DNA of 64,000 nucleotides, taken from positions 86,680 to 150,679 of the forward strand of contig CAYZWT010000002.1 in assembly GCA_964482225.1 (NCBI GenBank). The letters are read 5' to 3'. Below, in pieces: positions 1 through 64,000 of the stretch. Origin of the DNA: an uncultured Anaerolineales bacterium (GTDB taxonomy: Bacteria > Chloroflexota > Anaerolineae > UBA1429). The notes beneath the pieces are model-generated. The model made no database searches and had not been told where the DNA came from. It worked only from the letters and a program-made list of their open reading frames with translations. The position numbers were made by a program, and so were the translations under genes. How positions within the stretch are numbered: the first letter of the stretch is position 1; every line of letters starts with the position of its first letter.

Positions 1-1395
1 GCACTGACGGGGGCGATTCCGCCAGAGCTCGGGCTGGGTCTGCCGAATCTCAAGGTGCTATATCTCAACAACAATCAATTGAGCGGCTCGATCCCGGCTA
101 CTTTTGGCAGCCTGCAGGGTATCCTCACCATGGATCTGTCGAGCAATCAACTCAGTGGTCCGATTCCGACCGAACTGGGCGACCTCAGGTACATGCGCGC
201 GCTATCTCTCTCTCGCAACCAGCTCAGCGGGCCGATTCCGGCCAGCCTGGGAGATCTGGAGAGCCTGGACTTGGCCCTGTACCTCTCTGGGAATCAGCTT
301 AGTGGCCCCATCCCGCCGGAGTTGGGCAACCTGACCAAATTGCCTAGCCTGGACCTGCGGAACAACCGTCTCAGCGGGCCCATTCCACCAGAGCTGGCCA
401 ATATGACGAGCCTGCGGAGCTTCTCTCTGGAGAACAACCTCCTCAGTGGGTCCATCCCGCCTGAGCTGGCGAACCTGGGGAACTTGGCGGGCCTCAATCT
501 CTCGAACAACCGGCTCAGTGGGCACATTCCGCCTGAGCTGGGTACGATGGGCGGCTTGTCGACGCTGCGCCTGGACAACAACCGGTTGAGCGGGCCCATC
601 CCACCAGAGCTGGGTACGATGGGCGGCCTGTCCACCTTGCGCCTGGACAACAACCGGCTAACGGGGACCATTCCTGCGGAGCTGGGCGATCTGGCCAATC
701 TGTTCAGCCTGACGCTGAACCACAACTCGTTGGTGGGGCCTATCCCGGCCAGCATCACGCAACTGAACAAGCTGGACCAAAGCAATCCTACCAGCTACCC
801 CACCGATTTCGGCCACAACCATCTCTGGACGGACGCCCCTGCCGTTCTGGCCTATCTCGATGGTGTGGATCCCGGTTGGGCCGAGACCCAGGACGTCGCT
901 ACGCTCTGGGTGGACGCCGGCGACGAAGGGGAGTTCGCTTGGGCGGGGGCGCTGGGCGACCAGGCCACGATCCAGGTGCCCGCCGGGGCGATCACCGAGC
1001 CGCTGACCCTGGTCTATCTGCCGCTGGCCGATAACTATGGCTTGCTTGGCGATGCGCGCTCGGCGGGCCTGCGCTTTGACCTATCGGCCTATCGCGACGG
1101 GCAGCGCCTGGACGGCCCAGCCCTGGCGCTGCCGGTGACGATCACGCTGACCTATCGCGACGCAGGGGTGCTTTGGCTGGACGAGGAGGCCCTGGCCCTC
1201 CTGGTTCGCGAGGGCGACGATTGGTTGGACGCGGCCACCACTTGCGATCCGCCCTCTGCCTATATGCGCGATGCAGTTGCGAACGAGGTGCGTGTGGCCG
1301 TGTGCCGCCTCGGTGTGTACGCCCTGGCGGGGCCATTGCGGGAGGGGCTCACTCTACGGACCAGCCAGCTCCCCATCATACGCAGTCCCTGGTGA
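1..1395 (+). CDS. Plant-type leucine-rich repeat protein (5'-truncated at window edge). 24-residue LxxLxLxxNxLSGxIPxxLGxLxxL units followed by a non-LRR C-terminal domain of about 200 aa
   Basis: The frame is open from nt 1 and reads ALTGAIPPELG. Then come at least 10 tandem 24-aa units with conserved N, LSG and IP positions. Stop is at 1395. The tool's start at 55 is an internal GTG. Confidence 0.8.
   Translation, partial: ALTGAIPPELGLGLPNLKVLYLNNNQLSGSIPATFGSLQGILTMDLSSNQLSGPIPTELGDLRYMRALSLSRNQLSGPIPASLGDLESLDLALYLSGNQLSGPIPPELGNLTKLPSLDLRNNRLSGPIPPELANMTSLRSFSLENNLLSGSIPPELANLGNLAGLNLSNNRLSGHIPPELGTMGGLSTLRLDNNRLSGPIPPELGTMGGLSTLRLDNNRLTGTIPAELGDLANLFSLTLNHNSLVGPIPASITQLNKLDQSNPTSYPTDFGHNHLWTDAPAVLAYLDGVDPGWAETQDVATLWVDAGDEGEFAWAGALGDQATIQVPAGAITEPLTLVYLPLADNYGLLGDARSAGLRFDLSAYRDGQRLDGPALALPVTITLTYRDAGVLWLDEEALALLVREGDDWLDAATTCDPPSAYMRDAVANEVRVAVCRLGVYALAGPLREGLTLRTSQLPIIRSPW
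529..672 (+). repeat. Near-identical tandem 72-bp duplication inside the LRR array. It encodes PPELGTMGGLSTLRLDNNRL(S/T)G twice
   Basis: Direct comparison of nt 529-600 with 601-672 shows about 90% nucleotide identity. Confidence 0.8.
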
Positions 1396-1417
1396 GTTGT
1401 GCGGGGCGCTGTTGCGC

Positions 1418-2166
1418 CTATAGCCCCAACAGCCGCCGCGTCTCGGCCACATGGTCCGTGATGATGGCGTCCACGCCCAGGGCGGCCATGCGACGGATGT
1501 CGGCGGGCTCGTTGACCGTCCAGACGTTGACCCGATAGCCTTTGCGGCGGGCCCAGGCCATATAGGCGGCGTCCACCATGCTGTGGTGCGGGTGCAGCGC
1601 CTGGGGCGCGACGAAATAGCGCCCCCAGGCGCGCCGCAAGGGCAGGGGCATGTCGCCCGCATAGAGCAGGGCGCGGGCCAGCCCCGGCGCGGCGCGGCGC
1701 ATGCGCCAGAGGGCCGCCGGGTTGAAGGAGGAGATGATCGCCTCGGCCAAGAGGCCGCGCTGGGCCAGCATGGCGGCGATCTCGGCCTCGATGCCGTCCG
1801 AGCCCAGGCTACGCCCCTTGATCTCGATGTTGAACCGCAAACGGTGGCCCATGCGCTCCAGCACCTCTTCCAGCAAGGGCAGCCGCTCGCCGGCGTAGCG
1901 CTCGTCGAACCAGCTTCCCGCGTCCAGGGCGCGCAGCGCGTCCAGAGATAGCGCATCGGCCCGACCCACGCCATCGGTGGTGCGATCCACCGTGTCATCG
2001 TGGATCACGATGATCTCGCCGGTGGCGCAGCGCGATACATCCAGCTCGATGGCGTCGGCCCCTAGCGCGCTCGCGGCCTCAAAGGCGGCCAGGGTGTTCT
2101 CCGGGGCCACGTCCTTGGCCCCGCGATGGGCCATCACCAACGGACGATCCAGGTAAAAGCTCTCCA
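1418..2166 (-). CDS. Glycerophosphodiester phosphodiesterase (GDPD family)
   Basis: MESFYLDRPLVMAHRGA...ENTLAAFEAA...ELDV...HDDTVDRTT is a typical GDPD N-terminus. I chose the internal Met as start; the tool's ORF had a 20-aa extension. Confidence 0.75.
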
Positions 2167-2193
2167 TGCCTGCCTCCCACTGCTGCTTGCGCG

Positions 2194-3261
2194 TCAGGGC
2201 GCATCCCAGGGGAATGTGCGCCCCAGCCACTCGGTTGGATCCACGGCCACGCCCGCCACCCGTAGCTCCCAGTGCAGGTGCGAGCCCGTCACCAGGCCGG
2301 TGGCGCCCACGGCGCCGAGCTGTTCTCCTGCCTGCACGACTTGTCCCAACTCGACCTGAATCTCATCCAGGTGAAAATAGCCACTCAACAAGGCTCCGCC
2401 ATGATCCAGGATCACGGCGCGCCCGCGCACCTGCAATTCCTCCGCCAGAACGACGACCCCGGGGGCAGGGGCGTAGACCGGCTCGCCGGTGGCGCCGCTG
2501 ATATCCAGACCGGCGTGGAACGAGGACAGGGTCGTGCCATACATACGCCGCGAGCCAAAGGGCGAGGTGATGCGCCCCTCGCGGGGCCATGCCAAGCCAC
2601 CGCTCCAGAACAGCAGGGGGCTGCGGGTCTGAAAGACCTCGGCCACGCGCTCGGCCTCTGGCCGGGCGATCTCGGGGGCCAGCAGCGCCTCGGTGCTGGG
2701 CTCAAAGGTCAGGCTCTCGCTACGGAACTCGCCCAACACGGTATACAGACGGGTCTCCAATTGCGCCGATGGCCCATCCTCGGCATAGCAGGCGGCGCGC
2801 AGGGCGTGGGCCCCCTCGCCAGCGATGGCGCTGATGCCCACCAACCCGGCGTACAAGCCCGGCGCGATCTCGACCATGTACAGTTGCTGGTCACCCAGCC
2901 AGGCCGTGGCGCTACAGGCGCGGCTGGCCCGGATGGTGAGCACGGCCGTGCGCCCCTCCACCACCACGGGCGGCTCTACCAATACCTCGATAGCCAGCGG
3001 CACAGGGGTGGCCGTCGGCGTGGGGCTGGGGCTGGGCGTCACAGTCGGCGTCGCTGTGGGGGTCGCCGTGGGTGTCGCCGTCGGGGTAAAGGTTGGCGTC
3101 AGCGTGGGCGTGGCCGTCTCGGTGGGGCGCAGCGTCGCCGTGGGCTGCCAGAAGGCCATGAGCGGACCCTCGCCTGCGCATCCGGCGCAGAGCGCAGCCG
3201 AGAGCAAGAGAACGAGGCAGGCTCGCTGGATGCGCAGACCCCCGGCGCTAGCTGCGGACAC
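2194..3261 (-). CDS. M23 family metallopeptidase, probable lipoprotein with a PT-rich linker
   Basis: Signal peptide with lipobox LCAGC. Linker (TPTA)n. C-terminal HAGLDI...GSHLHWE M23 motifs. GTG start with GGAGGA RBS. Confidence 0.75.
   Translation of the reverse strand: MSAASAGGLRIQRACLVLLLSAALCAGCAGEGPLMAFWQPTATLRPTETATPTLTPTFTPTATPTATPTATPTVTPSPSPTPTATPVPLAIEVLVEPPVVVEGRTAVLTIRASRACSATAWLGDQQLYMVEIAPGLYAGLVGISAIAGEGAHALRAACYAEDGPSAQLETRLYTVLGEFRSESLTFEPSTEALLAPEIARPEAERVAEVFQTRSPLLFWSGGLAWPREGRITSPFGSRRMYGTTLSSFHAGLDISGATGEPVYAPAPGVVVLAEELQVRGRAVILDHGGALLSGYFHLDEIQVELGQVVQAGEQLGAVGATGLVTGSHLHWELRVAGVAVDPTEWLGRTFPWDAP
3003..3123 (-). repeat. Low-complexity Pro/Thr/Ala-coding simple repeat within the M23 peptidase gene
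   Basis: Iterated ggcgtcgccgtggg-like units encode TPTATPTATPTATPTVTPSPSPT. Confidence 0.6.
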
Positions 3262-5335
3262 GGGTCTTGTCCTCCAGGCGCGCCCGCGCCTTGGCTGATC
3301 CCGAGGTCATCGGCTCGTGCAGGTCGCCCAGGCCCAGGTCGTCCATGCGTTCGCGCGTGGGCACGCCCGTCTCCACATCCCAGCCGAACAGGCGATAGTA
3401 CTCGTCCATCACGGGCCGAAAGGCCTGGCGATCCAGGGCCTGCTTTTCGCCCAGCAGGGGGTTCACCCAGTTCTCCTCATAGTCGAAGGCAGGCAGCACG
3501 CTCTCGTCCATCTGGCGGTCACGGCCCCAGTGTCGCACGCACAGGGCCCGCTCCAGGGTATAGATGCGCTCGGCGGCGCGGTCAAAGTCGGCCTCTCGCC
3601 AGTCCACGCCCGTCCCCAGTCGGAAGAGGTGGCAATCCACCGAGGGGCCCTCGACTAGACCCAGTTCGCCGGGGCCCTGCACGCGAAAGTAGCGGTCGTC
3701 GGTGGTGACGCTATAGATCAGCGGGAACACCTGATCGTCGGTGGGCAGCGAGTCCTTCATCACCGAGCGCCGGTCGTGGTAGAACGCCGGATACGCTTTG
3801 GCCTGGTAGCCGCTGTGGGGGTCCAGGGCCTCGGGCGTGCCATACACCTGCTGGCTGATGCCGCGAATCTGCTCCCAGGAGATGGGCGGCTTGTCCTTGT
3901 GCATCGGGTTCAGGGGGCTCCAGCGCATAATGTTCTGGACATAACCGTGGCTGCTGCTATAGGGGTCGCGGGTATCGGTGGACCATTGTAGCGCCGAGAC
4001 CAGCCAGTAGGGATAGACCAGGTGGTTGGCCCAGCAGGCGTGGCCGTCCCAATGGCCGCCAAAGCCCCAACCGGTGTAGCAGCGCGGAAGCAGGGCGGTG
4101 GCAAGGCCGAGCCGGTGAGCGGCGCGCACGCCCCCCTCGGCCAGCGTGTCGCCGATCCCCTCGCGATAGGCGATGGCGTGCAACAGGTGCGCCCAAAACT
4201 CAGAGTTGCGCCAGTCTATTGCCATGCCATTGATCTCGGAGATCAGGCCGGCCCGCCGGGCGCGCTCCAGCCAGGGCGCCATGCCGATGATCAGCTCCCA
4301 CTGGTTGAGCCCGTAGCGGTTGCTGAGCACGTTCAGCTCTAGGCCGCCGTAATCGCCCATCTGCCAGTCGTACAGGCCGTCGTGGCCGATGGGGCCGCCC
4401 TCGGGCATGCCGCGAAAGAGCGTGCCCACGCACACCCAATGCCCCTCCCAGGTGCGTTCGGGATAAGCGACGCCGGGCATGCCGCTATAGTAGCGGTTGC
4501 AGGGCGTGGGGCAGGCGGCGGTGCAGGCATACGGGCGCACGCGCCCGCCCCGGTTGCACGCCAGGGCCTCATTCTGGGCCTTGAGGTCGGGCACCGGGCG
4601 GTAGGCGCGGATCTCGCCCGCCACCGCCTGCAAGAGGCCATCCAGAAGCTCGGGCTCGGCCACGGGCACTTTGCCGCTGCCCTGCACCGAGATCGCCTTG
4701 AGCCTCTTTGCGCCCATGACGGCCCCAAAGCCGCCCTGGCCCGCCGTGGAGGAGGTGCCGGTGTGGATGGTGGCGATGCGGCTGAGGCGCTCGCCCGCCG
4801 GGCCGATGCACAGGGTGCGCAGCCCTTGGCCCAGGTCGCGCTCAATGGCCTCCTGGGTATCAAAGCTATCCAATCCCCACAGATCATCGGCGGGCGCGAT
4901 GGCAACCACGTCATCCCGAATGATGATCTGCACGGGCGTGTCGCTGGCGCCGGTGACCACCAGGCCGTCGTAACCGGCGCGCTTGAGCTCGGAGCCCCAG
5001 TGGTGGCCGATGTTGGCGCGGGTGTACCAGTTGTAGGGGTATGCCTGGGGGCTGAACCCACAGATGCTCGTGCGCCCCGAGTAGGGCGAGCGGGTGCCCG
5101 TCAGCGCTCCGGTGACGATGATCAGCGGGCTGGCGGGGTCAAAAGGGTCCACCGGCTCGGGACAGTCGTCCCAGGCGATGCGGGCGGCGACGCCGCGCCC
5201 CCCGATATAGTCAGGGATATAGCGCTCCAAGGGCTCGACCGAGAGGCGGGCATCGGAGAGGTCAATACGCAAAAGACGATTGGACCACCCAAAGCGCGGG
5301 GCAAAGCGAGGCATAGTGGCGGTGACGGGCTTCAT
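3248..5335 (-). CDS. Aldehyde:ferredoxin oxidoreductase family protein (tungsten/molybdopterin AOR type)
   Basis: Shares the AOR-family N-terminal motif (LLRIDLS...YIGGRGVAARI) over about 695 aa. Start reassigned to the ATG preceded by GGAGGAT. The 3' end overlaps the M23 gene by 14 nt. Confidence 0.7.
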   Translation of the reverse strand: MKPVTATMPRFAPRFGWSNRLLRIDLSDARLSVEPLERYIPDYIGGRGVAARIAWDDCPEPVDPFDPASPLIIVTGALTGTRSPYSGRTSICGFSPQAYPYNWYTRANIGHHWGSELKRAGYDGLVVTGASDTPVQIIIRDDVVAIAPADDLWGLDSFDTQEAIERDLGQGLRTLCIGPAGERLSRIATIHTGTSSTAGQGGFGAVMGAKRLKAISVQGSGKVPVAEPELLDGLLQAVAGEIRAYRPVPDLKAQNEALACNRGGRVRPYACTAACPTPCNRYYSGMPGVAYPERTWEGHWVCVGTLFRGMPEGGPIGHDGLYDWQMGDYGGLELNVLSNRYGLNQWELIIGMAPWLERARRAGLISEINGMAIDWRNSEFWAHLLHAIAYREGIGDTLAEGGVRAAHRLGLATALLPRCYTGWGFGGHWDGHACWANHLVYPYWLVSALQWSTDTRDPYSSSHGYVQNIMRWSPLNPMHKDKPPISWEQIRGISQQVYGTPEALDPHSGYQAKAYPAFYHDRRSVMKDSLPTDDQVFPLIYSVTTDDRYFRVQGPGELGLVEGPSVDCHLFRLGTGVDWREADFDRAAERIYTLERALCVRHWGRDRQMDESVLPAFDYEENWVNPLLGEKQALDRQAFRPVMDEYYRLFGWDVETGVPTRERMDDLGLGDLHEPMTSGSAKARARLEDKTRVRS

Positions 5336-5434
5336 GATCCTCCCTGTGGGTGCGCCAAGCAGATAACTGTGCGATCGCATGGCCCCGATTATGGCGGTTC
5401 TGGCCCGCAGCGTCAACTGTGCGCCCTGCCCCCC

Positions 5435-6634
5435 TCACTCGGCGGGCGGCTCTTTGCGGCGGGCGGGGCCATCGGCCAGGGATGCGCGGGTGATGGCCTC
5501 GCGCCCATAGCGGGCGCGAATCTGGTCTAGCGTGCGGCTCAGCCGCGCGCTACGCAAGTCGCTGTGGTCGAACAGGTCGAGCTGGTAGCCTCCCTCGCTG
5601 AGCAGCCCGCTGGCCCCCAGACCGATCAGCCGCACGGCGCGATAGTGGTTCCAATGTGCATCCAGCAGCGCGATGGCCTGGCTGTAGAGCAGCTCTGCCT
5701 GGTCTGTGGGCTGCTCCAGGGTCACCTGGCGCGTCAGGGTCTCGAAATCCTCATAGCGCAGCTTGATGCGCACGGTCTGGGCCACCAGGGCCTCGCTCCG
5801 CAGGCCGGCTGCCAGGTGGTCGGCCATGGAGAGGAGCGTCAGCCGCAAGAGTCGCGGATCGTTCACATCGCGTGCAAAGGTGCGCTCCTGGCTGATGGAG
5901 CGCCGATCGTGCCCGGTCTGCACCGGCGAGTCATCCAAGCCGCGCGCCGCCCGCGCAAGCTGGCGGCCGCTTTCGCCGAACAGACGCGCCAGCTCTGCCT
6001 CGGAGCGCTGGGCCAGCTCCCCGATCGCGCCGACTCCGATGGCGCGCAGGCGACGGCCCGTAACCTCGCCCACACCCCAGAGCGCTTCGATGGGCAACGG
6101 CGCCAGAAAGGCGGCCTCTTGTCCGGGCGGCACGACGACCAGCCCATGGGGCTTGCCCATAGAGCAGGCGATTTTGGCCACGAGCTTGTTGGTCGCTACG
6201 CCCAGCGAGCAGGGCAGCCCGCATTCATCGCTCACACGGCGCTGGATCTGCCGTGCGACCTCGGGTATGGGGCCCCACATGGTCTCGTAACCGGTGAGAT
6301 CCAGAAACGCCTCATCGATCGAGAGCTGCTCGACAAGGGGCGTGTAGCCCTCCAGCAGGGCCATGACGGCGCGCGAGTGTTCCCCATAGACGCCATGACG
6401 CGGGGAGACACGGATGGCGTGCGGGCAAAGGCGCAGCGCCTGGGCCACTGGCATGGCCGAGCGCACCCCGCAGGCGCGCGCCTCGTATGAGGCTGAAGAG
6501 ACCACGCCCCGGCCCTCAGGCGAGCCACCAATGATGACGGGCTGTCCTCGCAGCGCAGGATCGAGCAATACCTCAACCGAGGCAAAGAATGCGTCGAGAT
6601 CCAGGTGTATGATCTGGCGTACGGCAGGCGCCAT
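5435..6634 (-). CDS. dinB: DNA polymerase IV (Y-family, DinB)
   Basis: MAPAVRQIIHLDLDAFFASVE...PVIIGG is the canonical DinB N-terminus. Start moved to this Met; the tool's ORF had a 51-aa extension. Confidence 0.85.
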   Translation of the reverse strand: MAPAVRQIIHLDLDAFFASVEVLLDPALRGQPVIIGGSPEGRGVVSSASYEARACGVRSAMPVAQALRLCPHAIRVSPRHGVYGEHSRAVMALLEGYTPLVEQLSIDEAFLDLTGYETMWGPIPEVARQIQRRVSDECGLPCSLGVATNKLVAKIACSMGKPHGLVVVPPGQEAAFLAPLPIEALWGVGEVTGRRLRAIGVGAIGELAQRSEAELARLFGESGRQLARAARGLDDSPVQTGHDRRSISQERTFARDVNDPRLLRLTLLSMADHLAAGLRSEALVAQTVRIKLRYEDFETLTRQVTLEQPTDQAELLYSQAIALLDAHWNHYRAVRLIGLGASGLLSEGGYQLDLFDHSDLRSARLSRTLDQIRARYGREAITRASLADGPARRKEPPAE

Positions 6635-6825
6635 GTCGCCGCCTCCTGCTGGAGAGAGGGGATCGCTCCACTCGCAGTATAGCACAACAGCGCAGGGCCA
6701 AGCCGTGGGCTGCGTCCCACTTGGCAAGTGCGGGTCGCTTGCCCTGGCGCCGTGCACCCAAAGACGACGCACCCCCGCCTCCGTCAAGGATGCGAGGGTG
6801 CGCAGGGTGCAGGGGTCAGGATGGC

Positions 6826-8256
6826 TCAGGCGCCGATCTTTTCGACGACCAATTCGACGTGGAGCTGGTCGAACACGCTGTCAGGCTCGACCTGATCCTC
6901 TCGGTAGCCCACCTGGCGGATGGTGGCCACCAAACGGAGCGACTCGGTCTGTAGCGTAACGACCAGCCCCTCCTCGGCCAGCACCAACTCGCCCTTGCGC
7001 GCCAGCTTGGCGCTCAGATCGTCGTCGGTATAGGCGTATTCGCTGGCTACCACCTTGGACATGGTGCGGGTGCCCCGCGTCTCAAAGAGCCAGAGATCAA
7101 AGGCATCCACCAGCTGCGCCCCTTCGATGCCCAGCACGTCGCTGATCACGATGCCACACTGGCCGAGGAACTCGTGTTGGGGCGATTCGATGGTAAAGGC
7201 GTGGTAAAAGTCGTCATCACCAAATCGGTAAGTGGCCTCAAAGGTGGCAAGCGGCGCCGCGTCTTGCGCAGGGGGCGCCTGCGTGGCCGTCAGAGGCTCC
7301 TCCACCGGCTCCAAGTCATTGTCGTCAAGCTCGGGCAGATCTACAACGCGCGCAACCGTCTCTGTGGCCGCGACTGAGGGCTCGCCGGTGCTCTCCTCCA
7401 CGTGCCAGGCATCCTCGGGGGCCAGGTCGGGGCGCTGGGCCAGGGGCTGCTCCTCGTCGTCCTCCCACCCGTCCGGCTCTTCCTCTTGCTCCGGCTCATC
7501 CAGGTCGAACAGGTCCTCCTCTTCGCCCTCCAGATCGAGGGGGATCTCGTCCTCCTCCTCAGCCATAAAGGCGGCGTCGTCCCAACGGGGCAGTTCGTGC
7601 TCGGTGCGCTCTGTGGCGTGGATGCCCAGGTCGCCCGGGCCGGGCACCGGATCCAGCGATAGGGCGCGGCCGGGACGGGGCCGGCGCGGCTCGGCGGCCA
7701 ACGTCTGCTCTGAGCTCGACTCGTAGGTCCCCTCGCGCTTGCGCATCTCGTTGGTTACCAGCCAGATCACCAAGGCCAGCGCCAGCGCCACAATACCCAG
7801 GGTGACCAGAATCAGCGCCCAACGCGGGCTTGGCGAAGGGGCCTCTTCCGGCTCGGCCGTCGCTATGGGCGGGGCAGCCGGTTCGATGGGCAAGGGAAAG
7901 CTCTCGCGCATGCGGCGCACACGCAGCGCGGCGGCAGGGTTGCCCGTCTGCTCCAAGTCGTCGGCGGTCGCGGCGATGAGCGTATCCACGGAAGCCCAGT
8001 CATTGTCCTCATCCACCAACTGATGGAGCCGCTCGCGCGCCTCGTTTGCGTCGCCCGTCACGCTGTACGAGTCGGCTACCATAACGACGTACGCGCGCTG
8101 ATGCTCGGCGCGCAGGTCGGAAGGGTCGGTATCCTCCCATTGGGTGGGCCAGACCCGCCATGCCAACACGAGCCCGATGGCGAGCCCCAATAAAAAGGCC
8201 CCCGCGATCCAGCCCTTGCGTGGCGTGCGGCCTTCTGCTTCCGGTGCTATGGTCAT
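6826..8256 (-). CDS. Hypothetical membrane protein with two TM helices, a long acidic (D/E-rich) disordered segment and a C-terminal domain of about 150 aa
   Basis: ATG with GAGGTG RBS. Hydrophobic segments at about residues 16-34 and 150-170. A 100-aa stretch is about 40% D/E. No family recognised. Confidence 0.55.
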   Translation of the reverse strand: MTIAPEAEGRTPRKGWIAGAFLLGLAIGLVLAWRVWPTQWEDTDPSDLRAEHQRAYVVMVADSYSVTGDANEARERLHQLVDEDNDWASVDTLIAATADDLEQTGNPAAALRVRRMRESFPLPIEPAAPPIATAEPEEAPSPSPRWALILVTLGIVALALALVIWLVTNEMRKREGTYESSSEQTLAAEPRRPRPGRALSLDPVPGPGDLGIHATERTEHELPRWDDAAFMAEEEDEIPLDLEGEEEDLFDLDEPEQEEEPDGWEDDEEQPLAQRPDLAPEDAWHVEESTGEPSVAATETVARVVDLPELDDNDLEPVEEPLTATQAPPAQDAAPLATFEATYRFGDDDFYHAFTIESPQHEFLGQCGIVISDVLGIEGAQLVDAFDLWLFETRGTRTMSKVVASEYAYTDDDLSAKLARKGELVLAEEGLVVTLQTESLRLVATIRQVGYREDQVEPDSVFDQLHVELVVEKIGA

Positions 8257-8392
8257 CTTTTCACCTCATGGTACGCGGTAGACGGCCCTGCCGGCCTCCT
8301 GAGTCTGCGCCCATCATAACACGTACTCGCGCAATGTTCAAGGATATGCGGGCGTTGATCTCCCAGGCCGCAGCGCTTTCCGAGCTGCATTC

Positions 8393-9466
8393 TCACCTGC
8401 CGGCAACGACCGGCTCTTTGCGGGCGCGCGTCAGGATGCGGCAGCCCGTTGCTCCGACGACGACCATATCCTCGATGCGGATGCCGCCCCAGCCGGGGAT
8501 ATAGATGCCTGGTTCCACGGTGAGCACCATGCCCGCGGGCAGCTCGCCAGGATAGACCATGCTGGCGCGGGGCTCTTCATGGATGGCCAGACCTACGCCG
8601 TGGCCCAGCCCATGCCCAAACTGTCCCTCATAGCCTGCGCCATAGATCAGATCTCGCGCAATGGCATCGGCCTGGATGCCGGTCATGCCCGCGCGGATCT
8701 GGCGCTCGGCGGCCTGTTGGGCCTCTAGCACGGTGTGCCACACGCTCAGGTAGCGTTCGTCGGCCTCGCCGATGCAAAAGGAACGCGTGATGTCAGAGCA
8801 GTAGCCATCCACCCGCGCCCCCATATCAATCACAACCGGCTCGCCCCGCCGGATGGGCCGGTCGGTTACCACGGCGTGTGACATGGCGCCGTGGGGGCCG
8901 GCCGCCACGATGGTGGTAAAAGCCAGCGCCTCGGCGCCGTGGGTGCGCATGTGCACCTCGAGCTCCCAGGCCACCTGGCGCTCGGTCATGCCGGGCCGAA
9001 TGGTATCCATGAGATGCTCGATGGCCTCATCGGCCACGCGCACGGCCTCGATGATGGCGGCCAGCTCGCCCTCGTCCTTGATGGCGCGCAGCCCCTCCAC
9101 CAGCCCCGTGGTCGGAACCAGCTCACTCGCCGGCATGGCCTTGCGCCAGCTCTCATAGGTCTCGTAGGTGAGGGCGGCGCTCTCAAAGCCCACGCGCTTC
9201 AGGCCCAAGTCGGCGATCTCGCGCGCCAGCACCTGCTCCATCCGCTGGGGCGCCTCGACCAGCTCGAAATCGGGCGCTTGCTCGCGCACCTGCTCATAGT
9301 AGCGAAAGTCGGTCGCCAGCCTGGCCACCTGGGGCGTGATGATCAGCACCCCCGCCGACCCGGAAAAGCCGCTGAGATAGCGGCGGTTCTCGGGGCTGGC
9401 GATCAGGAGGCCGTCCAGCTCGTGTTGATCAAGGGTCTCGATCAGTCGCTGCATCCGTTGGTTCAT
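8393..9466 (-). CDS. M24 family Xaa-Pro aminopeptidase / proline dipeptidase
   Basis: N-terminal creatinase/prolidase domain (HELDGLLIASPENRRYLSGF) and C-terminal metal-binding HGxGHxxG...E motifs. GAGGGAG RBS. Confidence 0.8.
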   Translation of the reverse strand: MNQRMQRLIETLDQHELDGLLIASPENRRYLSGFSGSAGVLIITPQVARLATDFRYYEQVREQAPDFELVEAPQRMEQVLAREIADLGLKRVGFESAALTYETYESWRKAMPASELVPTTGLVEGLRAIKDEGELAAIIEAVRVADEAIEHLMDTIRPGMTERQVAWELEVHMRTHGAEALAFTTIVAAGPHGAMSHAVVTDRPIRRGEPVVIDMGARVDGYCSDITRSFCIGEADERYLSVWHTVLEAQQAAERQIRAGMTGIQADAIARDLIYGAGYEGQFGHGLGHGVGLAIHEEPRASMVYPGELPAGMVLTVEPGIYIPGWGGIRIEDMVVVGATGCRILTRARKEPVVAGR

Positions 9467-9499
9467 CCGATTTGCTCCCTCAATGCGCTCCGGCGACGC

Positions 9500-9985
9500 C
9501 TATTGCGCGTCGCCGCGTTGTGCCCGGCGCGCCAGCCTGGCCTGCTCTGGCAGCCTGTCCGCCGTCTCTTCGATGATCTCGACCAACATGCGAACGCCTT
9601 CTTCCACCAGCGGCCCGCAGCGCTGGTCGCTCTCGGCATAGCGCTCGCGCAAGGGGCGGCACACAGTCCCTCCATAGGCGGCGATGAACCGCTCTCGGTA
9701 GGCGCAGACGACCTCGTATAGCCACTTGTCGTCCTCTGCATTGGTTGTGCGGCCCCAGAGCGCCCCCAATATGATGGCGGCGCCGCCGAGCACGCCGCAA
9801 AGCTCTTCGCGGCATCCACCGACCCCGCCGCCAAAGGGGCAACTGACCTGAACCAAGAGCTCAGGGATTGGATGCAGGTAGTAATCGCCGACGGCGATCA
9901 CAGTAGCCTCGGATCAATGATACTTGGCTGCGAACACGCGCCCGGCATCGGCGGCCAATTCGTCAACGGTCTTGGTGATGGTCAT
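9500..9985 (-). CDS. C_GCAxxG_C_C family putative redox protein, proposed to read through an in-frame TGA (candidate selenocysteine at + strand 9914-9916)
   Basis: The tool's ORF (9500-9901, GTG start) is preceded in the same frame by ATG (9983-9985) with a strong AAGGAG RBS, then 23 sense codons, then TGA, then 4 codons to the GTG. The TGA falls where this family has a conserved N-terminal Cys (...KYH-U-SEATV versus the family's ..N-C-AQAV..). The 9500-9901 portion alone has confidence about 0.8. Confidence 0.45.
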
Positions 9986-9995
9986 GGATCGCTCC

Positions 9996-11324
9996 TTACA
10001 GATTGATGGTGACAAGATGTCCGGCTGCGGGCGCCGGATGAGCGACAAAGGCTTGTGCGCCCGGCTGTGAGCGCGCCACCTGCGCGGCGAGTTCCTCCGC
10101 AGACGGGGCGTGTGCCAGGGCGATGGCGCAGCCGCCCCAGCCCGCGCCCGTGAGCCGCGCCCCGACCACGCCCGGGAACCGGCTCGCCAACGCGACCAGG
10201 GCGTCCAGGCGTGGGGTGCTGATCGCCAAGTCGTCGCGTGCGCTGGCGTGAGCGGCGGCCATCAGGCGCCCCAAGGTGTCCAAATCGCCGGATTGCATGG
10301 CGCGCACCGCTGCCAGCACCCGGGCATTCTCAGTGATGACATGGCGGCAACGGCGCCGCACCTGCAAGCTGTCCGCTTGCGGCGGAGCGCCCCCCTCGAT
10401 CAGTTCGTCCAAGGCAATGCCCCGTTCTCTGAGGTCGGCCAAGCTCATGCACTCGGGCAAGTCCTCGACATACTCGTTCCAGGGCATTCCTTCCATATCC
10501 CGCAACGAGCGTATGCCCGGATACCGCTCCTGCAGCATCCGCACCCCCAGCCGCACCTCGGCCACCAGCTGGTTGAACAGGGGGCCCGTGTTGCGGTGCC
10601 GCTCGCCGCTATCCATGACCACCAAGCGGTGTTCGCTGGGGAGGGGTGCATGGGCTGTATGGTAGCGCCCATGCTCCGGCCTGCAATCCACAAAGAGCGC
10701 ATGGCCCCGGCGGGAGAGCAGCGCCGCGAACTGATCCATGATGCCGCCCCGGGTGCCCGCATACCACTCGGCCTGGCTGCAGAATACCGCCAGCTCTGCC
10801 CCTGCCAGGGGCAGCTCATTGACATGCACCAGGGCCAGGGCAAAGGCCACGGTCAGAGCCGATGACGACGAGAGGCCGGCCCCCCGTGGCACGCCCCAGG
10901 GGGGACGGCCGCACACCAAGGCATCCAGGCCGCGCAGGGGGCGCCCCGTCCGGCGCGCCAATAGCTCGGCCGGTCCCTGGGCATAGTTGCCCCAATCGCC
11001 CAGCGGTTGGGGCGGGATGGCCGGCCCGATGGCAAAGGCGCGCTCGGGGTAGGGGGCCTCCATGTTGGCCAGCCGCACCTGGGCATCGGAGCGGGGCCGC
11101 GCCAAGAGCAGGATGTCGCGATCCAGGGCCACAGGCAGCACATAGCCCTGGCTATAGTCGGTGTGCTCGCCGATCAGGTTGACGCGGCCAGGCGCGCGAA
11201 ACAAAGAGACCGGCCCGGGGCCATAGTGGGCCGAGAAGGCAGCCAGCGCGTCCTGGCAGCGGCGCGCCTGGCCGTCCACTCGATGCCCCTCTGAGCCGTA
11301 TACGTCCTGGATGATCGTCCGCAT
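9996..11324 (-). CDS. galK: Galactokinase (GHMP kinase)
   Basis: PGRVNLIGEHTDY motif. GHMP motifs GLSSSSA and GAGWGG. Start set at MRTII with a GGAGAAG RBS; the tool's ORF had an 81-aa extension. Confidence 0.85.
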   Translation of the reverse strand: MRTIIQDVYGSEGHRVDGQARRCQDALAAFSAHYGPGPVSLFRAPGRVNLIGEHTDYSQGYVLPVALDRDILLLARPRSDAQVRLANMEAPYPERAFAIGPAIPPQPLGDWGNYAQGPAELLARRTGRPLRGLDALVCGRPPWGVPRGAGLSSSSALTVAFALALVHVNELPLAGAELAVFCSQAEWYAGTRGGIMDQFAALLSRRGHALFVDCRPEHGRYHTAHAPLPSEHRLVVMDSGERHRNTGPLFNQLVAEVRLGVRMLQERYPGIRSLRDMEGMPWNEYVEDLPECMSLADLRERGIALDELIEGGAPPQADSLQVRRRCRHVITENARVLAAVRAMQSGDLDTLGRLMAAAHASARDDLAISTPRLDALVALASRFPGVVGARLTGAGWGGCAIALAHAPSAEELAAQVARSQPGAQAFVAHPAPAAGHLVTINL

Positions 11325-11663
11325 CACTTCTCCTCTGGCCGCAATGGTTGCCAGTATACCGGCATTGTGCGAGCGACACAACCTGCCCGCGAAAAGCGAG
11401 CGGATGTCTGGACACTGATCTGTCAAGATGCGGGGCGTTGGGCTGCATGGGCCTGGCGCATCAGACGACGCCCCGCGCCCGCGTTCGCCGAGCAACGCAC
11501 GGCGCTTCCGGAAGTGCCCCCATCCCCTGATATGCGTGCATAGGCTCCAGGGCAATGCCAAAGTCAAGATTATGTATGGTAGCGCGGAGGCAGAGTTGAT
11601 CTCCGACTCGCCGCAGCGCCCTCATCCCCCAGAATACACGAATAGAGCGCTCGAAAATGGACA

Positions 11664-11697
11664 CCCCCTTCTCCCACAAAGCTGTGGGAGAAGGGGG
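11664..11697. other. Perfect 15-bp stem / 4-nt loop hairpin (cccccttctcccaca-aagc-tgtgggagaaggggg) in the galK/gntR divergent intergenic region
   Basis: Read directly from the sequence. No annotated gene ends next to it. Confidence 0.7.
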
Positions 11698-11792
11698 CAG
11701 GGGGTTGAGGGCCGCCGGCCGCAAAAGGCAAGAGAGGACCTTTTCTCATAACGTGGACTGTGGAAACACCGTGGCACAAGCCCCCGAATCGC

Positions 11793-11821
11793 TTGACATA
11801 GCGCAACTCATCTGATATGCT
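11793..11821 (+). promoter_or_regulatory. Sigma70-like promoter for gntR: TTGACA, 17-nt spacer, TATGCT
   Basis: Consensus -35 box and a good -10 box with 17-nt spacing, about 45 nt upstream of the gntR ATG. Confidence 0.5.
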
Positions 11822-11839
11822 GGCTGTAGGCGACATAAC

Positions 11840-11853
11840 ATCAGACATCTGAT
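11840..11853 (+). promoter_or_regulatory. Inverted repeat ATCAGA-CA-TCTGAT between the promoter and the gntR start codon. A TCTGAT half-site also lies inside the promoter spacer. Candidate GntR autoregulatory operator
   Basis: Perfect 6+6 palindrome 12 nt upstream of the ATG. GntR/FadR regulators commonly autoregulate through short palindromes. Confidence 0.4.
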
Positions 11854-11865
11854 CAAGGGGGCGCC

Positions 11866-12522
11866 ATGAACAAACCTTCGGCCTTTGACGTGGCTCTGGA
11901 CGCCCTGCGGCGCTACATCGTCAGCCACGGCCTTGCTCCCGGCGATGTGCTGCCGCCCGTGGCGGAACTGGCGGTGACCATAGGCGTGAGCCAGGCCACC
12001 TTGCGCGAGGCCCTGCGTGCCTGGGAGGCATCGGGCATCCTGACGATTCGCCACGGAGTGGGCGTCTTTCTCCAGCGCTACAACTGGGCGCCCCTCCTCC
12101 AGAACCTGTCCGTGAGCGCTCTGTTCGAGCCGGAGCAGGGGCGCCAGTGGCTCCAATTGCGCGCGGTCCTGGAGCTGGGTCTGCTGCCACACGCCATCGA
12201 GCACCTCACGCCTGAAGACCTGGATGCGCTGGAGGCCCTGACCGAAGAGATGCTGGATGGCGACAGCGGCCCGTCCGCCGAGGTGCGCTATCACGCCTTG
12301 CTGAGCCAGACGCCGGACAGCCCGCTGGTCGCAGAGCTGCTGCGGCTGGCCTGGCTGGGGATGCATCAGGCCCTGCAAAGCGGCGCGGCAAGGCGCTCCC
12401 CGAGCTATGCCTTGCATGTCGAGCTAACTCAGGCGTTGCGCGCCCGCGACAGGGCCGCCTCTGAGGCGGCTCTGCGCCGCTATTTCGAGCAGCTTGCCAA
12501 AGCCCTCCAGGTTGGCGCATAA
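11866..12522 (+). CDS. GntR family transcriptional regulator (FadR/FCD subfamily)
   Basis: N-terminal winged HTH (PGDVLPPVAELAVTIGVSQATLREAL) plus a C-terminal FCD-type helical domain. AAGGGGG RBS. Confidence 0.85.
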   Translation: MNKPSAFDVALDALRRYIVSHGLAPGDVLPPVAELAVTIGVSQATLREALRAWEASGILTIRHGVGVFLQRYNWAPLLQNLSVSALFEPEQGRQWLQLRAVLELGLLPHAIEHLTPEDLDALEALTEEMLDGDSGPSAEVRYHALLSQTPDSPLVAELLRLAWLGMHQALQSGAARRSPSYALHVELTQALRARDRAASEAALRRYFEQLAKALQVGA

Positions 12523-12585
12523 TGGGCGCGCTGCTGGATCACACGGCGGCGCTCGGCCTCGACCCACGCCAATCGGGAGGTTCCC

Positions 12586-13884
12586 ATGAACGCCATTCTG
12601 GTCAAAGAGCTATACAACGAGATCAACGCTCTGCCCATCCTCGATGTACACACCCATGTGCAATGGAAAACGGGCACGGCGGCCAATGTTGGAGAGCTCC
12701 TGAGCTACCACTATTACACCGAGCTGACCAACGCCGCCGACTATGAGCAAACGCCGCTACCCTTTGACGATCCCTACGAGTTGATGCGGCGGATCTACCC
12801 CAAGCTGGCCTATATCCGCAATACGGTCCAGTACGACTGGCTGATGACTATCTCCCGCGAGTTGCTTGGCATCGAGGCCGCTGCCTGGGAACTGGAGGGC
12901 AACTGGCAGACGATCTTTCGCGCCTCGGAAGAGGTGATGGGCCGACCAGATTGGGCCAGCGAGCTGATTGACCGCGCCGATATCGCCCGCGTCTTTCTTA
13001 CCAACCAATACGACGAGGATCTGGAAGGGCTCGATCCCACGTTTTACACGCCCTGCCTGCGCACCGAGCCTTTTGTGCTCTGGATGGATCGCCCGGCAGA
13101 GCGGGCTGGGCTGGAACGCTTTTTGGGCAGATCCCTGCGCACACCCGATGATCTGGATGCCGTGATCGCCAAGACGTTTGACAAGTTTATGCGGCACGGC
13201 ATGGGCTATGCCGCCATGTCCATCCCCTCGGGCTTTCAGACGCGCTTTGTGGCGCCTGAAAACGCCCTGCGCCTGCTAGACAAGGCCGTGCAGGGCAGCG
13301 CCTGGGATGCCGCCGACCGCGAGACCTGGGGCGCCTTTGCGATGAACCGCATCTGCGAGGCTTGCCGCCGCTACGCCCGTCCTTTCCACTTGATGATCGG
13401 CGTCAGCCGCGACGTGTACGCCCAAGGCGTGCCCAGCGGCCAGGATTTGTTCGATTCGGTCAACTCGATGGCCGGTTACGATTATGTGTTCAACACCTAT
13501 TGGGACGTGGATTTCCCCACGGCGGTGCTCTCGGATACCAGCGGCCTGGAGTTGACCGCGGCGGCCTGGATTCGACATAACGTGTATCCATCGGGCCACT
13601 GGTGGTACGCGAACCAACCGACCGACATCGCCCGCGAGATTCGCCGTCGCATTGACGCCGTGCCGGGCAACAAGCCCATCGGCTACTTTTCCGACGCCTA
13701 CTATCTCGAGTTCATCCTGCCCAAGTTTCGCATGTACCGCTTTGAGCTGGCCGTGGCGTTGGCCGAGCGCATGGAGCGCAGCCTGATTCACCCCAATATG
13801 GAGCCCTTTACGCTGGATGATGCCCTGTTCATGGCCGAGGACCTGTTGATCAATAACCCAACCGAGATCATGGGGATCGAATAG
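12586..13884 (+). CDS. uxaC: Glucuronate (uronate) isomerase
   Basis: KELYNEINALPILDVHTHV matches the UxaC [20 protein letters not shown] block. A later GHWWY block matches UxaC GSGWWF. GGGAGG RBS. Confidence 0.7.
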   Translation: MNAILVKELYNEINALPILDVHTHVQWKTGTAANVGELLSYHYYTELTNAADYEQTPLPFDDPYELMRRIYPKLAYIRNTVQYDWLMTISRELLGIEAAAWELEGNWQTIFRASEEVMGRPDWASELIDRADIARVFLTNQYDEDLEGLDPTFYTPCLRTEPFVLWMDRPAERAGLERFLGRSLRTPDDLDAVIAKTFDKFMRHGMGYAAMSIPSGFQTRFVAPENALRLLDKAVQGSAWDAADRETWGAFAMNRICEACRRYARPFHLMIGVSRDVYAQGVPSGQDLFDSVNSMAGYDYVFNTYWDVDFPTAVLSDTSGLELTAAAWIRHNVYPSGHWWYANQPTDIAREIRRRIDAVPGNKPIGYFSDAYYLEFILPKFRMYRFELAVALAERMERSLIHPNMEPFTLDDALFMAEDLLINNPTEIMGIE

Positions 13885-13939
13885 CCCGGCGGCGACGGCA
13901 GCGTGACGCTGCTTGGCAGCGTGCGCGCCGGGCGTCGCT

Positions 13940-13968
13940 TTGACGCCTGCTGCCGCGCGCGGTAGAAT
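13940..13968 (+). promoter_or_regulatory. Sigma70-like promoter: TTGACG, 17-nt spacer, TAGAAT, upstream of the DUF362 gene
   Basis: Read from the sequence. It lies in the 149-nt gap after uxaC. Confidence 0.45.
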
Positions 13969-14033
13969 CGTTGGCAGTTGGGCCGCCGATGGAGCAAGCG
14001 GCGGCCTGCCATCATCTTGGGGGAACGCATACC

Positions 14034-15140
14034 ATGACCACACGCGCACGCGTTGCCGTGCTCAAGACATCGCCCGAGAGCATTCTGGAGGACTATGATC
14101 GGCTGTTGGGGCTGGCCGAGGTAGAGCGCTATCTACCCCAGGGCGATACCGTGATCCTCAAAGACAACATCTCGTGGCACTATCCTTTCCCGAGCGCTAA
14201 CACCACGCCCTGGCAGTTGGAGGGCACGATCCTGGCCTTGCAGCGGCGCGGCTATGAGAACCAGGTCTGCGTCCAGAATCGCACCGTGGTAACCAACGCC
14301 TTCAAGGGCGAGGATTTGAACAACTATGTGCCGATCTTTCGGCGCTACAACATACCGGTGCTCTATAACTTTAAAGAGAGCGACATCAAATGGGTGCGCT
14401 ATGAGCCCCAGGCCGAGATGGATGTTCTGCCCCGCATCTATCCCGAGGGCATCCATATCCCCGATTACTTTCGGGGCAAGAGCATCGTCCATCTGCCCAC
14501 GGTCAAGTGCCACATCTATACCACCACCACAGGCGCCATGAAGAATGCGTTTGGCGGCCTGCTGAACCACAAGCGTCACTATACCCACTCCTGGATTCAC
14601 GAAACCCTGGTGGACCTGCTCAAGATCCAGCAAGAGATCCATACGGGCATTTTCGCCGTGATGGACGGCACCACGGCGGGCAACGGCACGGGCCCGCGCG
14701 TGATGAAGCCCGAGATCAAGAATGTGATCCTGGCCAGCGGCGATCAGGTCGCCATTGACGCCATCGCTGCCCAGCTCATGGGCTTTGATCCCCTGGAGAT
14801 CGGCTACATCCGCATGGCCCACGAGCAAGGGTTGGGCGTGGGCGACCCTCGCGAGATACAAGTAGTGGGCGACGATATCGCGGGCGAGAGCTGGGGCTTT
14901 CGCATCGGTATGAACTTTCATCGCGCCATGGGCTGGCTCTCCTGGTATGGCCCGACCAAGGTGCTGCAGAAGCTGCTCTTTCACACACCCCTGGTGCATT
15001 TTACCTCCTTTATGTCCGAGGCGTACCACGACTATTACCGCTGGCCCCTCAAAGAGCGCCACGTGTATGACCGTTGGCGCGAGAGCACGCCCTGGGGGCG
15101 TCTCTTTGACCGCTATCTGCAGGAGGGGCATCTGCGCTAG
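14034..15140 (+). CDS. DUF362 domain-containing protein
   Basis: The VAVLKT...GDTVILKDNISW...TPWQL... layout is typical of DUF362. Start chosen at the ATG with a GGGGGAA RBS. An in-frame ATG at 13989 is an alternative. Confidence 0.5.
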   Translation: MTTRARVAVLKTSPESILEDYDRLLGLAEVERYLPQGDTVILKDNISWHYPFPSANTTPWQLEGTILALQRRGYENQVCVQNRTVVTNAFKGEDLNNYVPIFRRYNIPVLYNFKESDIKWVRYEPQAEMDVLPRIYPEGIHIPDYFRGKSIVHLPTVKCHIYTTTTGAMKNAFGGLLNHKRHYTHSWIHETLVDLLKIQQEIHTGIFAVMDGTTAGNGTGPRVMKPEIKNVILASGDQVAIDAIAAQLMGFDPLEIGYIRMAHEQGLGVGDPREIQVVGDDIAGESWGFRIGMNFHRAMGWLSWYGPTKVLQKLLFHTPLVHFTSFMSEAYHDYYRWPLKERHVYDRWRESTPWGRLFDRYLQEGHLR

Positions 15141-15227
15141 CCGCGCAGCGCCGGGTGGCGTGGCGGCCGCCCGTCGAGGCGCCAGGCGTGTTCGCACTCG
15201 CTGGCGAGATATTGACACTGGAGTCGT

Positions 15228-16682
15228 ATGGCGTACCTGAGCCGTCGCGCGCTGCTGCGAGGCATGGCCCGCATGGGTGCAGCCGCTCTCTTGGGCGCGG
15301 CTGCTTCGGCTTGCCGCGCCCGAGTGGTCCAGGTAGAAGTCGAAAAGCTGGTCACCGTGGATCGCCCTGTGACCAAGATCGTGACCGAGGTCGTGCGCGA
15401 GACGGTGGTTGTGCAAGAGCCGCCTCGCGTCATCGAGAGGATCGTCACGCCCTCCCCTGCACCCACAACGCCCGTCGCCCTGCGCGCCGACGTCCTGGAC
15501 TATGGCTGGACCCGCCTCGCCCAGCAAATGACCTCTGTTTTCCAGGAGACCTTTCCCCACATCACCGTCGAGTGGCGCAGCTTGTCGGACTGGCGCGACT
15601 ATCCGGACCGGGTAGCCATTCTGCGCGCCTCCGGGCAACTGGGCGATCTGATCGAGTCGCCCTCACGGACGCTGACGGCGGCCTGGGCCAAGGACGATGT
15701 CATCAGCGACCTCACGCCCATCATCGAGGCCGACGGCTATGATACCGGCGGCTTGTTCCCCGGCGCTCTGGCGGCCTACCGCTGGCGAGATCGCCAGGTG
15801 GGCCTCCCGCATGTGGCGCACGGGGGCGAGCATGTGCTGCTATACGACCAAGACCTGTTCGACCAGGTGGGCGTGGCCTATCCGGATGCCAGGACGACCC
15901 TGGCCGATCTCACCTCTGCGGCGGAGCAGATTGCGGCGACACACCGCGACCTGTATGGCCACACGATCACCGCAAGCCTGCCGGGGAGCTATCCTCTCTT
16001 GCGCGCCTTTGGCGGCGAGCTACTGGAGCAAGATGGCAGCCGGTGCCTCGTGGATGAGGCGGGGGGTCGCGCTTTTCTGCACTGGCTGCACGAACAGGTG
16101 CGCGAGATCGGGGCGGCGCCCTCGCCAGCCGAGGTCGAGCGCGGGGCCGTGGCCATGTGGCAGGCCGGGCGTGTGGCGATACTGCGCACGTCTTTGCGCC
16201 AGGCCGTGGCGCTCATGGACCTACAGCCCGAACGCCGCATCGGCGTCTTGCCGCTGCCCGCCATGCCGGACATCGAGATTGCGCCGGCGCTTTCGGCAGG
16301 AGTGGGCTACTGCGTTCCCGCTACGAGCCGCCGCGCAGTCGAGGCCCTGCAATGGATCAAGTTCATGCTCACCCGCGAGATAGGCGTGCGCATGTTCGTC
16401 GAGGGGTATGCCGAGCCGGGCAGCCGCATGGCTACCTGGCAAGATCCTCGGGTGCTGGACCGGTTCGCCCACTGCGCGCAGCTTGCTGAGGTGGTTGCTC
16501 AGGCCGAACGCGAGCGGGTTCCTGCCAACCTGGCAACGGAGCCATGCTACCGGCTTTGGGGCGAGTATGTGGCGCGCATGTTGGCAGGAGAGCTTTCCGC
16601 CGAGGGCGCAGCGGGGCGCATTGCGGCAGAGATCGACGCGCTGATCGGCGCGCCAGAGGCGCCGCCCGAGAACGGCAGCTAG
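15228..16682 (+). CDS. ABC transporter substrate-binding protein (family 1 solute-binding), Tat-secreted
   Basis: Twin-arginine signal (SRRALLRGMARMGAAALLGAAASA). PT-rich linker. Periplasmic sugar-binding-like fold. No permease or ATPase genes are adjacent. Confidence 0.7.
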   Translation: MAYLSRRALLRGMARMGAAALLGAAASACRARVVQVEVEKLVTVDRPVTKIVTEVVRETVVVQEPPRVIERIVTPSPAPTTPVALRADVLDYGWTRLAQQMTSVFQETFPHITVEWRSLSDWRDYPDRVAILRASGQLGDLIESPSRTLTAAWAKDDVISDLTPIIEADGYDTGGLFPGALAAYRWRDRQVGLPHVAHGGEHVLLYDQDLFDQVGVAYPDARTTLADLTSAAEQIAATHRDLYGHTITASLPGSYPLLRAFGGELLEQDGSRCLVDEAGGRAFLHWLHEQVREIGAAPSPAEVERGAVAMWQAGRVAILRTSLRQAVALMDLQPERRIGVLPLPAMPDIEIAPALSAGVGYCVPATSRRAVEALQWIKFMLTREIGVRMFVEGYAEPGSRMATWQDPRVLDRFAHCAQLAEVVAQAERERVPANLATEPCYRLWGEYVARMLAGELSAEGAAGRIAAEIDALIGAPEAPPENGS

Positions 16683-16702
16683 GCGTCAGGGGGCAAGGCC
16701 AA

Positions 16703-16735
16703 GGCCGCCCACGCATGGAATGTGCGTGGGCGGCC
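16703..16735. terminator. Perfect 13-bp GC-rich hairpin (ggccgcccacgca / tgcgtgggcggcc, 7-nt loop) between the convergent SBP gene and pyrG. Likely bidirectional terminator
   Basis: Perfect inverted repeat lying exactly between two convergent stop codons (16682 and 16751). Followed by ucugu on the + strand. Confidence 0.55.
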
Positions 16736-16750
16736 TCTGTATACAGATGT

Positions 16751-18352
16751 CTAGCGTGTGCGGGCCAGGGCAGCCGCGATAAAGTCGCGGAAAAGGGGAT
16801 GCGGACGGTCAGGACGGGTCTTGAACTCGGGGTGGAACTGGCTGCCCAGCATCCAGGGGTGGTCGCGCAGCTCGGCCATCTCCACAAGCTGGCCATCGGG
16901 CGAGATGCCGCTCCATACCAGCCCGGCCTGCTCCAGTTGCGCGCGATAGTCGTTGTTGATCTCGTAGCGGTGGCGGTGTCGTTCCTCCACCAAGTCCGCT
17001 CCATAGGCCCTGTGGGCCTTGGTGCCGGGCTGCAGCACGCAGGGGTAGCGCCCCAGGCGCATGGTGCCGCCCTTGTCGGTGATGCCGCGCTGTTCGAGCA
17101 TCAGGTCTACAACGGGCCAGGGGGTCTCGGGATCGAACTCGGCGCTGTTGGCCGCGCTGGCGCCCAATACGTGGCGACTGTACTCGATGATCATCACTTG
17201 CAGGCCCAGGCACAGCCCCAGATAGGGGATGTTGTGCTCGCGGGCATAGCGCGCTGCCAGGATCTTGCCCTCGATGCCGCGCGGCCCAAAGCCGCCCGGC
17301 ACCACGATGCCATCGGCCTGCCGCACCGCCTCAGGGATGCCCTCCCTTTCGACATCCTCGGCATGGATCCACTCGAGCGCCAGGCGCGCATCGTGGGCGC
17401 CGGCGGCATGCACCAGGGCCTCTGACACGCTCAGGTAGGCGTCGTGCAGCCCCACGTACTTGCCCACCAGGGCAATGCGCACCTCGCGGCTAGGGTTGAG
17501 CAGCCGCGTCACCACCTGCCCCCAGCCGTCCAAGTTGCTCGCTGCCTCGCCAAGGCGCAGGCGGCGCATCAAATAGTCGCCCAGCCCATAGCGCTCCAGG
17601 GTCAGGGGCACCTGGTAGATCGTCTCGGCCGTCTCCAGGGGGATCACCGCCTCGCGCTCCACGTCGCCAAAGAGGGCGATCTTGTCCAGCAGGTCATCGC
17701 TGATGGGATAATCGGCCCGGCAGAGCAGCACATCGGGGCTGATGCCGATGCCGCGCAACTCGCGCACGCTGTGCTGGGTGGGCTTGGTCTTGAGTTCGCC
17801 TGTGGCGCCGATGTGGGGCAGCAGGGTCAAGTGGACGTAGCAGCTATTCTCGGCCCCGACCTCGCGGCGCATCTGCCGGATGGCCTCCATAAAAGGCAGG
17901 CTCTCGATATCGCCCACGGTGCCGCCAATCTCGACGATGGCCACGTCGGCGCCGCTCTGCTCGCCCGCCTTGCGGATGCAGTCTTTGATCGCATCGGTCA
18001 CATGGGGGATCACTTGCACGGTGCCGCCGAGAAAATCGCCCCGTCGCTCTTGGTGGATGATGCGGGCATAGATCTGGCCTGAGGTGACGTTGGCATAGCG
18101 GGAGAGAAAGACGTCGGTAAAGCGCTCATAGTGGCCGAGATCCAGATCGGTCTCGGTGCCGTCCTCCAGCACATAGACCTCGCCATGCTGAAAGGGCGAC
18201 ATGGTGCCGGGGTCAACGTTGAGGTAGGGATCGAGCTTTTGCAGGGTAACGGTAACGCCACGCGCCTTGAGGATGCGCCCAATCGAGGCGGCTGCGACGC
18301 CTTTGCCCAGCGAGGAAACAACGCCGCCTGTGCAAAAGATAAAACGGGTCAT
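16751..18352 (-). CDS. pyrG: CTP synthase
   Basis: MTRFIFCTGGVVSSLGKG is the synthetase N-terminus. C-terminal GATase domain with GLCLG...H. Start fixed at MTRFIF; the tool's ORF had a 24-aa extension. Confidence 0.95.
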   Translation of the reverse strand: MTRFIFCTGGVVSSLGKGVAAASIGRILKARGVTVTLQKLDPYLNVDPGTMSPFQHGEVYVLEDGTETDLDLGHYERFTDVFLSRYANVTSGQIYARIIHQERRGDFLGGTVQVIPHVTDAIKDCIRKAGEQSGADVAIVEIGGTVGDIESLPFMEAIRQMRREVGAENSCYVHLTLLPHIGATGELKTKPTQHSVRELRGIGISPDVLLCRADYPISDDLLDKIALFGDVEREAVIPLETAETIYQVPLTLERYGLGDYLMRRLRLGEAASNLDGWGQVVTRLLNPSREVRIALVGKYVGLHDAYLSVSEALVHAAGAHDARLALEWIHAEDVEREGIPEAVRQADGIVVPGGFGPRGIEGKILAARYAREHNIPYLGLCLGLQVMIIEYSRHVLGASAANSAEFDPETPWPVVDLMLEQRGITDKGGTMRLGRYPCVLQPGTKAHRAYGADLVEERHRHRYEINNDYRAQLEQAGLVWSGISPDGQLVEMAELRDHPWMLGSQFHPEFKTRPDRPHPLFRDFIAAALARTR

Positions 18353-18506
18353 GCATGCCCTCCATGTGAATGTGGGGCGCGCTGCCCGGGACCAGAATAT
18401 ACCACCTATCAGACCTCGCGGCAAATCCCAGTCGCCTTCACACGCCCTTGCCTGCCCTGCTACGCTCTTCTACCCACGCCGCGAACTGCTGGTTGGCGCG
18501 ATTGGG

Positions 18507-18535
18507 TTGACAACGCTGGGCGCGCCGCGTATAAA
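18507..18535 (+). promoter_or_regulatory. Sigma70-like promoter: TTGACA, 17-nt spacer, TATAAA, upstream of the MFS transporter gene
   Basis: Near-consensus hexamers about 32 nt upstream of the GTG start. Confidence 0.5.
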
Positions 18536-18566
18536 CCAGCGATTCAACCATCCAGGGAGAGATACC

Positions 18567-19841
18567 GTGTCCGAACACTATTCCCACGTTCGCCGCAACC
18601 TGTTCAGCCTCACCGGCGATTTCGTTAGCTTTTCTATCGGGTTCGCCTTTTTCGATCCCTTGGTGATCGTCCCGGCTTTTGCTCGGGCGCTCAATGGACC
18701 CGAGATGGTGATCGGTGCGCTGGCCGCCGTGCGCGTGATCATGGTGACGCTCCCACAGGTATGGGCGGCCAGCATGTTGGCGGCCAGCCCCCGCAAGAAA
18801 CCGTTGCTGGCATGGTCGAGCCTGGGTGGGCGCCTGCCGGTGCTGCTGTTGGCCTTCGCCACTCTGTATGGGGCGCGGCAGCATCCTGCGCTTGTGCTGG
18901 CGATGCTGGGCCTGACCGTGCTGCTCTTTTTCACCTCAGAGGGCCTGAACAGCATCTCCTGGCCAGACATGGTAGGCAAGGTGCTCCCCCCAACCATTCG
19001 CGGGCGGTTTCTGGGCGTTGGGCAACTCCTTTCTAGCGGCGGCGCCTTGCTGGCCGGTTATGCCATGCGCCACATCCTGGCCGCTGATGCGTTGGTCTTT
19101 CCCGATAGCTGGGCGCTGATCTTTGCCTGTGCTTTTGTGGGCTTGATCGGCTCGCTGGGCTTTATCTTGCTCATTCGCGAGTCGCCCTCCGACAAGCCGG
19201 CCGCTCCTGTGGATGTGCGCAAGCATGTGGGCCTGCTTTTCCATTACCTCCGCCAGGACGAGCGCCTGAGGCGCGTCGTCGCCGTCCAGGTCCTGCTCTA
19301 CACAGCCAGCGCAACCTTTCCCTTTTTCGTGATTCGCGCCCAAGATCTGGTGCCTGATATCAGCGCCATGCTAGGTGGTTTCGTCATCGTCCAGAACCTG
19401 GGCGGCATGACGGCGGCCCTGGCATGTGGCTATCTGGTCGACCGCATCGGCAGTTGGGCCGCCGTGCGGGTGGGCGCCGCCGCCGAGTGCGTCGCATTGG
19501 GCCTGGTAGCGCTCGCCCCCTTGATGCCGCAGCCACAGATCATCTATCTGGCAGCCTTTTTCCCGCTTGGCCTGTTCACGGGCAGCTCTTGGTGGGTGTT
19601 CACCAGCTACCTGATGGACATCGCCGATGAGGAACGCCGGCCCGGCTATCTGGCGGCCAGCGGCATTCTGACCAGCCCGGTCTTTGTCGCCTCACTGATC
19701 GTTGGGGCGGTATTCAGTTCGATGACCGCAGAGATCGTGTTCGGCGTCGCCCTGGTCTTTGCCTTGCTGGCCCTGGGGCTCAGCTTTACACTGGCCCGGA
19801 TGCGGGCGGGGCGCCCGTTGCCCCGCTCGGATGGCGCCTAG
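18567..19841 (+). CDS. MFS transporter
   Basis: 12 predicted TM segments. GTG start with GGGAGAG RBS. The upstream part of the tool's ORF is antisense to pyrG and was discarded. Confidence 0.7.
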   Translation: MSEHYSHVRRNLFSLTGDFVSFSIGFAFFDPLVIVPAFARALNGPEMVIGALAAVRVIMVTLPQVWAASMLAASPRKKPLLAWSSLGGRLPVLLLAFATLYGARQHPALVLAMLGLTVLLFFTSEGLNSISWPDMVGKVLPPTIRGRFLGVGQLLSSGGALLAGYAMRHILAADALVFPDSWALIFACAFVGLIGSLGFILLIRESPSDKPAAPVDVRKHVGLLFHYLRQDERLRRVVAVQVLLYTASATFPFFVIRAQDLVPDISAMLGGFVIVQNLGGMTAALACGYLVDRIGSWAAVRVGAAAECVALGLVALAPLMPQPQIIYLAAFFPLGLFTGSSWWVFTSYLMDIADEERRPGYLAASGILTSPVFVASLIVGAVFSSMTAEIVFGVALVFALLALGLSFTLARMRAGRPLPRSDGA

Positions 19842-19982
19842 TGCCACGCCGGCTTGCGGAAGAGCATACCATACTCCAGACCGGGGCGCCAGCGCCGGAC
19901 GGTATGGAACTCGCGGGCGCTGGGCTCGGCGGCTCGTCACATGCGCATTTCCGGCCAAACCTGGCAAATATGTTATCCAAGG

Positions 19983-20010
19983 TTGCAGACTCGACCAGAT
20001 TGTGTACAAT
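19983..20010 (+). promoter_or_regulatory. Sigma70-like promoter: TTGCAG, 16-nt spacer, (tg)TACAAT, upstream of the lipoprotein gene
   Basis: Read from the sequence. An 80-nt leader runs to the GGAGG RBS and ATG at 20092. Confidence 0.4.
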
Positions 20011-20091
20011 ATCGAATTAGAGGAGCGTTTCACAGATGCCCCTGGGCAAGATAGGCTTGGCCGGGGGGAAACAACGGCGAGGAGGCATGCG

Positions 20092-20700
20092 ATGAAGTGG
20101 TTGGTGCGGCTGGCTATTGTGGCTACTATCGTTGGCTTGGGGCTCGTCCTTATTAGCTGCGGGAGCAATTCGCCGGCCGCGCAACTTCAGGAGGGGCAGC
20201 GGATCACCGCCAGGGAAGCATGGGACGTGATGAAAGGCGAGGTGCTGAAGTGGAAGCCCGGCTCGCTGATCATCACGGCACGGCCACCTTCGCGGCCCGG
20301 CAAAGAAGACCTGGATACCGATGGCCGCTCCTCTGCATGGCGCTTTGTCGTTGCCCCTGAGGGCGACACTCTCCCAGGCATCTACTCTCTCGATACGACC
20401 GTCAAGCCAATCAAGCCGAATCGTACCGAGCAGCGCCGTCCGGTGGCTCCAGCCAATGTGGACCCCGACACATGGACGATTGACAGCCCCGAGGCGATGC
20501 AAATCGCCCTGGATAACGGGCTAGAAGAGTGGATGGCCGATCACCCGGGCTTTCAGCTTCGCACGATGGTTTTTGAACTGAACGCTACAGTGGAGCATGG
20601 TGCACACTGGCGCATCGAGGCTACCCAGGTGCTCGACAAGTTCACGATCCGCATTAGCGCCCTTGATGGCTCGGTGATCGAGACGATCATTACGCCCTAA
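20092..20700 (+). CDS. Hypothetical lipoprotein
   Basis: MKWLVRLAIVATIVGLGLVLISCGS is a signal peptide with an L-I-S-C lipobox. GGAGG RBS. No family recognised. Confidence 0.65.
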   Translation: MKWLVRLAIVATIVGLGLVLISCGSNSPAAQLQEGQRITAREAWDVMKGEVLKWKPGSLIITARPPSRPGKEDLDTDGRSSAWRFVVAPEGDTLPGIYSLDTTVKPIKPNRTEQRRPVAPANVDPDTWTIDSPEAMQIALDNGLEEWMADHPGFQLRTMVFELNATVEHGAHWRIEATQVLDKFTIRISALDGSVIETIITP

Positions 20701-20742
20701 GGGCCGCTATCTGAACAACATCGAGGCGCTGTGCGCATACGG

Positions 20743-23700
20743 CTACACCCACCCGCACAGCGTCTCGACATACTCGGCGGAACCGTCTCGCGCCCAGGTA
20801 TCCAACTGGTCCGGCTCTTTGAGTTGCTGGCCCCGCCTATTGGGCACCGCGACATAGATCCCGCGCCATTCGGGTAGGGCCGTCATATCTCCCCAAAGCT
20901 TTTCGTACTGGGCTACCGGATAGACATCCTCCTGCCCATGCCCCCAGCGCTTTTTGACCTCTTTGAGGGTCACATAGGTTGGCACCCGCCGCGCCATGCG
21001 CCGAACAGCTTGTTCCACGGCATCTGCATCGGCGATGGAGACGCGATCCAAACCGAACAGGGCCAAAAGATCGTCAATCCGCATCCAAAAAGTGTTCGAG
21101 TTGTAATAAGTCAGGCCGAACTCGTCCTCTTCGCGGGGCAGAGCCAGCCCCTCCAGCAGGCGCAAACGCCCGTTCACGCGAGCCAGGCCGCCGCCCCGAT
21201 CCTGCACCCGGCGCGCCACCACCTCGACCGCCATAGGCGCGTCCTGCTCCAAGAGATAGCCCAGCAAGGTCGGATCGAGCCCTGCGCCCAGCGTGTCTAT
21301 ATTGTGCATCATCAGATAGCGCAGCCCCGGCCGCTCCTGCAAAAGCCGCTGCAACACGCCGCTGCGGAGCAGGTTGGGCGCCTCGTACCAATGGCCCACC
21401 GGGTTCATACACTGTAGCGGGACGTTGTCGGTATAGTCAGAGCCCTGGCCCATTCCCTCGGCCCAGGCGATCAGCGCGGCGTGCAAGCTCTCGCGCACCT
21501 TCTGGGCCTGCTCATCCAGGAGTTGCTGTGATAGCTCCTCCCAGGCAAAGCGCAGGTCGCGGGCCATGGGCACCATGCGCAGACCGACGGCGCGCCCCTG
21601 GCTGAGGTACAGCGGCCCGTTGTAGCCATAGTTACCCTGTTCGGCCAGGTGCGCCGCGATGGGTCCGTGGGTCAGATAGCTGGTGGTGATGACGTGAGGC
21701 ACCGGCGCGCCCGCCTGTTGGGCGGTGCGTTGGCTCTTGGCCAAGTGTACCTCTATGAACGAACGATGGCGCCCGCCCAGCCGCGCGAACGGGTTGAGCG
21801 CCTTGACCACGCCGGCCCCCTGGGTCCAACGGCTGCCGACGCCGCCCGCCAGGCTAACCACGGCCACCTCTCCGGCCTGCAATGCCTGGAGCCCTCGCCG
21901 GTATACTGTGCCGTCCCGCTCCTCGGGGAGCCGATGCACATCCTCCGGCGCCACATCGCGAATGTCCGTCGAGACGGGCAAACGGTTCTGGGCCAACCCG
22001 ATCAGGCCGGCGCGCAGCTCGCGGCGGATCTGCTCGTGCTGCTGGCGATCAAAGCCACTCTGCAAGAGCAGGGCCTCCAAGTCGCCCTCGCCCTCGCGGG
22101 CCGCTTCGGCTTGGGGCAGCAGTGCATCGAACAGGGCCTGCACCGTGCCGCCTAGGGCGGGGTTGGTGCGGCAGGCGGCGGCAAAGCGATCCAACTCGGC
22201 GCGCCGGCTGGCCGCGAGTTCATGGCGGCTCTGACGCAGCAGGGGTGGAACCACCAGCGTATAGTATTCCGCCGGCAGCAGAGCCTCGGAGCCCAGAGCG
22301 AGCTGCGCTACACTGCCCTGCTCGTTGATGGCAAAGTCGTACACCACCGGCTCCATGGCAAAGGGCAGAGCGTGCTGTAGGCGGCCCTTTTCCTCGGACA
22401 TGGCCCGCAGCAGGTATTCCTGGGCATGGGCCTTGGCCTCGGGCGACACGATGAACCCCATGCCCCCGCCCGACATGCCGCCGAGCATCCAAAAGCCCCA
22501 GAAGGCAGGGCCAAACTCGCCTTTGGCGCGCGCAATGAGCGCCTCGACATACAGGTTGCTGGCCCAGGGGATGATCGTCTGGATCGGCCCGTAAAAGTTG
22601 CGCGTGGTGGCATCGGCGATCTGGCGCACATTGCCCTTCTGTAGCAGACGCAGCACGTCATCCAGGATAGCGCCCGCTTGGCGGCGCGCCACCCAGGCGG
22701 CGGGCGAGCGCAGCAGGTATCGCTCGGTCACCATCTCTAGGATGGGCCCCACGTTCTGGGCCATGCCGCCGTGCACCAGCACCAGGCTATCCTGCAGGGC
22801 CTGGCGTGTCTGCTGAGAGACCTGCTCGCGATCCAGGATACGGTGCTCTGGCAGCAGCCTTCCCCGGCTGATGCCGTGCTCGGGATCGCCCAAAGCGGCC
22901 TGTACGCCATAGATCAACTTGATGCCCGGCCAGACGCCGCCGGAATCCTGCCAGCCTCCGCCGGAGCCGCCCAGCCACTCGCCCAGGATCGCCCTGGCGG
23001 CCACCTGGCGGCGCTCGTGCTCCTGCAACGTGCCACTCAGGCTGCCGATCTGGCGTGTGGCCCGCATCAAGGCGGCGATCATGGCGGCCAGCAGCGTGGT
23101 CGAGACGGCCAAGCGCGAGCCCTTGGGGATGCCGCGCACATGGCTCACCACCTCCAACCCACGCCCCGGGCCCACCAGGCGCTCCAGCAGGTCCGATAGG
23201 GGCTGCTGCGCACCCTCGATGCCGGGCGGCACGATCCCTGCCGCGATCAGCGCCGCCTTGAGCAAGCCGAGATAGTCGCGTGCCAGGTCGAATACCTCGG
23301 CAATGCTGTGGATCTCGGTCTGGGCCCCCAGGTCCACGCTGACCAGGCGGATGAGCGGCTCATCGATGACGCGCACGTGGGCGGCGACCGGCGGCCTGGG
23401 CGCGGCATCGCGGCCGCGCACGGCCAGGTCAATGGAGACGTTGATCACCCGCGCGCCCTCGGGATAGTCCATGCCCAGGAAAAAGATGTCGCTCCAGCCG
23501 CTGTGGGTCAGATCCATGCGCACGGGCGTGCTCTCGGTGAGCAGAGGATAGAGCCCCGTCGCGGGGTCGCGGCGGGCCAGCTCGGGCGCAATGCGCAAGG
23601 GATGGTCGGCGGGGTGGCCCATGCGGAACATCCAGCGGTTGCCGGAAAAAGAGAGCACGCTGTGGCGCACCTGGTCGGCCAGGGTCTGGAAGCCAAGCTG

Positions 23701-24069
23701 GTAATAAGCCAGGGCCAGGGCGCTGGCCAGCGCCTCGGAGGGACCGTCGGCGGCCTGGGCGCTCAGCAGCGCGTCAATGGCCTCGTCAAAGCGGCGCTCG
23801 AGCAGGTGGGTGTAGCCGGTGTAGGGGATGTGGCCTTCAGGGCGCAGTTCACGGCGCAGTGGCAGGTGAAAGCGATAGAGGGCATACAAGAAGGTGGTGG
23901 CGCGCACCCGCTCGAACAGGTTGGGGGCGTTGCGGCGAAAGGCGTCCAGCGCGGCGCACTCGGCCAGCAGCGCGGCCAGGTCGCGCCCGGCGCAGGCCTG
24001 CTCCAGCGAGAGGTTGCGCACATCGGGGTCAGCGGAGGTGATGATCTGCTGCAGTGGCATGGTGTGCAT
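20743..24069 (-). CDS. Bifunctional fusion: N-terminal GHMP-family sugar kinase-like domain plus C-terminal UDPGP-type (eukaryote-like) sugar-1-phosphate uridylyltransferase domain
   Basis: N-terminal half carries GHMP-like motifs (GIPKGSRLAVSTTLLAA, ~GLGSSAA; FWMLGGMSGGGMGFIV, ~GAGGGG). C-terminal half carries UDPGP family blocks (VVSLAGGVGSRW, ~LNGGLGT; MMHNIDTLGA; YYNSNTFW, ~FNTNNLW). 4-nt gap to the upstream GalU-like gene. Confidence 0.6.
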   Translation of the reverse strand: MHTMPLQQIITSADPDVRNLSLEQACAGRDLAALLAECAALDAFRRNAPNLFERVRATTFLYALYRFHLPLRRELRPEGHIPYTGYTHLLERRFDEAIDALLSAQAADGPSEALASALALAYYQLGFQTLADQVRHSVLSFSGNRWMFRMGHPADHPLRIAPELARRDPATGLYPLLTESTPVRMDLTHSGWSDIFFLGMDYPEGARVINVSIDLAVRGRDAAPRPPVAAHVRVIDEPLIRLVSVDLGAQTEIHSIAEVFDLARDYLGLLKAALIAAGIVPPGIEGAQQPLSDLLERLVGPGRGLEVVSHVRGIPKGSRLAVSTTLLAAMIAALMRATRQIGSLSGTLQEHERRQVAARAILGEWLGGSGGGWQDSGGVWPGIKLIYGVQAALGDPEHGISRGRLLPEHRILDREQVSQQTRQALQDSLVLVHGGMAQNVGPILEMVTERYLLRSPAAWVARRQAGAILDDVLRLLQKGNVRQIADATTRNFYGPIQTIIPWASNLYVEALIARAKGEFGPAFWGFWMLGGMSGGGMGFIVSPEAKAHAQEYLLRAMSEEKGRLQHALPFAMEPVVYDFAINEQGSVAQLALGSEALLPAEYYTLVVPPLLRQSRHELAASRRAELDRFAAACRTNPALGGTVQALFDALLPQAEAAREGEGDLEALLLQSGFDRQQHEQIRRELRAGLIGLAQNRLPVSTDIRDVAPEDVHRLPEERDGTVYRRGLQALQAGEVAVVSLAGGVGSRWTQGAGVVKALNPFARLGGRHRSFIEVHLAKSQRTAQQAGAPVPHVITTSYLTHGPIAAHLAEQGNYGYNGPLYLSQGRAVGLRMVPMARDLRFAWEELSQQLLDEQAQKVRESLHAALIAWAEGMGQGSDYTDNVPLQCMNPVGHWYEAPNLLRSGVLQRLLQERPGLRYLMMHNIDTLGAGLDPTLLGYLLEQDAPMAVEVVARRVQDRGGGLARVNGRLRLLEGLALPREEDEFGLTYYNSNTFWMRIDDLLALFGLDRVSIADADAVEQAVRRMARRVPTYVTLKEVKKRWGHGQEDVYPVAQYEKLWGDMTALPEWRGIYVAVPNRRGQQLKEPDQLDTWARDGSAEYVETLCGWV

Positions 24070-24073
24070 GGCG

Positions 24074-24922
24074 TCAGCCTCGATCCAGCTCGCGCTGGGC
24101 CAGCAGTTCCAGCAGGTGGCTCAGCACCGTTTCGCGGTCCTGGCCGGCCAGCGCCAGCGCTACCTGCGCCATCAGGATGCCATAGCGCACGCCCACGTCG
24201 TAGCGGCGCCCCCGGCTCTCCAGCGCCAGATAGCGTTCGCGATGAGCCAGCTCGTCCAGGGCATCAGAGAGCGTTACGGCCTCGCGCTGCGCCTCTAGCC
24301 GCGCGCCCAGGATCTCGAGCACCATAGGCGTGAGCACGTGCATCCCGAAAAAGCAGAGATAGTGCCCCGCTCTCAAGCCAGAGATCACCAGCCATTGCTC
24401 GGCCTCGGTGGGCGTGGGTTTCTCCATCACCCGCTCGACGGTATAGAGGCGGCTGCTGCCCGAGACGCGCTTGCCGCCGATGCAGCCAAAGTAGGGCAGC
24501 AGGCTCTCGCGCGAGGGGGTGACGGCCGAGATGGCGCAGGCGTTGCGCTCGGCGGCCTGCACCAGGTCTTGGGCGCACCCGGTCTCGGTATGGGAGATCG
24601 GCAGGTGGTCGCTGACGAGATGCAGAAAGGGTTCTTGCCCCACAAACTCGCGGGCGCAATAGACCGCGTGCCCATAGCCCAACGGCTCGGCCTGCGGGAC
24701 AAAGGTGAGGCGGTTGGCATAGGCGCCCACGGCCTCGGCATAGGCGCGCTCGTCGCCCGGGCAGATCACGACGCAGACCTGCTCGATGCCGGCGCGCAAA
24801 GCCTCTTCGACCAGGATGGTCAGCACGGGCTTTTCCTGGCCATCGGAATCTATCAGGGTTTGCAGCGGCAAGGTACGCTGTCTTCGCCCTGCTGCCGTGA
24901 TGACAGCCTTGGTAATCTGCAT
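24074..24922 (-). CDS. Sugar-1-phosphate nucleotidyltransferase (GalU/UDP-glucose pyrophosphorylase-like)
   Basis: [19 protein letters not shown] matches the GalU-type KAVIPAAGLGTR N-terminus. AAGGAG RBS. Start moved to the internal Met. Confidence 0.7.
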
Positions 24923-25042
24923 GGGCCGCTCCTTGTCCGTATCTGCCATAGGGCTGTGACAGGCTGCATTGTAGGCCACCGGGGCCGGGCAGGCAAGCGA
25001 TTGGATGGGACGGACGGAGGCCAGGCGTTGGCTCTCCCCCCT

Positions 25043-26641
25043 TTACCCCACCAGCAACGCCGCGCGGGCGAGCCATGCCAGCGCGTGATCCAGTTCTTCC
25101 TGGATCCTCCGGCGCAGTGTCTCCATGGAGGGCGCTTCGTCGCCCTCGCCCCGGAGGCGTAGCGCGCCTTTGGCGATCAGGTCATCCAGCAGGGCCAACA
25201 GGTCCTCACGGGTGTGCCGGCCATCCAGGTGCGGCAGGATGTAGCGGCCCAGGGGATCCAGGTGCACCCGCTCGTGGCGCAGGTTCGCCACCCGGTCACT
25301 CTCGCGGGCCTGGTAGCGCGCCAGGGCGCTGGCCACGGGGCGCTCGCTGGCCGAGGTGACAAAGGTGGGCGTGTAGCCGTGGAACTCGACCAGGGACAGG
25401 CTGTAGGTGAACGCCTTGAGCAGGTTGGCGGCCAGGTGCGTGACCTCGTCATCAGGAGGGGCGCCCTGGCCGAGGCGTTGGGCGGCGGCCTGTGCCAGCG
25501 TGGCAAAGGGCAGCGCCTGGGGAGCGCGTGCGACGAGGCAATCCAGCGCCGCAATGGTCAGGGGATGATCGGTCTGGAAGATGGCCCCATCGGGGCTGCG
25601 GTAGCGCGCTGCCCCCGGATGCGTACCCTCAGGCTCATCGGCCAGGCGGACGGCGCGGGTCGAGACCGCCAGCTCGCGCACCCGCGCCGTCCGCAGCGTG
25701 CGCTCCACAGCCAGGTGGGCATGGCAGAGCAGCGTGCGCCGGAACGTGCGGTTGCGGATGAAATCCATGTACTGCTCGGTGTCTACGATGGTCTCGCAGA
25801 TGCCTTGCAGCGCGCCCACGACCTCGTCGGACAGATTGTTGGGCATGGAGAGCGGGAAATCGGCTTCCACCAGGAACTGGAGCCCGTGGCGCGCCGCGTG
25901 CTCGGCGAACTGCCAAAAGTAAACCGGGTCGTTGTGCTCTTCTAGCTCATCGTGCAGCAGCGCCGCATCTATGCGGGGGCGCGCATCTTCAAGCTGCAGC
26001 TCTAGCAGGTCGTGGTAGCCCTCAATGAACGTGCCATAGGCTCGGTTGCGCTCATCGGCGACGGCGTCACGCAAAAAGGCGATCAGGGCGCGGGCTTGCT
26101 CGGCGCGTTGGTGGGGGTCATGCTCGTTGCGCGTATGGTAGAGCATCATCTCGCGCAGCCCCAGGAGCGTGTGCCAACCCGGATAGGCGTTGTAGCTGAC
26201 ATAGGCCACGCCCTGGGGGGCCAGGTTGGCGCGGCAGGTCGCCAACAGGCTATCGCGTACCTCGGGGGGCACCCACGAGTAGAGGCCGTGGGCGATGATA
26301 TAGTCAAACTCGCCCAGATCGGCGCTGATGTCGCGGATATCCATGGCCAGAAAGGCAATGTTTCCCAGCCCTAGCGCACGCACGGTCTCGGTCGCCTCGG
26401 CGATCTGGCGGGCCGAAAGGTCGATCCCGATAAAGGTGCTCTCCGGCAGGGCGTAGGCCATGGGCAGCAAGTTGCCGCCCGAGGCGCAACCCAGCTCCAA
26501 CACGCGACAGCGCGTAACCGGAGCGGGCGCCAGGCCCAGCAACCGCGCGCAGGCCGCCAGTCGTCCTGGATGGGTCTGGGTATAGCAGAGCCCGGGGTAG
26601 GGCAGCTCGTCATAACTGATGGGAGGGGCGCTGATAGGCAT
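25043..26641 (-). CDS. Class I SAM-dependent methyltransferase with a C-terminal 'methyltransferase regulatory domain'
   Basis: VLELGCASGGNL...IGIDLS...AHGLYSW Rossmann motifs, followed by a domain of about 250 aa typical of PF10119-type predicted methyltransferases. Start at MPISAPP. Confidence 0.65.
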   Translation of the reverse strand: MPISAPPISYDELPYPGLCYTQTHPGRLAACARLLGLAPAPVTRCRVLELGCASGGNLLPMAYALPESTFIGIDLSARQIAEATETVRALGLGNIAFLAMDIRDISADLGEFDYIIAHGLYSWVPPEVRDSLLATCRANLAPQGVAYVSYNAYPGWHTLLGLREMMLYHTRNEHDPHQRAEQARALIAFLRDAVADERNRAYGTFIEGYHDLLELQLEDARPRIDAALLHDELEEHNDPVYFWQFAEHAARHGLQFLVEADFPLSMPNNLSDEVVGALQGICETIVDTEQYMDFIRNRTFRRTLLCHAHLAVERTLRTARVRELAVSTRAVRLADEPEGTHPGAARYRSPDGAIFQTDHPLTIAALDCLVARAPQALPFATLAQAAAQRLGQGAPPDDEVTHLAANLLKAFTYSLSLVEFHGYTPTFVTSASERPVASALARYQARESDRVANLRHERVHLDPLGRYILPHLDGRHTREDLLALLDDLIAKGALRLRGEGDEAPSMETLRRRIQEELDHALAWLARAALLVG

Positions 26642-26764
26642 GGTCCGAATCCTTTGGCAGCGTTTGAGAGTCATTGTAACGCCGCACGCGCCGCAGCGCC
26701 AGCGAACGCCCCGAGATGGTGTGTATCTCGGGGCGTAGAGCGTCAGGCTGGCGGGCAAACCGGC

Positions 26765-27922
26765 CTAGCCGTAAAGGAACTCGGTTGGCTCGGCCTCGTC
26801 ATCCGTGTCCAGGCGCAAGGGAGCGCTCTGGGCCAATTGCAGCGAGATGCGGCGCCGCTCTGCATCGATCTCGAGGATGCGCACATCAATGGTCGCGCCA
26901 CGGCTCAGGTCTATTGCTTCGCGGGCCTCGGGCGAGATCTCGCTATTGTGCAAGAGCCCCTCAATCCCTCGTCCCACATCCACAAAGAGGCCAAAGTCCA
27001 CTTCATTCGTGATGGTACCCTGGATCACGTCGCCCTCGTGCACCTCACCTATGGTCTCGTCCCACGGGTCGGGCAGGGCGCGCTTGCGGCTCAGGCCAAT
27101 CCGCTCGCGCTCGGGATCCACGTTCAGCACCTCGACCTCGACCTCCTGGCCGACCTCTAGCACGTCGCGAGGATGGTTCACGTGTTGCCAATCCAGCTCC
27201 GAGATGTGGATCAGCCCGTCAATGCCGCCCAGATCTACAAAGGCGCCAAAGTCCACAATGTTGCGGACCACACCTGTGCGCCGTGCGCCGGGCTGCAACT
27301 CGGTCAAGAGCTCTGACCGGCGGCGACGGTCTGCGGCGCGCTTGGACAGCACCAAGCGCCGGCGGCGCGGGTCCACGTCCAGCACAACCAGCGTGAGGAC
27401 CTCACCGGTCAACTCCTCTTTGGTATCGGCCATGTTGCCGGCGCGCAACCTGGAGGGCAAGGACGTCAGATGTGAGTTGGGCACAAAGCCTCGTAGCCGC
27501 CCGAACTCGACCAAGATGCCGCCCGAGTTGCTGCCGACGACCGCGCACTGGATCTCCTCGCCGCTTTCCAAGAGCGTCTGGGCGCGAATCCAGTCCTCCT
27601 GCTGTAGTCCGTTGCTCAGAGAGACCAGGACGCCTCCCTCGTCTGAATCAGGGCGGATGACCACGACAGGGATACTATCGCCCACCTGAAGCCGCGCCAC
27701 ATAGTCACGATCCACCCTGCGCAGGTCCGATGAAGGCACGATGCCGTCGCGCTTGGTGCCCAGGTCAACGAGAATGTCGTTCTCATCGATCTCCATGATG
27801 ACTGCCTGGAACACGTCTCCACGTCGGGGGCTCTTGTAGTCATATTGTCCCTCGAGCAGGTCCATAAAGGCCTGATCCTGCGCCCCTTGACTCCTTGTCT
27901 GTTCACTCACTATGATATGCAC
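26765..27922 (-). CDS. 30S ribosomal protein S1-like protein with four S1 RNA-binding domains
   Basis: Four repeats of the S1 OB-fold pattern (G.V.G.V..I...GaFVdl..g..GLlHiSe). AGGAGGTG RBS. Confidence 0.8.
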   Translation of the reverse strand: MHIIVSEQTRSQGAQDQAFMDLLEGQYDYKSPRRGDVFQAVIMEIDENDILVDLGTKRDGIVPSSDLRRVDRDYVARLQVGDSIPVVVIRPDSDEGGVLVSLSNGLQQEDWIRAQTLLESGEEIQCAVVGSNSGGILVEFGRLRGFVPNSHLTSLPSRLRAGNMADTKEELTGEVLTLVVLDVDPRRRRLVLSKRAADRRRRSELLTELQPGARRTGVVRNIVDFGAFVDLGGIDGLIHISELDWQHVNHPRDVLEVGQEVEVEVLNVDPERERIGLSRKRALPDPWDETIGEVHEGDVIQGTITNEVDFGLFVDVGRGIEGLLHNSEISPEAREAIDLSRGATIDVRILEIDAERRRISLQLAQSAPLRLDTDDEAEPTEFLYG

Positions 27923-28243
27923 CTCCTAATGTGCTTGGTGCTCGGGCCCTTGCGGGGGCGCCAAGGCACCTGCTGATCGAGCAGGGACGAGGCGAGCCCG
28001 CGCAAGGGCCATCCGCGCCTGCTGCGTTAACGATCAAGTAAGCATATTATAGCACAAGGGGTTGCCCAGGCAAAATGGTCTTGGCATATGAAAACATACA
28101 AGAAGGACATATATGGAATAATAGCGCTATGAGATCGCGTCCATACAACGCTCAAGCAGAACGCTTGCCTCCTCTGGGTGATGATGGTATGCTCGTCCTG
28201 CAGACGGTGACCCACCCTGCGCAATCTCATCACAGGAGGCAGT

Positions 28244-28930
28244 GTGACACAGACTGAGAATCGCTGGTTTCCCCCCTCGCCCCACCGCGAGCGGGTGGAG
28301 GAGGCCATCGCCCAGGGCGTGGCCCATATTGTCGAACGCGGGCACAATGTGGCCCCGTTACTGGTCTTTGAGGATGGCGGCGCCATCGATCTCCCCCGTG
28401 TGCGCTATCAGATGACGAGGCGCGGCATGGCGCTGGCCGCAGGCGATGGGCCCGCTGCCAAGGGGGCCACCCACTTTGGCGATGTGTGCGGCTCGGTAGA
28501 TGAGATCAAGGGGCGGGTGGCCGAGGCCGCACGCCTGGAAGAGCTGGATGCGGCCTATATCCAAGCCCTGATCGAGGATATCGGCTACATGCTCGGGCGC
28601 ATGTCCCGGCGCAGCGAGCAGTATCGCGCCTTTCTCGGCGACGTGCGCGCCATCGTGGACGAGATGCTGGCCACTCCGCCGCCTGATAGCGTGTCTGCGG
28701 AGGCGCGGACTGCGGCCTTTGCCGAGAGCCTGGCCGGAGATGGCGACCTGAGCGACCAGGGGCGCGAGACGATCTATGCTGCCGCCGAACACGTGCGCGA
28801 TCTTGCCAATGACCTGGAGGGCTATCTGGGCGCGGGCAAAGAGGCCGCCATGCGCATCGGCAAACTCTATGCCGACATCCAGGGAGGCCGCGTTTGGCAA
28901 GAGCAGCCCGGGGGAGGCGAGGCCCGCTAG
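28244..28930 (+). CDS. Hypothetical protein
   Basis: GTG start 4 nt after AGGAGG. No family recognised. A 320-bp AT-rich divergent region lies upstream. Confidence 0.5.
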   Translation: MTQTENRWFPPSPHRERVEEAIAQGVAHIVERGHNVAPLLVFEDGGAIDLPRVRYQMTRRGMALAAGDGPAAKGATHFGDVCGSVDEIKGRVAEAARLEELDAAYIQALIEDIGYMLGRMSRRSEQYRAFLGDVRAIVDEMLATPPPDSVSAEARTAAFAESLAGDGDLSDQGRETIYAAAEHVRDLANDLEGYLGAGKEAAMRIGKLYADIQGGRVWQEQPGGGEAR

Positions 28931-28958
28931 CGCGGGCCTGTGGCGCGCGGCCCGCGGC

Positions 28959-30053
28959 CTAGCTCCCCGGCGCGCCCGTGATCTCGGCCACGCGCCGGAA
29001 GAACGCCTGCTTGAAGGGCGTGTTGATTGTCCAGTTCACCGGCGGCGTCTGAAAGCCGGTCAGCTCGTCCCAGGGGGCGTCGTCGCGATAGCGGGGCCGC
29101 GAGGTATAGTCCTCCCACGGGTCGTTGCCCTGGCCGCGCCAACCCTGGTCGTAATAGCCCCAGGAGACGCCCTTGCGCCAAGAGACTTCGAGATTGGGCG
29201 TGGCGGGCGAGTCCTCGTTGATGACGATGGGCTTGGGCGCGATGCGATAGGCGGGCATGCCCTGCACCACATCTATGGCGGACTCTAGCTCTGCCGGGCG
29301 CAGGCCATTGCCGTGTAGCAGGACATAATCGTCGGCGCGCACCAACGCGGCGGGGGGCATGCCGCGGCCGGTGGCCACCTCAGCGCCGCCGCCGCTGGTG
29401 GAGTAGAGCAACTCGGGGTAGTGGGTGCGCAGTGCGGCGATCATCTCGGGCTGCCGCTCGGGGCGAAAGATGTCATAAGGCGTGTGATCCACCACGACAT
29501 CTATCTCGTTGGCGATCTCGATCAGGATATTGCGGCGGCCCGTGCCCATCAGGAACTCACAGGTCTCGTGGGCGGCGCGCCAGATGGCCGCTTCGTCCTC
29601 CATGCGACGCAGCATCATCCAGTAGAACATGCCCACGATGACGACCATGCCCAGCTCGTCGGCGCGGGCCAGAATACGCTCCAACCGGGCGGCATAGGCG
29701 GGTTTGAGAGCGCCCTGGGGTGTGTAGCCGTTGTTGTCATAGCCGTGATAGATCTCGGGGACGTACAGGGGTCCGCCGCCCTGCAGATTGACGGTGAAGG
29801 CCAGGATGCCGTGGGCCGCCCAGGTGGGCAGCGCGTCGCAGAACTCGGCGACGTTGCGCTCGGGATCCCACTCGCCTGTGTCGGGATAGGCCCAGTGGCG
29901 GCGCGTCTCGGGGTTGGCATCATCATAGAGGGCCTGCACGGCGCGCACGTTAAAGAGCATCCCTTCGATGCGGCGCCCCTCGAACACTCGCCCCGCATAG
30001 GTCGGACGGCCGTTGATGTGAAAATCGGCGCCGTGGATCGTGATCTCGGTCAT
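28959..30053 (-). CDS. Putative glycoside hydrolase, TIM-barrel cellulase-like (GH5-like)
   Basis: IANEID and INEDSP blocks could correspond to the acid/base and nucleophile Glu of GH5-like enzymes. Family assignment is uncertain. Confidence 0.35.
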   Translation of the reverse strand: MTEITIHGADFHINGRPTYAGRVFEGRRIEGMLFNVRAVQALYDDANPETRRHWAYPDTGEWDPERNVAEFCDALPTWAAHGILAFTVNLQGGGPLYVPEIYHGYDNNGYTPQGALKPAYAARLERILARADELGMVVIVGMFYWMMLRRMEDEAAIWRAAHETCEFLMGTGRRNILIEIANEIDVVVDHTPYDIFRPERQPEMIAALRTHYPELLYSTSGGGAEVATGRGMPPAALVRADDYVLLHGNGLRPAELESAIDVVQGMPAYRIAPKPIVINEDSPATPNLEVSWRKGVSWGYYDQGWRGQGNDPWEDYTSRPRYRDDAPWDELTGFQTPPVNWTINTPFKQAFFRRVAEITGAPGS

Positions 30054-30380
30054 GGTAGGGCCTCGCCTTTCTGCATGAGTAGCTGTTCTGCTGCCATTAT
30101 ACTCTGATGGAGGCTGGCCGCCAGCAACGCTGCAAGGGCCAGCGCATGTGGCTCTGTCTACGCTCCCCTATGCCACTGCCCAACGCCATCCCGGGTTGAC
30201 GCAGCCCGCGTTGGCGCTACAATCTGACTGTCGCGAATAGGAGGGCGAGGAGTTGCCCTCTGGCACTATTGACGAATGCATCCTGGGCGGAGATACGCGG
30301 ACCGCTTGCCTGCCGGCCCGCGCTTGACCGCTTGTTGACGGGTCGAGGCCGACCATATCCCATCTTGCGGAGGAGGAGCG

Positions 30381-31556
30381 ATGCGTATCGTAGCAGCGGA
30401 CATCTATGACGTGGACCTGCACCCTTGGAAGCCGCCCGTGATCCTGCGATTGACCACCGACGAAGGCATCTATGGCTTGGGCGAGTTCGCCCTCTGCTAT
30501 GGCACAGGCCGGCGGGCCGCTCTGGGCATGTTGCACGACATGGTGGAGCGCTTTGTGATCGGCGCCGATCCGCTGCGCGTCGAGGAGATGTGGAAGACCC
30601 TGTTCTTTCGCACCTTTTGGGGGCAGGGGGGCGGGCCGGTGGTCTATGGCGGCATCAGCACCATAGACCAGGCGCTGTGGGATATCAAGGGCAAGGCCTA
30701 TGGCGCGCCCATCTATGAGCTGCTGGGCGGCAGGGTACACGATAGCCTGCGGGTCTACTGCAACGGCTGGTTGGGCGATGAGTATGCCCCGGCGAACAAT
30801 GCCCCCATCGAGACGCCCGAAGACTATGCCGAGCGCGTTGCAGAGGTGGCTGCTATGGGTTATGACGCCCTCAAGTTCGACCCGTTCGCCGCGCCGCGCG
30901 GCAGCGGCTGGAAGCCCCGCCAACGCCTGCTGGAGCCCGAGCGGGCCGATCTGGCCTATGAGCGGGTCAAGGCCGTGCGCGAGGCCGTGGGGCCCAACGT
31001 GGATGTGCTGGTGGAAGTACACGGCTACCTGGGGGTCTCCGATGCCATCGCCTGGGGGCGCCGCATCGTCGAGCTGAACCCGTTCTTTTACGAAGAGCCG
31101 GTGGATGCTATGAATGTCGAGTGCATGGCCAGGGTGGCGCGCGAGGTCCCCATCCCTCTTGCGGCGGGCGAGCGCCTGTATACCCGCTACGGTTTCCGCG
31201 AGTATATCGAGCGGCAGGCCATAGACATCCTGCAGCCCGACGTGGGGCTGGCCGGGGGGATCACCGAGCTGAAAAAGATCGCCGCCTATGCCGAGACCTA
31301 TGATCTGTACGTGCAGCCGCACAATTGCCACGGCCCCGTGGCCACCGCCGCCGCCGTTCAAGTGGATGCCTGCATCAGCAACTTTATCATCCAGGAGATG
31401 ATCCCTTGCCGGTCGGCCATGACGTACGAGCTGGTGAACGAGCCGCTGGAGCCGCAGATTCGCAACGGCTACTTGCCTGTGCCGACCGCGCCCGGCCTGG
31501 GGGTGACCCTTAACGAGGCCTATGTGGCCGATTGCCCCGTGGTGCACCTTAGCTGA
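30381..31556 (+). CDS. Enolase-superfamily dehydratase (mandelate racemase/muconate-lactonizing enzyme family; mannonate/galactonate dehydratase-like)
   Basis: MR/MLE N-terminal capping domain plus metal-ligand blocks (KFDPF...EEP...AAGER...D). GGAGGAGGAG RBS. Confidence 0.75.
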   Translation: MRIVAADIYDVDLHPWKPPVILRLTTDEGIYGLGEFALCYGTGRRAALGMLHDMVERFVIGADPLRVEEMWKTLFFRTFWGQGGGPVVYGGISTIDQALWDIKGKAYGAPIYELLGGRVHDSLRVYCNGWLGDEYAPANNAPIETPEDYAERVAEVAAMGYDALKFDPFAAPRGSGWKPRQRLLEPERADLAYERVKAVREAVGPNVDVLVEVHGYLGVSDAIAWGRRIVELNPFFYEEPVDAMNVECMARVAREVPIPLAAGERLYTRYGFREYIERQAIDILQPDVGLAGGITELKKIAAYAETYDLYVQPHNCHGPVATAAAVQVDACISNFIIQEMIPCRSAMTYELVNEPLEPQIRNGYLPVPTAPGLGVTLNEAYVADCPVVHLS

Positions 31557-31682
31557 GGCGGCCTTTGGAGCGCTGTTGCCCAGATCGGAAGCCCAGGAGG
31601 CTATGTGCGTTTATGCAACGTGTAGGAAAGTAAGCTAGAGAGCCAGGTACGTCAGAACAGGAAACGAACCCAGTACGCTGGC

Positions 31683-31711
31683 TTGACGCAGCGCCGGGTA
31701 AGTGGTATCAT
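31683..31711 (+). promoter_or_regulatory. Sigma70-like promoter: TTGACG, 17-nt spacer, TATCAT, at the head of the glycan cluster
   Basis: Read from the sequence, about 60 nt upstream of the dehydrogenase ATG (31774). Confidence 0.5.
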
Positions 31712-31773
31712 GCGCGGGTTGTCTTTTGGGGGAGCGGTTGCGCGGGCTGGCAAGGCAAGGACGGCGAGACGAG

Positions 31774-33117
31774 ATGACATATACAGATAGCGGCGGGGCG
31801 GGCCATTGGCAGGCGCTGCGCGAACGCATTGATGCGCGCACGGCGCGGATCGCCGTGATGGGCCTCGGCTACGTGGGACTGCCGTTGGCGTTGGCCCTGG
31901 CCGAGGCGGGTTTTGCCGTCACCGGCGTTGACCCTGATGTGGCCAAGTGCGACGCCGTCAACCGGGGTGAGAGCTATGTCGGCGACGTGCCGGGGGCGTG
32001 CGTGGCAGCCCAGGTGGCAGCCGGGCGCCTGCTGGCCGATCCGACGCCTGCGCCCTTGGCCCAGGCCGACGTGGTCATCATCTGCGTCCCGACGCCCCTC
32101 AGCAAGGGCAAAGACCCCGACATTTCGTACATCGTCAAGGCGGCGGACGGCCTCAGCGGCGCCATGCACGCGGGCATGCTGGTCGTGCTAGAGAGCACGA
32201 CCTACCCAGGCACCACAGAAGAGATCCTGCTGCCCCGGGTCGGGCAGAACGGCTTTGCCGTGGGGCAGGATGTCTTTGTGGCCTTTTCGCCCGAGCGCGT
32301 GGATCCGGGCAACAAGACGTACACGATCCGCAACACACCCAAAGTGGTGGGCGGCGTCACGCCGGCCTGCCTCGATCTGGCCCTGGCCCTCTATGCCGCC
32401 ATCGTTGAGCGTACGGTGCCCGTCTCCAGCCCAGCGACCGCCGAGATGGTCAAGATCCTGGAGAACACCTATCGCGCCATCAACATCGGGCTGGTCAACG
32501 AGATGGCACAGATCTGCCACCGCATTGGGCTGGATATCTGGGAGGTGATCGCCGCTGCCAGCACCAAGCCCTTTGGCTATGCGCCTTTCTATCCGGGGCC
32601 GGGCCTGGGCGGCCACTGCATCCCCATTGACCCGCTGTACCTCACCTGGAAGATGCGCGCCCTGAGCGTGCAGACGCGCTTTATCGAGCTGGCCGACGTT
32701 GTCAACGCCGAGATGCCGCGCTATGTGGTACAGCGGGTGCAGGATGCTCTGAACGATGACGCCAAGCCGCTGCGCGGTAGCCGCATCCTGGTGCTGGGCG
32801 TGACGTACAAGCCCGACGTGGCCGATCTGCGCGAGAGCCCTGCGCTCACAGTGATGGACCTGCTGCTGGAGCGGGGCGCACTGGTGAGCTACCACGATCC
32901 CTACATAGAGCGCCTCGCGCTGCCGGAAGCAGGCGTCCTGGCGGGCGTGGCGCTGACCGACGAGGCCCTCGCGGCGGCGGATTGTGTCCTGATCCATACG
33001 GCCCACGCGGGCTATGATTGGGCGCGCGTGGCAGCGCACGCCCGAACGATCTTTGACACGCGCAACGCCATAGAAACCGCCACGTATGATGGAAGCGCGC
33101 GACTCTACCGGCTCTGA
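31774..33117 (+). CDS. Nucleotide-sugar dehydrogenase (UDP-glucose / UDP-N-acetylmannosamine dehydrogenase family)
   Basis: [29 protein letters not shown] is the NAD-binding Rossmann N-terminus. Catalytic-domain GGHCIP-like block present. C-terminal UDP-binding domain. Start moved to MTYTD. Confidence 0.8.
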
Positions 33118-33859
33118 GGCCGCCCGTATCACGGGGGGCGTAGGGCTCTATCTGCGACGCCAGGCCGATGGCCTGACACGCTACATGCTGGAGCAGACGG
33201 CGCAGACCCTGTTCGGCTGGGCGCCCACTCTGGTGGGCATCGCGCTGCGGGCCGTGGCCTATCGCGCCATTATGCGCATGGAAGGCAGCGTTGCCATTGA
33301 ACGGGGGGTGCGCCTGCGCTTTGCCAGCCACATCCGGCTGGGGCGGGGCGTGTATCTCGACGAAGGCGTCTACATCCACGCCTGCCCGCAAGGGGTGCGC
33401 ATCGGCGCGGGCAGTCTGGTGATGCACGGCAGCATACTGCACACGTACAACTTTCGCGACCTGCCCCATGCGTTCATCCATATCGGGCGCGATAGCCTGA
33501 TTGGCGAGTACAATGTGATCCGGGGACAGGGCGGTGTGACCATCGGCGACCGGGTGTACACCTCGCCCCTGGTGCAGATCATGGCCGTCAATCACGTGTT
33601 TGACGATCCGGCGCGCCCGTTTGTGGCCCAGGGCCTCACCGCCGAGGGGATCGTGATCGAGGATGACGTCTGGATCGGCTCCGGCGCGGTGATCACCGAT
33701 GGCGTACGCATCGGGCAAGGGGCAGTGGTTGCGGCAGGGGCCGTTGTCACCCAGGACGTGCCGCCTCATACGCTGGTGGGCGGCGTGCCCGCCCGCGCGC
33801 TGCGCCAGATCGACGGCAGCGACCATGTGCGGGGCAAGCAGGTGTATCTGAATCAGTAG
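33086..33859 (+). CDS. Left-handed beta-helix (hexapeptide repeat) sugar O-/N-acetyltransferase
   Basis: Hexapeptide repeats (IGDRVYTS..., [31 protein letters not shown]). Overlaps the upstream dehydrogenase by 32 nt. Confidence 0.7.
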
Positions 33860-33889
33860 TGTGCGCAGGCCGCGCGCCGAGGAGCGAAC

Positions 33890-35140
33890 ATGGCCACGAT
33901 GGAACGCGTTATACAGCGAGGCGCCGATACGGCGGCCCGGCACCTGCTCTCGGTGGTGATCCCCGCCCTGGACGAAGAGGACGGCATCGCCGCCATCATC
34001 GAGCGGGTGCTGGCTGTGGCCCCGGCCTTGGCCGAAATGGGCGTGGGGCTGGAGCTTGTGGTAGTGGACGATGGATCGAGCGATGGCACGTGCGACGTGG
34101 TGGCCCGCTATGCTGCCGCCCGTCTGGTGCGCCACGGCTGCAATCGTGGCTACGGGGCCGCCCTCAAGACCGGCTTTGCCGCCGCCCAGGGCGATTGGCT
34201 GGCCTTTTTGGATGCCGATGGCACCTATCCCCCCGAGCACTTTCCGACCCTATGCCGTGCGTTGGAGGAGGGCGACGGGGCAGATCTCGTGGTAGGCTCG
34301 CGGCGCTCGGGGGCGGCTAGCGAGATGCCGTTCATGCGTCGGGTGGGCAATCTGCTTTGGTCCAGCATGGTCACCCTGCTGGGGAACCGCCGCGTGGTGG
34401 ACCCCGCCAGCGGGATGCGCGTCTTTCGTCGAGAGGCCCTGGAGCGGCTCTATCCCCTGCCCGATGGCCTCAACTTTACGCCGGTGATGAGCACACGGGC
34501 CATCCACGAGGGCGTGCGCCTGAGTGAGATCCCGATCCCCTACCAGGAGCGCCAGGGGCGCTCCAAGCTTAGGGTGGTACAGGATGGCATGCGCTTTTTG
34601 CGCACCATCGTCTGGACCGTCATGGCCTACAATCCTGCGCGCTTGTTTGGAGGGCTGGGCTTTGGCCTGTTCATCGTGGGCGCCCTGATCGGCCTGATCC
34701 TGGTGGCGTTGCGTCTGGCGGGCGTCACGACCTTGGGGCCCCTGGGTGTGGCGGGCGCATACCTGGCTGCTCTTGGCCTCGTGGTTGGCTTTGATCTCTT
34801 TGCCCTGGGGGCCACGTTCAACTATCTGGTGGCCCTTTTTCACACGCGCCCGGTGCAACGTGGGCTCTTTGGCAAGCCGATCTTTGACCCGCCCCTCGAT
34901 CGCCAGTTCTGGTGGATGGGGCTGCTGGCGGGGGTGGGCGGCCTGGGGTTGGGGCTCATGAGCCTGATCCTGGGGGCCAACGGCTGGCCCATCGAGCGCC
35001 TCTGGTTCTATCTGTTGGCGGGCACGATGTTGCTGATCCTGGGCATGCACCTGCTGATCTTTTGGGTCATCATGCGCGTGCTGGAGGAGCTGAGCCAGCG
35101 CGGAGAGTTGACGCGCGCCGATCTCGAGTGTGGTCCATGA
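33890..35140 (+). CDS. Family 2 glycosyltransferase with C-terminal multi-TM anchor (polyprenyl-phosphate sugar synthase-like, DPM1/GtrB/ArnC type)
   Basis: LSVVIPALDEE...VVDDGSSDGT...DADG are GT2 DxD-type motifs. Four C-terminal hydrophobic helices. GAGGAG RBS. Confidence 0.8.
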   Translation: MATMERVIQRGADTAARHLLSVVIPALDEEDGIAAIIERVLAVAPALAEMGVGLELVVVDDGSSDGTCDVVARYAAARLVRHGCNRGYGAALKTGFAAAQGDWLAFLDADGTYPPEHFPTLCRALEEGDGADLVVGSRRSGAASEMPFMRRVGNLLWSSMVTLLGNRRVVDPASGMRVFRREALERLYPLPDGLNFTPVMSTRAIHEGVRLSEIPIPYQERQGRSKLRVVQDGMRFLRTIVWTVMAYNPARLFGGLGFGLFIVGALIGLILVALRLAGVTTLGPLGVAGAYLAALGLVVGFDLFALGATFNYLVALFHTRPVQRGLFGKPIFDPPLDRQFWWMGLLAGVGGLGLGLMSLILGANGWPIERLWFYLLAGTMLLILGMHLLIFWVIMRVLEELSQRGELTRADLECGP

Positions 35141-36798
35141 GCGAGGCGGATGTGGGAGATAACCGGGGCGCGCGCACGCTCCAGCGGGTATGGGCCGAGG
35201 CGCCGCCGCGCGCCGATACGGGCGATCTGCTGGGCGCCCCACGCGGCCCCGAGGCGGTGGACGTCCTTTTCGCCAACCCGCCCGCCCCTGATGGCGGCAT
35301 CTGGATCCGTAGCCAGCACCGGGTGGGGCGGCGTTCGCGCGAGGGCATGATCTGGCCCCAGGCCGATTTGGCCCAGATGGCGGCCCTGTTCCCCGAGCGG
35401 CGCGTCGCCGTGGTGGATGCCATCGCCGAGCGCATGTCCTGGCGCGCTTTTGAGGCGCTGCTGGACCGGCTGCAGCCCCGCTACTATGTCACCCAGGCGA
35501 CGGCGCCCACACTCCAGAACGATATGTACGGGGCGTTCCTGGCCCGGGCGCGCGGGGCCGCCACCATCGCTTTTGGCACCCATGTGACCCCTATGCCCGT
35601 CGGCACCCTGGAAACCTATCCCGCGCTGGATTATGTGCTGTGCGGCGAGCCCGAGCTGACCCTGCGCGAACTGGTGGATGCGTTGGATGCCGAGAGCGAG
35701 CCGTGGGGCGCCTTGGAGCGGGCCGATCCGGCGCTGGCTGAGGCTCTGGCGCGGCTCTTTCGCCAGGCGGATCCCGCGTGGGAGCCGGCGGGGAGCGCTG
35801 CGCCCAACGAGCGGCTGGCGCGCATCACGGGGCTGGCCTGGCGGCGCGCGGGCGAGGTCACGCTCAACGCGCCCCGCGCGCTCATCTGCGACCTGGATGC
35901 CCTGCCGTTGCCCCGCCACGACCTGTTGCCGCTGCGCTGCTATCGCGCGCCCCTGGTCAAGGGCCCCTATGCCTTTGTGGTCACCAGCCGGGGGTGCCCG
36001 GGGGCGTGTCGCTTTTGCATCAAACACGTCTCGTATGGGCGCTCGGTGCGTTTCCGCTCGCCGGAGCACATCCTGGACGAGATCGAGCAGTTGGTGGGCC
36101 TGGGCGCGCGCAGCATCCACATGTACGCCGACCTGTTCACCATCAACCGCGAGCATGTCATGGGCATTTGCCAGGGGTTGCTGGAGCGCAACCTGCGGGT
36201 GCGCTGGACCTGCAACAGCCGGGTGGATTTCGTGGATCGTGAGATGCTGGCGCTGATGGCGCGGAGCGGTTGCTGGATGATCTCATGGGGCATTGAATCG
36301 GGCGATGAGGACATGCTGCGGCGTATGCAAAAGGGCATCCGTCTGGAGAGCATCCACCGGGCGCTGGCCTGGGCGCGCCAGGCAGGCATTCGCAACTGGG
36401 GCTATTTCATCATCGGCCTGCCCGGCGAGACCGTCGCCAGCATCCGGCGCACCATCGCGCTGGCCAAGGCGCTGCCGCTGGACCTGGCGTTGTTTCATAT
36501 CGCCGCGCCGCACCCTGGCACGCCCTTTTTCTTTGAGGTGGTGGAGAACGGCTGGTTCCGCCCCGGCACCCGCTGGGAAGAGGTGGATATGGACCGCTCC
36601 ACCGTGCTGGATTACCCGGATCTGCCCGCGGAGGAACTGGAGCGCTGGTCGCAGCGCGCCTTGCGTGCGTGGGCGTTGCGCCCCGGCCCCATGTGGACCT
36701 ACGCCAAGATGCTGCTGGGCAGCCCCAGCCTGTGGCGCGCTGCCCTGGAGATCGGCTGGGAGAGCTTGGGCTGGCTGCGAGGGACCGGGGCTCGATGA
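35137..36798 (+). CDS. B12-binding (class B) radical SAM enzyme
   Basis: N-terminal cobalamin-binding Rossmann-like domain, then CPGACRFC (CxxxCxxC) and a radical SAM core. The ATG overlaps the GT2 TGA (ATGA) and its own TGA overlaps the next ATG. Confidence 0.75.
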   Translation: MSEADVGDNRGARTLQRVWAEAPPRADTGDLLGAPRGPEAVDVLFANPPAPDGGIWIRSQHRVGRRSREGMIWPQADLAQMAALFPERRVAVVDAIAERMSWRAFEALLDRLQPRYYVTQATAPTLQNDMYGAFLARARGAATIAFGTHVTPMPVGTLETYPALDYVLCGEPELTLRELVDALDAESEPWGALERADPALAEALARLFRQADPAWEPAGSAAPNERLARITGLAWRRAGEVTLNAPRALICDLDALPLPRHDLLPLRCYRAPLVKGPYAFVVTSRGCPGACRFCIKHVSYGRSVRFRSPEHILDEIEQLVGLGARSIHMYADLFTINREHVMGICQGLLERNLRVRWTCNSRVDFVDREMLALMARSGCWMISWGIESGDEDMLRRMQKGIRLESIHRALAWARQAGIRNWGYFIIGLPGETVASIRRTIALAKALPLDLALFHIAAPHPGTPFFFEVVENGWFRPGTRWEEVDMDRSTVLDYPDLPAEELERWSQRALRAWALRPGPMWTYAKMLLGSPSLWRAALEIGWESLGWLRGTGAR

Positions 36799-38750
36799 CC
36801 AAGCGCGCGGCTTACGGCGGCGTTCGCACGCTATTCCCCTATCTCGAACTGGGCCTTGCGCTGGCTGCTGCGGCGCTGTGGTATAGCACCGGCGGCGCCG
36901 TGTGGTTCCGTGAGACGGCCATTGGCCTGTGGCCTGTCGCGCTGGTGGCAGCCCTCTGGCCGTTGCACTGGGGCGCGCGCAAGCGTCGCCATGTGTCCGG
37001 GCGGGCCGGCTACACCCTGTGGTTGGCCCTGTTTCTGCTGTCGGCCGGGGCCTCTGTGTGGGCCGCCTATGACCGGCAGATCGCCCTGGCCAAGTTCGGC
37101 CTGATCCTCGGGGCAGTGGGGCTGGCGGCGGCGCTGGCCCATCAGCCCACACGGCGCCATCTCTATGTCGCTCTGGGGGTGCTGGCGGCGGTGGCGGCCT
37201 GCCTGGGCGCGTTCTTTATCTTGACCAATGACTGGGCCGCACAGCCCGTCAAAGTGCCGCTGCTTTCGCGCCTGGGGGTCGCGCTCTCATCTGCGCTCCC
37301 CGACCTGCGCGGCCATCGCATCACGCCCAATGTCGTGGGCGGCATGTTGGCTGCATTGCTGCCTCTTGCCGTGGCCCTGGTGAGCCTCCGTCCTCGCGCC
37401 TGGTTGGGGAGCGCCCTGGGGCGTTGGGCCAGGGCGATGCGGGCCATGTGGGCCAGCGCTGCGGCTGTGGCAACGCTGGCTTTCTTGCTGAGCGTGTCGC
37501 GGGGCGCCTGGTTGGGCCTGGGCGCGGGCGCGCTGCTCTGGGGGTTGTGGCGTTGGGTCGCAGGCGAGCCGGTCAGAGAGCCGGAGGGCTGGCGCCGCCA
37601 GGTGATCGCCGGCGGTTTGCTCTGCGCTGCACTGGCCCTGGCCGCCCTGCTGGCGGGCTATGCGCTGCTTACCCTGGGGTTACCGGGCGCAGATGCGCTG
37701 GCCGGTAGGCTGGCCCTCTGGCGCGATGGCTTGCTCCTCGCGCAAGACTATGCCTATACGGGTGTGGGGATGGGCCTCTTTTCGACCCCTTTTTCAGTTT
37801 ATACCCTCTTGATCCACGTAGGGTACATCGTCTATAGCCACAATATGTGGATCGACATTCTGGCGGAGCAGGGCGTATTCGGTGTGGCAGCCCTGGCGCT
37901 GCTCATGGGGACTGCTGTGGCAGGCTTTGTCCGCTGGCGACGGGTCGCCAGCAAGGGGCTGGGCCGTGTGATGGAGGCCTGCCTGGTCTCCATCGTCGCC
38001 ATGACGGTTCATGGCATGTTTGACAATGTGCTGTATGGCAGCCGGGGCGTGCTGATCCTGTTCACGCCCTATGGTATTATGATGGCGGCGACAGCGCTGG
38101 CTGCGCGTGAGGGCGCGCACAAGGGGGAGCAAATGCGGCGGCAAGGGGCGGCCCTGGCCTGGCTAGGTCCGCCGGCCGTGGTCATCGTGGCCCTGTTGGC
38201 GATCAGCCTGGGGCGGCCGGCGGCTGCTTGGCACGCCAATCTGGGGGCCGTGGCCCAAACCCAGGCCGAGCTGCAGGTCTATGACCCGCTGCACTTTGAT
38301 AACCCAGACCTGGATCAGGTGCGCAAGCAAGTGGACCTGGCCGATGCGCAGACCCGGCTGGAACGGGCCGCGCGCTGGCCTGGCCACCCAACGGCCCGGC
38401 GTCGCCTGGCAGCCATCGCCTTGGCCCAGGGGGACTATGAGCGGGCGTTGGCCTTGATGCAGGTCGCCTGGGATGCGGGGCGCCGCGATGCGCCCACGCG
38501 CCTGCTCTATGGCGACGCTCTGGTCGCCAATGGCTATGTGGCCGAGGCGGCGCGGGTGATTGCCGGGCTTGCATGGGCGGCGCCCCGGTTGGAAGGACAG
38601 GCATGGTCGCGGTACTGGGTGCATGAGGACTGGGAGCGGGCGGCCTATGCCTATGAGGCCGTGGCTCTGTTGCAGCCCGGGCAGGGCGGCGCCGAGCAAC
38701 GCGCCGCCGATGCCAGACGCCGCGCGGGGCTGCCCCCGCTGGAGCCATAA
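36795..38750 (+). CDS. Wzy_C / O-antigen ligase-family polytopic membrane protein with C-terminal TPR-like repeat domain
   Basis: About 10 TM helices. Wzy_C signature (YSHNMWIDILAEQGVFG). C-terminal region of about 200 aa of helical TPR-like repeats (LAAIALAQGDYERALALMQVAWDAG...). Confidence 0.7.
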   Translation: MTKRAAYGGVRTLFPYLELGLALAAAALWYSTGGAVWFRETAIGLWPVALVAALWPLHWGARKRRHVSGRAGYTLWLALFLLSAGASVWAAYDRQIALAKFGLILGAVGLAAALAHQPTRRHLYVALGVLAAVAACLGAFFILTNDWAAQPVKVPLLSRLGVALSSALPDLRGHRITPNVVGGMLAALLPLAVALVSLRPRAWLGSALGRWARAMRAMWASAAAVATLAFLLSVSRGAWLGLGAGALLWGLWRWVAGEPVREPEGWRRQVIAGGLLCAALALAALLAGYALLTLGLPGADALAGRLALWRDGLLLAQDYAYTGVGMGLFSTPFSVYTLLIHVGYIVYSHNMWIDILAEQGVFGVAALALLMGTAVAGFVRWRRVASKGLGRVMEACLVSIVAMTVHGMFDNVLYGSRGVLILFTPYGIMMAATALAAREGAHKGEQMRRQGAALAWLGPPAVVIVALLAISLGRPAAAWHANLGAVAQTQAELQVYDPLHFDNPDLDQVRKQVDLADAQTRLERAARWPGHPTARRRLAAIALAQGDYERALALMQVAWDAGRRDAPTRLLYGDALVANGYVAEAARVIAGLAWAAPRLEGQAWSRYWVHEDWERAAYAYEAVALLQPGQGGAEQRAADARRRAGLPPLEP

Positions 38751-38789
38751 CGTTGCGGCGGTGTCCGCCGCAACATCACCAATGGGAGT

Positions 38790-48044: not shown

Positions 48045-48431
48045 TCACACGTTGGTGGCCTGGCGATACAGTGGCCCCATGTAGCCGAGATAGCTCGCCA
48101 GGCTCTGGGCCATCCATTCGTCGCCGCGTAGACGCAGCATCCCCGAAAAATAGGCCGATTCGCCGCTCAGTTTGCCGCTCAGCAGCTTGTCCAGCGTGTC
48201 CGACTTGAGCGTCACGCCGACGCTGGCCTGTGCGGCGCCTTCCTTGGCGCTACTGAACGCGCCTTTCGAGAACGACAGCACATATTCGGCGTTCTCCAGG
48301 TCGGTGACTGTGAACGCCAACGAGGCGTTGGCGTTGGCGATGCGCGCCAGAAACGCATCGTCCTGCTGCAACTCGGCCACTACCTGATCCAGCACGGCGT
48401 AGAGCTGTTCTTTGGTCTGATACTCGGCCAT
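48045..48431 (-). CDS. SCP-2 sterol-transfer family protein
   Basis: LSGKLSGESAYFSGMLRLRGDEWMA matches the SCP2 C-terminal pattern. GGGAGG RBS. Start at MAEYQ. Confidence 0.65.
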   Translation of the reverse strand: MAEYQTKEQLYAVLDQVVAELQQDDAFLARIANANASLAFTVTDLENAEYVLSFSKGAFSSAKEGAAQASVGVTLKSDTLDKLLSGKLSGESAYFSGMLRLRGDEWMAQSLASYLGYMGPLYRQATNV

Positions 48432-48523
48432 GACTACCTCCCTGTGCTTGGGCCCATACGGCTGGGCTCGACTGTACCGCCGTGCGCATTGTAACCGACT
48501 GCGCTGCGCTGCGCAAGCGAGCG

Positions 48524-48552
48524 TTGACATGCCTCGCCGCCGCGCCTATACT
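48524..48552 (+). promoter_or_regulatory. Sigma70-like promoter: TTGACA, 17-nt spacer, TATACT, upstream of argJ
   Basis: Near-consensus hexamers about 40 nt upstream of the argJ ATG. Confidence 0.55.
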
Positions 48553-48593
48553 CGACGCCAGTTACGCAGCATCCCCTTTAGGAGGTCGTGCAG

Positions 48594-49826
48594 ATGGCCC
48601 ATCGCGTGCGCGTTATCGAGGACGGTTCCGTCACCTCCACCCCAGGGTTCGAGGCCGCCGGCGTGGCTGCCGGGATCAAGGCCGGGGGCGCCCCCGACTT
48701 GGCGCTGGTGCGCTCAGTCAGGCCGTGTGCGGCGGCGGCGGTGTTCACCACCAACCTGTTCCAGGCCGCGCCCGTGCTCTATGATCGCGCATTGTTGGGG
48801 CGCAATCCCCTTGGGTTACGGGGCGTGGTGATCAACAGCGGATGCGCCAATGCCTGCACGGGCGAGCAGGGTCTGCGCGACGCCGAGGCGACGGCTGCCG
48901 CCGCCGCCCAACACGCCGGCGGTTCGGCCAACGACTATATGGTCATGTCCACCGGCGTCATTGGGCAACCCTTGCCTATGGGCAAGCTGCTTCCGGGCGT
49001 ACAAGCCGCCGCCCAGGCGCTCGAGAGCACGGTAGAGGCCGGGCATCGCGCGGCTCGCGCCATCATGACCACCGACACGGTGCCCAAGGAGGTGGCCGTC
49101 TATGTCGAGAGCGACACGGGCGGGTTTACCGTGGCAGGCATGGCCAAGGGCGCGGGCATGATCAGCCCCAATATGGCAACCCTGCTGGTGGTGTTCACCA
49201 CCGACGCGTGCATCGCCCCCGGGCTCGCCCAACAGGCGCTGGCGGCGGCGGTGGGCGTTAGCCTGAATATGATCACCATAGATGGCGATATGAGCACCAA
49301 CGACACGGCGCTGTTGTTGGCCAATGGCCTGGCCGAGATGCCCGACATCGTCTCTACCGACGCTCCCGAGTACGCAGCCTTTGTGGAGGGACTCACAGAC
49401 GTGGCCGTCGCGCTCGCCAAGGGGCTGGTGCGCGATGGCGAGGGCGCCACGCGCTTTATCGAGATCCGCGTCAGCGAGGCGGCCAGCTTGGCCGAGGCGC
49501 GCCAGGTGGGCATGGCCGTCGCCAACTCGTCCCTGGTCAAGACCGCCGTCTATGGCCAGGACGCCAACTGGGGCCGCATTATCTGCGCCGTGGGCTATGC
49601 TGGCGTCCCCCTGGACCCCTACGCGGTGCGGGTCTGGCTGGGCGATCTGGAACTGGTGCGCGACGGAGGGCCGTATCAGGTGGACGAGGCGCGGGCCTCC
49701 GAGATCCTGGCCCAGAACGATATTCCCATCCGCATTGCTCTGGGCCGTGGCAACGCCGAGGCCACCATCTGGACCAGCGACCTCTCCCATGCTTATGTGG
49801 ATATCAACGCCCACTACCGCACCTGA
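48594..49826 (+). CDS. argJ: Bifunctional ornithine acetyltransferase / N-acetylglutamate synthase
   Basis: ArgJ family blocks, including the self-cleavage-site region ...ATLLVVFTTDA (equivalent to ATML). AGGAGG RBS 8 nt upstream of the ATG. Confidence 0.85.
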   Translation: MAHRVRVIEDGSVTSTPGFEAAGVAAGIKAGGAPDLALVRSVRPCAAAAVFTTNLFQAAPVLYDRALLGRNPLGLRGVVINSGCANACTGEQGLRDAEATAAAAAQHAGGSANDYMVMSTGVIGQPLPMGKLLPGVQAAAQALESTVEAGHRAARAIMTTDTVPKEVAVYVESDTGGFTVAGMAKGAGMISPNMATLLVVFTTDACIAPGLAQQALAAAVGVSLNMITIDGDMSTNDTALLLANGLAEMPDIVSTDAPEYAAFVEGLTDVAVALAKGLVRDGEGATRFIEIRVSEAASLAEARQVGMAVANSSLVKTAVYGQDANWGRIICAVGYAGVPLDPYAVRVWLGDLELVRDGGPYQVDEARASEILAQNDIPIRIALGRGNAEATIWTSDLSHAYVDINAHYRT

Positions 49827-49854
49827 GTGGGGTAGTGGGCGCGCGGCTGCCCTA

Positions 49855-50679
49855 TCAGTGGGCGGCCATCCAGGCGGTGATGCGGGCCATGAACGCCTCC
49901 CAGCGGTCGCGCTGGACGTTGTGGCCCGCTCCGGCGATGTGGATCAGTTGCCCATCGCGCCAGATGCCCGTGGCCTGCACGGCGGCATCCCAGCCGCTAT
50001 GGGAATCCAGATGAGGCTCGGCCACCAAAAGCAGCATGGGACACTGGATGGCAGCAAAGATCTTTTGCCAGGGCCGCTTTTCCTGGGCAAAGAAACGCCC
50101 GTACTCGGGCGAGACCTGTAGCTTGCTCTCGGCCCAGGGCTGTAGCTCTTCCTCATGCCATCCGGGGCTCTCCTCGCGACATCGCGCGATCAGCCCATCG
50201 AGGCCCAGCGCCTGCGTCTCGATCATGCGGGCGCGCGATTGGGCGATGCGCTCGGCGGCCTGCTCTGCCGAGCCGCGATAGGGGCCTGCGTTCGAGATAA
50301 AGCCCGAGTCGATCACCACCAGGCTGCGGGGCAGCTCTGGGAAATCGGCGGCGCAGTTTGCCGAGATCTCGCCGCCCATCGAGTGCCCGATGAGGTGCGG
50401 CCTCTCGATGCCCAAGCCGCGAATCAGCCCGGCCAGGTCAGCCGCCGATTGGCGGGGACCATAGTCCTCGGCGGGCTTGTCCGAGAGGCCGTGGCCCCGG
50501 GCGTCCACCATGATCACGTCATAGTCGCTCTCCAGCGCCCGCGCCGTGCGGCTCCAACAGAGGCCGCTGTCGGTGGCCCCGTGGGAGAGCACCACGGGCG
50601 GCCTGGAGCCGTCGCCCGTGCGCCAGTAGTGCATCCGAATCCCGTTCGTTTCGACGAACCCATCGCGCCAGTTACCCAT
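49855..50679 (-). CDS. Alpha/beta hydrolase (copy 1 of a tandem pair)
   Basis: HGxxxS, GHSMGG nucleophile elbow and a C-terminal GHN block. AAGGAG RBS. Confidence 0.75.
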   Translation of the reverse strand: MGNWRDGFVETNGIRMHYWRTGDGSRPPVVLSHGATDSGLCWSRTARALESDYDVIMVDARGHGLSDKPAEDYGPRQSAADLAGLIRGLGIERPHLIGHSMGGEISANCAADFPELPRSLVVIDSGFISNAGPYRGSAEQAAERIAQSRARMIETQALGLDGLIARCREESPGWHEEELQPWAESKLQVSPEYGRFFAQEKRPWQKIFAAIQCPMLLLVAEPHLDSHSGWDAAVQATGIWRDGQLIHIAGAGHNVQRDRWEAFMARITAWMAAH

Positions 50680-50751
50680 GTCTAGCTCCTTGTGTGTATG
50701 TGCTGCGCATGCAGGAGTAGCCCCATATCGAAACGCGCCCCCTTGGTGGCG

Positions 50752-51576
50752 TCAGTGGGCGGCCATCCAGGCGGTGATGCGGGCCATGAATGCCTCCCAG
50801 CGATCGCGCTGGACGTTGTGGCCCGCTCCGGCGATGTGTATCAGTTGGCCCTCGCGCCAAATGCCCGTGGCCTGCACGGCGGCATCCCAGGCGGTATGTG
50901 AGTGACGCTCTGGGTCCCCCACCAGCAACAGCATGGGGCATTGGATGGCCGCCAGGGTCTCTTGCCAGGGGCGCTTGGCCTCGGTGAAAAAGAGCCGCCC
51001 ATTCAGCGATGCTTGCAGCTTGGACTCGGCCCAGGGCTCCAGCTCGTCTTTGTGCCAGCCGGGGTTCTCGATGCGGCAGCGGGCGATCAACTCCTCCAGG
51101 GTGCTCGCCTGCATCTCGCGCATAGCGGCCTGCATGCCGGCGATGCGTTGCCCCGCCTCCTCCGGCGATACGGCATAGCGTCCGCCGTTGGAGATGAATC
51201 CCGAATCTATGACCACCAGGCTACGGGGCAGCTCGGGGAAATCGGCGGCGCAATTGGCCGAGATCTCGCCGCCCATCGAGTGTCCGATGAGGTGCGGCTT
51301 TTCGATGCCCAGCGCCCGAATGAGCCCGGCCAGATCGGCGGCGGAGACGCGGGGGCCATAGCCCTGGTCGGGCGCATCCGAGAGGCCGTGGCCCCGGGCG
51401 TCCACCATGATCACGTCATAGGCGGCCTCTAGCGCCCGCGCCGTGCGGCTCCAACAGCGCCCGCTGTCTGCGCCCCCGTGCGAGAGCACCACGGGCGGCT
51501 TGGAGCCATCCCCCGTGCGCCAGTAGTGCATGCGGATTCCGTTCGTCTCGACATAACTAGATTGCCATGCGTTCAT
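50752..51576 (-). CDS. Alpha/beta hydrolase (copy 2 of a tandem pair), about 75-80% identical in amino acids to copy 1
   Basis: Same motifs as copy 1. GGGAGGAAG RBS. The last 30 residues are identical in both copies. Confidence 0.75.
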   Translation of the reverse strand: MNAWQSSYVETNGIRMHYWRTGDGSKPPVVLSHGGADSGRCWSRTARALEAAYDVIMVDARGHGLSDAPDQGYGPRVSAADLAGLIRALGIEKPHLIGHSMGGEISANCAADFPELPRSLVVIDSGFISNGGRYAVSPEEAGQRIAGMQAAMREMQASTLEELIARCRIENPGWHKDELEPWAESKLQASLNGRLFFTEAKRPWQETLAAIQCPMLLLVGDPERHSHTAWDAAVQATGIWREGQLIHIAGAGHNVQRDRWEAFMARITAWMAAH

Positions 51577-51828
51577 GTGCTTCCTCCCAAACGTTTGCCG
51601 GAGTGTAGGTCGCGCGAGAGAGGTCGTCAACCGCGAGGGGTCTCGATGAGGCAGGCGGCCAGCCGAGAGCGAGGGGGTGGGCGAGACGCGAAAACAGCCG
51701 ATTGCCCCGCGAGCGGACCGCATGCGCAAGGGAGGCCCTATCGCCGGCTACTGTCATCCGGTAAAGCTTGCTCGGCGGTAAACGTCACGATGCTCTGCAG
51801 CGTCACGGCAAAGCGCCCGCCTGGTCGC

Positions 51829-52557
51829 TTACCAGCCCAGGGCCAGCCGGGAGATCAGGCGGCCTGGCAGGCCCACCGCGCGCATGTGCTCCTGCGTGCG
51901 CTCAATGGGATAGGCCACCCGCCGATGCTCGACCGTGAGCGTATCGGTCTCGACCAACAGATAGGCGGCGCGCGGGTCGCCATCGCGAGGCTGGCCCACG
52001 CTGCCCGGGTTCACGATGTACTGCCCTTGATCCAGGGTCAGGGGCTCGTTTTCGGGCAGGGCCAGCATCTGGGTAAGAGAGTTCTCTTCCGGCTGCCAAA
52101 AGACAACGGGCATGTGCGTGTGCCCCACCAGGCAGATCGAGGTCTCCAGATAGGGGAAATTGAGGGTCGCGGTGCTGGCGTAGAACAAGTACTCCCAGAT
52201 GGGGTAGCGTGGGCTGCCGTGGGCCAGGGTGATCTCGCCGGCGACCCGGGTCTCGGGCAGCTCCTCCAGGTAGTGGCGAGCCTCTTCAGAGAGCTGCTCG
52301 CGGGTCCAGAGATTGGCCGCGCGAGCGTCGTTGTTGAAATCCTCGAGATCGAGCCGCCCCAACACGCCCCAGTCATGGTTGCCGGGGATGGCGAGATGCT
52401 CGTATGTGCGGATGGTGGCGATGCAAGCCTCGGGATCTGGCCCATAGCCCACAACATCCCCCAGCGACCAAAGCATGTCAAACGACCCTGCATCCTCCAG
52501 GACGGCATTCAGGGCGTGGATGTTGGCATGGATATCGGACACGACCAGTACGCGCAT
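51829..52557 (-). CDS. Metallophosphoesterase (calcineurin-like, YfcE/MJ0936-type)
   Basis: MRVLVVSDIHAN...GDVVGYGP...GNHD...GHTH are the canonical phosphoesterase motifs. GGGAGGAG RBS. Confidence 0.8.
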   Translation of the reverse strand: MRVLVVSDIHANIHALNAVLEDAGSFDMLWSLGDVVGYGPDPEACIATIRTYEHLAIPGNHDWGVLGRLDLEDFNNDARAANLWTREQLSEEARHYLEELPETRVAGEITLAHGSPRYPIWEYLFYASTATLNFPYLETSICLVGHTHMPVVFWQPEENSLTQMLALPENEPLTLDQGQYIVNPGSVGQPRDGDPRAAYLLVETDTLTVEHRRVAYPIERTQEHMRAVGLPGRLISRLALGW

Positions 52558-52776
52558 CGCTCCTCCCTCTTGCGTGGCAGCTTTCGCGCAGTGTAGCATA
52601 CATCGTGCGCGCAAGCCAGCGTTCGCGCGCGCCACGGAGGGCTTGGCTGGTATGTCGCGAAGCCAGGAGGAACCGAACCGCGCAATGGGCAACACGGGCC
52701 TGGACATGGCGACCCCATATCAGAAAGCGGCATGGACGACGCCGATCATCGTCCATGCCGCTCGATATGCGCTCTC

Positions 52777-53193
52777 CTAGAAGAGCTGGCCAAACTCGTC
52801 TACGCGCCCGATCCATTCCAGGCCGGTGGGGGGATGCTCCAAGTGTACGTGGTAGACGCGCGGCGACTGGTTGTCTGCCCTGGCGGTAACGCAGATGCGC
52901 CAGCTCTCGGCCAGGTAGCAGTAGCCGCCAGCCCCGTCCAGGGCGTCGCCTGCCAGCGGCTCGACCGTCCAGCGGATGCCCGGCGCGGGCGCCGCACTGC
53001 CGTGGGTGGCGCTCAAGTGCGCCAGCACGGCATCCAGCGTTACGATGTATCCGGCGCCCGAGGGCAGCTCTGGCTGGGGAGGTAGCGTGGGCGCGGGTTC
53101 TGCCTGCGGCTCGGCAAACACCGGCAGGGCGGCGGCCAGCGGCAGTAGACACACGAGCACCAAGGCAACGAGCAGATAGCGTTCGCCGTTCAT
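52777..53193 (-). CDS. Hypothetical small secreted protein
   Basis: Signal peptide MNGERYLLVALVLVCLLPLAAALPVFA. AAGGAGG RBS. No family recognised. Confidence 0.5.
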   Translation of the reverse strand: MNGERYLLVALVLVCLLPLAAALPVFAEPQAEPAPTLPPQPELPSGAGYIVTLDAVLAHLSATHGSAAPAPGIRWTVEPLAGDALDGAGGYCYLAESWRICVTARADNQSPRVYHVHLEHPPTGLEWIGRVDEFGQLF

Positions 53194-53342
53194 GGCCACC
53201 TCCTTGCAGGATATCACTGGACATCGGCGCGTACTTGACTGACGTCCATGATAACACCCAGGTTCCCCTGGGGACACGCTCATCTGGCCAGTTTCCTCCT
53301 GGCCAGATGGGTAGGGAGGCGATGAGCGCTGTTCGCCGGGGA

Positions 53343-55595
53343 TCAGCAGGAGGCGGGAGGCGCCGGGGGTGTATCGGGGACGGGATGTCTCTCGCGATAG
53401 AGCAACTTGACTTGGCGGCGCACCCAGGAGAGAGCCAGCGACTCATGGCGGCGACAGAGCAGTACCGAGCAGGGGGCCTTGTCGGCGATCCAGTCGTCCA
53501 CAGCGCCAAAGAGCTGGCGGCTGAGGGGCCATTCCTCTGACGCGCCAATGACCACCAGATCGTAGGCCACCCGGCCGGTCTCCTCCAGGATCCCGTCGGC
53601 GACCGAACGCGCCTGGGTGACCTGGGGCGACCAGATCTCGAGCACCTGGCCCAGCTCTTCCTCTAGCGTCTCCTGCAAGATGGCCAGATTGTCCTCGACA
53701 TCGTCGCTCTCGACAGAAGCGGTGATCACGCGCAGGGCCGTGATCTGGGCGCGGGTGGAAAGGGCGATCTCTTGCGCCAGGTGGATGGCCAGGCGCGAAT
53801 GCGGGCCGCCGCCCACCGGCACCAGGATGCGACGAATCTGGCGCAGGCCGCGATCCAGCAACACCGCCACATGGGTGGGGGCGTGTTGCAGGATGCGCTT
53901 GACCGGGTTGGCGGCCAGTTGGGTGGGGTTGAGGGGCGTGGGCCAGCCCGCCAGCAGCAAGCGCACGTTCTCTCGCTGGCACACTTCTGCCAGGATGCCC
54001 TCATCCACGGTGGCTGCTTCACGTATCTTGACATAAAATGCCACATTGCGCGCCTGGGCCTCGCGATACACCGGGCCGAGCACGCCCGCCGGGCCTCGCG
54101 CTGAGCGGCCAGAGCCGCTCGCCGGGGTGCTCTCTGCCGTCTGGATGGCCAGCGCGCAGATGTAGCTGTCGGGGTCGCTTTGGGCCAGAATCGAGCCGAT
54201 GTGCACCAGGCTGCGGGCGGTATCGGGGTTGTCGGCGGCGATGATGATACAGTCGTCCTGGATGGGGGCGGGGCCTCTGCGCGCGCTCAAGAAACGGCTG
54301 ATGCGCCCGCGCAGCACAAACGGGATGGCGAACAGAGCCAGCACACCCGCTCCGAAAGCCAGCGCCCGGGGCGCGGCAAAAGCGATCAGCAGCAGGCAGA
54401 CGCCGCCCGCGATATAGACCGTGGCGGGAAAGAAAGGCGCGCGAAAGGGCCGTCGCAGGTCGGGATACTGCTTGCGCAGCCGGATCATCGAGAGGTTGCC
54501 CCAGAAGAGGACAAAGAGATAGCCGGCGCTGGAGATGTAGCTCAGGAAATCTACCTTTCGGCTGAGGGCCACCAGGATGCTCATAAGGCCGATGGCCAGC
54601 ACGGCCATGTGGGGTGTGCGGAAGCGGCTCAGCTTGGAAAAAGCGCGGGGCCACACGCCGTCGCGGCTGAGGGTGAATGCCTCACGGGTGGCGCTGAGCA
54701 TGGCGCTGTTCACCGAGGTCAGGGTGGCCACCATGCCCGCTACGGCCATCAGGGGCGCGCCTATGCCCGGCATAAAGCGGCGCGCAGCGTCGGTCAGGGC
54801 CGTCTCCGAGCCTGCTAGCTCGCCAAAGGGCAACGCGCCCAGGGTGACGAACGAGGTTGCCACATAGATGATGGTGCACGCCGTCAGGCTGATCAGGATG
54901 CCCCGGGGGATGTTGCGGTCCGGGTTGCGGATCTCTTCGGCGTCGTCGGCAATGACCTCAAAGCCCACATAGGCGTTGTACACCAACGCAATGGTCACCA
55001 ACAGGCGCCCCAGGCGCGGCAGGGTGCGCTGGTCGGCAAAGACAGCATTGGCGGCGCTATAGGTGCTCCACGAAAAGCCCTGGGGGTGGGTCAGGCCAAC
55101 GATGATGTAGGCGGCAAAGACCGCCAGCAAGAGGCCGCCCAGGACGATCTGGAGGTTGCCCACGCTGGTAACGCCCAGGACATTGAGCACCACAAAGACC
55201 AGAATCACCGCGGCTGCCACCGGAACCAGGGGTGCGGCGGGAAAGAACACCTGTAGCGAATAGGCAAAGCCCACTGCCGAGAGCGCGGCATAGAACGTGC
55301 TGGAGGCGCAGTCCATCGAGCCCACCAGGAAAGAGAGGATGCCGCTGCCAAAACTCTCGCGCACATAGCTCATGGCGCCGCCCGCCACCGGGTAGGAGGT
55401 GGCCAGCTCACAGTAGTTGAGGGCGATGGCATAGCTCAGCAGGCCGCCCAGCAGCAAGGCCAGCACGGTATCGGCGCCGGAGCGCGCGGCCGCGTGTCCG
55501 GTGAGCACAAAAATCTCGGCGGCCAGGGTACCTGCTGTGCCCAGCATGACCACCTGCAACAGATTGAGTTGACGTTTGAGCTTTCTCTTGGCCAT
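53343..55595 (-). CDS. Fusion of an APC-family amino acid permease with two C-terminal universal stress protein (UspA) domains
   Basis: 12-TM permease with APC N-terminal blocks. C-terminal region of about 280 aa has two Usp-like alpha/beta domains (VLVPVGGGPHSRLA...VIGASEE). Start codon is uncertain because the RBS lies too close. Confidence 0.7.
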   Translation of the reverse strand: MAKRKLKRQLNLLQVVMLGTAGTLAAEIFVLTGHAAARSGADTVLALLLGGLLSYAIALNYCELATSYPVAGGAMSYVRESFGSGILSFLVGSMDCASSTFYAALSAVGFAYSLQVFFPAAPLVPVAAAVILVFVVLNVLGVTSVGNLQIVLGGLLLAVFAAYIIVGLTHPQGFSWSTYSAANAVFADQRTLPRLGRLLVTIALVYNAYVGFEVIADDAEEIRNPDRNIPRGILISLTACTIIYVATSFVTLGALPFGELAGSETALTDAARRFMPGIGAPLMAVAGMVATLTSVNSAMLSATREAFTLSRDGVWPRAFSKLSRFRTPHMAVLAIGLMSILVALSRKVDFLSYISSAGYLFVLFWGNLSMIRLRKQYPDLRRPFRAPFFPATVYIAGGVCLLLIAFAAPRALAFGAGVLALFAIPFVLRGRISRFLSARRGPAPIQDDCIIIAADNPDTARSLVHIGSILAQSDPDSYICALAIQTAESTPASGSGRSARGPAGVLGPVYREAQARNVAFYVKIREAATVDEGILAEVCQRENVRLLLAGWPTPLNPTQLAANPVKRILQHAPTHVAVLLDRGLRQIRRILVPVGGGPHSRLAIHLAQEIALSTRAQITALRVITASVESDDVEDNLAILQETLEEELGQVLEIWSPQVTQARSVADGILEETGRVAYDLVVIGASEEWPLSRQLFGAVDDWIADKAPCSVLLCRRHESLALSWVRRQVKLLYRERHPVPDTPPAPPASC

Positions 55596-55685
55596 TCCTT
55601 GCCTAGCGATTCCGGAGCGCCTGGCCCCGAAGAGATCTGATCACCAGAGAGCGCCCTGCAATGCGGCAATGCAGGGACGAGAGCT

Positions 55686-57071
55686 CTAGAGCGGGTCGGG
55701 CGTCGGCTCCAGCAGGGCGCCCGCAGCGCGCAGGTTGTCCCGCAGGGCCTGCACGTCCAGCGCGCGGGGTGTGCCGCCGCCCAGGGCCGCCATAGCGGCA
55801 GCCGTGCCGGCGGCCTGCCCCGCCACCATGCAGCAGACGGTGTTGCGGGTGCTGTTGTGGGCCGCCAGGTCCACCGTCATCATGCGCCCGGCGATGAGCA
55901 GGTTCTGCACGCCTTGCGGGATCAGCGCCCGATAGGGGATGCCATAGGCGCCGCCATCGCGCACGAAATAGCGGCTGTTGTCAATGAACGAAAAGCAGCC
56001 GATCTGGTCATCGAACTGGCGTCCTTTTGTGCAATCCTCCTGGGTCAGCTCGTATTCGCAGCGGATGGCCAAGCCACGCCGCTGTCCGGCATAGGGGGCC
56101 GGACCCGCCGCATAGCACTGCTCGCAGCCGGCAAAGCTCTCTCGGAAAAAATCGGCGATCTCGAACATGCGCGCCCGCAGGTCAATCTCGGCCTCGGTGA
56201 GCATCTCGGCGCTCATGCCGTCATTGGGGCCGTGGTTGATGCAGTTCATGTAGGTGATCTCGCGGGGGCGCAGCGACGACGACAAAAAGTAGCCGGGGAT
56301 GCCCACCGCACCCTGGGCCTGCAGCTTGCGCATGTCAATCCCCAGCCGCACCAGGTCTGGCTCGTATGCGCCGGGCTTGACGGCATGGGCGATCTGGGTG
56401 ATCAGCCCCTTGGCCTCCAGATCGGCTTCGAGGGCTTGCAGATCCACATTGCACAGGCGAAAGGTAAAGCCGGCGGAATAGGCGCCCGGGTCGCCGGGGC
56501 CAAAGCGCTGGCAGGGAGCGCCCGCTCCCGCCGCTACATCGCCATCGCCGGTGCAATCCACCACCTGCTTGGCGCGTAGCAGGGCGCGCCCCGCCTTGTT
56601 CCATAGCACCAATCCCGTGATGAGGCCCGCAGCGTCGGTGCGCACCTCGTCAATGACCGTGTGCAGCAACAATTCCACGCCCGCTTCGCGGCAGATGCCA
56701 AAGAGGGCCGACTTGGCAACCTCGGGCTCGACAGGGGTGAGCATGCTGACGAAATCGCCGCCCCGCTCCATGCGAATGTGGCCCAGCCCGCCGCCTGCCG
56801 CCTGGATGCGATCGACCAGCTCTTGGGCAATGCCTGCCGCAACCCGCTTGCGCTCAAAGCCGGGGGGCACATCAAAGATGTTGAAAAAGCTGTGCCAGCC
56901 CGTGGCGCCCATGACGCCCAGGCCGCCCAGAAAGCCGTTCTTTTCCACCAGTAGCGTGCGCGCCCCCGAGCGTGCCGCTGCCACCGCCGCCGTCACACCG
57001 GCCAGCCCACCGCCCGCCACCAGCACGTCGTATTCGCGGTAGCGCGTTTCGTCCACCATATTGCCGCTCAT
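55686..57071 (-). CDS. FAD-dependent oxidoreductase (PF12831-like)
   Basis: YDVLVAGGGLAGVTAAVAAARSGARTLLVEKN is the dinucleotide-binding motif. GGGGGAG RBS. The tool's upstream 310-aa extension is antisense to the ADH gene and was discarded. Confidence 0.7.
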   Translation of the reverse strand: MSGNMVDETRYREYDVLVAGGGLAGVTAAVAAARSGARTLLVEKNGFLGGLGVMGATGWHSFFNIFDVPPGFERKRVAAGIAQELVDRIQAAGGGLGHIRMERGGDFVSMLTPVEPEVAKSALFGICREAGVELLLHTVIDEVRTDAAGLITGLVLWNKAGRALLRAKQVVDCTGDGDVAAGAGAPCQRFGPGDPGAYSAGFTFRLCNVDLQALEADLEAKGLITQIAHAVKPGAYEPDLVRLGIDMRKLQAQGAVGIPGYFLSSSLRPREITYMNCINHGPNDGMSAEMLTEAEIDLRARMFEIADFFRESFAGCEQCYAAGPAPYAGQRRGLAIRCEYELTQEDCTKGRQFDDQIGCFSFIDNSRYFVRDGGAYGIPYRALIPQGVQNLLIAGRMMTVDLAAHNSTRNTVCCMVAGQAAGTAAAMAALGGGTPRALDVQALRDNLRAAGALLEPTPDPL

Positions 57072-57419
57072 AGCTCCCCCTCTGCGTTGACGCCGCTCTC
57101 TGCATCTATTGTGACACCGACCTGCCCGCGACGCAAGTGAGCGGGTCGAAATACACAACTGCCGCGTAGTGGTTGGAACGAAAGCGGCGTGCAGCGCTTT
57201 ACGCACCGCCCCTTCTGGGGTATGCTTGTGCCGCGAATGACAGTGATGCAGGAGGCAAGCCATGGCCCGCAGCGCGCACGACGTCGAGACGGACGAGATC
57301 GTACCCAATCTGGGTACGGCGGAGGCGCCTTCGCCCCTGGCCGATGCCCTGTTCGGCAGGGCGCGGGGATCTACGGGATAGTAGAGAGCACTTGTTCGTG
57401 CAGAGCTAGGAGGCCCTGA

Positions 57420-64000: not shown

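Follow-up and report, generated by a model that had tools for sequence, protein, structure and literature searches.

A candidate in-frame selenocysteine codon at a conserved cysteine position of a C_GCAxxG_C_C family gene from an uncultured Anaerolineales bacterium

The SECIS elements of E. coli fdhF and Moorella thermoacetica fdhA are stem-loops located within the coding region itself, directly 3′ to the UGA that is decoded as selenocysteine (Sec). In E. coli fdhF the spacer between UGA and stem-loop is ~11 nt. In solved complexes, SelB recognises a G and a U of the apical loop. The C_GCAxxG_C_C family has been listed among prokaryotic selenoprotein families with the representative WP_012158890.1 and an empty motif column (Zhang et al. 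2022, PMC9312934), and the NCBIfam name of TIGR01909 is 'C-GCAxxG-C-C family (seleno)protein'. The GOS paper given as the reference for the Sec form does not mention the family by name in its text, and a literature search on C_GCAxxG_C_C function returned mentions of the family and no characterisation. For Chloroflexi related to Anaerolineae, there is a report of formate dehydrogenases that contain Sec (PMC5736913). Because selenoproteins are already known in the family, the gene described below would add a member to a known selenoprotein family; it involves no new principle, Sec/Cys pairs in C_GCAxxG_C_C proteins being already on record.

The gene lies on the minus strand of a 64-kb stretch of DNA from an uncultured Anaerolineales bacterium, referred to here as the window. 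With a probability of roughly 85%, we propose that positions 9985–9500 encode a single 161-residue C_GCAxxG_C_C protein of ~17.5 kDa in which the UGA at 9916–9914 would be decoded as Sec. The original prediction had joined a 23-codon segment, a TGA and a downstream GTG-initiated reading frame; all three were found at the positions it gave, and the joined frame has 161 codons (Table 1). The TGA and the GTG are separated by 12 nt (TCC GAG GCT ACT) in the same frame. Translation would start at the upstream ATG, behind the AAGGAG box, and similar purine-rich boxes also precede the upstream ATG in the related loci L007, L009 and L012. A ribosome arriving at the UGA would have before it a hairpin 12 nt downstream, positioned to recruit SelB-GTP-Sec-tRNA(Sec), and Sec would then take the position of the first among four Cys that are invariant in the family. 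On this model the hairpin is expected to be bound by SelB, the genome to carry selA, selB, selC and selD, and selenium to be incorporated at the UGA.

Table 1. Positions of the predicted selenoprotein gene, its putative signals and its neighbours in the window.
Feature	Position	Strand	Remarks
M24 Xaa-Pro peptidase/creatinase-like gene (downstream neighbour)	8393..9466	minus	Synteny conserved in Sec and Cys forms
Predicted full selenoprotein coding sequence	9500..9985	minus	161 codons: Met1..His23, Sec24, Ser25..Gln161; stop TAG 9502-9500
Truncated ORF P0001	9500..9901	minus	133 aa; GTG start inside hairpin; public database call
SECIS-like hairpin	9881..9901	minus	5′ arm 9901-9893 GUGAUCGCC; loop 9892-9890 GUC; 3′ arm 9889-9881 GGCGAUUAC
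In-frame UGA, candidate Sec codon (residue 24)	9914..9916	minus	Occupies the first of four Cys columns invariant in the family
N-terminal 23 codons, MTITKTVDELAADAGRVFAAKYH	9917..9985	minus	ATG 9985-9983; missing from public gene call
Shine-Dalgarno-like AAGGAG	9992..9997	minus	6 nt before ATG 9985; overlaps galK stop codon (TAA)
Galactokinase (GHMP kinase) gene (upstream neighbour)	9996..11324	minus	Conserved synteny

The galactokinase gene and the candidate selenoprotein gene are probably part of the same operon, and a search of the short interval between them revealed no site resembling a promoter or a terminator. The order galK, this gene, M24 peptidase and a gene for a 476-aa protein is common to Sec and Cys forms. 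A gene with AFOR_N and AFOR_C domains (aldehyde:ferredoxin oxidoreductase) is present ~4 kb away, as the original prediction had noted, although its use there as an argument for an anaerobe-style cofactor repertoire is only circumstantial. With 20 of the window's 43 genes ending in it, TGA is more frequent there than any other stop codon, which rules out genome-wide reassignment of TGA. No second split selenoprotein emerged from a scan of the window for TGA-split ORFs: the candidates inspected, a part of those listed, were adjacent same-frame genes or antisense frames of GC-rich genes. The O6-methylguanine methyltransferase gene in the window, whose family has Sec forms elsewhere, encodes an ordinary PCHR Cys.

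Membership of the joined protein in the family was supported by its match to Pfam PF09719 (C_GCAxxG_C_C), which scored 72.6 bits against a gathering threshold of 27 bits and aligned residues 22–137 to the full length of the model (positions 1–118 of 118). The truncated ORF scored 61.1 bits and covered model positions 19–118 only. Against TIGR01909, the joined protein, given a Cys as residue 24, scored 44.5 bits and the truncated ORF 35.1; the joined protein narrowly missed the curated cut-off of 47.4 bits, so that PGAP would not name a protein of this divergent subfamily from TIGR01909. In a diverse alignment (A4), four Cys were invariant, C23, C62, C108 and C122 in the numbering of the Cys orthologue P0002, which correspond to U24, C63, C109 and C123 here. 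C63 stands in C-G-V-L-G-G, in which Val replaces the Ala of the family's C-G-A-x-x-G, and the Chloroflexota subfamily as a whole has the signature [YH]-H-[U/C]-S-E-A ... C-G-[VL]-x-x-G. The full-length PF09719 alignment places the U on the first conserved Cys, as had been predicted, and homologues of full length have an invariant Cys at the TGA column, found as ..KYH-C-SEA.. in Chloroflexota and as GYN-C-AQA in canonical Oscillospiraceae members. Cys orthologues have a full length of 156–161 aa.

An in-frame TGA was found in 16 distinct homologues, including the gene in the window, and TGC or TGT at the same column in 13 others; the 16 TGA sequences are phylogenetically related, so these counts overstate the number of independent events. 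The TGA set comprises 14 distinct orthologues from Chloroflexota (the window, L007, L009, L011, L012, L021, L022, L023, L036, L037, L039, L040, L041 and L042), most of them with the same neighbouring genes, and two distant relatives (L050 and L051). The domain downstream of the TGA was intact in all. The original prediction had named, as evidence that would speak against it, orthologues in relatives that begin at the GTG and lack a conserved frame before it; the reverse was observed, as all 16 TGA homologues retain a conserved frame upstream.

The hairpin downstream of the UGA consists of a 9-bp stem with a G-U-N apical loop, starts 12 nt after the UGA (helix at +16 to +36) and lies in the coding sequence for V-I-A-V-G-D-Y. 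The original prediction was correct that a hairpin exists here, but had described it with a four-nucleotide loop (GTCG) and a 6-bp stem, where we find a loop of three nucleotides (GTC) and a stem of 9 bp. A fold of the single sequence gave a minimum free energy of -15.6 kcal/mol (z = -2.2), equalled by 4 of 200 shuffles, and the probability of such a hairpin given the peptide was ~0.07 for one sequence, the stem codons being mostly preferred codons of a GC-rich genome. The hairpin of the single sequence is thus only modestly better than chance, and its significance comes from the comparison of homologues. It was present in all 16 TGA forms and absent from 11 of the 13 Cys forms, and RNAalifold predicted the 9-bp helix independently. 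Across the 14 orthologues 99.2% of the hairpin cells were paired (97.9% across all 16 sequences), and pairing fell to 24–67% when partners were shifted by 1 to 3 columns. Two stem pairs showed compensatory change, from A-U to C-G in three sequences and from G-C to A-U in one, and G25 and U26 of the apical loop were invariant across TGA forms.

Constraint at the RNA level was also evident in codon choice. Stem codons had an entropy of 0–0.41 bit in Sec forms, versus 1.19 elsewhere in the gene, and the same codons in Cys forms had 0.99–1.89 bit, so that synonymous variation is suppressed in the stem codons of Sec forms only. The stem Asp was encoded by GAT in 12 of 12 Sec forms, whereas elsewhere in these genes GAC outnumbers GAT by 54 to 24. 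Together, these features are what would be expected of a bacterial SECIS. Its 12-nt spacer is similar in length to that of E. coli fdhF; unlike the SECIS elements of E. coli fdhF and M. thermoacetica fdhA, it has a perfect 9-bp stem with no bulged U, and a loop that is nominally 3 nt, or 5 nt if the closing C-G pair opens.

A search of the whole window against Rfam at gathering score returned no SECIS or other credible RNA family, and no Rfam SECIS family was found in positions 9700–10100 even at E ≤ 10. Coverage of bacterial SECIS elements by Rfam is limited, and the lack of a match is weak evidence for that reason. The check by covariance model suggested with the original prediction therefore gave no Rfam SECIS match, while the hairpin itself proved to be shared by every TGA form and to show both compensatory changes and a suppression of synonymous variation. 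Among the features by which bacterial selenoproteins are recognised, the locus has a Sec/Cys pair, a coding sequence conserved on either side of the UGA and a SECIS-like stem-loop with conserved apical G and U, and it has no match to a curated SECIS RNA model.

Searches for the selenocysteine machinery covered a part of the genome. No selA, selB, selD or tRNA-Sec gene was found in the window and ~10 kb beyond each end (~84 kb of genome). Searches with E. coli SelA, SelB and SelD by tblastn against 361 kb in all (the window and related loci) gave no match, ARAGORN returned a single tRNA-Leu and no tRNA-Sec from the window and 31 loci, and neither Pfam searches of 30 further window genes nor the gene lists for the 10 kb beyond each window end contained sel genes. 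As ~84 kb or 361 kb is a small part of any genome, this lack of matches to sel genes is weak evidence. It would fit a reading in which the UGA is read through without Sec, for example by near-cognate insertion of Cys, Trp or Gly, to give a selenium-free full-length protein. Downstream hairpins can in general stimulate read-through, as the one here would on this reading. We nevertheless regard such read-through as improbable, because the UGA falls exactly at an invariant, functionally critical Cys, the classic signature of a Sec/Cys pair, and because the spacing of the hairpin and the invariant G-U of its apical loop are those to be expected of a SECIS that binds SelB. Moreover, the family is already annotated with selenoproteins (PMC9312934) and Sec use has been reported in related Chloroflexi.

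If the UGA were instead a true stop, a 23-codon leader would be translated from ATG 9985 and a 133-aa product would be re-initiated at GTG 9901 by translational coupling, with GAGG as the ribosome-binding site. Gene callers choose this model everywhere, the GAGG box is ~5–6 nt upstream of the GTG, and the model is in keeping with the Sec machinery not being seen in the DNA searched. We nonetheless consider it very unlikely. The supposed leader is homologous to the N-termini of full-length Cys forms, and the 19 codons upstream of the TGA gave pN/pS values of 0.18–0.35 among TGA-type orthologues of equal length, which indicates that they are under purifying selection. A structural model of a Cys orthologue had a pLDDT of 94.8 (mean 86 for the first 10-residue block and 97–98 for the following blocks), and in it the 23 N-terminal codons form helix 1 and the turn leading to the Sec position; the supposed leader is thus the first helix of a confidently modelled fold, and the truncated product would be without one of the four invariant family Cys. 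The stop-type codon at the Sec column was TGA in 16 of 16 forms and never TAA or TAG. The GTG forms the first three bases of the hairpin stem, a stable 9-bp helix unfavourable for initiation, and the corresponding codon is TTG or ATG in some homologues with the same hairpin. Finally, the GAGG is part of the coding sequence for a conserved Ser-Glu-Ala, which is also found in Cys forms.

That a nonsense change or a sequencing or assembly error produced the TGA in a dying gene from TGC or TGT, each one base away and common as Cys forms are, has a negligible probability and appears effectively refuted by the comparative data, given that the identical TGA-bearing sequence is found in at least 15 independently assembled contigs of the organism (ENA, Logan and JGI samples), which argues against assembly error, that 15 other divergent homologues also carry the TGA with intact frames conserved on both sides, and that other stops or frameshifts are absent.

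Decoding of the UGA as Sec would have consequences for annotation. Public entries for the gene and its TGA-type relatives are fragments of 110–139 aa (e.g. HHX44922.1), from which helix 1 and the key residue for catalysis or ligand binding are missing. A profile search of a 5.8-billion protein set returned no annotated Sec form of the subfamily among its best 120 matches, and none of the about 280 subfamily proteins retrieved carried a selenoprotein annotation. As 116 of 278 retrieved subfamily proteins start just after the UGA position, about half of the subfamily's database entries appear to be affected by the same mis-splitting, and a simple rule could repair a large set of such genes, namely a TGA in frame with [YH]-H before it and with S-E-A and a GCC-GUN-GGC hairpin after it. 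The locus also adds a well-defined, predicted selenoprotein and SECIS to the Anaerolineales and, together with its homologues, provides a clean set of natural exchanges between Sec and Cys, among them Cys forms in which the hairpin persists.

The structural model also bears on what the protein may do. The Sec position is at the N-terminus of helix 2 and the other three family Cys are at or next to helix starts, an arrangement from which the Sec is predicted to belong to the redox or metal site of the protein. In a same-fold comparison, the protein shared the fold of the iron-centre domain in PDB 1H21, the N-terminal domain of Desulfovibrio desulfuricans ATCC 27774 split-Soret cytochrome c (Ssc) ('A novel iron centre...'). 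A Foldseek search against the PDB gave no significant match. Among the PDB sequence searches, 1H21 was reached, weakly, by the broad profile only; those with the narrow profile, P0002 and a canonical member returned chance matches only (TALE repeats, VapB30). A profile alignment placed ICGALYG and C-x15-C of Ssc on family Cys 2–4 with E = 0.38 and did not reach Cys 1. The non-haem iron centre of Ssc reportedly consists of a [2Fe-2S] cluster that has these four Cys as its ligands. Because of the structural match to this domain, we think that the most likely role of the four Cys/Sec is to build an electron-transfer or redox site. More tentatively, the Sec may replace one of four Cys holding a non-haem iron-sulfur centre, as in the split-Soret N-terminal domain; the protein would then be a natural selenolate-ligated iron-sulfur protein, with Se and S exchanged repeatedly during its evolution, and, as about half of the subfamily's database entries are cut off at this very codon, it would have hundreds of overlooked counterparts among Chloroflexota and other anaerobes. 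We regard this fuller scenario as possible and somewhat doubtful, and the link to the split-Soret iron centre as a testable idea for the function of the uncharacterised C_GCAxxG_C_C family.

Compared with these described systems, the protein differs from Ssc in that Ssc is a periplasmic protein with an additional di-haem part at its C-terminus, and sequence identity between the two is only 16%, in an alignment that stops short of the first Cys. The HUGP/GUXX-star fusion selenoprotein (NF045501) has a name that implies a His-Sec motif, like His23-Sec24 here, and residues 1–83 of the joined protein matched positions 1–81 of its model (E = 3.7e-4) with 20 bits against a cut-off of 325; the second domain of NF045501, with its C-terminal GUXX motif, is absent here. 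With the PF09719/TIGR01909 family, the protein shares the same full-length domain and the signature of four Cys, the first of which corresponds to the UGA here.

Re-reading of the minus strand gave ...CTG TAA GGAG CGATCC ATG ACC ATC ... AAG TAT CAT TGA TCC GAG GCT ACT GTG ATC GCC GTC GGC GAT TAC TAC..., which confirmed the coordinates and joined 161-codon translation of the original prediction. The two ORFs flanking this TGA share one frame, with only the TGA and four codons between them. TGA is the commonest ordinary stop among the window genes (20 of 43), so the genetic code is standard and the UGA a local exception. Independent assemblies contain the window's exact sequence in at least 15 contigs.

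Positions of the candidate selenocysteine (Sec) gene and other features in the window
Feature	Position	Strand	Remark
Aldehyde:ferredoxin oxidoreductase (AFOR_N/AFOR_C)	3248-5416	-	
ORF without Pfam match	6826-8256	-	
Galactokinase to 476-aa protein gene order	8393-11324	-	
133-aa ORF	9500..9901	-	GTG start; mechanical ORF list
Hairpin, 9-bp stem GUGAUCGCC/GGCGAUUAC	9901-9881	-	GTG 'start' forms the stem's first three bases
Candidate Sec codon, TGA	9916-9914	-	
44-aa ORF	ends 9914	-	last 23 codons begin at ATG 9985; mechanical ORF list
AAGGAG	9997-9992	-	six bases ahead of ATG 9985
ORF without Pfam match	12586-13884	+	
1108-aa protein	20743-24069	-	
ORF without Pfam match	28244-28930	+	
ORF without Pfam match	28959-30053	-	
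ORF without Pfam match	52777-53283	-	
O6-methylguanine-DNA methyltransferase	60333-60911	-	ordinary Cys active site, IPCHRAV

For profile searches, Cys was written at codon 24 of the joined protein. This matched Pfam PF09719 (C_GCAxxG_C_C) over model positions 1 to 118 (72.6 bits), while the match of the truncated ORF began at model position 19 (61.1 bits). Against NCBIfam TIGR01909 ('C-GCAxxG-C-C family (seleno)protein') the joined protein scored 44.5 bits, slightly below the cut-off of 47.4; other matches were to the DVU_1555 family model and, weakly, to the 'HUGP/GUXX-star fusion selenoprotein' model (residues 1-83). Searching 5.8 billion proteins yielded 36 relatives. Those of full length (156-161 aa; closest P0002, 73% identity) read ..F-A-A-K-Y-H-C-S-E-A-I-V-I-A-V-G.., with Cys at the window's TGA position, and the remainder (108-139 aa) begin MIAVGD.., resembling the truncated ORF. 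When distant and canonical members (GYN-C-AQAV) were aligned, four Cys columns were invariant, one of them the TGA column; together they form the C / CGAxxG / C / C signature from which the family takes its name. The TGA thus lies at the family's first conserved Cys, as had been proposed.

DNA of the short forms and other relatives was taken from GTDB species genomes and JGI metagenomes. An in-frame TGA occupies the codon in 14 distinct orthologues (the window and loci L007, from Anaerolineales UBA1429, L009, L011, L012, L021, L022, L023, L036, L037, L039, L040, L041 and L042); in each case a start codon lies 20-26 codons before it and the N-terminal segment is recognisably homologous. Thirteen orthologues have TGC or TGT. 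TGA is also present in two far more distant short forms (L050 and L051) from a representative search of 1.84 billion proteins, and none of the homologues compared has TAA or TAG at the site. Over the 19 codons ahead of the TGA, pN/pS was 0.18-0.35 in pairs of TGA forms of equal N-terminal length. Relatives starting at the GTG with no upstream frame kept were not seen.

The inverted repeat originally noted after the UGA exists, but ATCGCC-GTC-GGCGAT has a three-base loop and its stem extends to 9 bp. Run on the 14 orthologue sequences (51 nt from the UGA onward), RNAalifold gave a single helix pairing columns 16-24 with 28-36, with standard pairs in 99.2% of cells (97.9% with 16 sequences); when partners were slid by 1 to 3 columns, 24-67% of cells paired. 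At pair 19-33, 12 sequences have A-U and three have C-G, a change that needs Ile-to-Leu and Asp-to-Glu jointly; pair 16-36 is G-C, G-U or, once, A-U, and wobble changes occur at pairs 18-34 and 21-31. Loop bases G25 and U26 are invariant and the third is variable. Codon entropies in the stem of Sec forms were 0 bit for Val, Ala, Gly and Asp and 0.41 bit for Ile, against 1.30 bit for the loop codon and an average of 1.19 bit for conserved residues elsewhere in the gene. The same codons in Cys forms (Val 0.99, Ala 1.89, Gly 1.44 bit) do not differ from the remainder of the gene (1.10). All 12 Sec forms with Asp in the stem encode it by GAT, whereas GAC:GAT is 54:24 elsewhere in these genes. At the codon level, this pattern shows RNA-level selection on the stem codons of Sec forms. 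The window sequence by itself gave modest values (fold z = -2.2; probability of the exact stem codons ~0.07 given the peptide and local codon usage), so the case for the hairpin rests on comparison across homologues.

The stem begins 12 nt from the UGA, and the loop, at +25..+27, carries an apical G-U. Such spacing and an apical G-U loop are found in SelB-dependent SECIS elements (E. coli fdhF, Moorella SelB-SECIS complex), and by this likeness the hairpin is a SECIS-like candidate. Rfam models gave no match in the hairpin region.

Among the Cys forms, the hairpin is impossible in 11 of 13, and minimum free energies over 48 nt were -6 to -16 kcal/mol in Cys forms lacking it versus -16 to -27. 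The two exceptions with an intact hairpin, loci L020 and L032, are nested within Sec clades in a neighbour-joining tree without support values; they resemble recent Sec-to-Cys reversions that retain a 'fossil' SECIS. In both (L020 3069-3110, JAXGNH010000019.1; L032, FWPV01014780.1), GUGAUCGCC-GUG/GUA-GGCGAUCAC follows, within about 40 nt, the TGC aligned to the window's TGA. The simplest reading of this unsupported tree would be that the Sec/SECIS state arose once in the group and several Sec-to-Cys reversions followed.

No tRNA gene was found in the 64-kb window; tblastn with E. coli SelA, SelB and SelD detected no homologue there, and Pfam annotation of window genes showed no Sec-machinery genes. 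None was found in the 10 kb past each window end or in 361 kb of related loci. Because ~84 kb of a several-Mb genome was covered, these negatives say little either way. The aldehyde:ferredoxin oxidoreductase gene originally cited in support is present and fits an anaerobe, but is no evidence on selenium use. The trait does exist in the phylum: Sec-containing formate dehydrogenases have been reported in Anaerolineae-related Chloroflexi (PMC5736913), and an early survey counted three selenoproteins in Chloroflexi (PMC1794560).

Some bacteria have Sec forms of O6-methylguanine-DNA methyltransferase; the window's copy is a Cys form. Most Sec and Cys forms share one gene order (galactokinase, the C_GCAxxG_C_C gene, M24 Xaa-Pro peptidase, 476-aa protein without Pfam domains), which makes them positional orthologues. 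This order is kept across Anaerolineae-like MAGs (L007-L043) to ~60% protein identity; no functional link among the four genes was evident. At E <= 1e-5, no Pfam match was obtained for five sizeable ORFs whose GC3 is coding-like. The 476-aa protein, one of these five, has an acidic Pro/Glu-rich middle, and its conserved C-terminal 200 aa adjoins the M24 peptidase in many relatives. The 1108-aa protein matches Pfam only through part of a UDP-glucose pyrophosphorylase domain, close to its C-terminus (residues 886-1002); a nucleotidyl transferase and a PKMT-type methyltransferase follow its gene. ETF/ferredoxin genes lie just past the window end (L049) and, like the aldehyde:ferredoxin oxidoreductase gene, fit an anaerobe.

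We found no characterisation of the family in the papers searched, and narrow sequence queries detected no solved structure. AlphaFold2 modelled the Cys orthologue P0002 with confidence (pLDDT 94.8, pTM 0.91) as an all-helical protein. The N-terminal segment dropped by gene callers makes up helix 1 (residues 5-18). Helices 2 and 6 start with Cys23, the Sec position, and Cys108, and Cys62 and Cys122 lie one residue ahead of helices 4 and 7. The top PDB match of a broad family profile, with an E-value of only 0.38, was split-Soret cytochrome c (Ssc; 1H21), whose ICGALYG and C-x15-C pair fall on family Cys 2, 3 and 4; the alignment stops short of Cys 1. We take the Ssc iron centre to be a [2Fe-2S] cluster with four N-terminal-domain Cys as ligands. 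If so, the four family Cys may by analogy be cluster ligands and Sec24 a selenolate ligand; otherwise Sec24 would be a redox-active residue beside three thiols. Under both alternatives it is predicted to be part of the active site. Family proteins with fused domains or extensions (P0158, P0179, P0099, P0146, P0070, P0081) include a SAM methyltransferase joined to C_GCAxxG_C_C and a Cys-rich C-terminal tail (..CPFGATC), GNAT joined to the domain, the domain with a ~300-aa C-terminal extension, and forms with long N-terminal coiled extensions.

Within the subfamily (P0001-P0278), 116 of 278 proteins start no more than a few residues from the x-A-V-G-x motif downstream of the UGA (M/V + IAVGD or LAVGE...), and all eight distinct short forms checked as DNA have the in-frame TGA; about half of the subfamily's database entries are therefore probably mis-split selenoprotein genes. 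A further 112 are full-length proteins that have Cys (109) or Gly (3, including P0055; e.g. NYH-G-SES) at the site, so the first Cys is not needed by all members.

Taken together, the Sec/Cys column and the conservation of TGA and hairpin across homologues support the original reading, and we put the probability that the UGA truly encodes Sec and is accompanied by its SECIS at roughly 0.85. The case exposes a systematic annotation error and offers a tidy SECIS together with a Sec/Cys evolutionary series. None of the ~280 subfamily proteins retrieved is named as a selenoprotein, and the extent of Sec use in this Chloroflexota-centred subfamily seems to be the unrecorded part. It is no new kind of system: the TIGR01909 product name and a 2022 review of prokaryotic selenoproteins, which includes 'C-GCAxxG-C-C family protein, pfam09719' (representative WP_012158890.1; PMC9312934), already place selenoproteins in the family.

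Follow-up and report, generated by a model that had tools for sequence, protein, structure and literature searches.

A two-gene module of a fucokinase-like/UDPGP fusion protein and a GalU-like nucleotidyltransferase in an uncultured Anaerolineales bacterium

Gene layout and distribution of the module

The window (the whole 64,000-nucleotide stretch of DNA that was analysed) carries an open reading frame for an 1108-residue protein and, directly upstream on the same strand, a gene for a GalU-like nucleotidyltransferase, here called the partner, with the following features:

20743–24069, minus strand: fusion open reading frame, ATG start, 1108 residues (helical domain, fucokinase-like GHMP domain, helical linker and UDPGP domain)
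23554–24069, minus strand: N-terminal all-helical domain, residues 1–172 (DSSP on the model gives helices only)
22276–23553, minus strand: GHMP-fold L-fucokinase-like kinase domain, residues 173–598 (NCBIfam FKP, PDB profile match, Foldseek)
21910–22275, minus strand: helical linker or N-terminal extension of the UDPGP domain, residues 599–720 (model and alignment)
20746–21909, minus strand: UDPGP-family nucleotidyltransferase domain, residues 721–1108 (Pfam PF01704, PDB alignments to UGPases, Foldseek)
24067–24081, minus strand: gene junction read from the sequence, with GAGG (24081–24078) inside the end of the partner, TGA (24076–24074), a CGCC spacer and ATG (24069–24067)
24074–24922, minus strand: GalU-like sugar-1-phosphate nucleotidyltransferase, 282 residues from the ATG at 24922 (Pfam NTP_transferase, TIGR01099)
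24968–24996, minus strand: weak candidate for a sigma-70-like promoter of the two-gene operon, TTGCCT-17-TACAAT, 9/12 matches to consensus, upstream of the partner

The mechanical open reading frame of the partner reaches 24979, and the JGI gene call gives the 282 residues listed here. The layout of the junction, with its 4-nt spacer, would fit translational coupling of the two genes. Current annotation gives the fusion simply as a UTP--glucose-1-phosphate uridylyltransferase. Its translation contains all five motifs quoted in the first-pass annotation (SLAGGVGSRW, HNIDTLGA, YYNSNTFW, GSRLAVSTTLLAA and GGMSGGGMGF).

That annotation had allowed for a frameshift or sequencing error joining two genes. 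Because the identical 1108-residue protein occurs on 24 independent contigs (JGI, ENA and Logan) and has more than 8000 full-length homologues of ~1107 residues, covering 99–100% of the query, with 80 full-length loci in genomes of many phyla, a joining artefact by frameshift or misassembly is ruled out and its probability is as good as nil. Identity of the fusion protein between phyla is 61–68%. In an alignment of 77 fusion sequences from at least nine phyla, scored as the fraction identical to the window residue, the two catalytic halves have means of 0.69 and 0.66 and are about equally conserved; the helical domain has a mean of 0.57 and the linker 0.53. The AlphaFold model has a pLDDT of 76.9 and a pTM of 0.77, and the latter value, with four domains in the protein, suggests that these are fixed relative to one another.

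Hundreds of species from many phyla carry the module of GalU-like gene and fusion. Of 83 loci, spread over at least nine phyla, 77 have the partner immediately upstream of the fusion; at 44–77% identity across phyla the partner, which the first-pass annotation had treated as mere context, equals the fusion in strength of conservation and is its almost obligate companion. De novo clustering of open reading frames over the 83 loci revealed no other conserved neighbour that might name the sugar, and no phosphatase is conserved among them. The tight minus-strand block described in the first-pass annotation therefore holds for the GalU-like gene and not for the PKMT-type methyltransferase, which lies upstream in the window, is a neighbour in only 3/83 loci and was rejected as part of the module. 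A PADLOC mad2 match to this methyltransferase covers the generic methyltransferase domain only. The galactokinase was also placed correctly (~9.4 kb from the fusion, given earlier as 10 kb) but has no bearing on the module; both genes are incidental to it. An anti-phage defence system was discarded, PADLOC having no match for fusion or partner, and no riboswitch or other RNA was matched by Rfam within the window.

Conservation of the fusion in relatives, another point raised in the first pass, is borne out by the full-length homologues, and separation of its halves is rare. The sole informative case among the split forms looked up (L092, a single 5.9-kb contig) has genes for partner and kinase with a PHP phosphoesterase gene after them, and no UDPGP half. 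Three other candidates were rejected: P0139 is a fragment at a contig end, P0175 is a lone 520-residue kinase-like gene in an unrelated context, and P0212 is a 642-residue UDPGP-like protein with no annotated neighbours. Distant members from Omnitrophota keep the kinase–UDPGP fusion, even with permuted domain order, and have no GalU-like neighbour; in one such permuted homologue (P0241) the helical domain likewise precedes the GHMP domain. Giant Omnitrophota homologues add ROK sugar kinase and inositol-monophosphatase-family domains, which hint at phosphorylated intermediates; no GalU-like domain that would make a triple fusion was found inside these giants.

Active sites of the kinase, the UDPGP domain and the partner

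From the motifs, a GHMP-type kinase had been proposed to precede a UDPGP domain of the eukaryote type, and domain profiles and fold comparison uphold this arrangement. Pfam UDPGP (PF01704) matches with E = 1.4e-17 and 64 bits against a cut-off of 22, and residues 180–549 align to the fucokinase part of NCBIfam PRK13412 (FKP; model positions 613–944 of 974) with E = 3e-23, at a score of 81.4 that is below the equivalog cut-off of 721. The Pfam GHMP models, including GHMP_kinases_N, which the first-pass annotation had named for a check, gave no match to the N-terminal half. The phosphate loop of this half, which these models miss, is non-canonical and does not vary: PKGSRLAVST has R319 and A321 in place of two glycines of GHMP motif II (PxGSGLGSSA), keeps the Ser/Thr equivalents of FKP S719 and S720, and is invariant across the 77 sequences. 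Distant members carry GSGLAxSS instead and match GHMP_kinases_N weakly.

Compared with the PDB, the kinase-domain profile finds the FKP kinase domain at E = 1.2e-23 and heptokinases no better than 2e-5, and Foldseek with the predicted model gives TM 0.77 for the fucokinase part of FKP (9iip) and 0.76 for the heptokinase WcbL (4usk). The model thus predicts a two-lobed GHMP fold for this half, and the profiles place it as a specific relative of the L-fucokinase half of FKP. Its key features are PVR184xD186, GW192SD194I, the P-loop P315-KGSRLAVS-T324, E364, GGGWQ374D375 and motif III GGMSGGGMGF (residues 530–539), which aligns with the GAGGGG loop of FKP and in which G534 and G536 are invariant. 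When mapped by alignment to FKP, with roles taken from PMC11982464 (where W599, the equivalent of W192, stacks on the sugar), eight of nine residues contacting fucose, metal or transition state are kept: FKP R592, W599, D601, E751, Q761, D762, S719 and S720 correspond to R184, W192, D194, E364, Q374, D375, S323 and T324, all invariant in the 77 sequences from at least nine phyla. The only changed contact is T602, replaced by I195.

The near-equal fold match to WcbL raises a heptose-like bisphosphate route, in which the GHMP domain would phosphorylate a sugar phosphate at C1, the distal phosphate would be removed by a phosphatase from another locus, and a nucleotidyltransferase would form the NDP-sugar, bypassing a phosphomutase. 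The extra arginine R319, invariant in the phosphate loop, is in line with this route, as are the domains added in the giant homologues and the PHP phosphoesterase directly downstream in the split variant. We nevertheless consider it quite unlikely, as in sequence the kinase is far closer to FKP (1e-23) than to heptokinases (2e-5), the sugar-stacking W192 is invariant throughout the main family, and a phosphatase is absent from the conserved neighbourhood.

Enzymes of the UDPGP family share a nucleotide-binding glycine-rich loop with Arg/Lys, a GH motif, an NxD motif and a C-terminal lysine. PDB alignments place all of these in the C-terminal half of the fusion, with LAGGVGSR747W, K756, PVGH893, HN923ID925TLG, DR958GGG, YY989N990 and E1056-K1057-LWGD1061 as key features; G743, R747, K756, H893, N923, D925, G959, Y989, E1056, K1057 and D1061 are invariant in the 77 sequences from at least nine phyla. 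Foldseek with the predicted model gives TM 0.54–0.58 for UAP1 and UGPase. Residues 829–889 form a helical insert that is conserved and of low model confidence, and the preceding linker carries the conserved stretch GFDRxQHEQIR...GLAQNRLP.

Two positions bear on substrate choice. H893 aligns with UGPase His192, reported to block HexNAc-1-P, and takes the place of the Asn with which UAP/AGX accommodates the N-acetyl group (PMC5609113). Y989 aligns with UGPase Phe292 and stands where AtUSP has a small residue and a glycine (Ile319/Gly320) beside sugar C4 (PMC5609113). The pocket therefore looks UGPase-like from the alignment, and N-acetylhexosamines appear disfavoured as substrates. The characterized Arabidopsis USPase does not take beta-L-Fuc-1-P (PMC5609113), and a simple conversion of L-fucose to UDP-fucose by the fusion is doubtful on chemical grounds. 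Since the kinase pocket is L-fucokinase-like, the UDPGP pocket UGPase-like and USPase refuses beta-L-Fuc-1-P, the two halves may not share a substrate.

The partner matches Pfam NTP_transferase, its best PDB matches are YngB and GalU (E = 6e-22), and it scores 103.7 bits against the GalU model TIGR01099, below the cut-off of 326.8. Its signature GxxQRxLPLQT (family consensus AAGxxQRxLPLQT) replaces GxGTRxLPATK of GalU (AAGLGTRFLPATK), and the loop has lost the GalU catalytic-loop lysine. The sugar-phosphate motifs VEKP and YDxG (RYDVGV in the window protein) are retained in the alignment and the family consensus, and EPLGxGHAV is also shared with GalU.

The retained VEKP and YDxG motifs, and a conservation that equals that of the fusion, would suit an FKP-like system spread over two genes, with the partner as the pyrophosphorylase that uses the kinase product and the fused UDPGP domain catalysing a second, independent reaction (e.g. 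formation of UDP-glucose, or the reverse, supplying UTP or glucose-1-phosphate). The operon order of NTP_transferase, helical region and fucokinase-like domain is collinear with FKP (PMC11982464), and the split variant keeps partner and kinase and lacks UDPGP. We give this explanation an appreciable minority of the probability: the split variant is one 5.9-kb contig, the partner is without the catalytic-loop signature and lysine of GalU, the UDPGP domain is always fused in the main family with an invariant active site, and distant Omnitrophota keep the fusion where the GalU-like neighbour is missing.

The two non-canonical loops, in kinase and partner, and the insert at residues 829–889 as a possible interface could also point to a pseudoenzyme: of the three units that bind nucleotide or sugar, one would be a non-catalytic sensor or regulator tuning a single UDP-glucose-type pyrophosphorylase activity, as in GalF, GMPPA or the large subunits of ADP-glucose pyrophosphorylase. 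This is very unlikely in our view, because all equivalents of FKP catalytic residues (among them the general base D375, E364 and the metal-binding serines) are invariant, which would be unexpected for a mere binding domain, and the UDPGP catalytic residues are invariant too.

Proposed reactions and significance

Judged from the conserved residues, the reading that we favour, and to which we give about an even chance, is a two-gene, three-active-site module activating a sugar to a nucleotide sugar. The fucokinase-like domain would transfer phosphate from ATP to a free sugar at its anomeric hydroxyl, the sugar ring being held by W192, D194 and Q374, with D375 as general base and the transition state stabilized by R184 and by Mg2+ bound to S323/T324. 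The sugar-1-phosphate would then pass to the UDPGP domain of the same polypeptide, where R747 of the glycine-rich loop, K756, H893, D925 and K1057 would serve its reaction with UTP to UDP-sugar and pyrophosphate. The third step is the least certain: the GalU-like protein, co-translated and probably bound, may serve as a regulatory subunit like GalF or GMPPA, or may be another nucleotidyltransferase for sugar 1-phosphates whose nucleotide loop is altered. For the substrate, a neutral hexose or 6-deoxyhexose seems probable, and an N-acetylhexosamine less so.

Precedents for kinase–pyrophosphorylase fusions speak for this mechanism, namely FKP (PMC11982464) and zebrafish GKUP (PMC3938481). Against it stand the replacement of two GHMP-consensus glycines with the silence of Pfam GHMP_kinases_N, the unexplained need for a second nucleotidyltransferase, the split variant without UDPGP half, and the ROK and inositol-monophosphatase domains of the giants. 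The first-pass proposal of a UDP-sugar made straight from the free sugar is thus supported in its domains, and the reaction itself stays provisional in view of the dissimilar pockets and the split variant; as the latter combines partner and kinase without UDPGP, either the UDPGP domain or the partner may be the pyrophosphorylase that serves the kinase.

In a more far-reaching version, which we think unlikely, fusion and partner would be obligate subunits of one heteromeric machine, with three active sites between them, whose reaction would be new to described enzymes. This could be a kinase-primed uridylyl exchange via UTP/PPi (Leloir-type without GalT, one pyrophosphorylase running in reverse on UDP-glucose and feeding the other), or the formation of an undescribed nucleotide sugar from an L-fucose-like sugar needed by Chloroflexota, Verrucomicrobiota, Acidobacteriota, Planctomycetota and other phyla. 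Either would explain the 61–68% identity between phyla.

Among uncharacterized two-gene modules of environmental phyla that are abundant and poorly studied, this is one of the more conserved, and its puzzles are why the sequence is so strongly constrained, why a second nucleotidyltransferase is obligate and why the non-canonical phosphate loops are fixed. Knowing the substrate could bring to light a pathway, for salvage or for envelope glycans, that the carrier phyla share. If the favoured reading holds, the fusion is a natural single-polypeptide route from free sugar to UDP-sugar. [quoted passage not shown]

Comparison with known systems

Full-text literature searches, and a term search within the 2025 FKP phylogeny paper, found no paper on an architecture of fucokinase-like kinase plus UDPGP; the fusion would belong to the known kind of bifunctional kinase/pyrophosphorylases. 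Nucleotide-heptose pathways combine a kinase (HddA/WcbL), the phosphatase GmhB and the transferase HddC, or use the bifunctional HldE. They resemble the module in joining a kinase with a nucleotidyltransferase, in the fold of WcbL and in the phosphatase domains on, or beside, some distant fusion homologues. Sequence similarity is weak, however (E = 2e-5 to 3e-3), the main family has no conserved phosphatase, and HldE uses a ribokinase-type kinase with a cytidylyltransferase-type transferase.

GalU and GalF share fold and the motifs EPLGxGHAV, VEKP and RYDxG with the partner, which differs in its nucleotide loop, in its TIGR01099 score (104 against 327) and in the coupling of its gene to the fusion gene. 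The two-enzyme salvage routes, plant GlcAK/AraK/GalAK with USP and human GALK2 with AGX1/UAP1 (PMC6329318, PMC5609113, and partly general knowledge), follow the same chemistries with the same families, a GHMP kinase and then a UDPGP-family pyrophosphorylase. There, the enzymes are separate proteins and the kinases come from other GHMP branches; Y989 replaces the small residue and glycine of USP, and H893 the Asn of UAP. Zebrafish GKUP (glucuronokinase/putative UDP-GlcA pyrophosphorylase; PMC3938481) likewise unites a GHMP sugar-1-kinase with a UTP-dependent pyrophosphorylase in a salvage route to a UDP-sugar, but its pyrophosphorylase is N-terminal and of the short bacterial NTP_transferase type, its kinase is of the glucuronokinase type, and it is found in animals.

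The closest counterpart in the kinase is FKP of Bacteroides fragilis, a bifunctional L-fucokinase/GDP-L-fucose pyrophosphorylase (PDB 5YYS, 9IIP, 9IIT; PMC11982464). Both have within one chain a sugar kinase of the anomeric GHMP type together with a nucleotidyltransferase for sugar 1-phosphates. The homology of their kinase domains (profile E = 1e-23, TM 0.77) extends to the catalytic and fucose-contact residues, which they have in common except T602. As the first-pass annotation had recognized, they differ in domain order, the pyrophosphorylase of the fusion being C-terminal, and in its family, which is UDPGP (UGPase/UAP/USP type) in the fusion and a GFPP-type NTP-transferase with beta-helix in FKP. 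The nucleotide is probably UTP where FKP uses GTP, and the fusion has an extra N-terminal helical domain and its obligate GalU-like partner gene.

Domain make-up of the fusion protein

The fusion gene, 20743..24069 on the minus strand, begins with ATG and encodes 1108 residues, and all five motifs claimed by the first-pass annotation were found in its translation. The C-terminal half matches the Pfam UDPGP family (PF01704; E = 1.4e-17, 64 bits vs. a cut-off of 22). No Pfam GHMP model matches the N-terminal half, because its phosphate loop is non-canonical, a fixed PKGSRLAVST compared with PAGSGLGTSS in FKP (the bifunctional L-fucokinase/GDP-L-fucose pyrophosphorylase of Bacteroides fragilis); the homologues P0148 and P0149 give weak GHMP_kinases_N matches. 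Residues 180–549 align with the kinase part (positions 613–944 of 974) of the NCBIfam model PRK13412, a bifunctional fucokinase/fucose-1-P guanylyltransferase, with E = 3.3e-23. As a single sequence the N-terminal half matched only FKP among all PDB sequences (5.7e-12), and a profile of nine diverse homologues covered the FKP kinase domain in full, with E = 1.2e-23; for heptose kinases the values were only 2e-5 to 3e-3. An AlphaFold2 model built from 41 homologues (pLDDT 76.9, pTM 0.77) was compared with known structures in Foldseek, which returned the fucokinase part of FKP (TM 0.77), the heptokinase WcbL (0.76) and UAP1/UGPase structures (0.54–0.58).

Domains of the fusion protein
aa 1–172: all-helical domain
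aa 173–598: GHMP-fold domain
aa 599–720: helical linker
aa 721–1108: UDPGP domain, with a helical insert at aa 829–889

Model confidence is low across this insert, although no other segment is as well conserved: the window residue occurs on average in a fraction of 0.73 of the 77 aligned sequences. HMM, PDB profile and Foldseek searches bear out the proposed pairing of GHMP and UDPGP domains, and its distinctness from known fusions holds; the importance of the neighbouring genes had been misjudged, and the function is inferred.

Active-site residues and proposed mechanism

In FKP, D762 is the general base and R592 stabilizes the transition state, S719 and S720 form the metal site, E751 is essential, and W599, D601, T602 and Q761 contact fucose (PMC11982464). 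The HMMER alignment places these residues in the fusion as follows.

FKP residues and their counterparts in the fusion
D762: D375
R592: R184
S719: S323
S720: T324
E751: E364
W599: W192
D601: D194
T602: I195
Q761: Q374

T602 is the only one of these not kept, and none of the counterparts, I195 included, varies across 77 sequences drawn from at least nine phyla. Invariant in the same 77 sequences are G743, R747, K756, H893, N923, D925, G959, Y989, E1056, K1057 and D1061 of the UDPGP half, so both halves look catalytically competent. H893 aligns with His192 of Arabidopsis UGPase, and Y989 with Phe292. The UGPase histidine is reported to block N-acetylhexosamine-1-phosphates (PMC5609113), which disfavours N-acetylhexosamines as substrates. 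The same study describes the aromatic residue near C4 as a UGPase trait that USP and UAP do not share.

The reading we find best supported, and to which we give about an even chance, is that the GHMP domain would act as an anomeric sugar kinase, that the sugar-1-phosphate would be handed over within the polypeptide to the UGPase-like uridylyltransferase, and that the co-translated GalU-like partner encoded directly upstream would serve as a second pyrophosphorylase or a regulatory subunit. Although the kinase pocket is L-fucokinase-like, beta-L-Fuc-1-P is not a substrate of Arabidopsis USPase, a characterized UDPGP enzyme, which makes a straightforward conversion of L-fucose into UDP-L-fucose doubtful.

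Distribution, gene context and rearranged relatives

The fusion is genuine and no artefact: 24 contigs in assemblies from JGI, ENA and Logan carry the identical 1108-residue protein, and the matches listed include over 8000 clusters, about 1107 residues long, that span 99–100% of the query. With one genome scanned per species, at least 532 pattern-matching stretches were confirmed; since one gene may carry two patterns, the species concerned number at least a few hundred. All of the best 80 loci are full length, some on megabase contigs, and belong to Chloroflexota, Verrucomicrobiota, Acidobacteriota, Planctomycetota, Armatimonadota, Myxococcota and others, with Bacteroidota represented by Ignavibacteria and Rhodothermales. 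One locus bears the name of Litorilinea aerophila, a cultivable carrier. Among these 80 loci most similar to the query, mean identity is 61–68% between and 69–72% within phyla, and for 62 of 76 the nearest neighbour shares their phylum, so inheritance has been mainly vertical, with some transfer.

Omnitrophota and the oxymonad Blattamonas nauphoetae have remoter homologues (30–40% identity). The eukaryotic protein (P0150, KAK2962578.1; 1292 aa) has a degenerate UDPGP glycine-rich loop, LASRVCSGW, and alanine at the W192 position, possibly because the gene was acquired laterally and its function then lost or altered. In Hymenobacter volaticus, a Bacteroidota strain in culture, the gene pair lies on a 242-kb plasmid (NZ_CP095065.1; L097 7026–11318), its partner annotated “sugar phosphate nucleotidyltransferase”; the fusion is missing from the gene table and aligns in four tblastn pieces, so this copy may be a pseudogene.

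Genes around the fusion
20092–20700 (+): 202-aa ORF, convergent with the fusion gene
24074..24922 (−): GalU-like partner
25043–26641 (−): PKMT-type methyltransferase, directly upstream of the operon

The partner stop codon (TGA, 24076–24074) is followed by the spacer CGCC, leaving 4 nt to the fusion ATG, with GAGG 8 nt upstream of that ATG, a layout that fits translational coupling. A partner homologue directly precedes the fusion, in the same orientation, in 77 of 83 related loci; in five of the other six, the available sequence extends less than about 1 kb upstream. When all ORFs from the 83 loci were clustered de novo, no further conserved neighbour emerged; the galactokinase to which attention had been drawn is incidental, and the methyltransferase, placed by the first-pass annotation in one tight block with the fusion, has a PKMT-type counterpart in only three of the 83. 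The latter combines methyltransferase, MethyTransf_Reg and PKMT C-terminal winged-helix domains, and its methyltransferase domain alone matches PADLOC mad2 (E = 1e-21). The 202-aa ORF has no Pfam match; unannotated ORFs of 196 and 269 aa occupy its position in relatives L005 and L006, and the clustering grouped only two loci there.

The partner resembles GalU/YngB (E = 6e-22) and retains a 13-residue motif and RYDxG. Its nucleotide loop reads AAGxxQRxLPLQT in place of AAGLGTRFLPATK, and its score falls well short of the GalU cut-off; by score and by signature it is not GalU itself.

In a split variant (L092 2664–5923; low-GC ENA contig k141_206709) the partner gene (38% identity) is followed by one for a helical-plus-kinase protein of 566 aa (40% identity), and this by a PHP phosphoesterase gene overlapping the kinase gene by 4 nt; the UDPGP half is missing. 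The order is the same as in FKP, which suggests that the partner may serve as the kinase's own pyrophosphorylase, as in an FKP-like system divided between two genes. Giant homologues P0142 (2318 aa) and P0157 (2939 aa), the latter amid Omnitrophota-like genes, join the module to ROK kinase and inositol-monophosphatase domains, and other Omnitrophota members adjoin large proteins with FBPase, NUDIX or UDP-glucose-dehydrogenase domains. These additions hint at routes through phosphorylated sugars, possibly by way of a sugar bisphosphate as in nucleotide-heptose synthesis. Next to P0157 (L088 10001–18820) lies a protein of 7976 aa that contains HAD and Glycoamylase domains. In Candidatus Kaelpia imicola (Omnitrophota), P0241 (L089 8001–11741) is circularly permuted, with UDPGP first and helical-plus-GHMP last; its P-loop, GSGLAISS, is nearer the canonical form, glycine stands at the W192 position, and among its neighbours are large proteins bearing NUDIX and FBPase_2 domains.

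Elsewhere, the window carries a glycan/exopolysaccharide biosynthesis cluster.

Cluster at 30381–38750 (+)
within cluster: MR_MLE enolase-superfamily gene
31702–33117: UDP-glucose/GDP-mannose dehydrogenase
within cluster: hexapeptide acetyltransferase
33890–35140: GT2
34912–36798: radical SAM protein
36669–38750: Wzy_C/TPR protein

AT skew is strongly negative (−0.23 to −0.27) at 34–38 kb. A 1407-aa BNR-repeat/LysM protein (38790–43013, +) adjoins a 1020-aa gingipain-like Peptidase_C25 protein (43083–46145, −), beyond which G+C falls to 0.58 at 46–48 kb.

Comparison with known systems

The main interest lies in the breadth and unusually strong conservation of an uncharacterized module and in its puzzling second nucleotidyltransferase; if the proposed mechanism is true, a one-chain route from sugar to UDP-sugar would be of practical value. 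No NCBIfam model specific to the fusion was found, nor any description of the architecture in full-text literature, which covered few subscription-journal papers, or in the 2025 FKP phylogeny paper, so earlier work may exist. In HldE, another known kinase–pyrophosphorylase fusion, both domains belong to families other than GHMP and UDPGP. To our knowledge, that pairing is otherwise known only as separate enzymes, namely plant sugar kinases with USP, and human GALK2 with AGX1. The fusion is not a typical USP or UAP. Nor does it belong to the FKP equivalog, scoring 81 bits vs. 721. FKP places a GTP-using, GFPP-type pyrophosphorylase first, and zebrafish GKUP likewise begins with a short NTP-transferase, which it combines with a glucuronokinase (PMC3938481), whereas the module described here has a fucokinase-like kinase first, a UDPGP domain last and an obligate GalU-like partner.

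Follow-up and report, generated by a model that had tools for sequence, protein, structure and literature searches.

We suggest that the radical SAM (rSAM) enzyme encoded at 35137-36798 of the window, the whole 64-kb stretch of DNA analysed here, performs the radical tailoring step in a self-contained donor module for a lipid-linked sugar, a reading to which we assign a rough probability of 0.55. Its most likely role is to modify the lipid-linked sugar made by the adjacent GT2 glycosyltransferase, or the nucleotide precursor of that sugar, ahead of delivery to the cell surface. The tailoring role is proposed because linkage to the GT2 and to an LbH acetyltransferase is near-obligate across two phyla, with co-varying identities, and the sugar or lipid-sugar substrate because the nearest annotated or solved relatives (HpnJ and AprD4) act on such substrates. 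The gene anatomy, the distinctness of the enzyme from HpnJ, the conservation of the module and its polysaccharide-cluster context are established here. A literature search found no published description of an rSAM-GT2-acetyltransferase gene combination.

Gene organization of the locus

The following features were identified in the window.

31683-31711, + strand: sigma-70-like promoter match (TTGACG-17-TATCAT, with TG), a weak match to the consensus only, just 5' of the first gene of the operon
31774-33117, + strand: NDP-sugar dehydrogenase, UDP-ManNAc / UDP-GlcNAc 6-dehydrogenase-like (Pfam UDPG_MGDP_dh N, central and C domains)
33086-33859, + strand: LbH (hexapeptide) acyltransferase, maltose/galactoside O-acetyltransferase-like (Pfam Hexapep), core member of the module
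33890-35140, + strand: predicted GT2 polyprenyl-phosphate sugar synthase, ArnC / DPMS / AglJ-like (Pfam GT2), core member of the module
35137-36798, + strand: radical SAM enzyme of class-B architecture, 553 aa (motif, Pfam, NCBIfam, PDB, AlphaFold and Foldseek evidence)
35263-35685, + strand: N-terminal Rossmann, B12-binding-like domain, residues 43-183 of the enzyme (AlphaFold secondary structure and invariant columns)
35689-35826, + strand: family-specific helical insertion, approximately residues 185-230, joining the Rossmann domain to the rSAM barrel (alignment)
35995-36018, + strand: CxxxCxxC [4Fe-4S]/SAM motif CPGACRFC, residues 287-294 (C287, C291 and C294), invariant in the family
36795-38750, + strand: putative WaaL/PglL-type ligase (Pfam Wzy_C and TPR_19) with about 10 TM helices and a C-terminal TPR domain
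38790-43013, + strand: surface protein, 1407 aa (Pfam BNR_2 and LysM), with BNR/sialidase-like propellers and a C-terminal TM anchor

The initial annotation placed the rSAM gene between the GT2 and Wzy_C genes by ATGA overlaps on both sides, and both were confirmed, at 35137-35140 and 36795-36798. Read from the sequence, the rSAM ATG at 35137 lies within cc-ATGA-gc, with the GT2 TGA at 35138-35140, and the rSAM TGA (36796-36798) lies within cg-ATGA-cc, with the Wzy_C gene ATG at 36795. Public contigs carry identical gene calls of 553, 416 and 651 aa. Such overlaps are an ordinary operon feature and by themselves unremarkable. The Rfam scan of the window detected no cobalamin riboswitch and no other RNA.

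The dehydrogenase exceeds the TIGR03026 cut-off (423.6 bits) and is an accessory gene, located upstream of the module in loci L004-L008 only, the closest relatives. The dehydrogenase and an MR_MLE gene were considered as core members of the module and rejected, each being confined to the 5-8 closest loci.

The radical SAM enzyme and its N-terminal domain

The product of 35137-36798 belongs to the radical SAM superfamily, as demonstrated by the CxxxCxxC motif and by Pfam Radical_SAM (PF04055, 90.1 bits against a gathering score of 29.5). The CPGACRFC cluster is intact, as first annotated, and the barrel was modelled with high confidence by AlphaFold. In the Rossmann domain we detected an invariant long loop, NPPxPD...WIRSQHRVGRRSREG (residues 47-70), together with G147-x-H149 following strand 4 and G170-E171-P-E173 preceding helix 5. 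The model places helices at 189-196 and 198-211 of the insertion, which is without counterpart in relatives of about 470 aa. A GT2-rSAM fusion was sought among the long relatives; these are tandem rSAM/B12 (and SPASM) fusions, and a GT2 fusion is absent from them.

Among curated families, HpnJ (TIGR03471) is the top NCBIfam match, with 196.7 bits (E 6.7e-58) against a cut-off of 577.6, and the alignment spans only residues 225-542 against model positions 140-462, leaving the N-terminal domain unaligned. Close relatives score 100-270 bits with the same model, and the best HpnJ E-value among the 100 nearest 50%-identity representatives is 8.3e-109, while a match at cut-off level is expected to be far lower. 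HpnJ orthology was rejected on score, alignment span and context. The RiPP enzyme ApyD is the second-best NCBIfam match; the AprD4 family (NF033070) scores 121.4 bits, below its cut-off of 500, and BchE (TIGR02026) 127.9 bits, below its cut-off of 481.

An intact B12 domain had been annotated at the N-terminus, and this claim stands in part. AlphaFold predicts a five-stranded Rossmann fold for residues 43-183. The base-off cobalamin motifs have been described as Gly(-Gly) on strand 4 and Gly-Glu at the start of helix 5 (PMC9204698). Within the family there is no variation at G147, which directly follows strand 4 (142-146), or at G170-E171, which precede helix 5 (172-183), and among the 100 nearest representatives G147, H149, E171 and E173 reach at least 90% conservation. 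Both the Gly and the Gly-Glu motifs are thus retained. The first Gly of the Gly-Gly motif is Phe in this enzyme, and the Gly-x-Ser-x-Leu position reads Q-A-T-A-P. Pfam B12-binding (PF02310) reaches only 15.2 bits in the query (E 0.02, residues 75-179), below the cut-off of 32.1. The same model was matched at E<=1 by all 54 family members tested, the best at 4.5e-8.

Cobalamin dependence itself, which had also been proposed, is unproven, the closest solved structure being the cobalamin-free AprD4. Full-length Foldseek matches include TsrM, OxsB, TokK and CysS as well as AprD4. AprD4 has been reported not to bind cobalamin, so a class-B-like architecture can be cobalamin-free. The family-profile search of solved structures with the N-terminal domain was restricted in its alignment to the rSAM half, and cobalamin-contact residues are therefore not transferable from a solved enzyme. 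No sequence criterion dividing methylases from non-methylases was found.

A conserved acetyltransferase-GT2-rSAM module

We examined 80 related loci from Chloroflexota and Acidobacteriota, using as denominators, where stated, the loci with room for the gene in question. The conserved unit has the order sugar O-acetyltransferase-like LbH, ArnC/DPMS-like polyprenyl-phosphate GT2, rSAM. The GT2 gene is directly upstream of the rSAM gene in 71 of 73 related loci in the two phyla, and the identities of the two proteins co-vary (Spearman 0.71), which bears out the original proposal that the enzyme is tied to a lipid-carrier GT2 in an envelope-glycan setting. The acetyltransferase is located upstream in 64 of the 67 loci with room, and among solved structures it comes closest to hexapeptide, galactoside and maltose O-acetyltransferases. 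This member of the conserved core was missed by the initial annotation.

The GT2 (PF00535, 106 bits) has ArnC as its best match in the PDB (E 7e-23 across residues 15-319), with DPMS and GtrB next, and about four C-terminal TM helices are predicted at residues 256-398. With a GT-A domain and TM helices homologous to those of solved members, it is predicted to be of the polyprenyl-phosphate glycosyltransferase type. Its best NCBIfam matches (AglJ, Dol-P-hexose transferase and ArnC) are all under their cut-offs, AglJ scoring 125.6 against 325; falling below every equivalog cut-off, the GT2 represents a separate subfamily.

The rSAM family spans 56-83% identity across the two phyla, the top database clusters (at least 120) are all at least 63% identical, and 132 matches were found in a collection with one genome per species (185,579 species). 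A relative with 54% identity (P0122) has the same trio, adjoining a Wzm/Wzt ABC transporter. No GT2 was found near a relative with 46% identity (P0125); hence not all relatives share the linkage. Outside the family, P0128 and P0133 are encoded beside a GT2 and LPG_synthase_TM, P0140 has a 4-bp overlap with a GT2, P0137 is beside a deacetylase and DegT, and P0134 is also beside GT2 or sugar-tailoring genes.

The trio loci are surface-polysaccharide clusters. Their neighbours include PGT, Wzc, NusG-like, GT4, Wzm/Wzt, small EamA, PMT_2 GT-C and heptose-pathway-like genes, with EamA-type genes (about 125 aa) in only 9 loci and PMT_2 GT-C genes in only 11.

The putative downstream ligase and surface protein

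The gene directly downstream of the rSAM gene encodes a Wzy_C domain protein (PF04932, 52.6 bits against a cut-off of 31.7) with TPR repeats. Conservation is complete at R236 and R305 and at least 90% at H349-N350-x9-G360, and the spacing of the R/R/H triad resembles that of E. coli WaaL (R215/R288/H338). WaaL (7tpg) is the sole significant fold match in the PDB (Foldseek E 1e-4). The Wzy_C domain and the triad suggest that this protein is a WaaL/PglL-like ligase. A Wzy_C-type gene directly follows the rSAM gene in 41 of 64 loci; at about two thirds of the loci, it was rejected as an invariant partner.

The 1407-aa protein encoded next has an N-terminal hydrophobic segment that looks signal-sequence-like by eye from the translation, and it is a candidate acceptor or partner of the ligase. 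Such a surface protein follows the TPR-ligase in about 21 of the 26 loci with room. Across all 81 loci, detection of the BNR/LysM protein was limited to 28.

Proposed pathway

The homology of the GT2 suggests that it would move a sugar from a nucleotide sugar onto polyprenyl phosphate at the cytoplasmic face of the membrane, and the MAT/GAT-like LbH enzyme may then O-acetylate the loaded sugar. The soluble rSAM enzyme would cleave SAM at CPGACRFC, and the 5'-deoxyadenosyl radical would take a hydrogen from the lipid-linked sugar, a step suggested by the near-obligate linkage and by the precedents of HpnI/HpnJ, Cds and MoeK5. Cobalamin in the Rossmann domain would lead to C-methylation, its absence to a rearrangement, either an HpnJ/Cds-type ring contraction or an AprD4-type dehydration. 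Both HpnJ and Cds are described in reviews as contracting the ring of lipid-linked hexoses, and HpnJ, MoeK5 and Fom3 are reported to co-cluster in a similarity network.

The modified polyprenyl-phosphate sugar would then be flipped and used outside the membrane. In the window the likely user is the adjacent WaaL/PglL-like TPR ligase, with the adjacent BNR/LysM surface protein or a wall polymer as its possible target, while a PMT_2-type GT-C enzyme probably takes that role in Acidobacteriota. No recognisable flippase is encoded in the window. WaaL and PglL are known to use undecaprenyl-diphosphate glycans, whereas ArnC-type GT2 enzymes make monophosphate-linked sugars. Given this mismatch, and since no phosphoglycosyl transferase or second GT was detected in the 64-kb window, the hand-over to the ligase is unexplained in the proposed pathway.

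Alternative readings

The gene order is silent on whether the rSAM enzyme acts before or after transfer to the lipid. It may tailor a soluble nucleotide sugar (NDP-hexose, NDP-heptose or NDP-HexNAcA) prior to loading by the GT2, which we regard as rather unlikely, while keeping it in view. Fom3, DesII and AprD4 act on soluble activated or free sugars, the substrate of AprD4, the closest solved relative, being a soluble aminoglycoside sugar; the enzyme has no predicted TM helix, and dehydrogenase or HddA/GmhA/GmhB-like nucleotide-sugar genes adjoin the trio in many loci. However, these nucleotide-sugar enzymes vary by locus, whereas the invariant partner is a lipid-carrier GT2, and lipid-linked sugars are the substrates of HpnJ, which is the best family match, and of MoeK5, with which HpnJ reportedly clusters.

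It is improbable that the module makes the head group of a membrane glycolipid, for instance a cyclitol-like ring-contracted sugar on a non-hopanoid lipid, and no surface-glycan donor. The analogy to calditol or the BHT cyclitol ether, the position of HpnJ as the best-scoring family (HpnJ and Cds being proposed to ring-contract lipid-bound hexoses) and an operon without other GT or PGT genes are consistent with such a product. Nevertheless, the GT2 resembles polyprenyl-phosphate transferases in both its catalytic and TM parts, and the module lies within Wzy/Wzc-type or ABC-transporter-type polysaccharide clusters, with the WaaL-like ligase gene following in those 41 of 64 loci.

Modification of a protein or peptide (e.g., the adjacent surface protein) or of the polyprenyl chain, with mere co-location with the GT2, is very improbable: ApyD is the second-best family match and a large surface protein is encoded two genes downstream, but the BNR/LysM protein is sparsely distributed where the GT2 and the acetyltransferase are nearly always there, and the loci showed no RiPP genes and nothing resembling a precursor peptide.

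The equivalence of the GT2 and rSAM to the hopanoid side-chain pair HpnI/HpnJ, disfavoured from the start, is hardly credible in view of the 196.7 against 577.6 bits, the unaligned N-terminal domain, the polysaccharide genes around the module and the lack of an HpnI match for the GT2 in NCBIfam, even though HpnJ is the top match at E 6.7e-58. The check for hopanoid cyclase genes that had been proposed was run on the 64-kb window and detected no DxDD(T/S) motif in any frame, nor are there hpn genes among the subset of its genes that was annotated, the neighbours being sugar and housekeeping genes. Squalene-hopene cyclase (SHC) is reported to be highly conserved in Acidobacteriota, which carry the module, a point in favour of a hopanoid role. 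Against it, a survey found HpnG, HpnI and HpnJ domains confined to genomes that also have SHC and HpnH domains, and reports the cyclase to be less conserved in Chloroflexota.

Comparison with known systems

The tailoring of a lipid-linked sugar that we prefer is analogous to HpnI/HpnK/HpnJ, where a GT2 first attaches a hexosamine to a membrane lipid and the bound sugar is then remodelled by an rSAM enzyme of class-B type; an acetyl-handling enzyme is common to both systems. Unlike that pathway, the GT2 here is ArnC/DPMS-like, an acetyltransferase takes the place of the HpnK deacetylase, and the gene context is polysaccharide, not hopanoid.

Among solved structures, AprD4, the radical SAM 1,2-diol dehydratase of apramycin synthesis (PDB 6fd2), comes nearest in sequence (E 2.6e-34) as well as in fold, where Foldseek aligns both domains at E 8e-26 with a target-normalised TM of 0.76. 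It shares the Rossmann N-terminal domain and the rSAM barrel and acts on a sugar, but the identity is only 24% and the enzyme described here has the extra insertion of about 45 aa. AprD4 works with the reductase AprD3, whereas no reductase is conserved with the module.

In the Arn (ArnC-ArnD-ArnE/F-ArnT) and Gtr three-component systems there is likewise an ArnC-like GT2, and a polyprenyl-phosphate monosaccharide would here also be tailored on the lipid and used outside. The Arn flippase subunits ArnE/F are EamA-family proteins of about 125 aa, the family and size of the small membrane proteins in 9 of our loci, alongside the PMT_2 GT-C genes in 11. The tailoring differs, being by rSAM and acetyltransferase instead of a deformylase, and the candidate extracytoplasmic transferase of the window is WaaL-like, not GT-C.

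The cobalamin rSAM sugar C-methyltransferases MoeK5 and GenK, compared by description only, have the class-B architecture, and MoeK5 methylates a lipid-linked sugar; these enzymes serve antibiotic pathways, not envelope glycan clusters.

The putative ligase resembles WaaL/PglL in domain, triad (R236/R305/H349), spacing and fold, and it adjoins a candidate target surface protein, as do many pglL genes. It differs in its C-terminal TPR domain and in the lack of Und-PP-glycan assembly machinery in the window. To our knowledge, the host phylum is not known for LPS.

Significance

The rSAM enzymes with class-B architecture have been described in pathways to antibiotics, cofactors, chlorophyll and hopanoids. 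We found in the literature no described case of such an enzyme acting on a polyprenyl-phosphate sugar carrier of envelope glycan synthesis. Linkage to the same two partner enzymes makes the assay well defined, with three proteins, a lipid carrier, a nucleotide sugar and SAM.

A bolder and unlikely version of the proposal is that the radical chemistry on the polyprenyl-phosphate-linked sugar is unprecedented in envelope glycans and that the WaaL-like ligase attaches the product to a surface protein or wall polymer, using a monophosphate-linked monosaccharide donor. One possible chemistry would then be ring contraction, giving a carbocyclic unit of cyclitol type; another would be acetate-assisted deoxygenation or rearrangement. 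If true, both the building block and the type of donor used by the WaaL-like ligase family would be new, and widespread in Chloroflexota and Acidobacteriota.

Taken together, many Chloroflexota and Acidobacteriota probably build an undescribed, radically modified cell-surface sugar. If confirmed, the tailoring role would be a reaction new to lipid-linked glycan tailoring and would assign a first function within the large, unannotated radiation of HpnJ/BchE-like enzymes. An unusual surface sugar (C-methylated, deoxygenated or carbocyclic) would then be expected in uncultured Anaerolineae and Acidobacteriota, as a possible chemical marker for them.

Operon organization

We detected a tightly packed run of plus-strand genes between 31.7 and 43.0 kb of the window, facing a convergent peptidase gene:

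31774-33117 (+), NDP-sugar dehydrogenase
33086-33859 (+), hexapeptide (LbH) acetyltransferase
33890-35140 (+), GT2 glycosyltransferase
35137-36798 (+), radical SAM protein (rSAM), ATG to TGA, 553 aa
36795-38750 (+), Wzy_C membrane protein, the candidate TPR-type ligase
38790-43013 (+), BNR/LysM surface protein, 1407 aa
43083-46145 (-), C25 (gingipain-like) peptidase with Ig/fn3-like repeats, 1020 aa

The initial annotation had placed the rSAM gene between the GT2 and Wzy_C genes with ATGA overlaps on both sides, and the sequence and Pfam agree. Read directly, cc-ATGA-gc at 35137-35140 joins the GT2 stop to the rSAM start, and cg-ATGA-cc at 36795-36798 joins the rSAM stop to the Wzy_C start; such 4-bp overlaps are an ordinary operon feature and carry no special weight. 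On record, identical metagenomic contigs have all three genes called alike (416, 553 and 651 aa). The rSAM protein matches Pfam Radical_SAM at 90 bits, with CPGACRFC at residues 287-294; the upstream protein is a GT2 and the downstream one matches Wzy_C (52.6 bits, above the cut-off) and TPR.

Besides the module GT2, no GT, PGT, Wzx or Wzc gene was found in the 64 kb of the window, and the remaining annotated genes are housekeeping or sugar-activation genes. The following were also observed:

3248-5416 (-), aldehyde:ferredoxin oxidoreductase gene
9996-11567, galactokinase-like gene
20743-24979 (-), 1108-aa protein with a single Pfam match, to a UDPGP (UDP-sugar pyrophosphorylase) segment near the C-terminus, followed by a 301-aa NTP_transferase

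The UDPGP protein, the NTP_transferase and the galactokinase-like gene may form a sugar-activation route feeding the operon. Aldehyde:ferredoxin oxidoreductase suggests an anaerobic lifestyle; anaerobic digesters and sediments are the source of many related genomes. The BNR/LysM protein has a signal-sequence-like start, BNR/sialidase-like propellers, one LysM and, at the C-terminal end, a Pro/Thr-rich stretch and a TM anchor; it could be a glycosylation target. The position of the C25 peptidase is conserved in the closest related loci (L004, L005, L008).

Conserved neighbourhood

A scan of one genome per species gave 132 rSAM matches, with the window closest to Anaerolineales genomes. The best 80 of the 132 all come from metagenome-assembled genomes, 64 from Chloroflexota (Anaerolineae, Thermoflexales, Caldilineaceae, Ardenticatenaceae and others) and 16 from Acidobacteriota, as counted from record titles. 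These 80 loci were analyzed by tblastn with the window proteins, clustering of all ORFs and HMM searches.

The GT2 gene lies directly upstream of rSAM on the same strand in 71 of the 73 loci with room, one of the two exceptions being a mere permutation, and a hexapeptide acyltransferase precedes the GT2 in 64/67. The only clear exception to the trio is locus L011, with the acetyltransferase 139 bp upstream of rSAM and no GT2 detected between them. The rSAM and GT2 percent identities co-vary across loci (Spearman 0.71). A Wzy_C-type membrane protein directly follows rSAM in 41 of 64 loci. In about 21 of 26 loci the TPR-type ligase is in turn followed by the BNR/LysM protein; only the 5-8 closest loci add the dehydrogenase and an MR_MLE gene to the module.

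In their wider context the loci are surface-polysaccharide clusters, containing Bac_transf phosphoglycosyl transferase, Wzc-like kinase, NusG-like regulator, GT4 and GT2 enzymes, epimerases and aminotransferases. Small EamA proteins occur in 9 loci and PMT_2 GT-C enzymes in 11 Acidobacteriota loci. Heptose-pathway genes like HddA, GmhA and GmhB are present in about 20 loci, which hints that the sugar there may be a heptose; no nucleotidyltransferase was seen beside them in those loci. The HddA-like GHMP kinase, GmhA-like SIS isomerase and GmhB-like HAD phosphatase were observed directly beside the trio in L017, L029, L037, L041, L043, L046, L071, L073 and others, about 19-21 loci in all, with the phosphatase between GT2 and rSAM in L071 and L073.

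Partner enzymes and proposed pathway

By homology, the GT2 is a predicted polyprenyl-phosphate sugar synthase. Its closest solved relative is ArnC, with an alignment spanning residues 15-319 (E 7e-23), and DPMS and GtrB rank next; the best NCBIfam matches are AglJ, Dol-P-hexose transferase, ArnC and PpgS, and the C-terminal part carries about four TM helices. Galactoside/maltose O-acetyltransferases and WcaF are the nearest relatives of the acyltransferase. In the Wzy_C protein R236 and R305 are invariant and H349-N350-x9-G360 is conserved, and the R236/R305/H349 spacing matches the triads of WaaL (R215/R288/H338) and PglL (R224/R298/H349). A fold search with its model (pLDDT 92) gave one significant PDB match, WaaL 7tpg. 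The acidobacterial protein at the same position keeps an H-N-x9-G-x-x-G pattern.

The module is best read as Arn-like or HpnI/J-like in its logic. The GT2 would load polyprenyl phosphate with a sugar, which the acetyltransferase and rSAM would tailor at the cytoplasmic face, and the product would be used outside the membrane: in the window by the candidate WaaL-like TPR ligase, perhaps on the adjacent surface protein, and in Acidobacteriota by a PMT_2-type enzyme. We give a lipid-linked rSAM substrate, as initially proposed, a probability of about 0.55; a nucleotide sugar as the substrate is unlikely. WaaL and PglL use diphosphate-linked glycans, whereas a GT2 of this type makes monophosphate-linked sugars, a mismatch at the step from GT2 to ligase.

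Putative cobalamin-binding domain and nearest relatives of rSAM

AprD4 ranks first among solved relatives of rSAM in the sequence search (E 2.6e-34) and again in the fold search (Foldseek E 8e-26, target-normalised TM 0.76), where both domains align; the true cobalamin enzymes TsrM, MgmA, OxsB, TokK and CysS come after it in the Foldseek ranking. AprD4, a sugar 1,2-diol dehydratase, was reported not to bind cobalamin. The rSAM architecture is of class B type, and cobalamin use is plausible.

The B12 domain had been called intact, which holds for the predicted fold and two motifs and not for the Pfam B12-binding score (15.2 bits, E 0.02, residues 75-179), sub-threshold against a cut-off of 32.1. 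All 54 family members tested match this model at E<=1 (best 4.5e-8). In the AlphaFold model (pLDDT 81, pTM 0.83), residues 43-183 form a five-stranded Rossmann domain, which a helical insertion at ~185-230 separates from the rSAM barrel. Base-off cobalamin motifs typical of class B are a Gly on strand 4 and a Gly-Glu at the start of helix 5 (PMC9204698). The rSAM counterparts, G147 (followed by H149) and G170-E171, do not vary within the family. Across the 100 nearest 50%-identity representatives, conservation reaches at least 90% for G147, H149, E171 and E173; the Gly-x-Ser-x-Leu position does not keep that sequence in the alignment. Three further cysteines, C345, C359 and C379 (nt about 36169-36273), are invariant in the family and align with AprD4 cysteines; for C345 and C379, conservation among the 100 nearest relatives also reaches at least 90%.

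No curated NCBIfam model covers the rSAM family. HpnJ is the top curated match, but its 196.7 bits lie far under the cut-off of 577.6 and the alignment begins only at model position 140; relatives at 36-71% identity likewise fall far short. Only six of the 100 nearest representatives match HpnJ at E<=1e-90, the best (8.3e-109) still falling below the cut-off as judged by comparison with the other scores and E-values. The module GT2 had no HpnI match in the curated-family search, and the DxDD(T/S) cyclase motif is absent from every frame of the 64-kb window. On score, alignment span and the gene context within the window, we rejected HpnJ orthology; a hopanoid HpnI/HpnJ scenario, already disfavoured in the initial annotation, is very improbable. 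In a survey of hopanoid genes, HpnG, HpnI and HpnJ domains were confined to genomes that had those of SHC and HpnH as well, and SHC was less conserved in Chloroflexota.

The commonest class B reaction is cobalamin-dependent C-methylation, for which MoeK5 provides a precedent with a lipid-linked sugar. Closest to rSAM, however, are non-methylases: HpnJ and Cds, proposed as sugar ring contractors, and AprD4, which dehydrates. Under either substrate, lipid-linked or nucleotide sugar, the reaction may be a methylation or a rearrangement.

Family extent and diverged relatives

Exhaustive search of 1.8 billion cluster representatives detected one tight rSAM family (top match 846 bits), a few diverged full-length members at 360-520 bits, and then, levelling off near 270 bits, HpnJ/BchE-like proteins of roughly 470 aa without the helical insertion.

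Five of the seven relatives sampled outside the family adjoin GT2 genes, so GT2 pairing is a recurring theme of this rSAM branch, as with HpnI/HpnJ. P0122 (54% identical) has the full trio beside a Wzm/Wzt ABC transporter and several GTs; P0128 and P0133 adjoin a GT2 and an LPG_synthase_TM protein; P0134 lies amid several GT2 genes; and at P0140 a GT2 gene overlaps by 4 bp. P0137 adjoins a polysaccharide deacetylase and a DegT aminotransferase, and P0125 lacks a nearby GT2.

Loci L089, L090 and L091 represent the P0128/P0133 sister clade, the nearest one without the insertion, and also carry a class-I methyltransferase beside the GT2 and LPG_synthase_TM genes; the latter Pfam family is the flippase-type domain of MprF. 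The full-length homologues P0123 and P0127 (41-46% identical; loci L086 and L088) lack CxxxCxxC, having NRSCPIDHEDSIK and NRGYPAIPNNEVH there, and retain the N-domain loop and C-terminal parts; they may be catalytically dead paralogues. P0141 (2279 aa), P0228, P0235 and other long relatives are giant proteins built from tandem B12-binding/radical SAM units, between two and five per protein, and some include a SPASM domain.

No description of the acetyltransferase-GT2-rSAM combination was found in the literature searched. Both kinds of system to which it belongs are known: sugar tailoring by class-B-type rSAM enzymes, and decoration modules built on lipid-linked monosaccharides.
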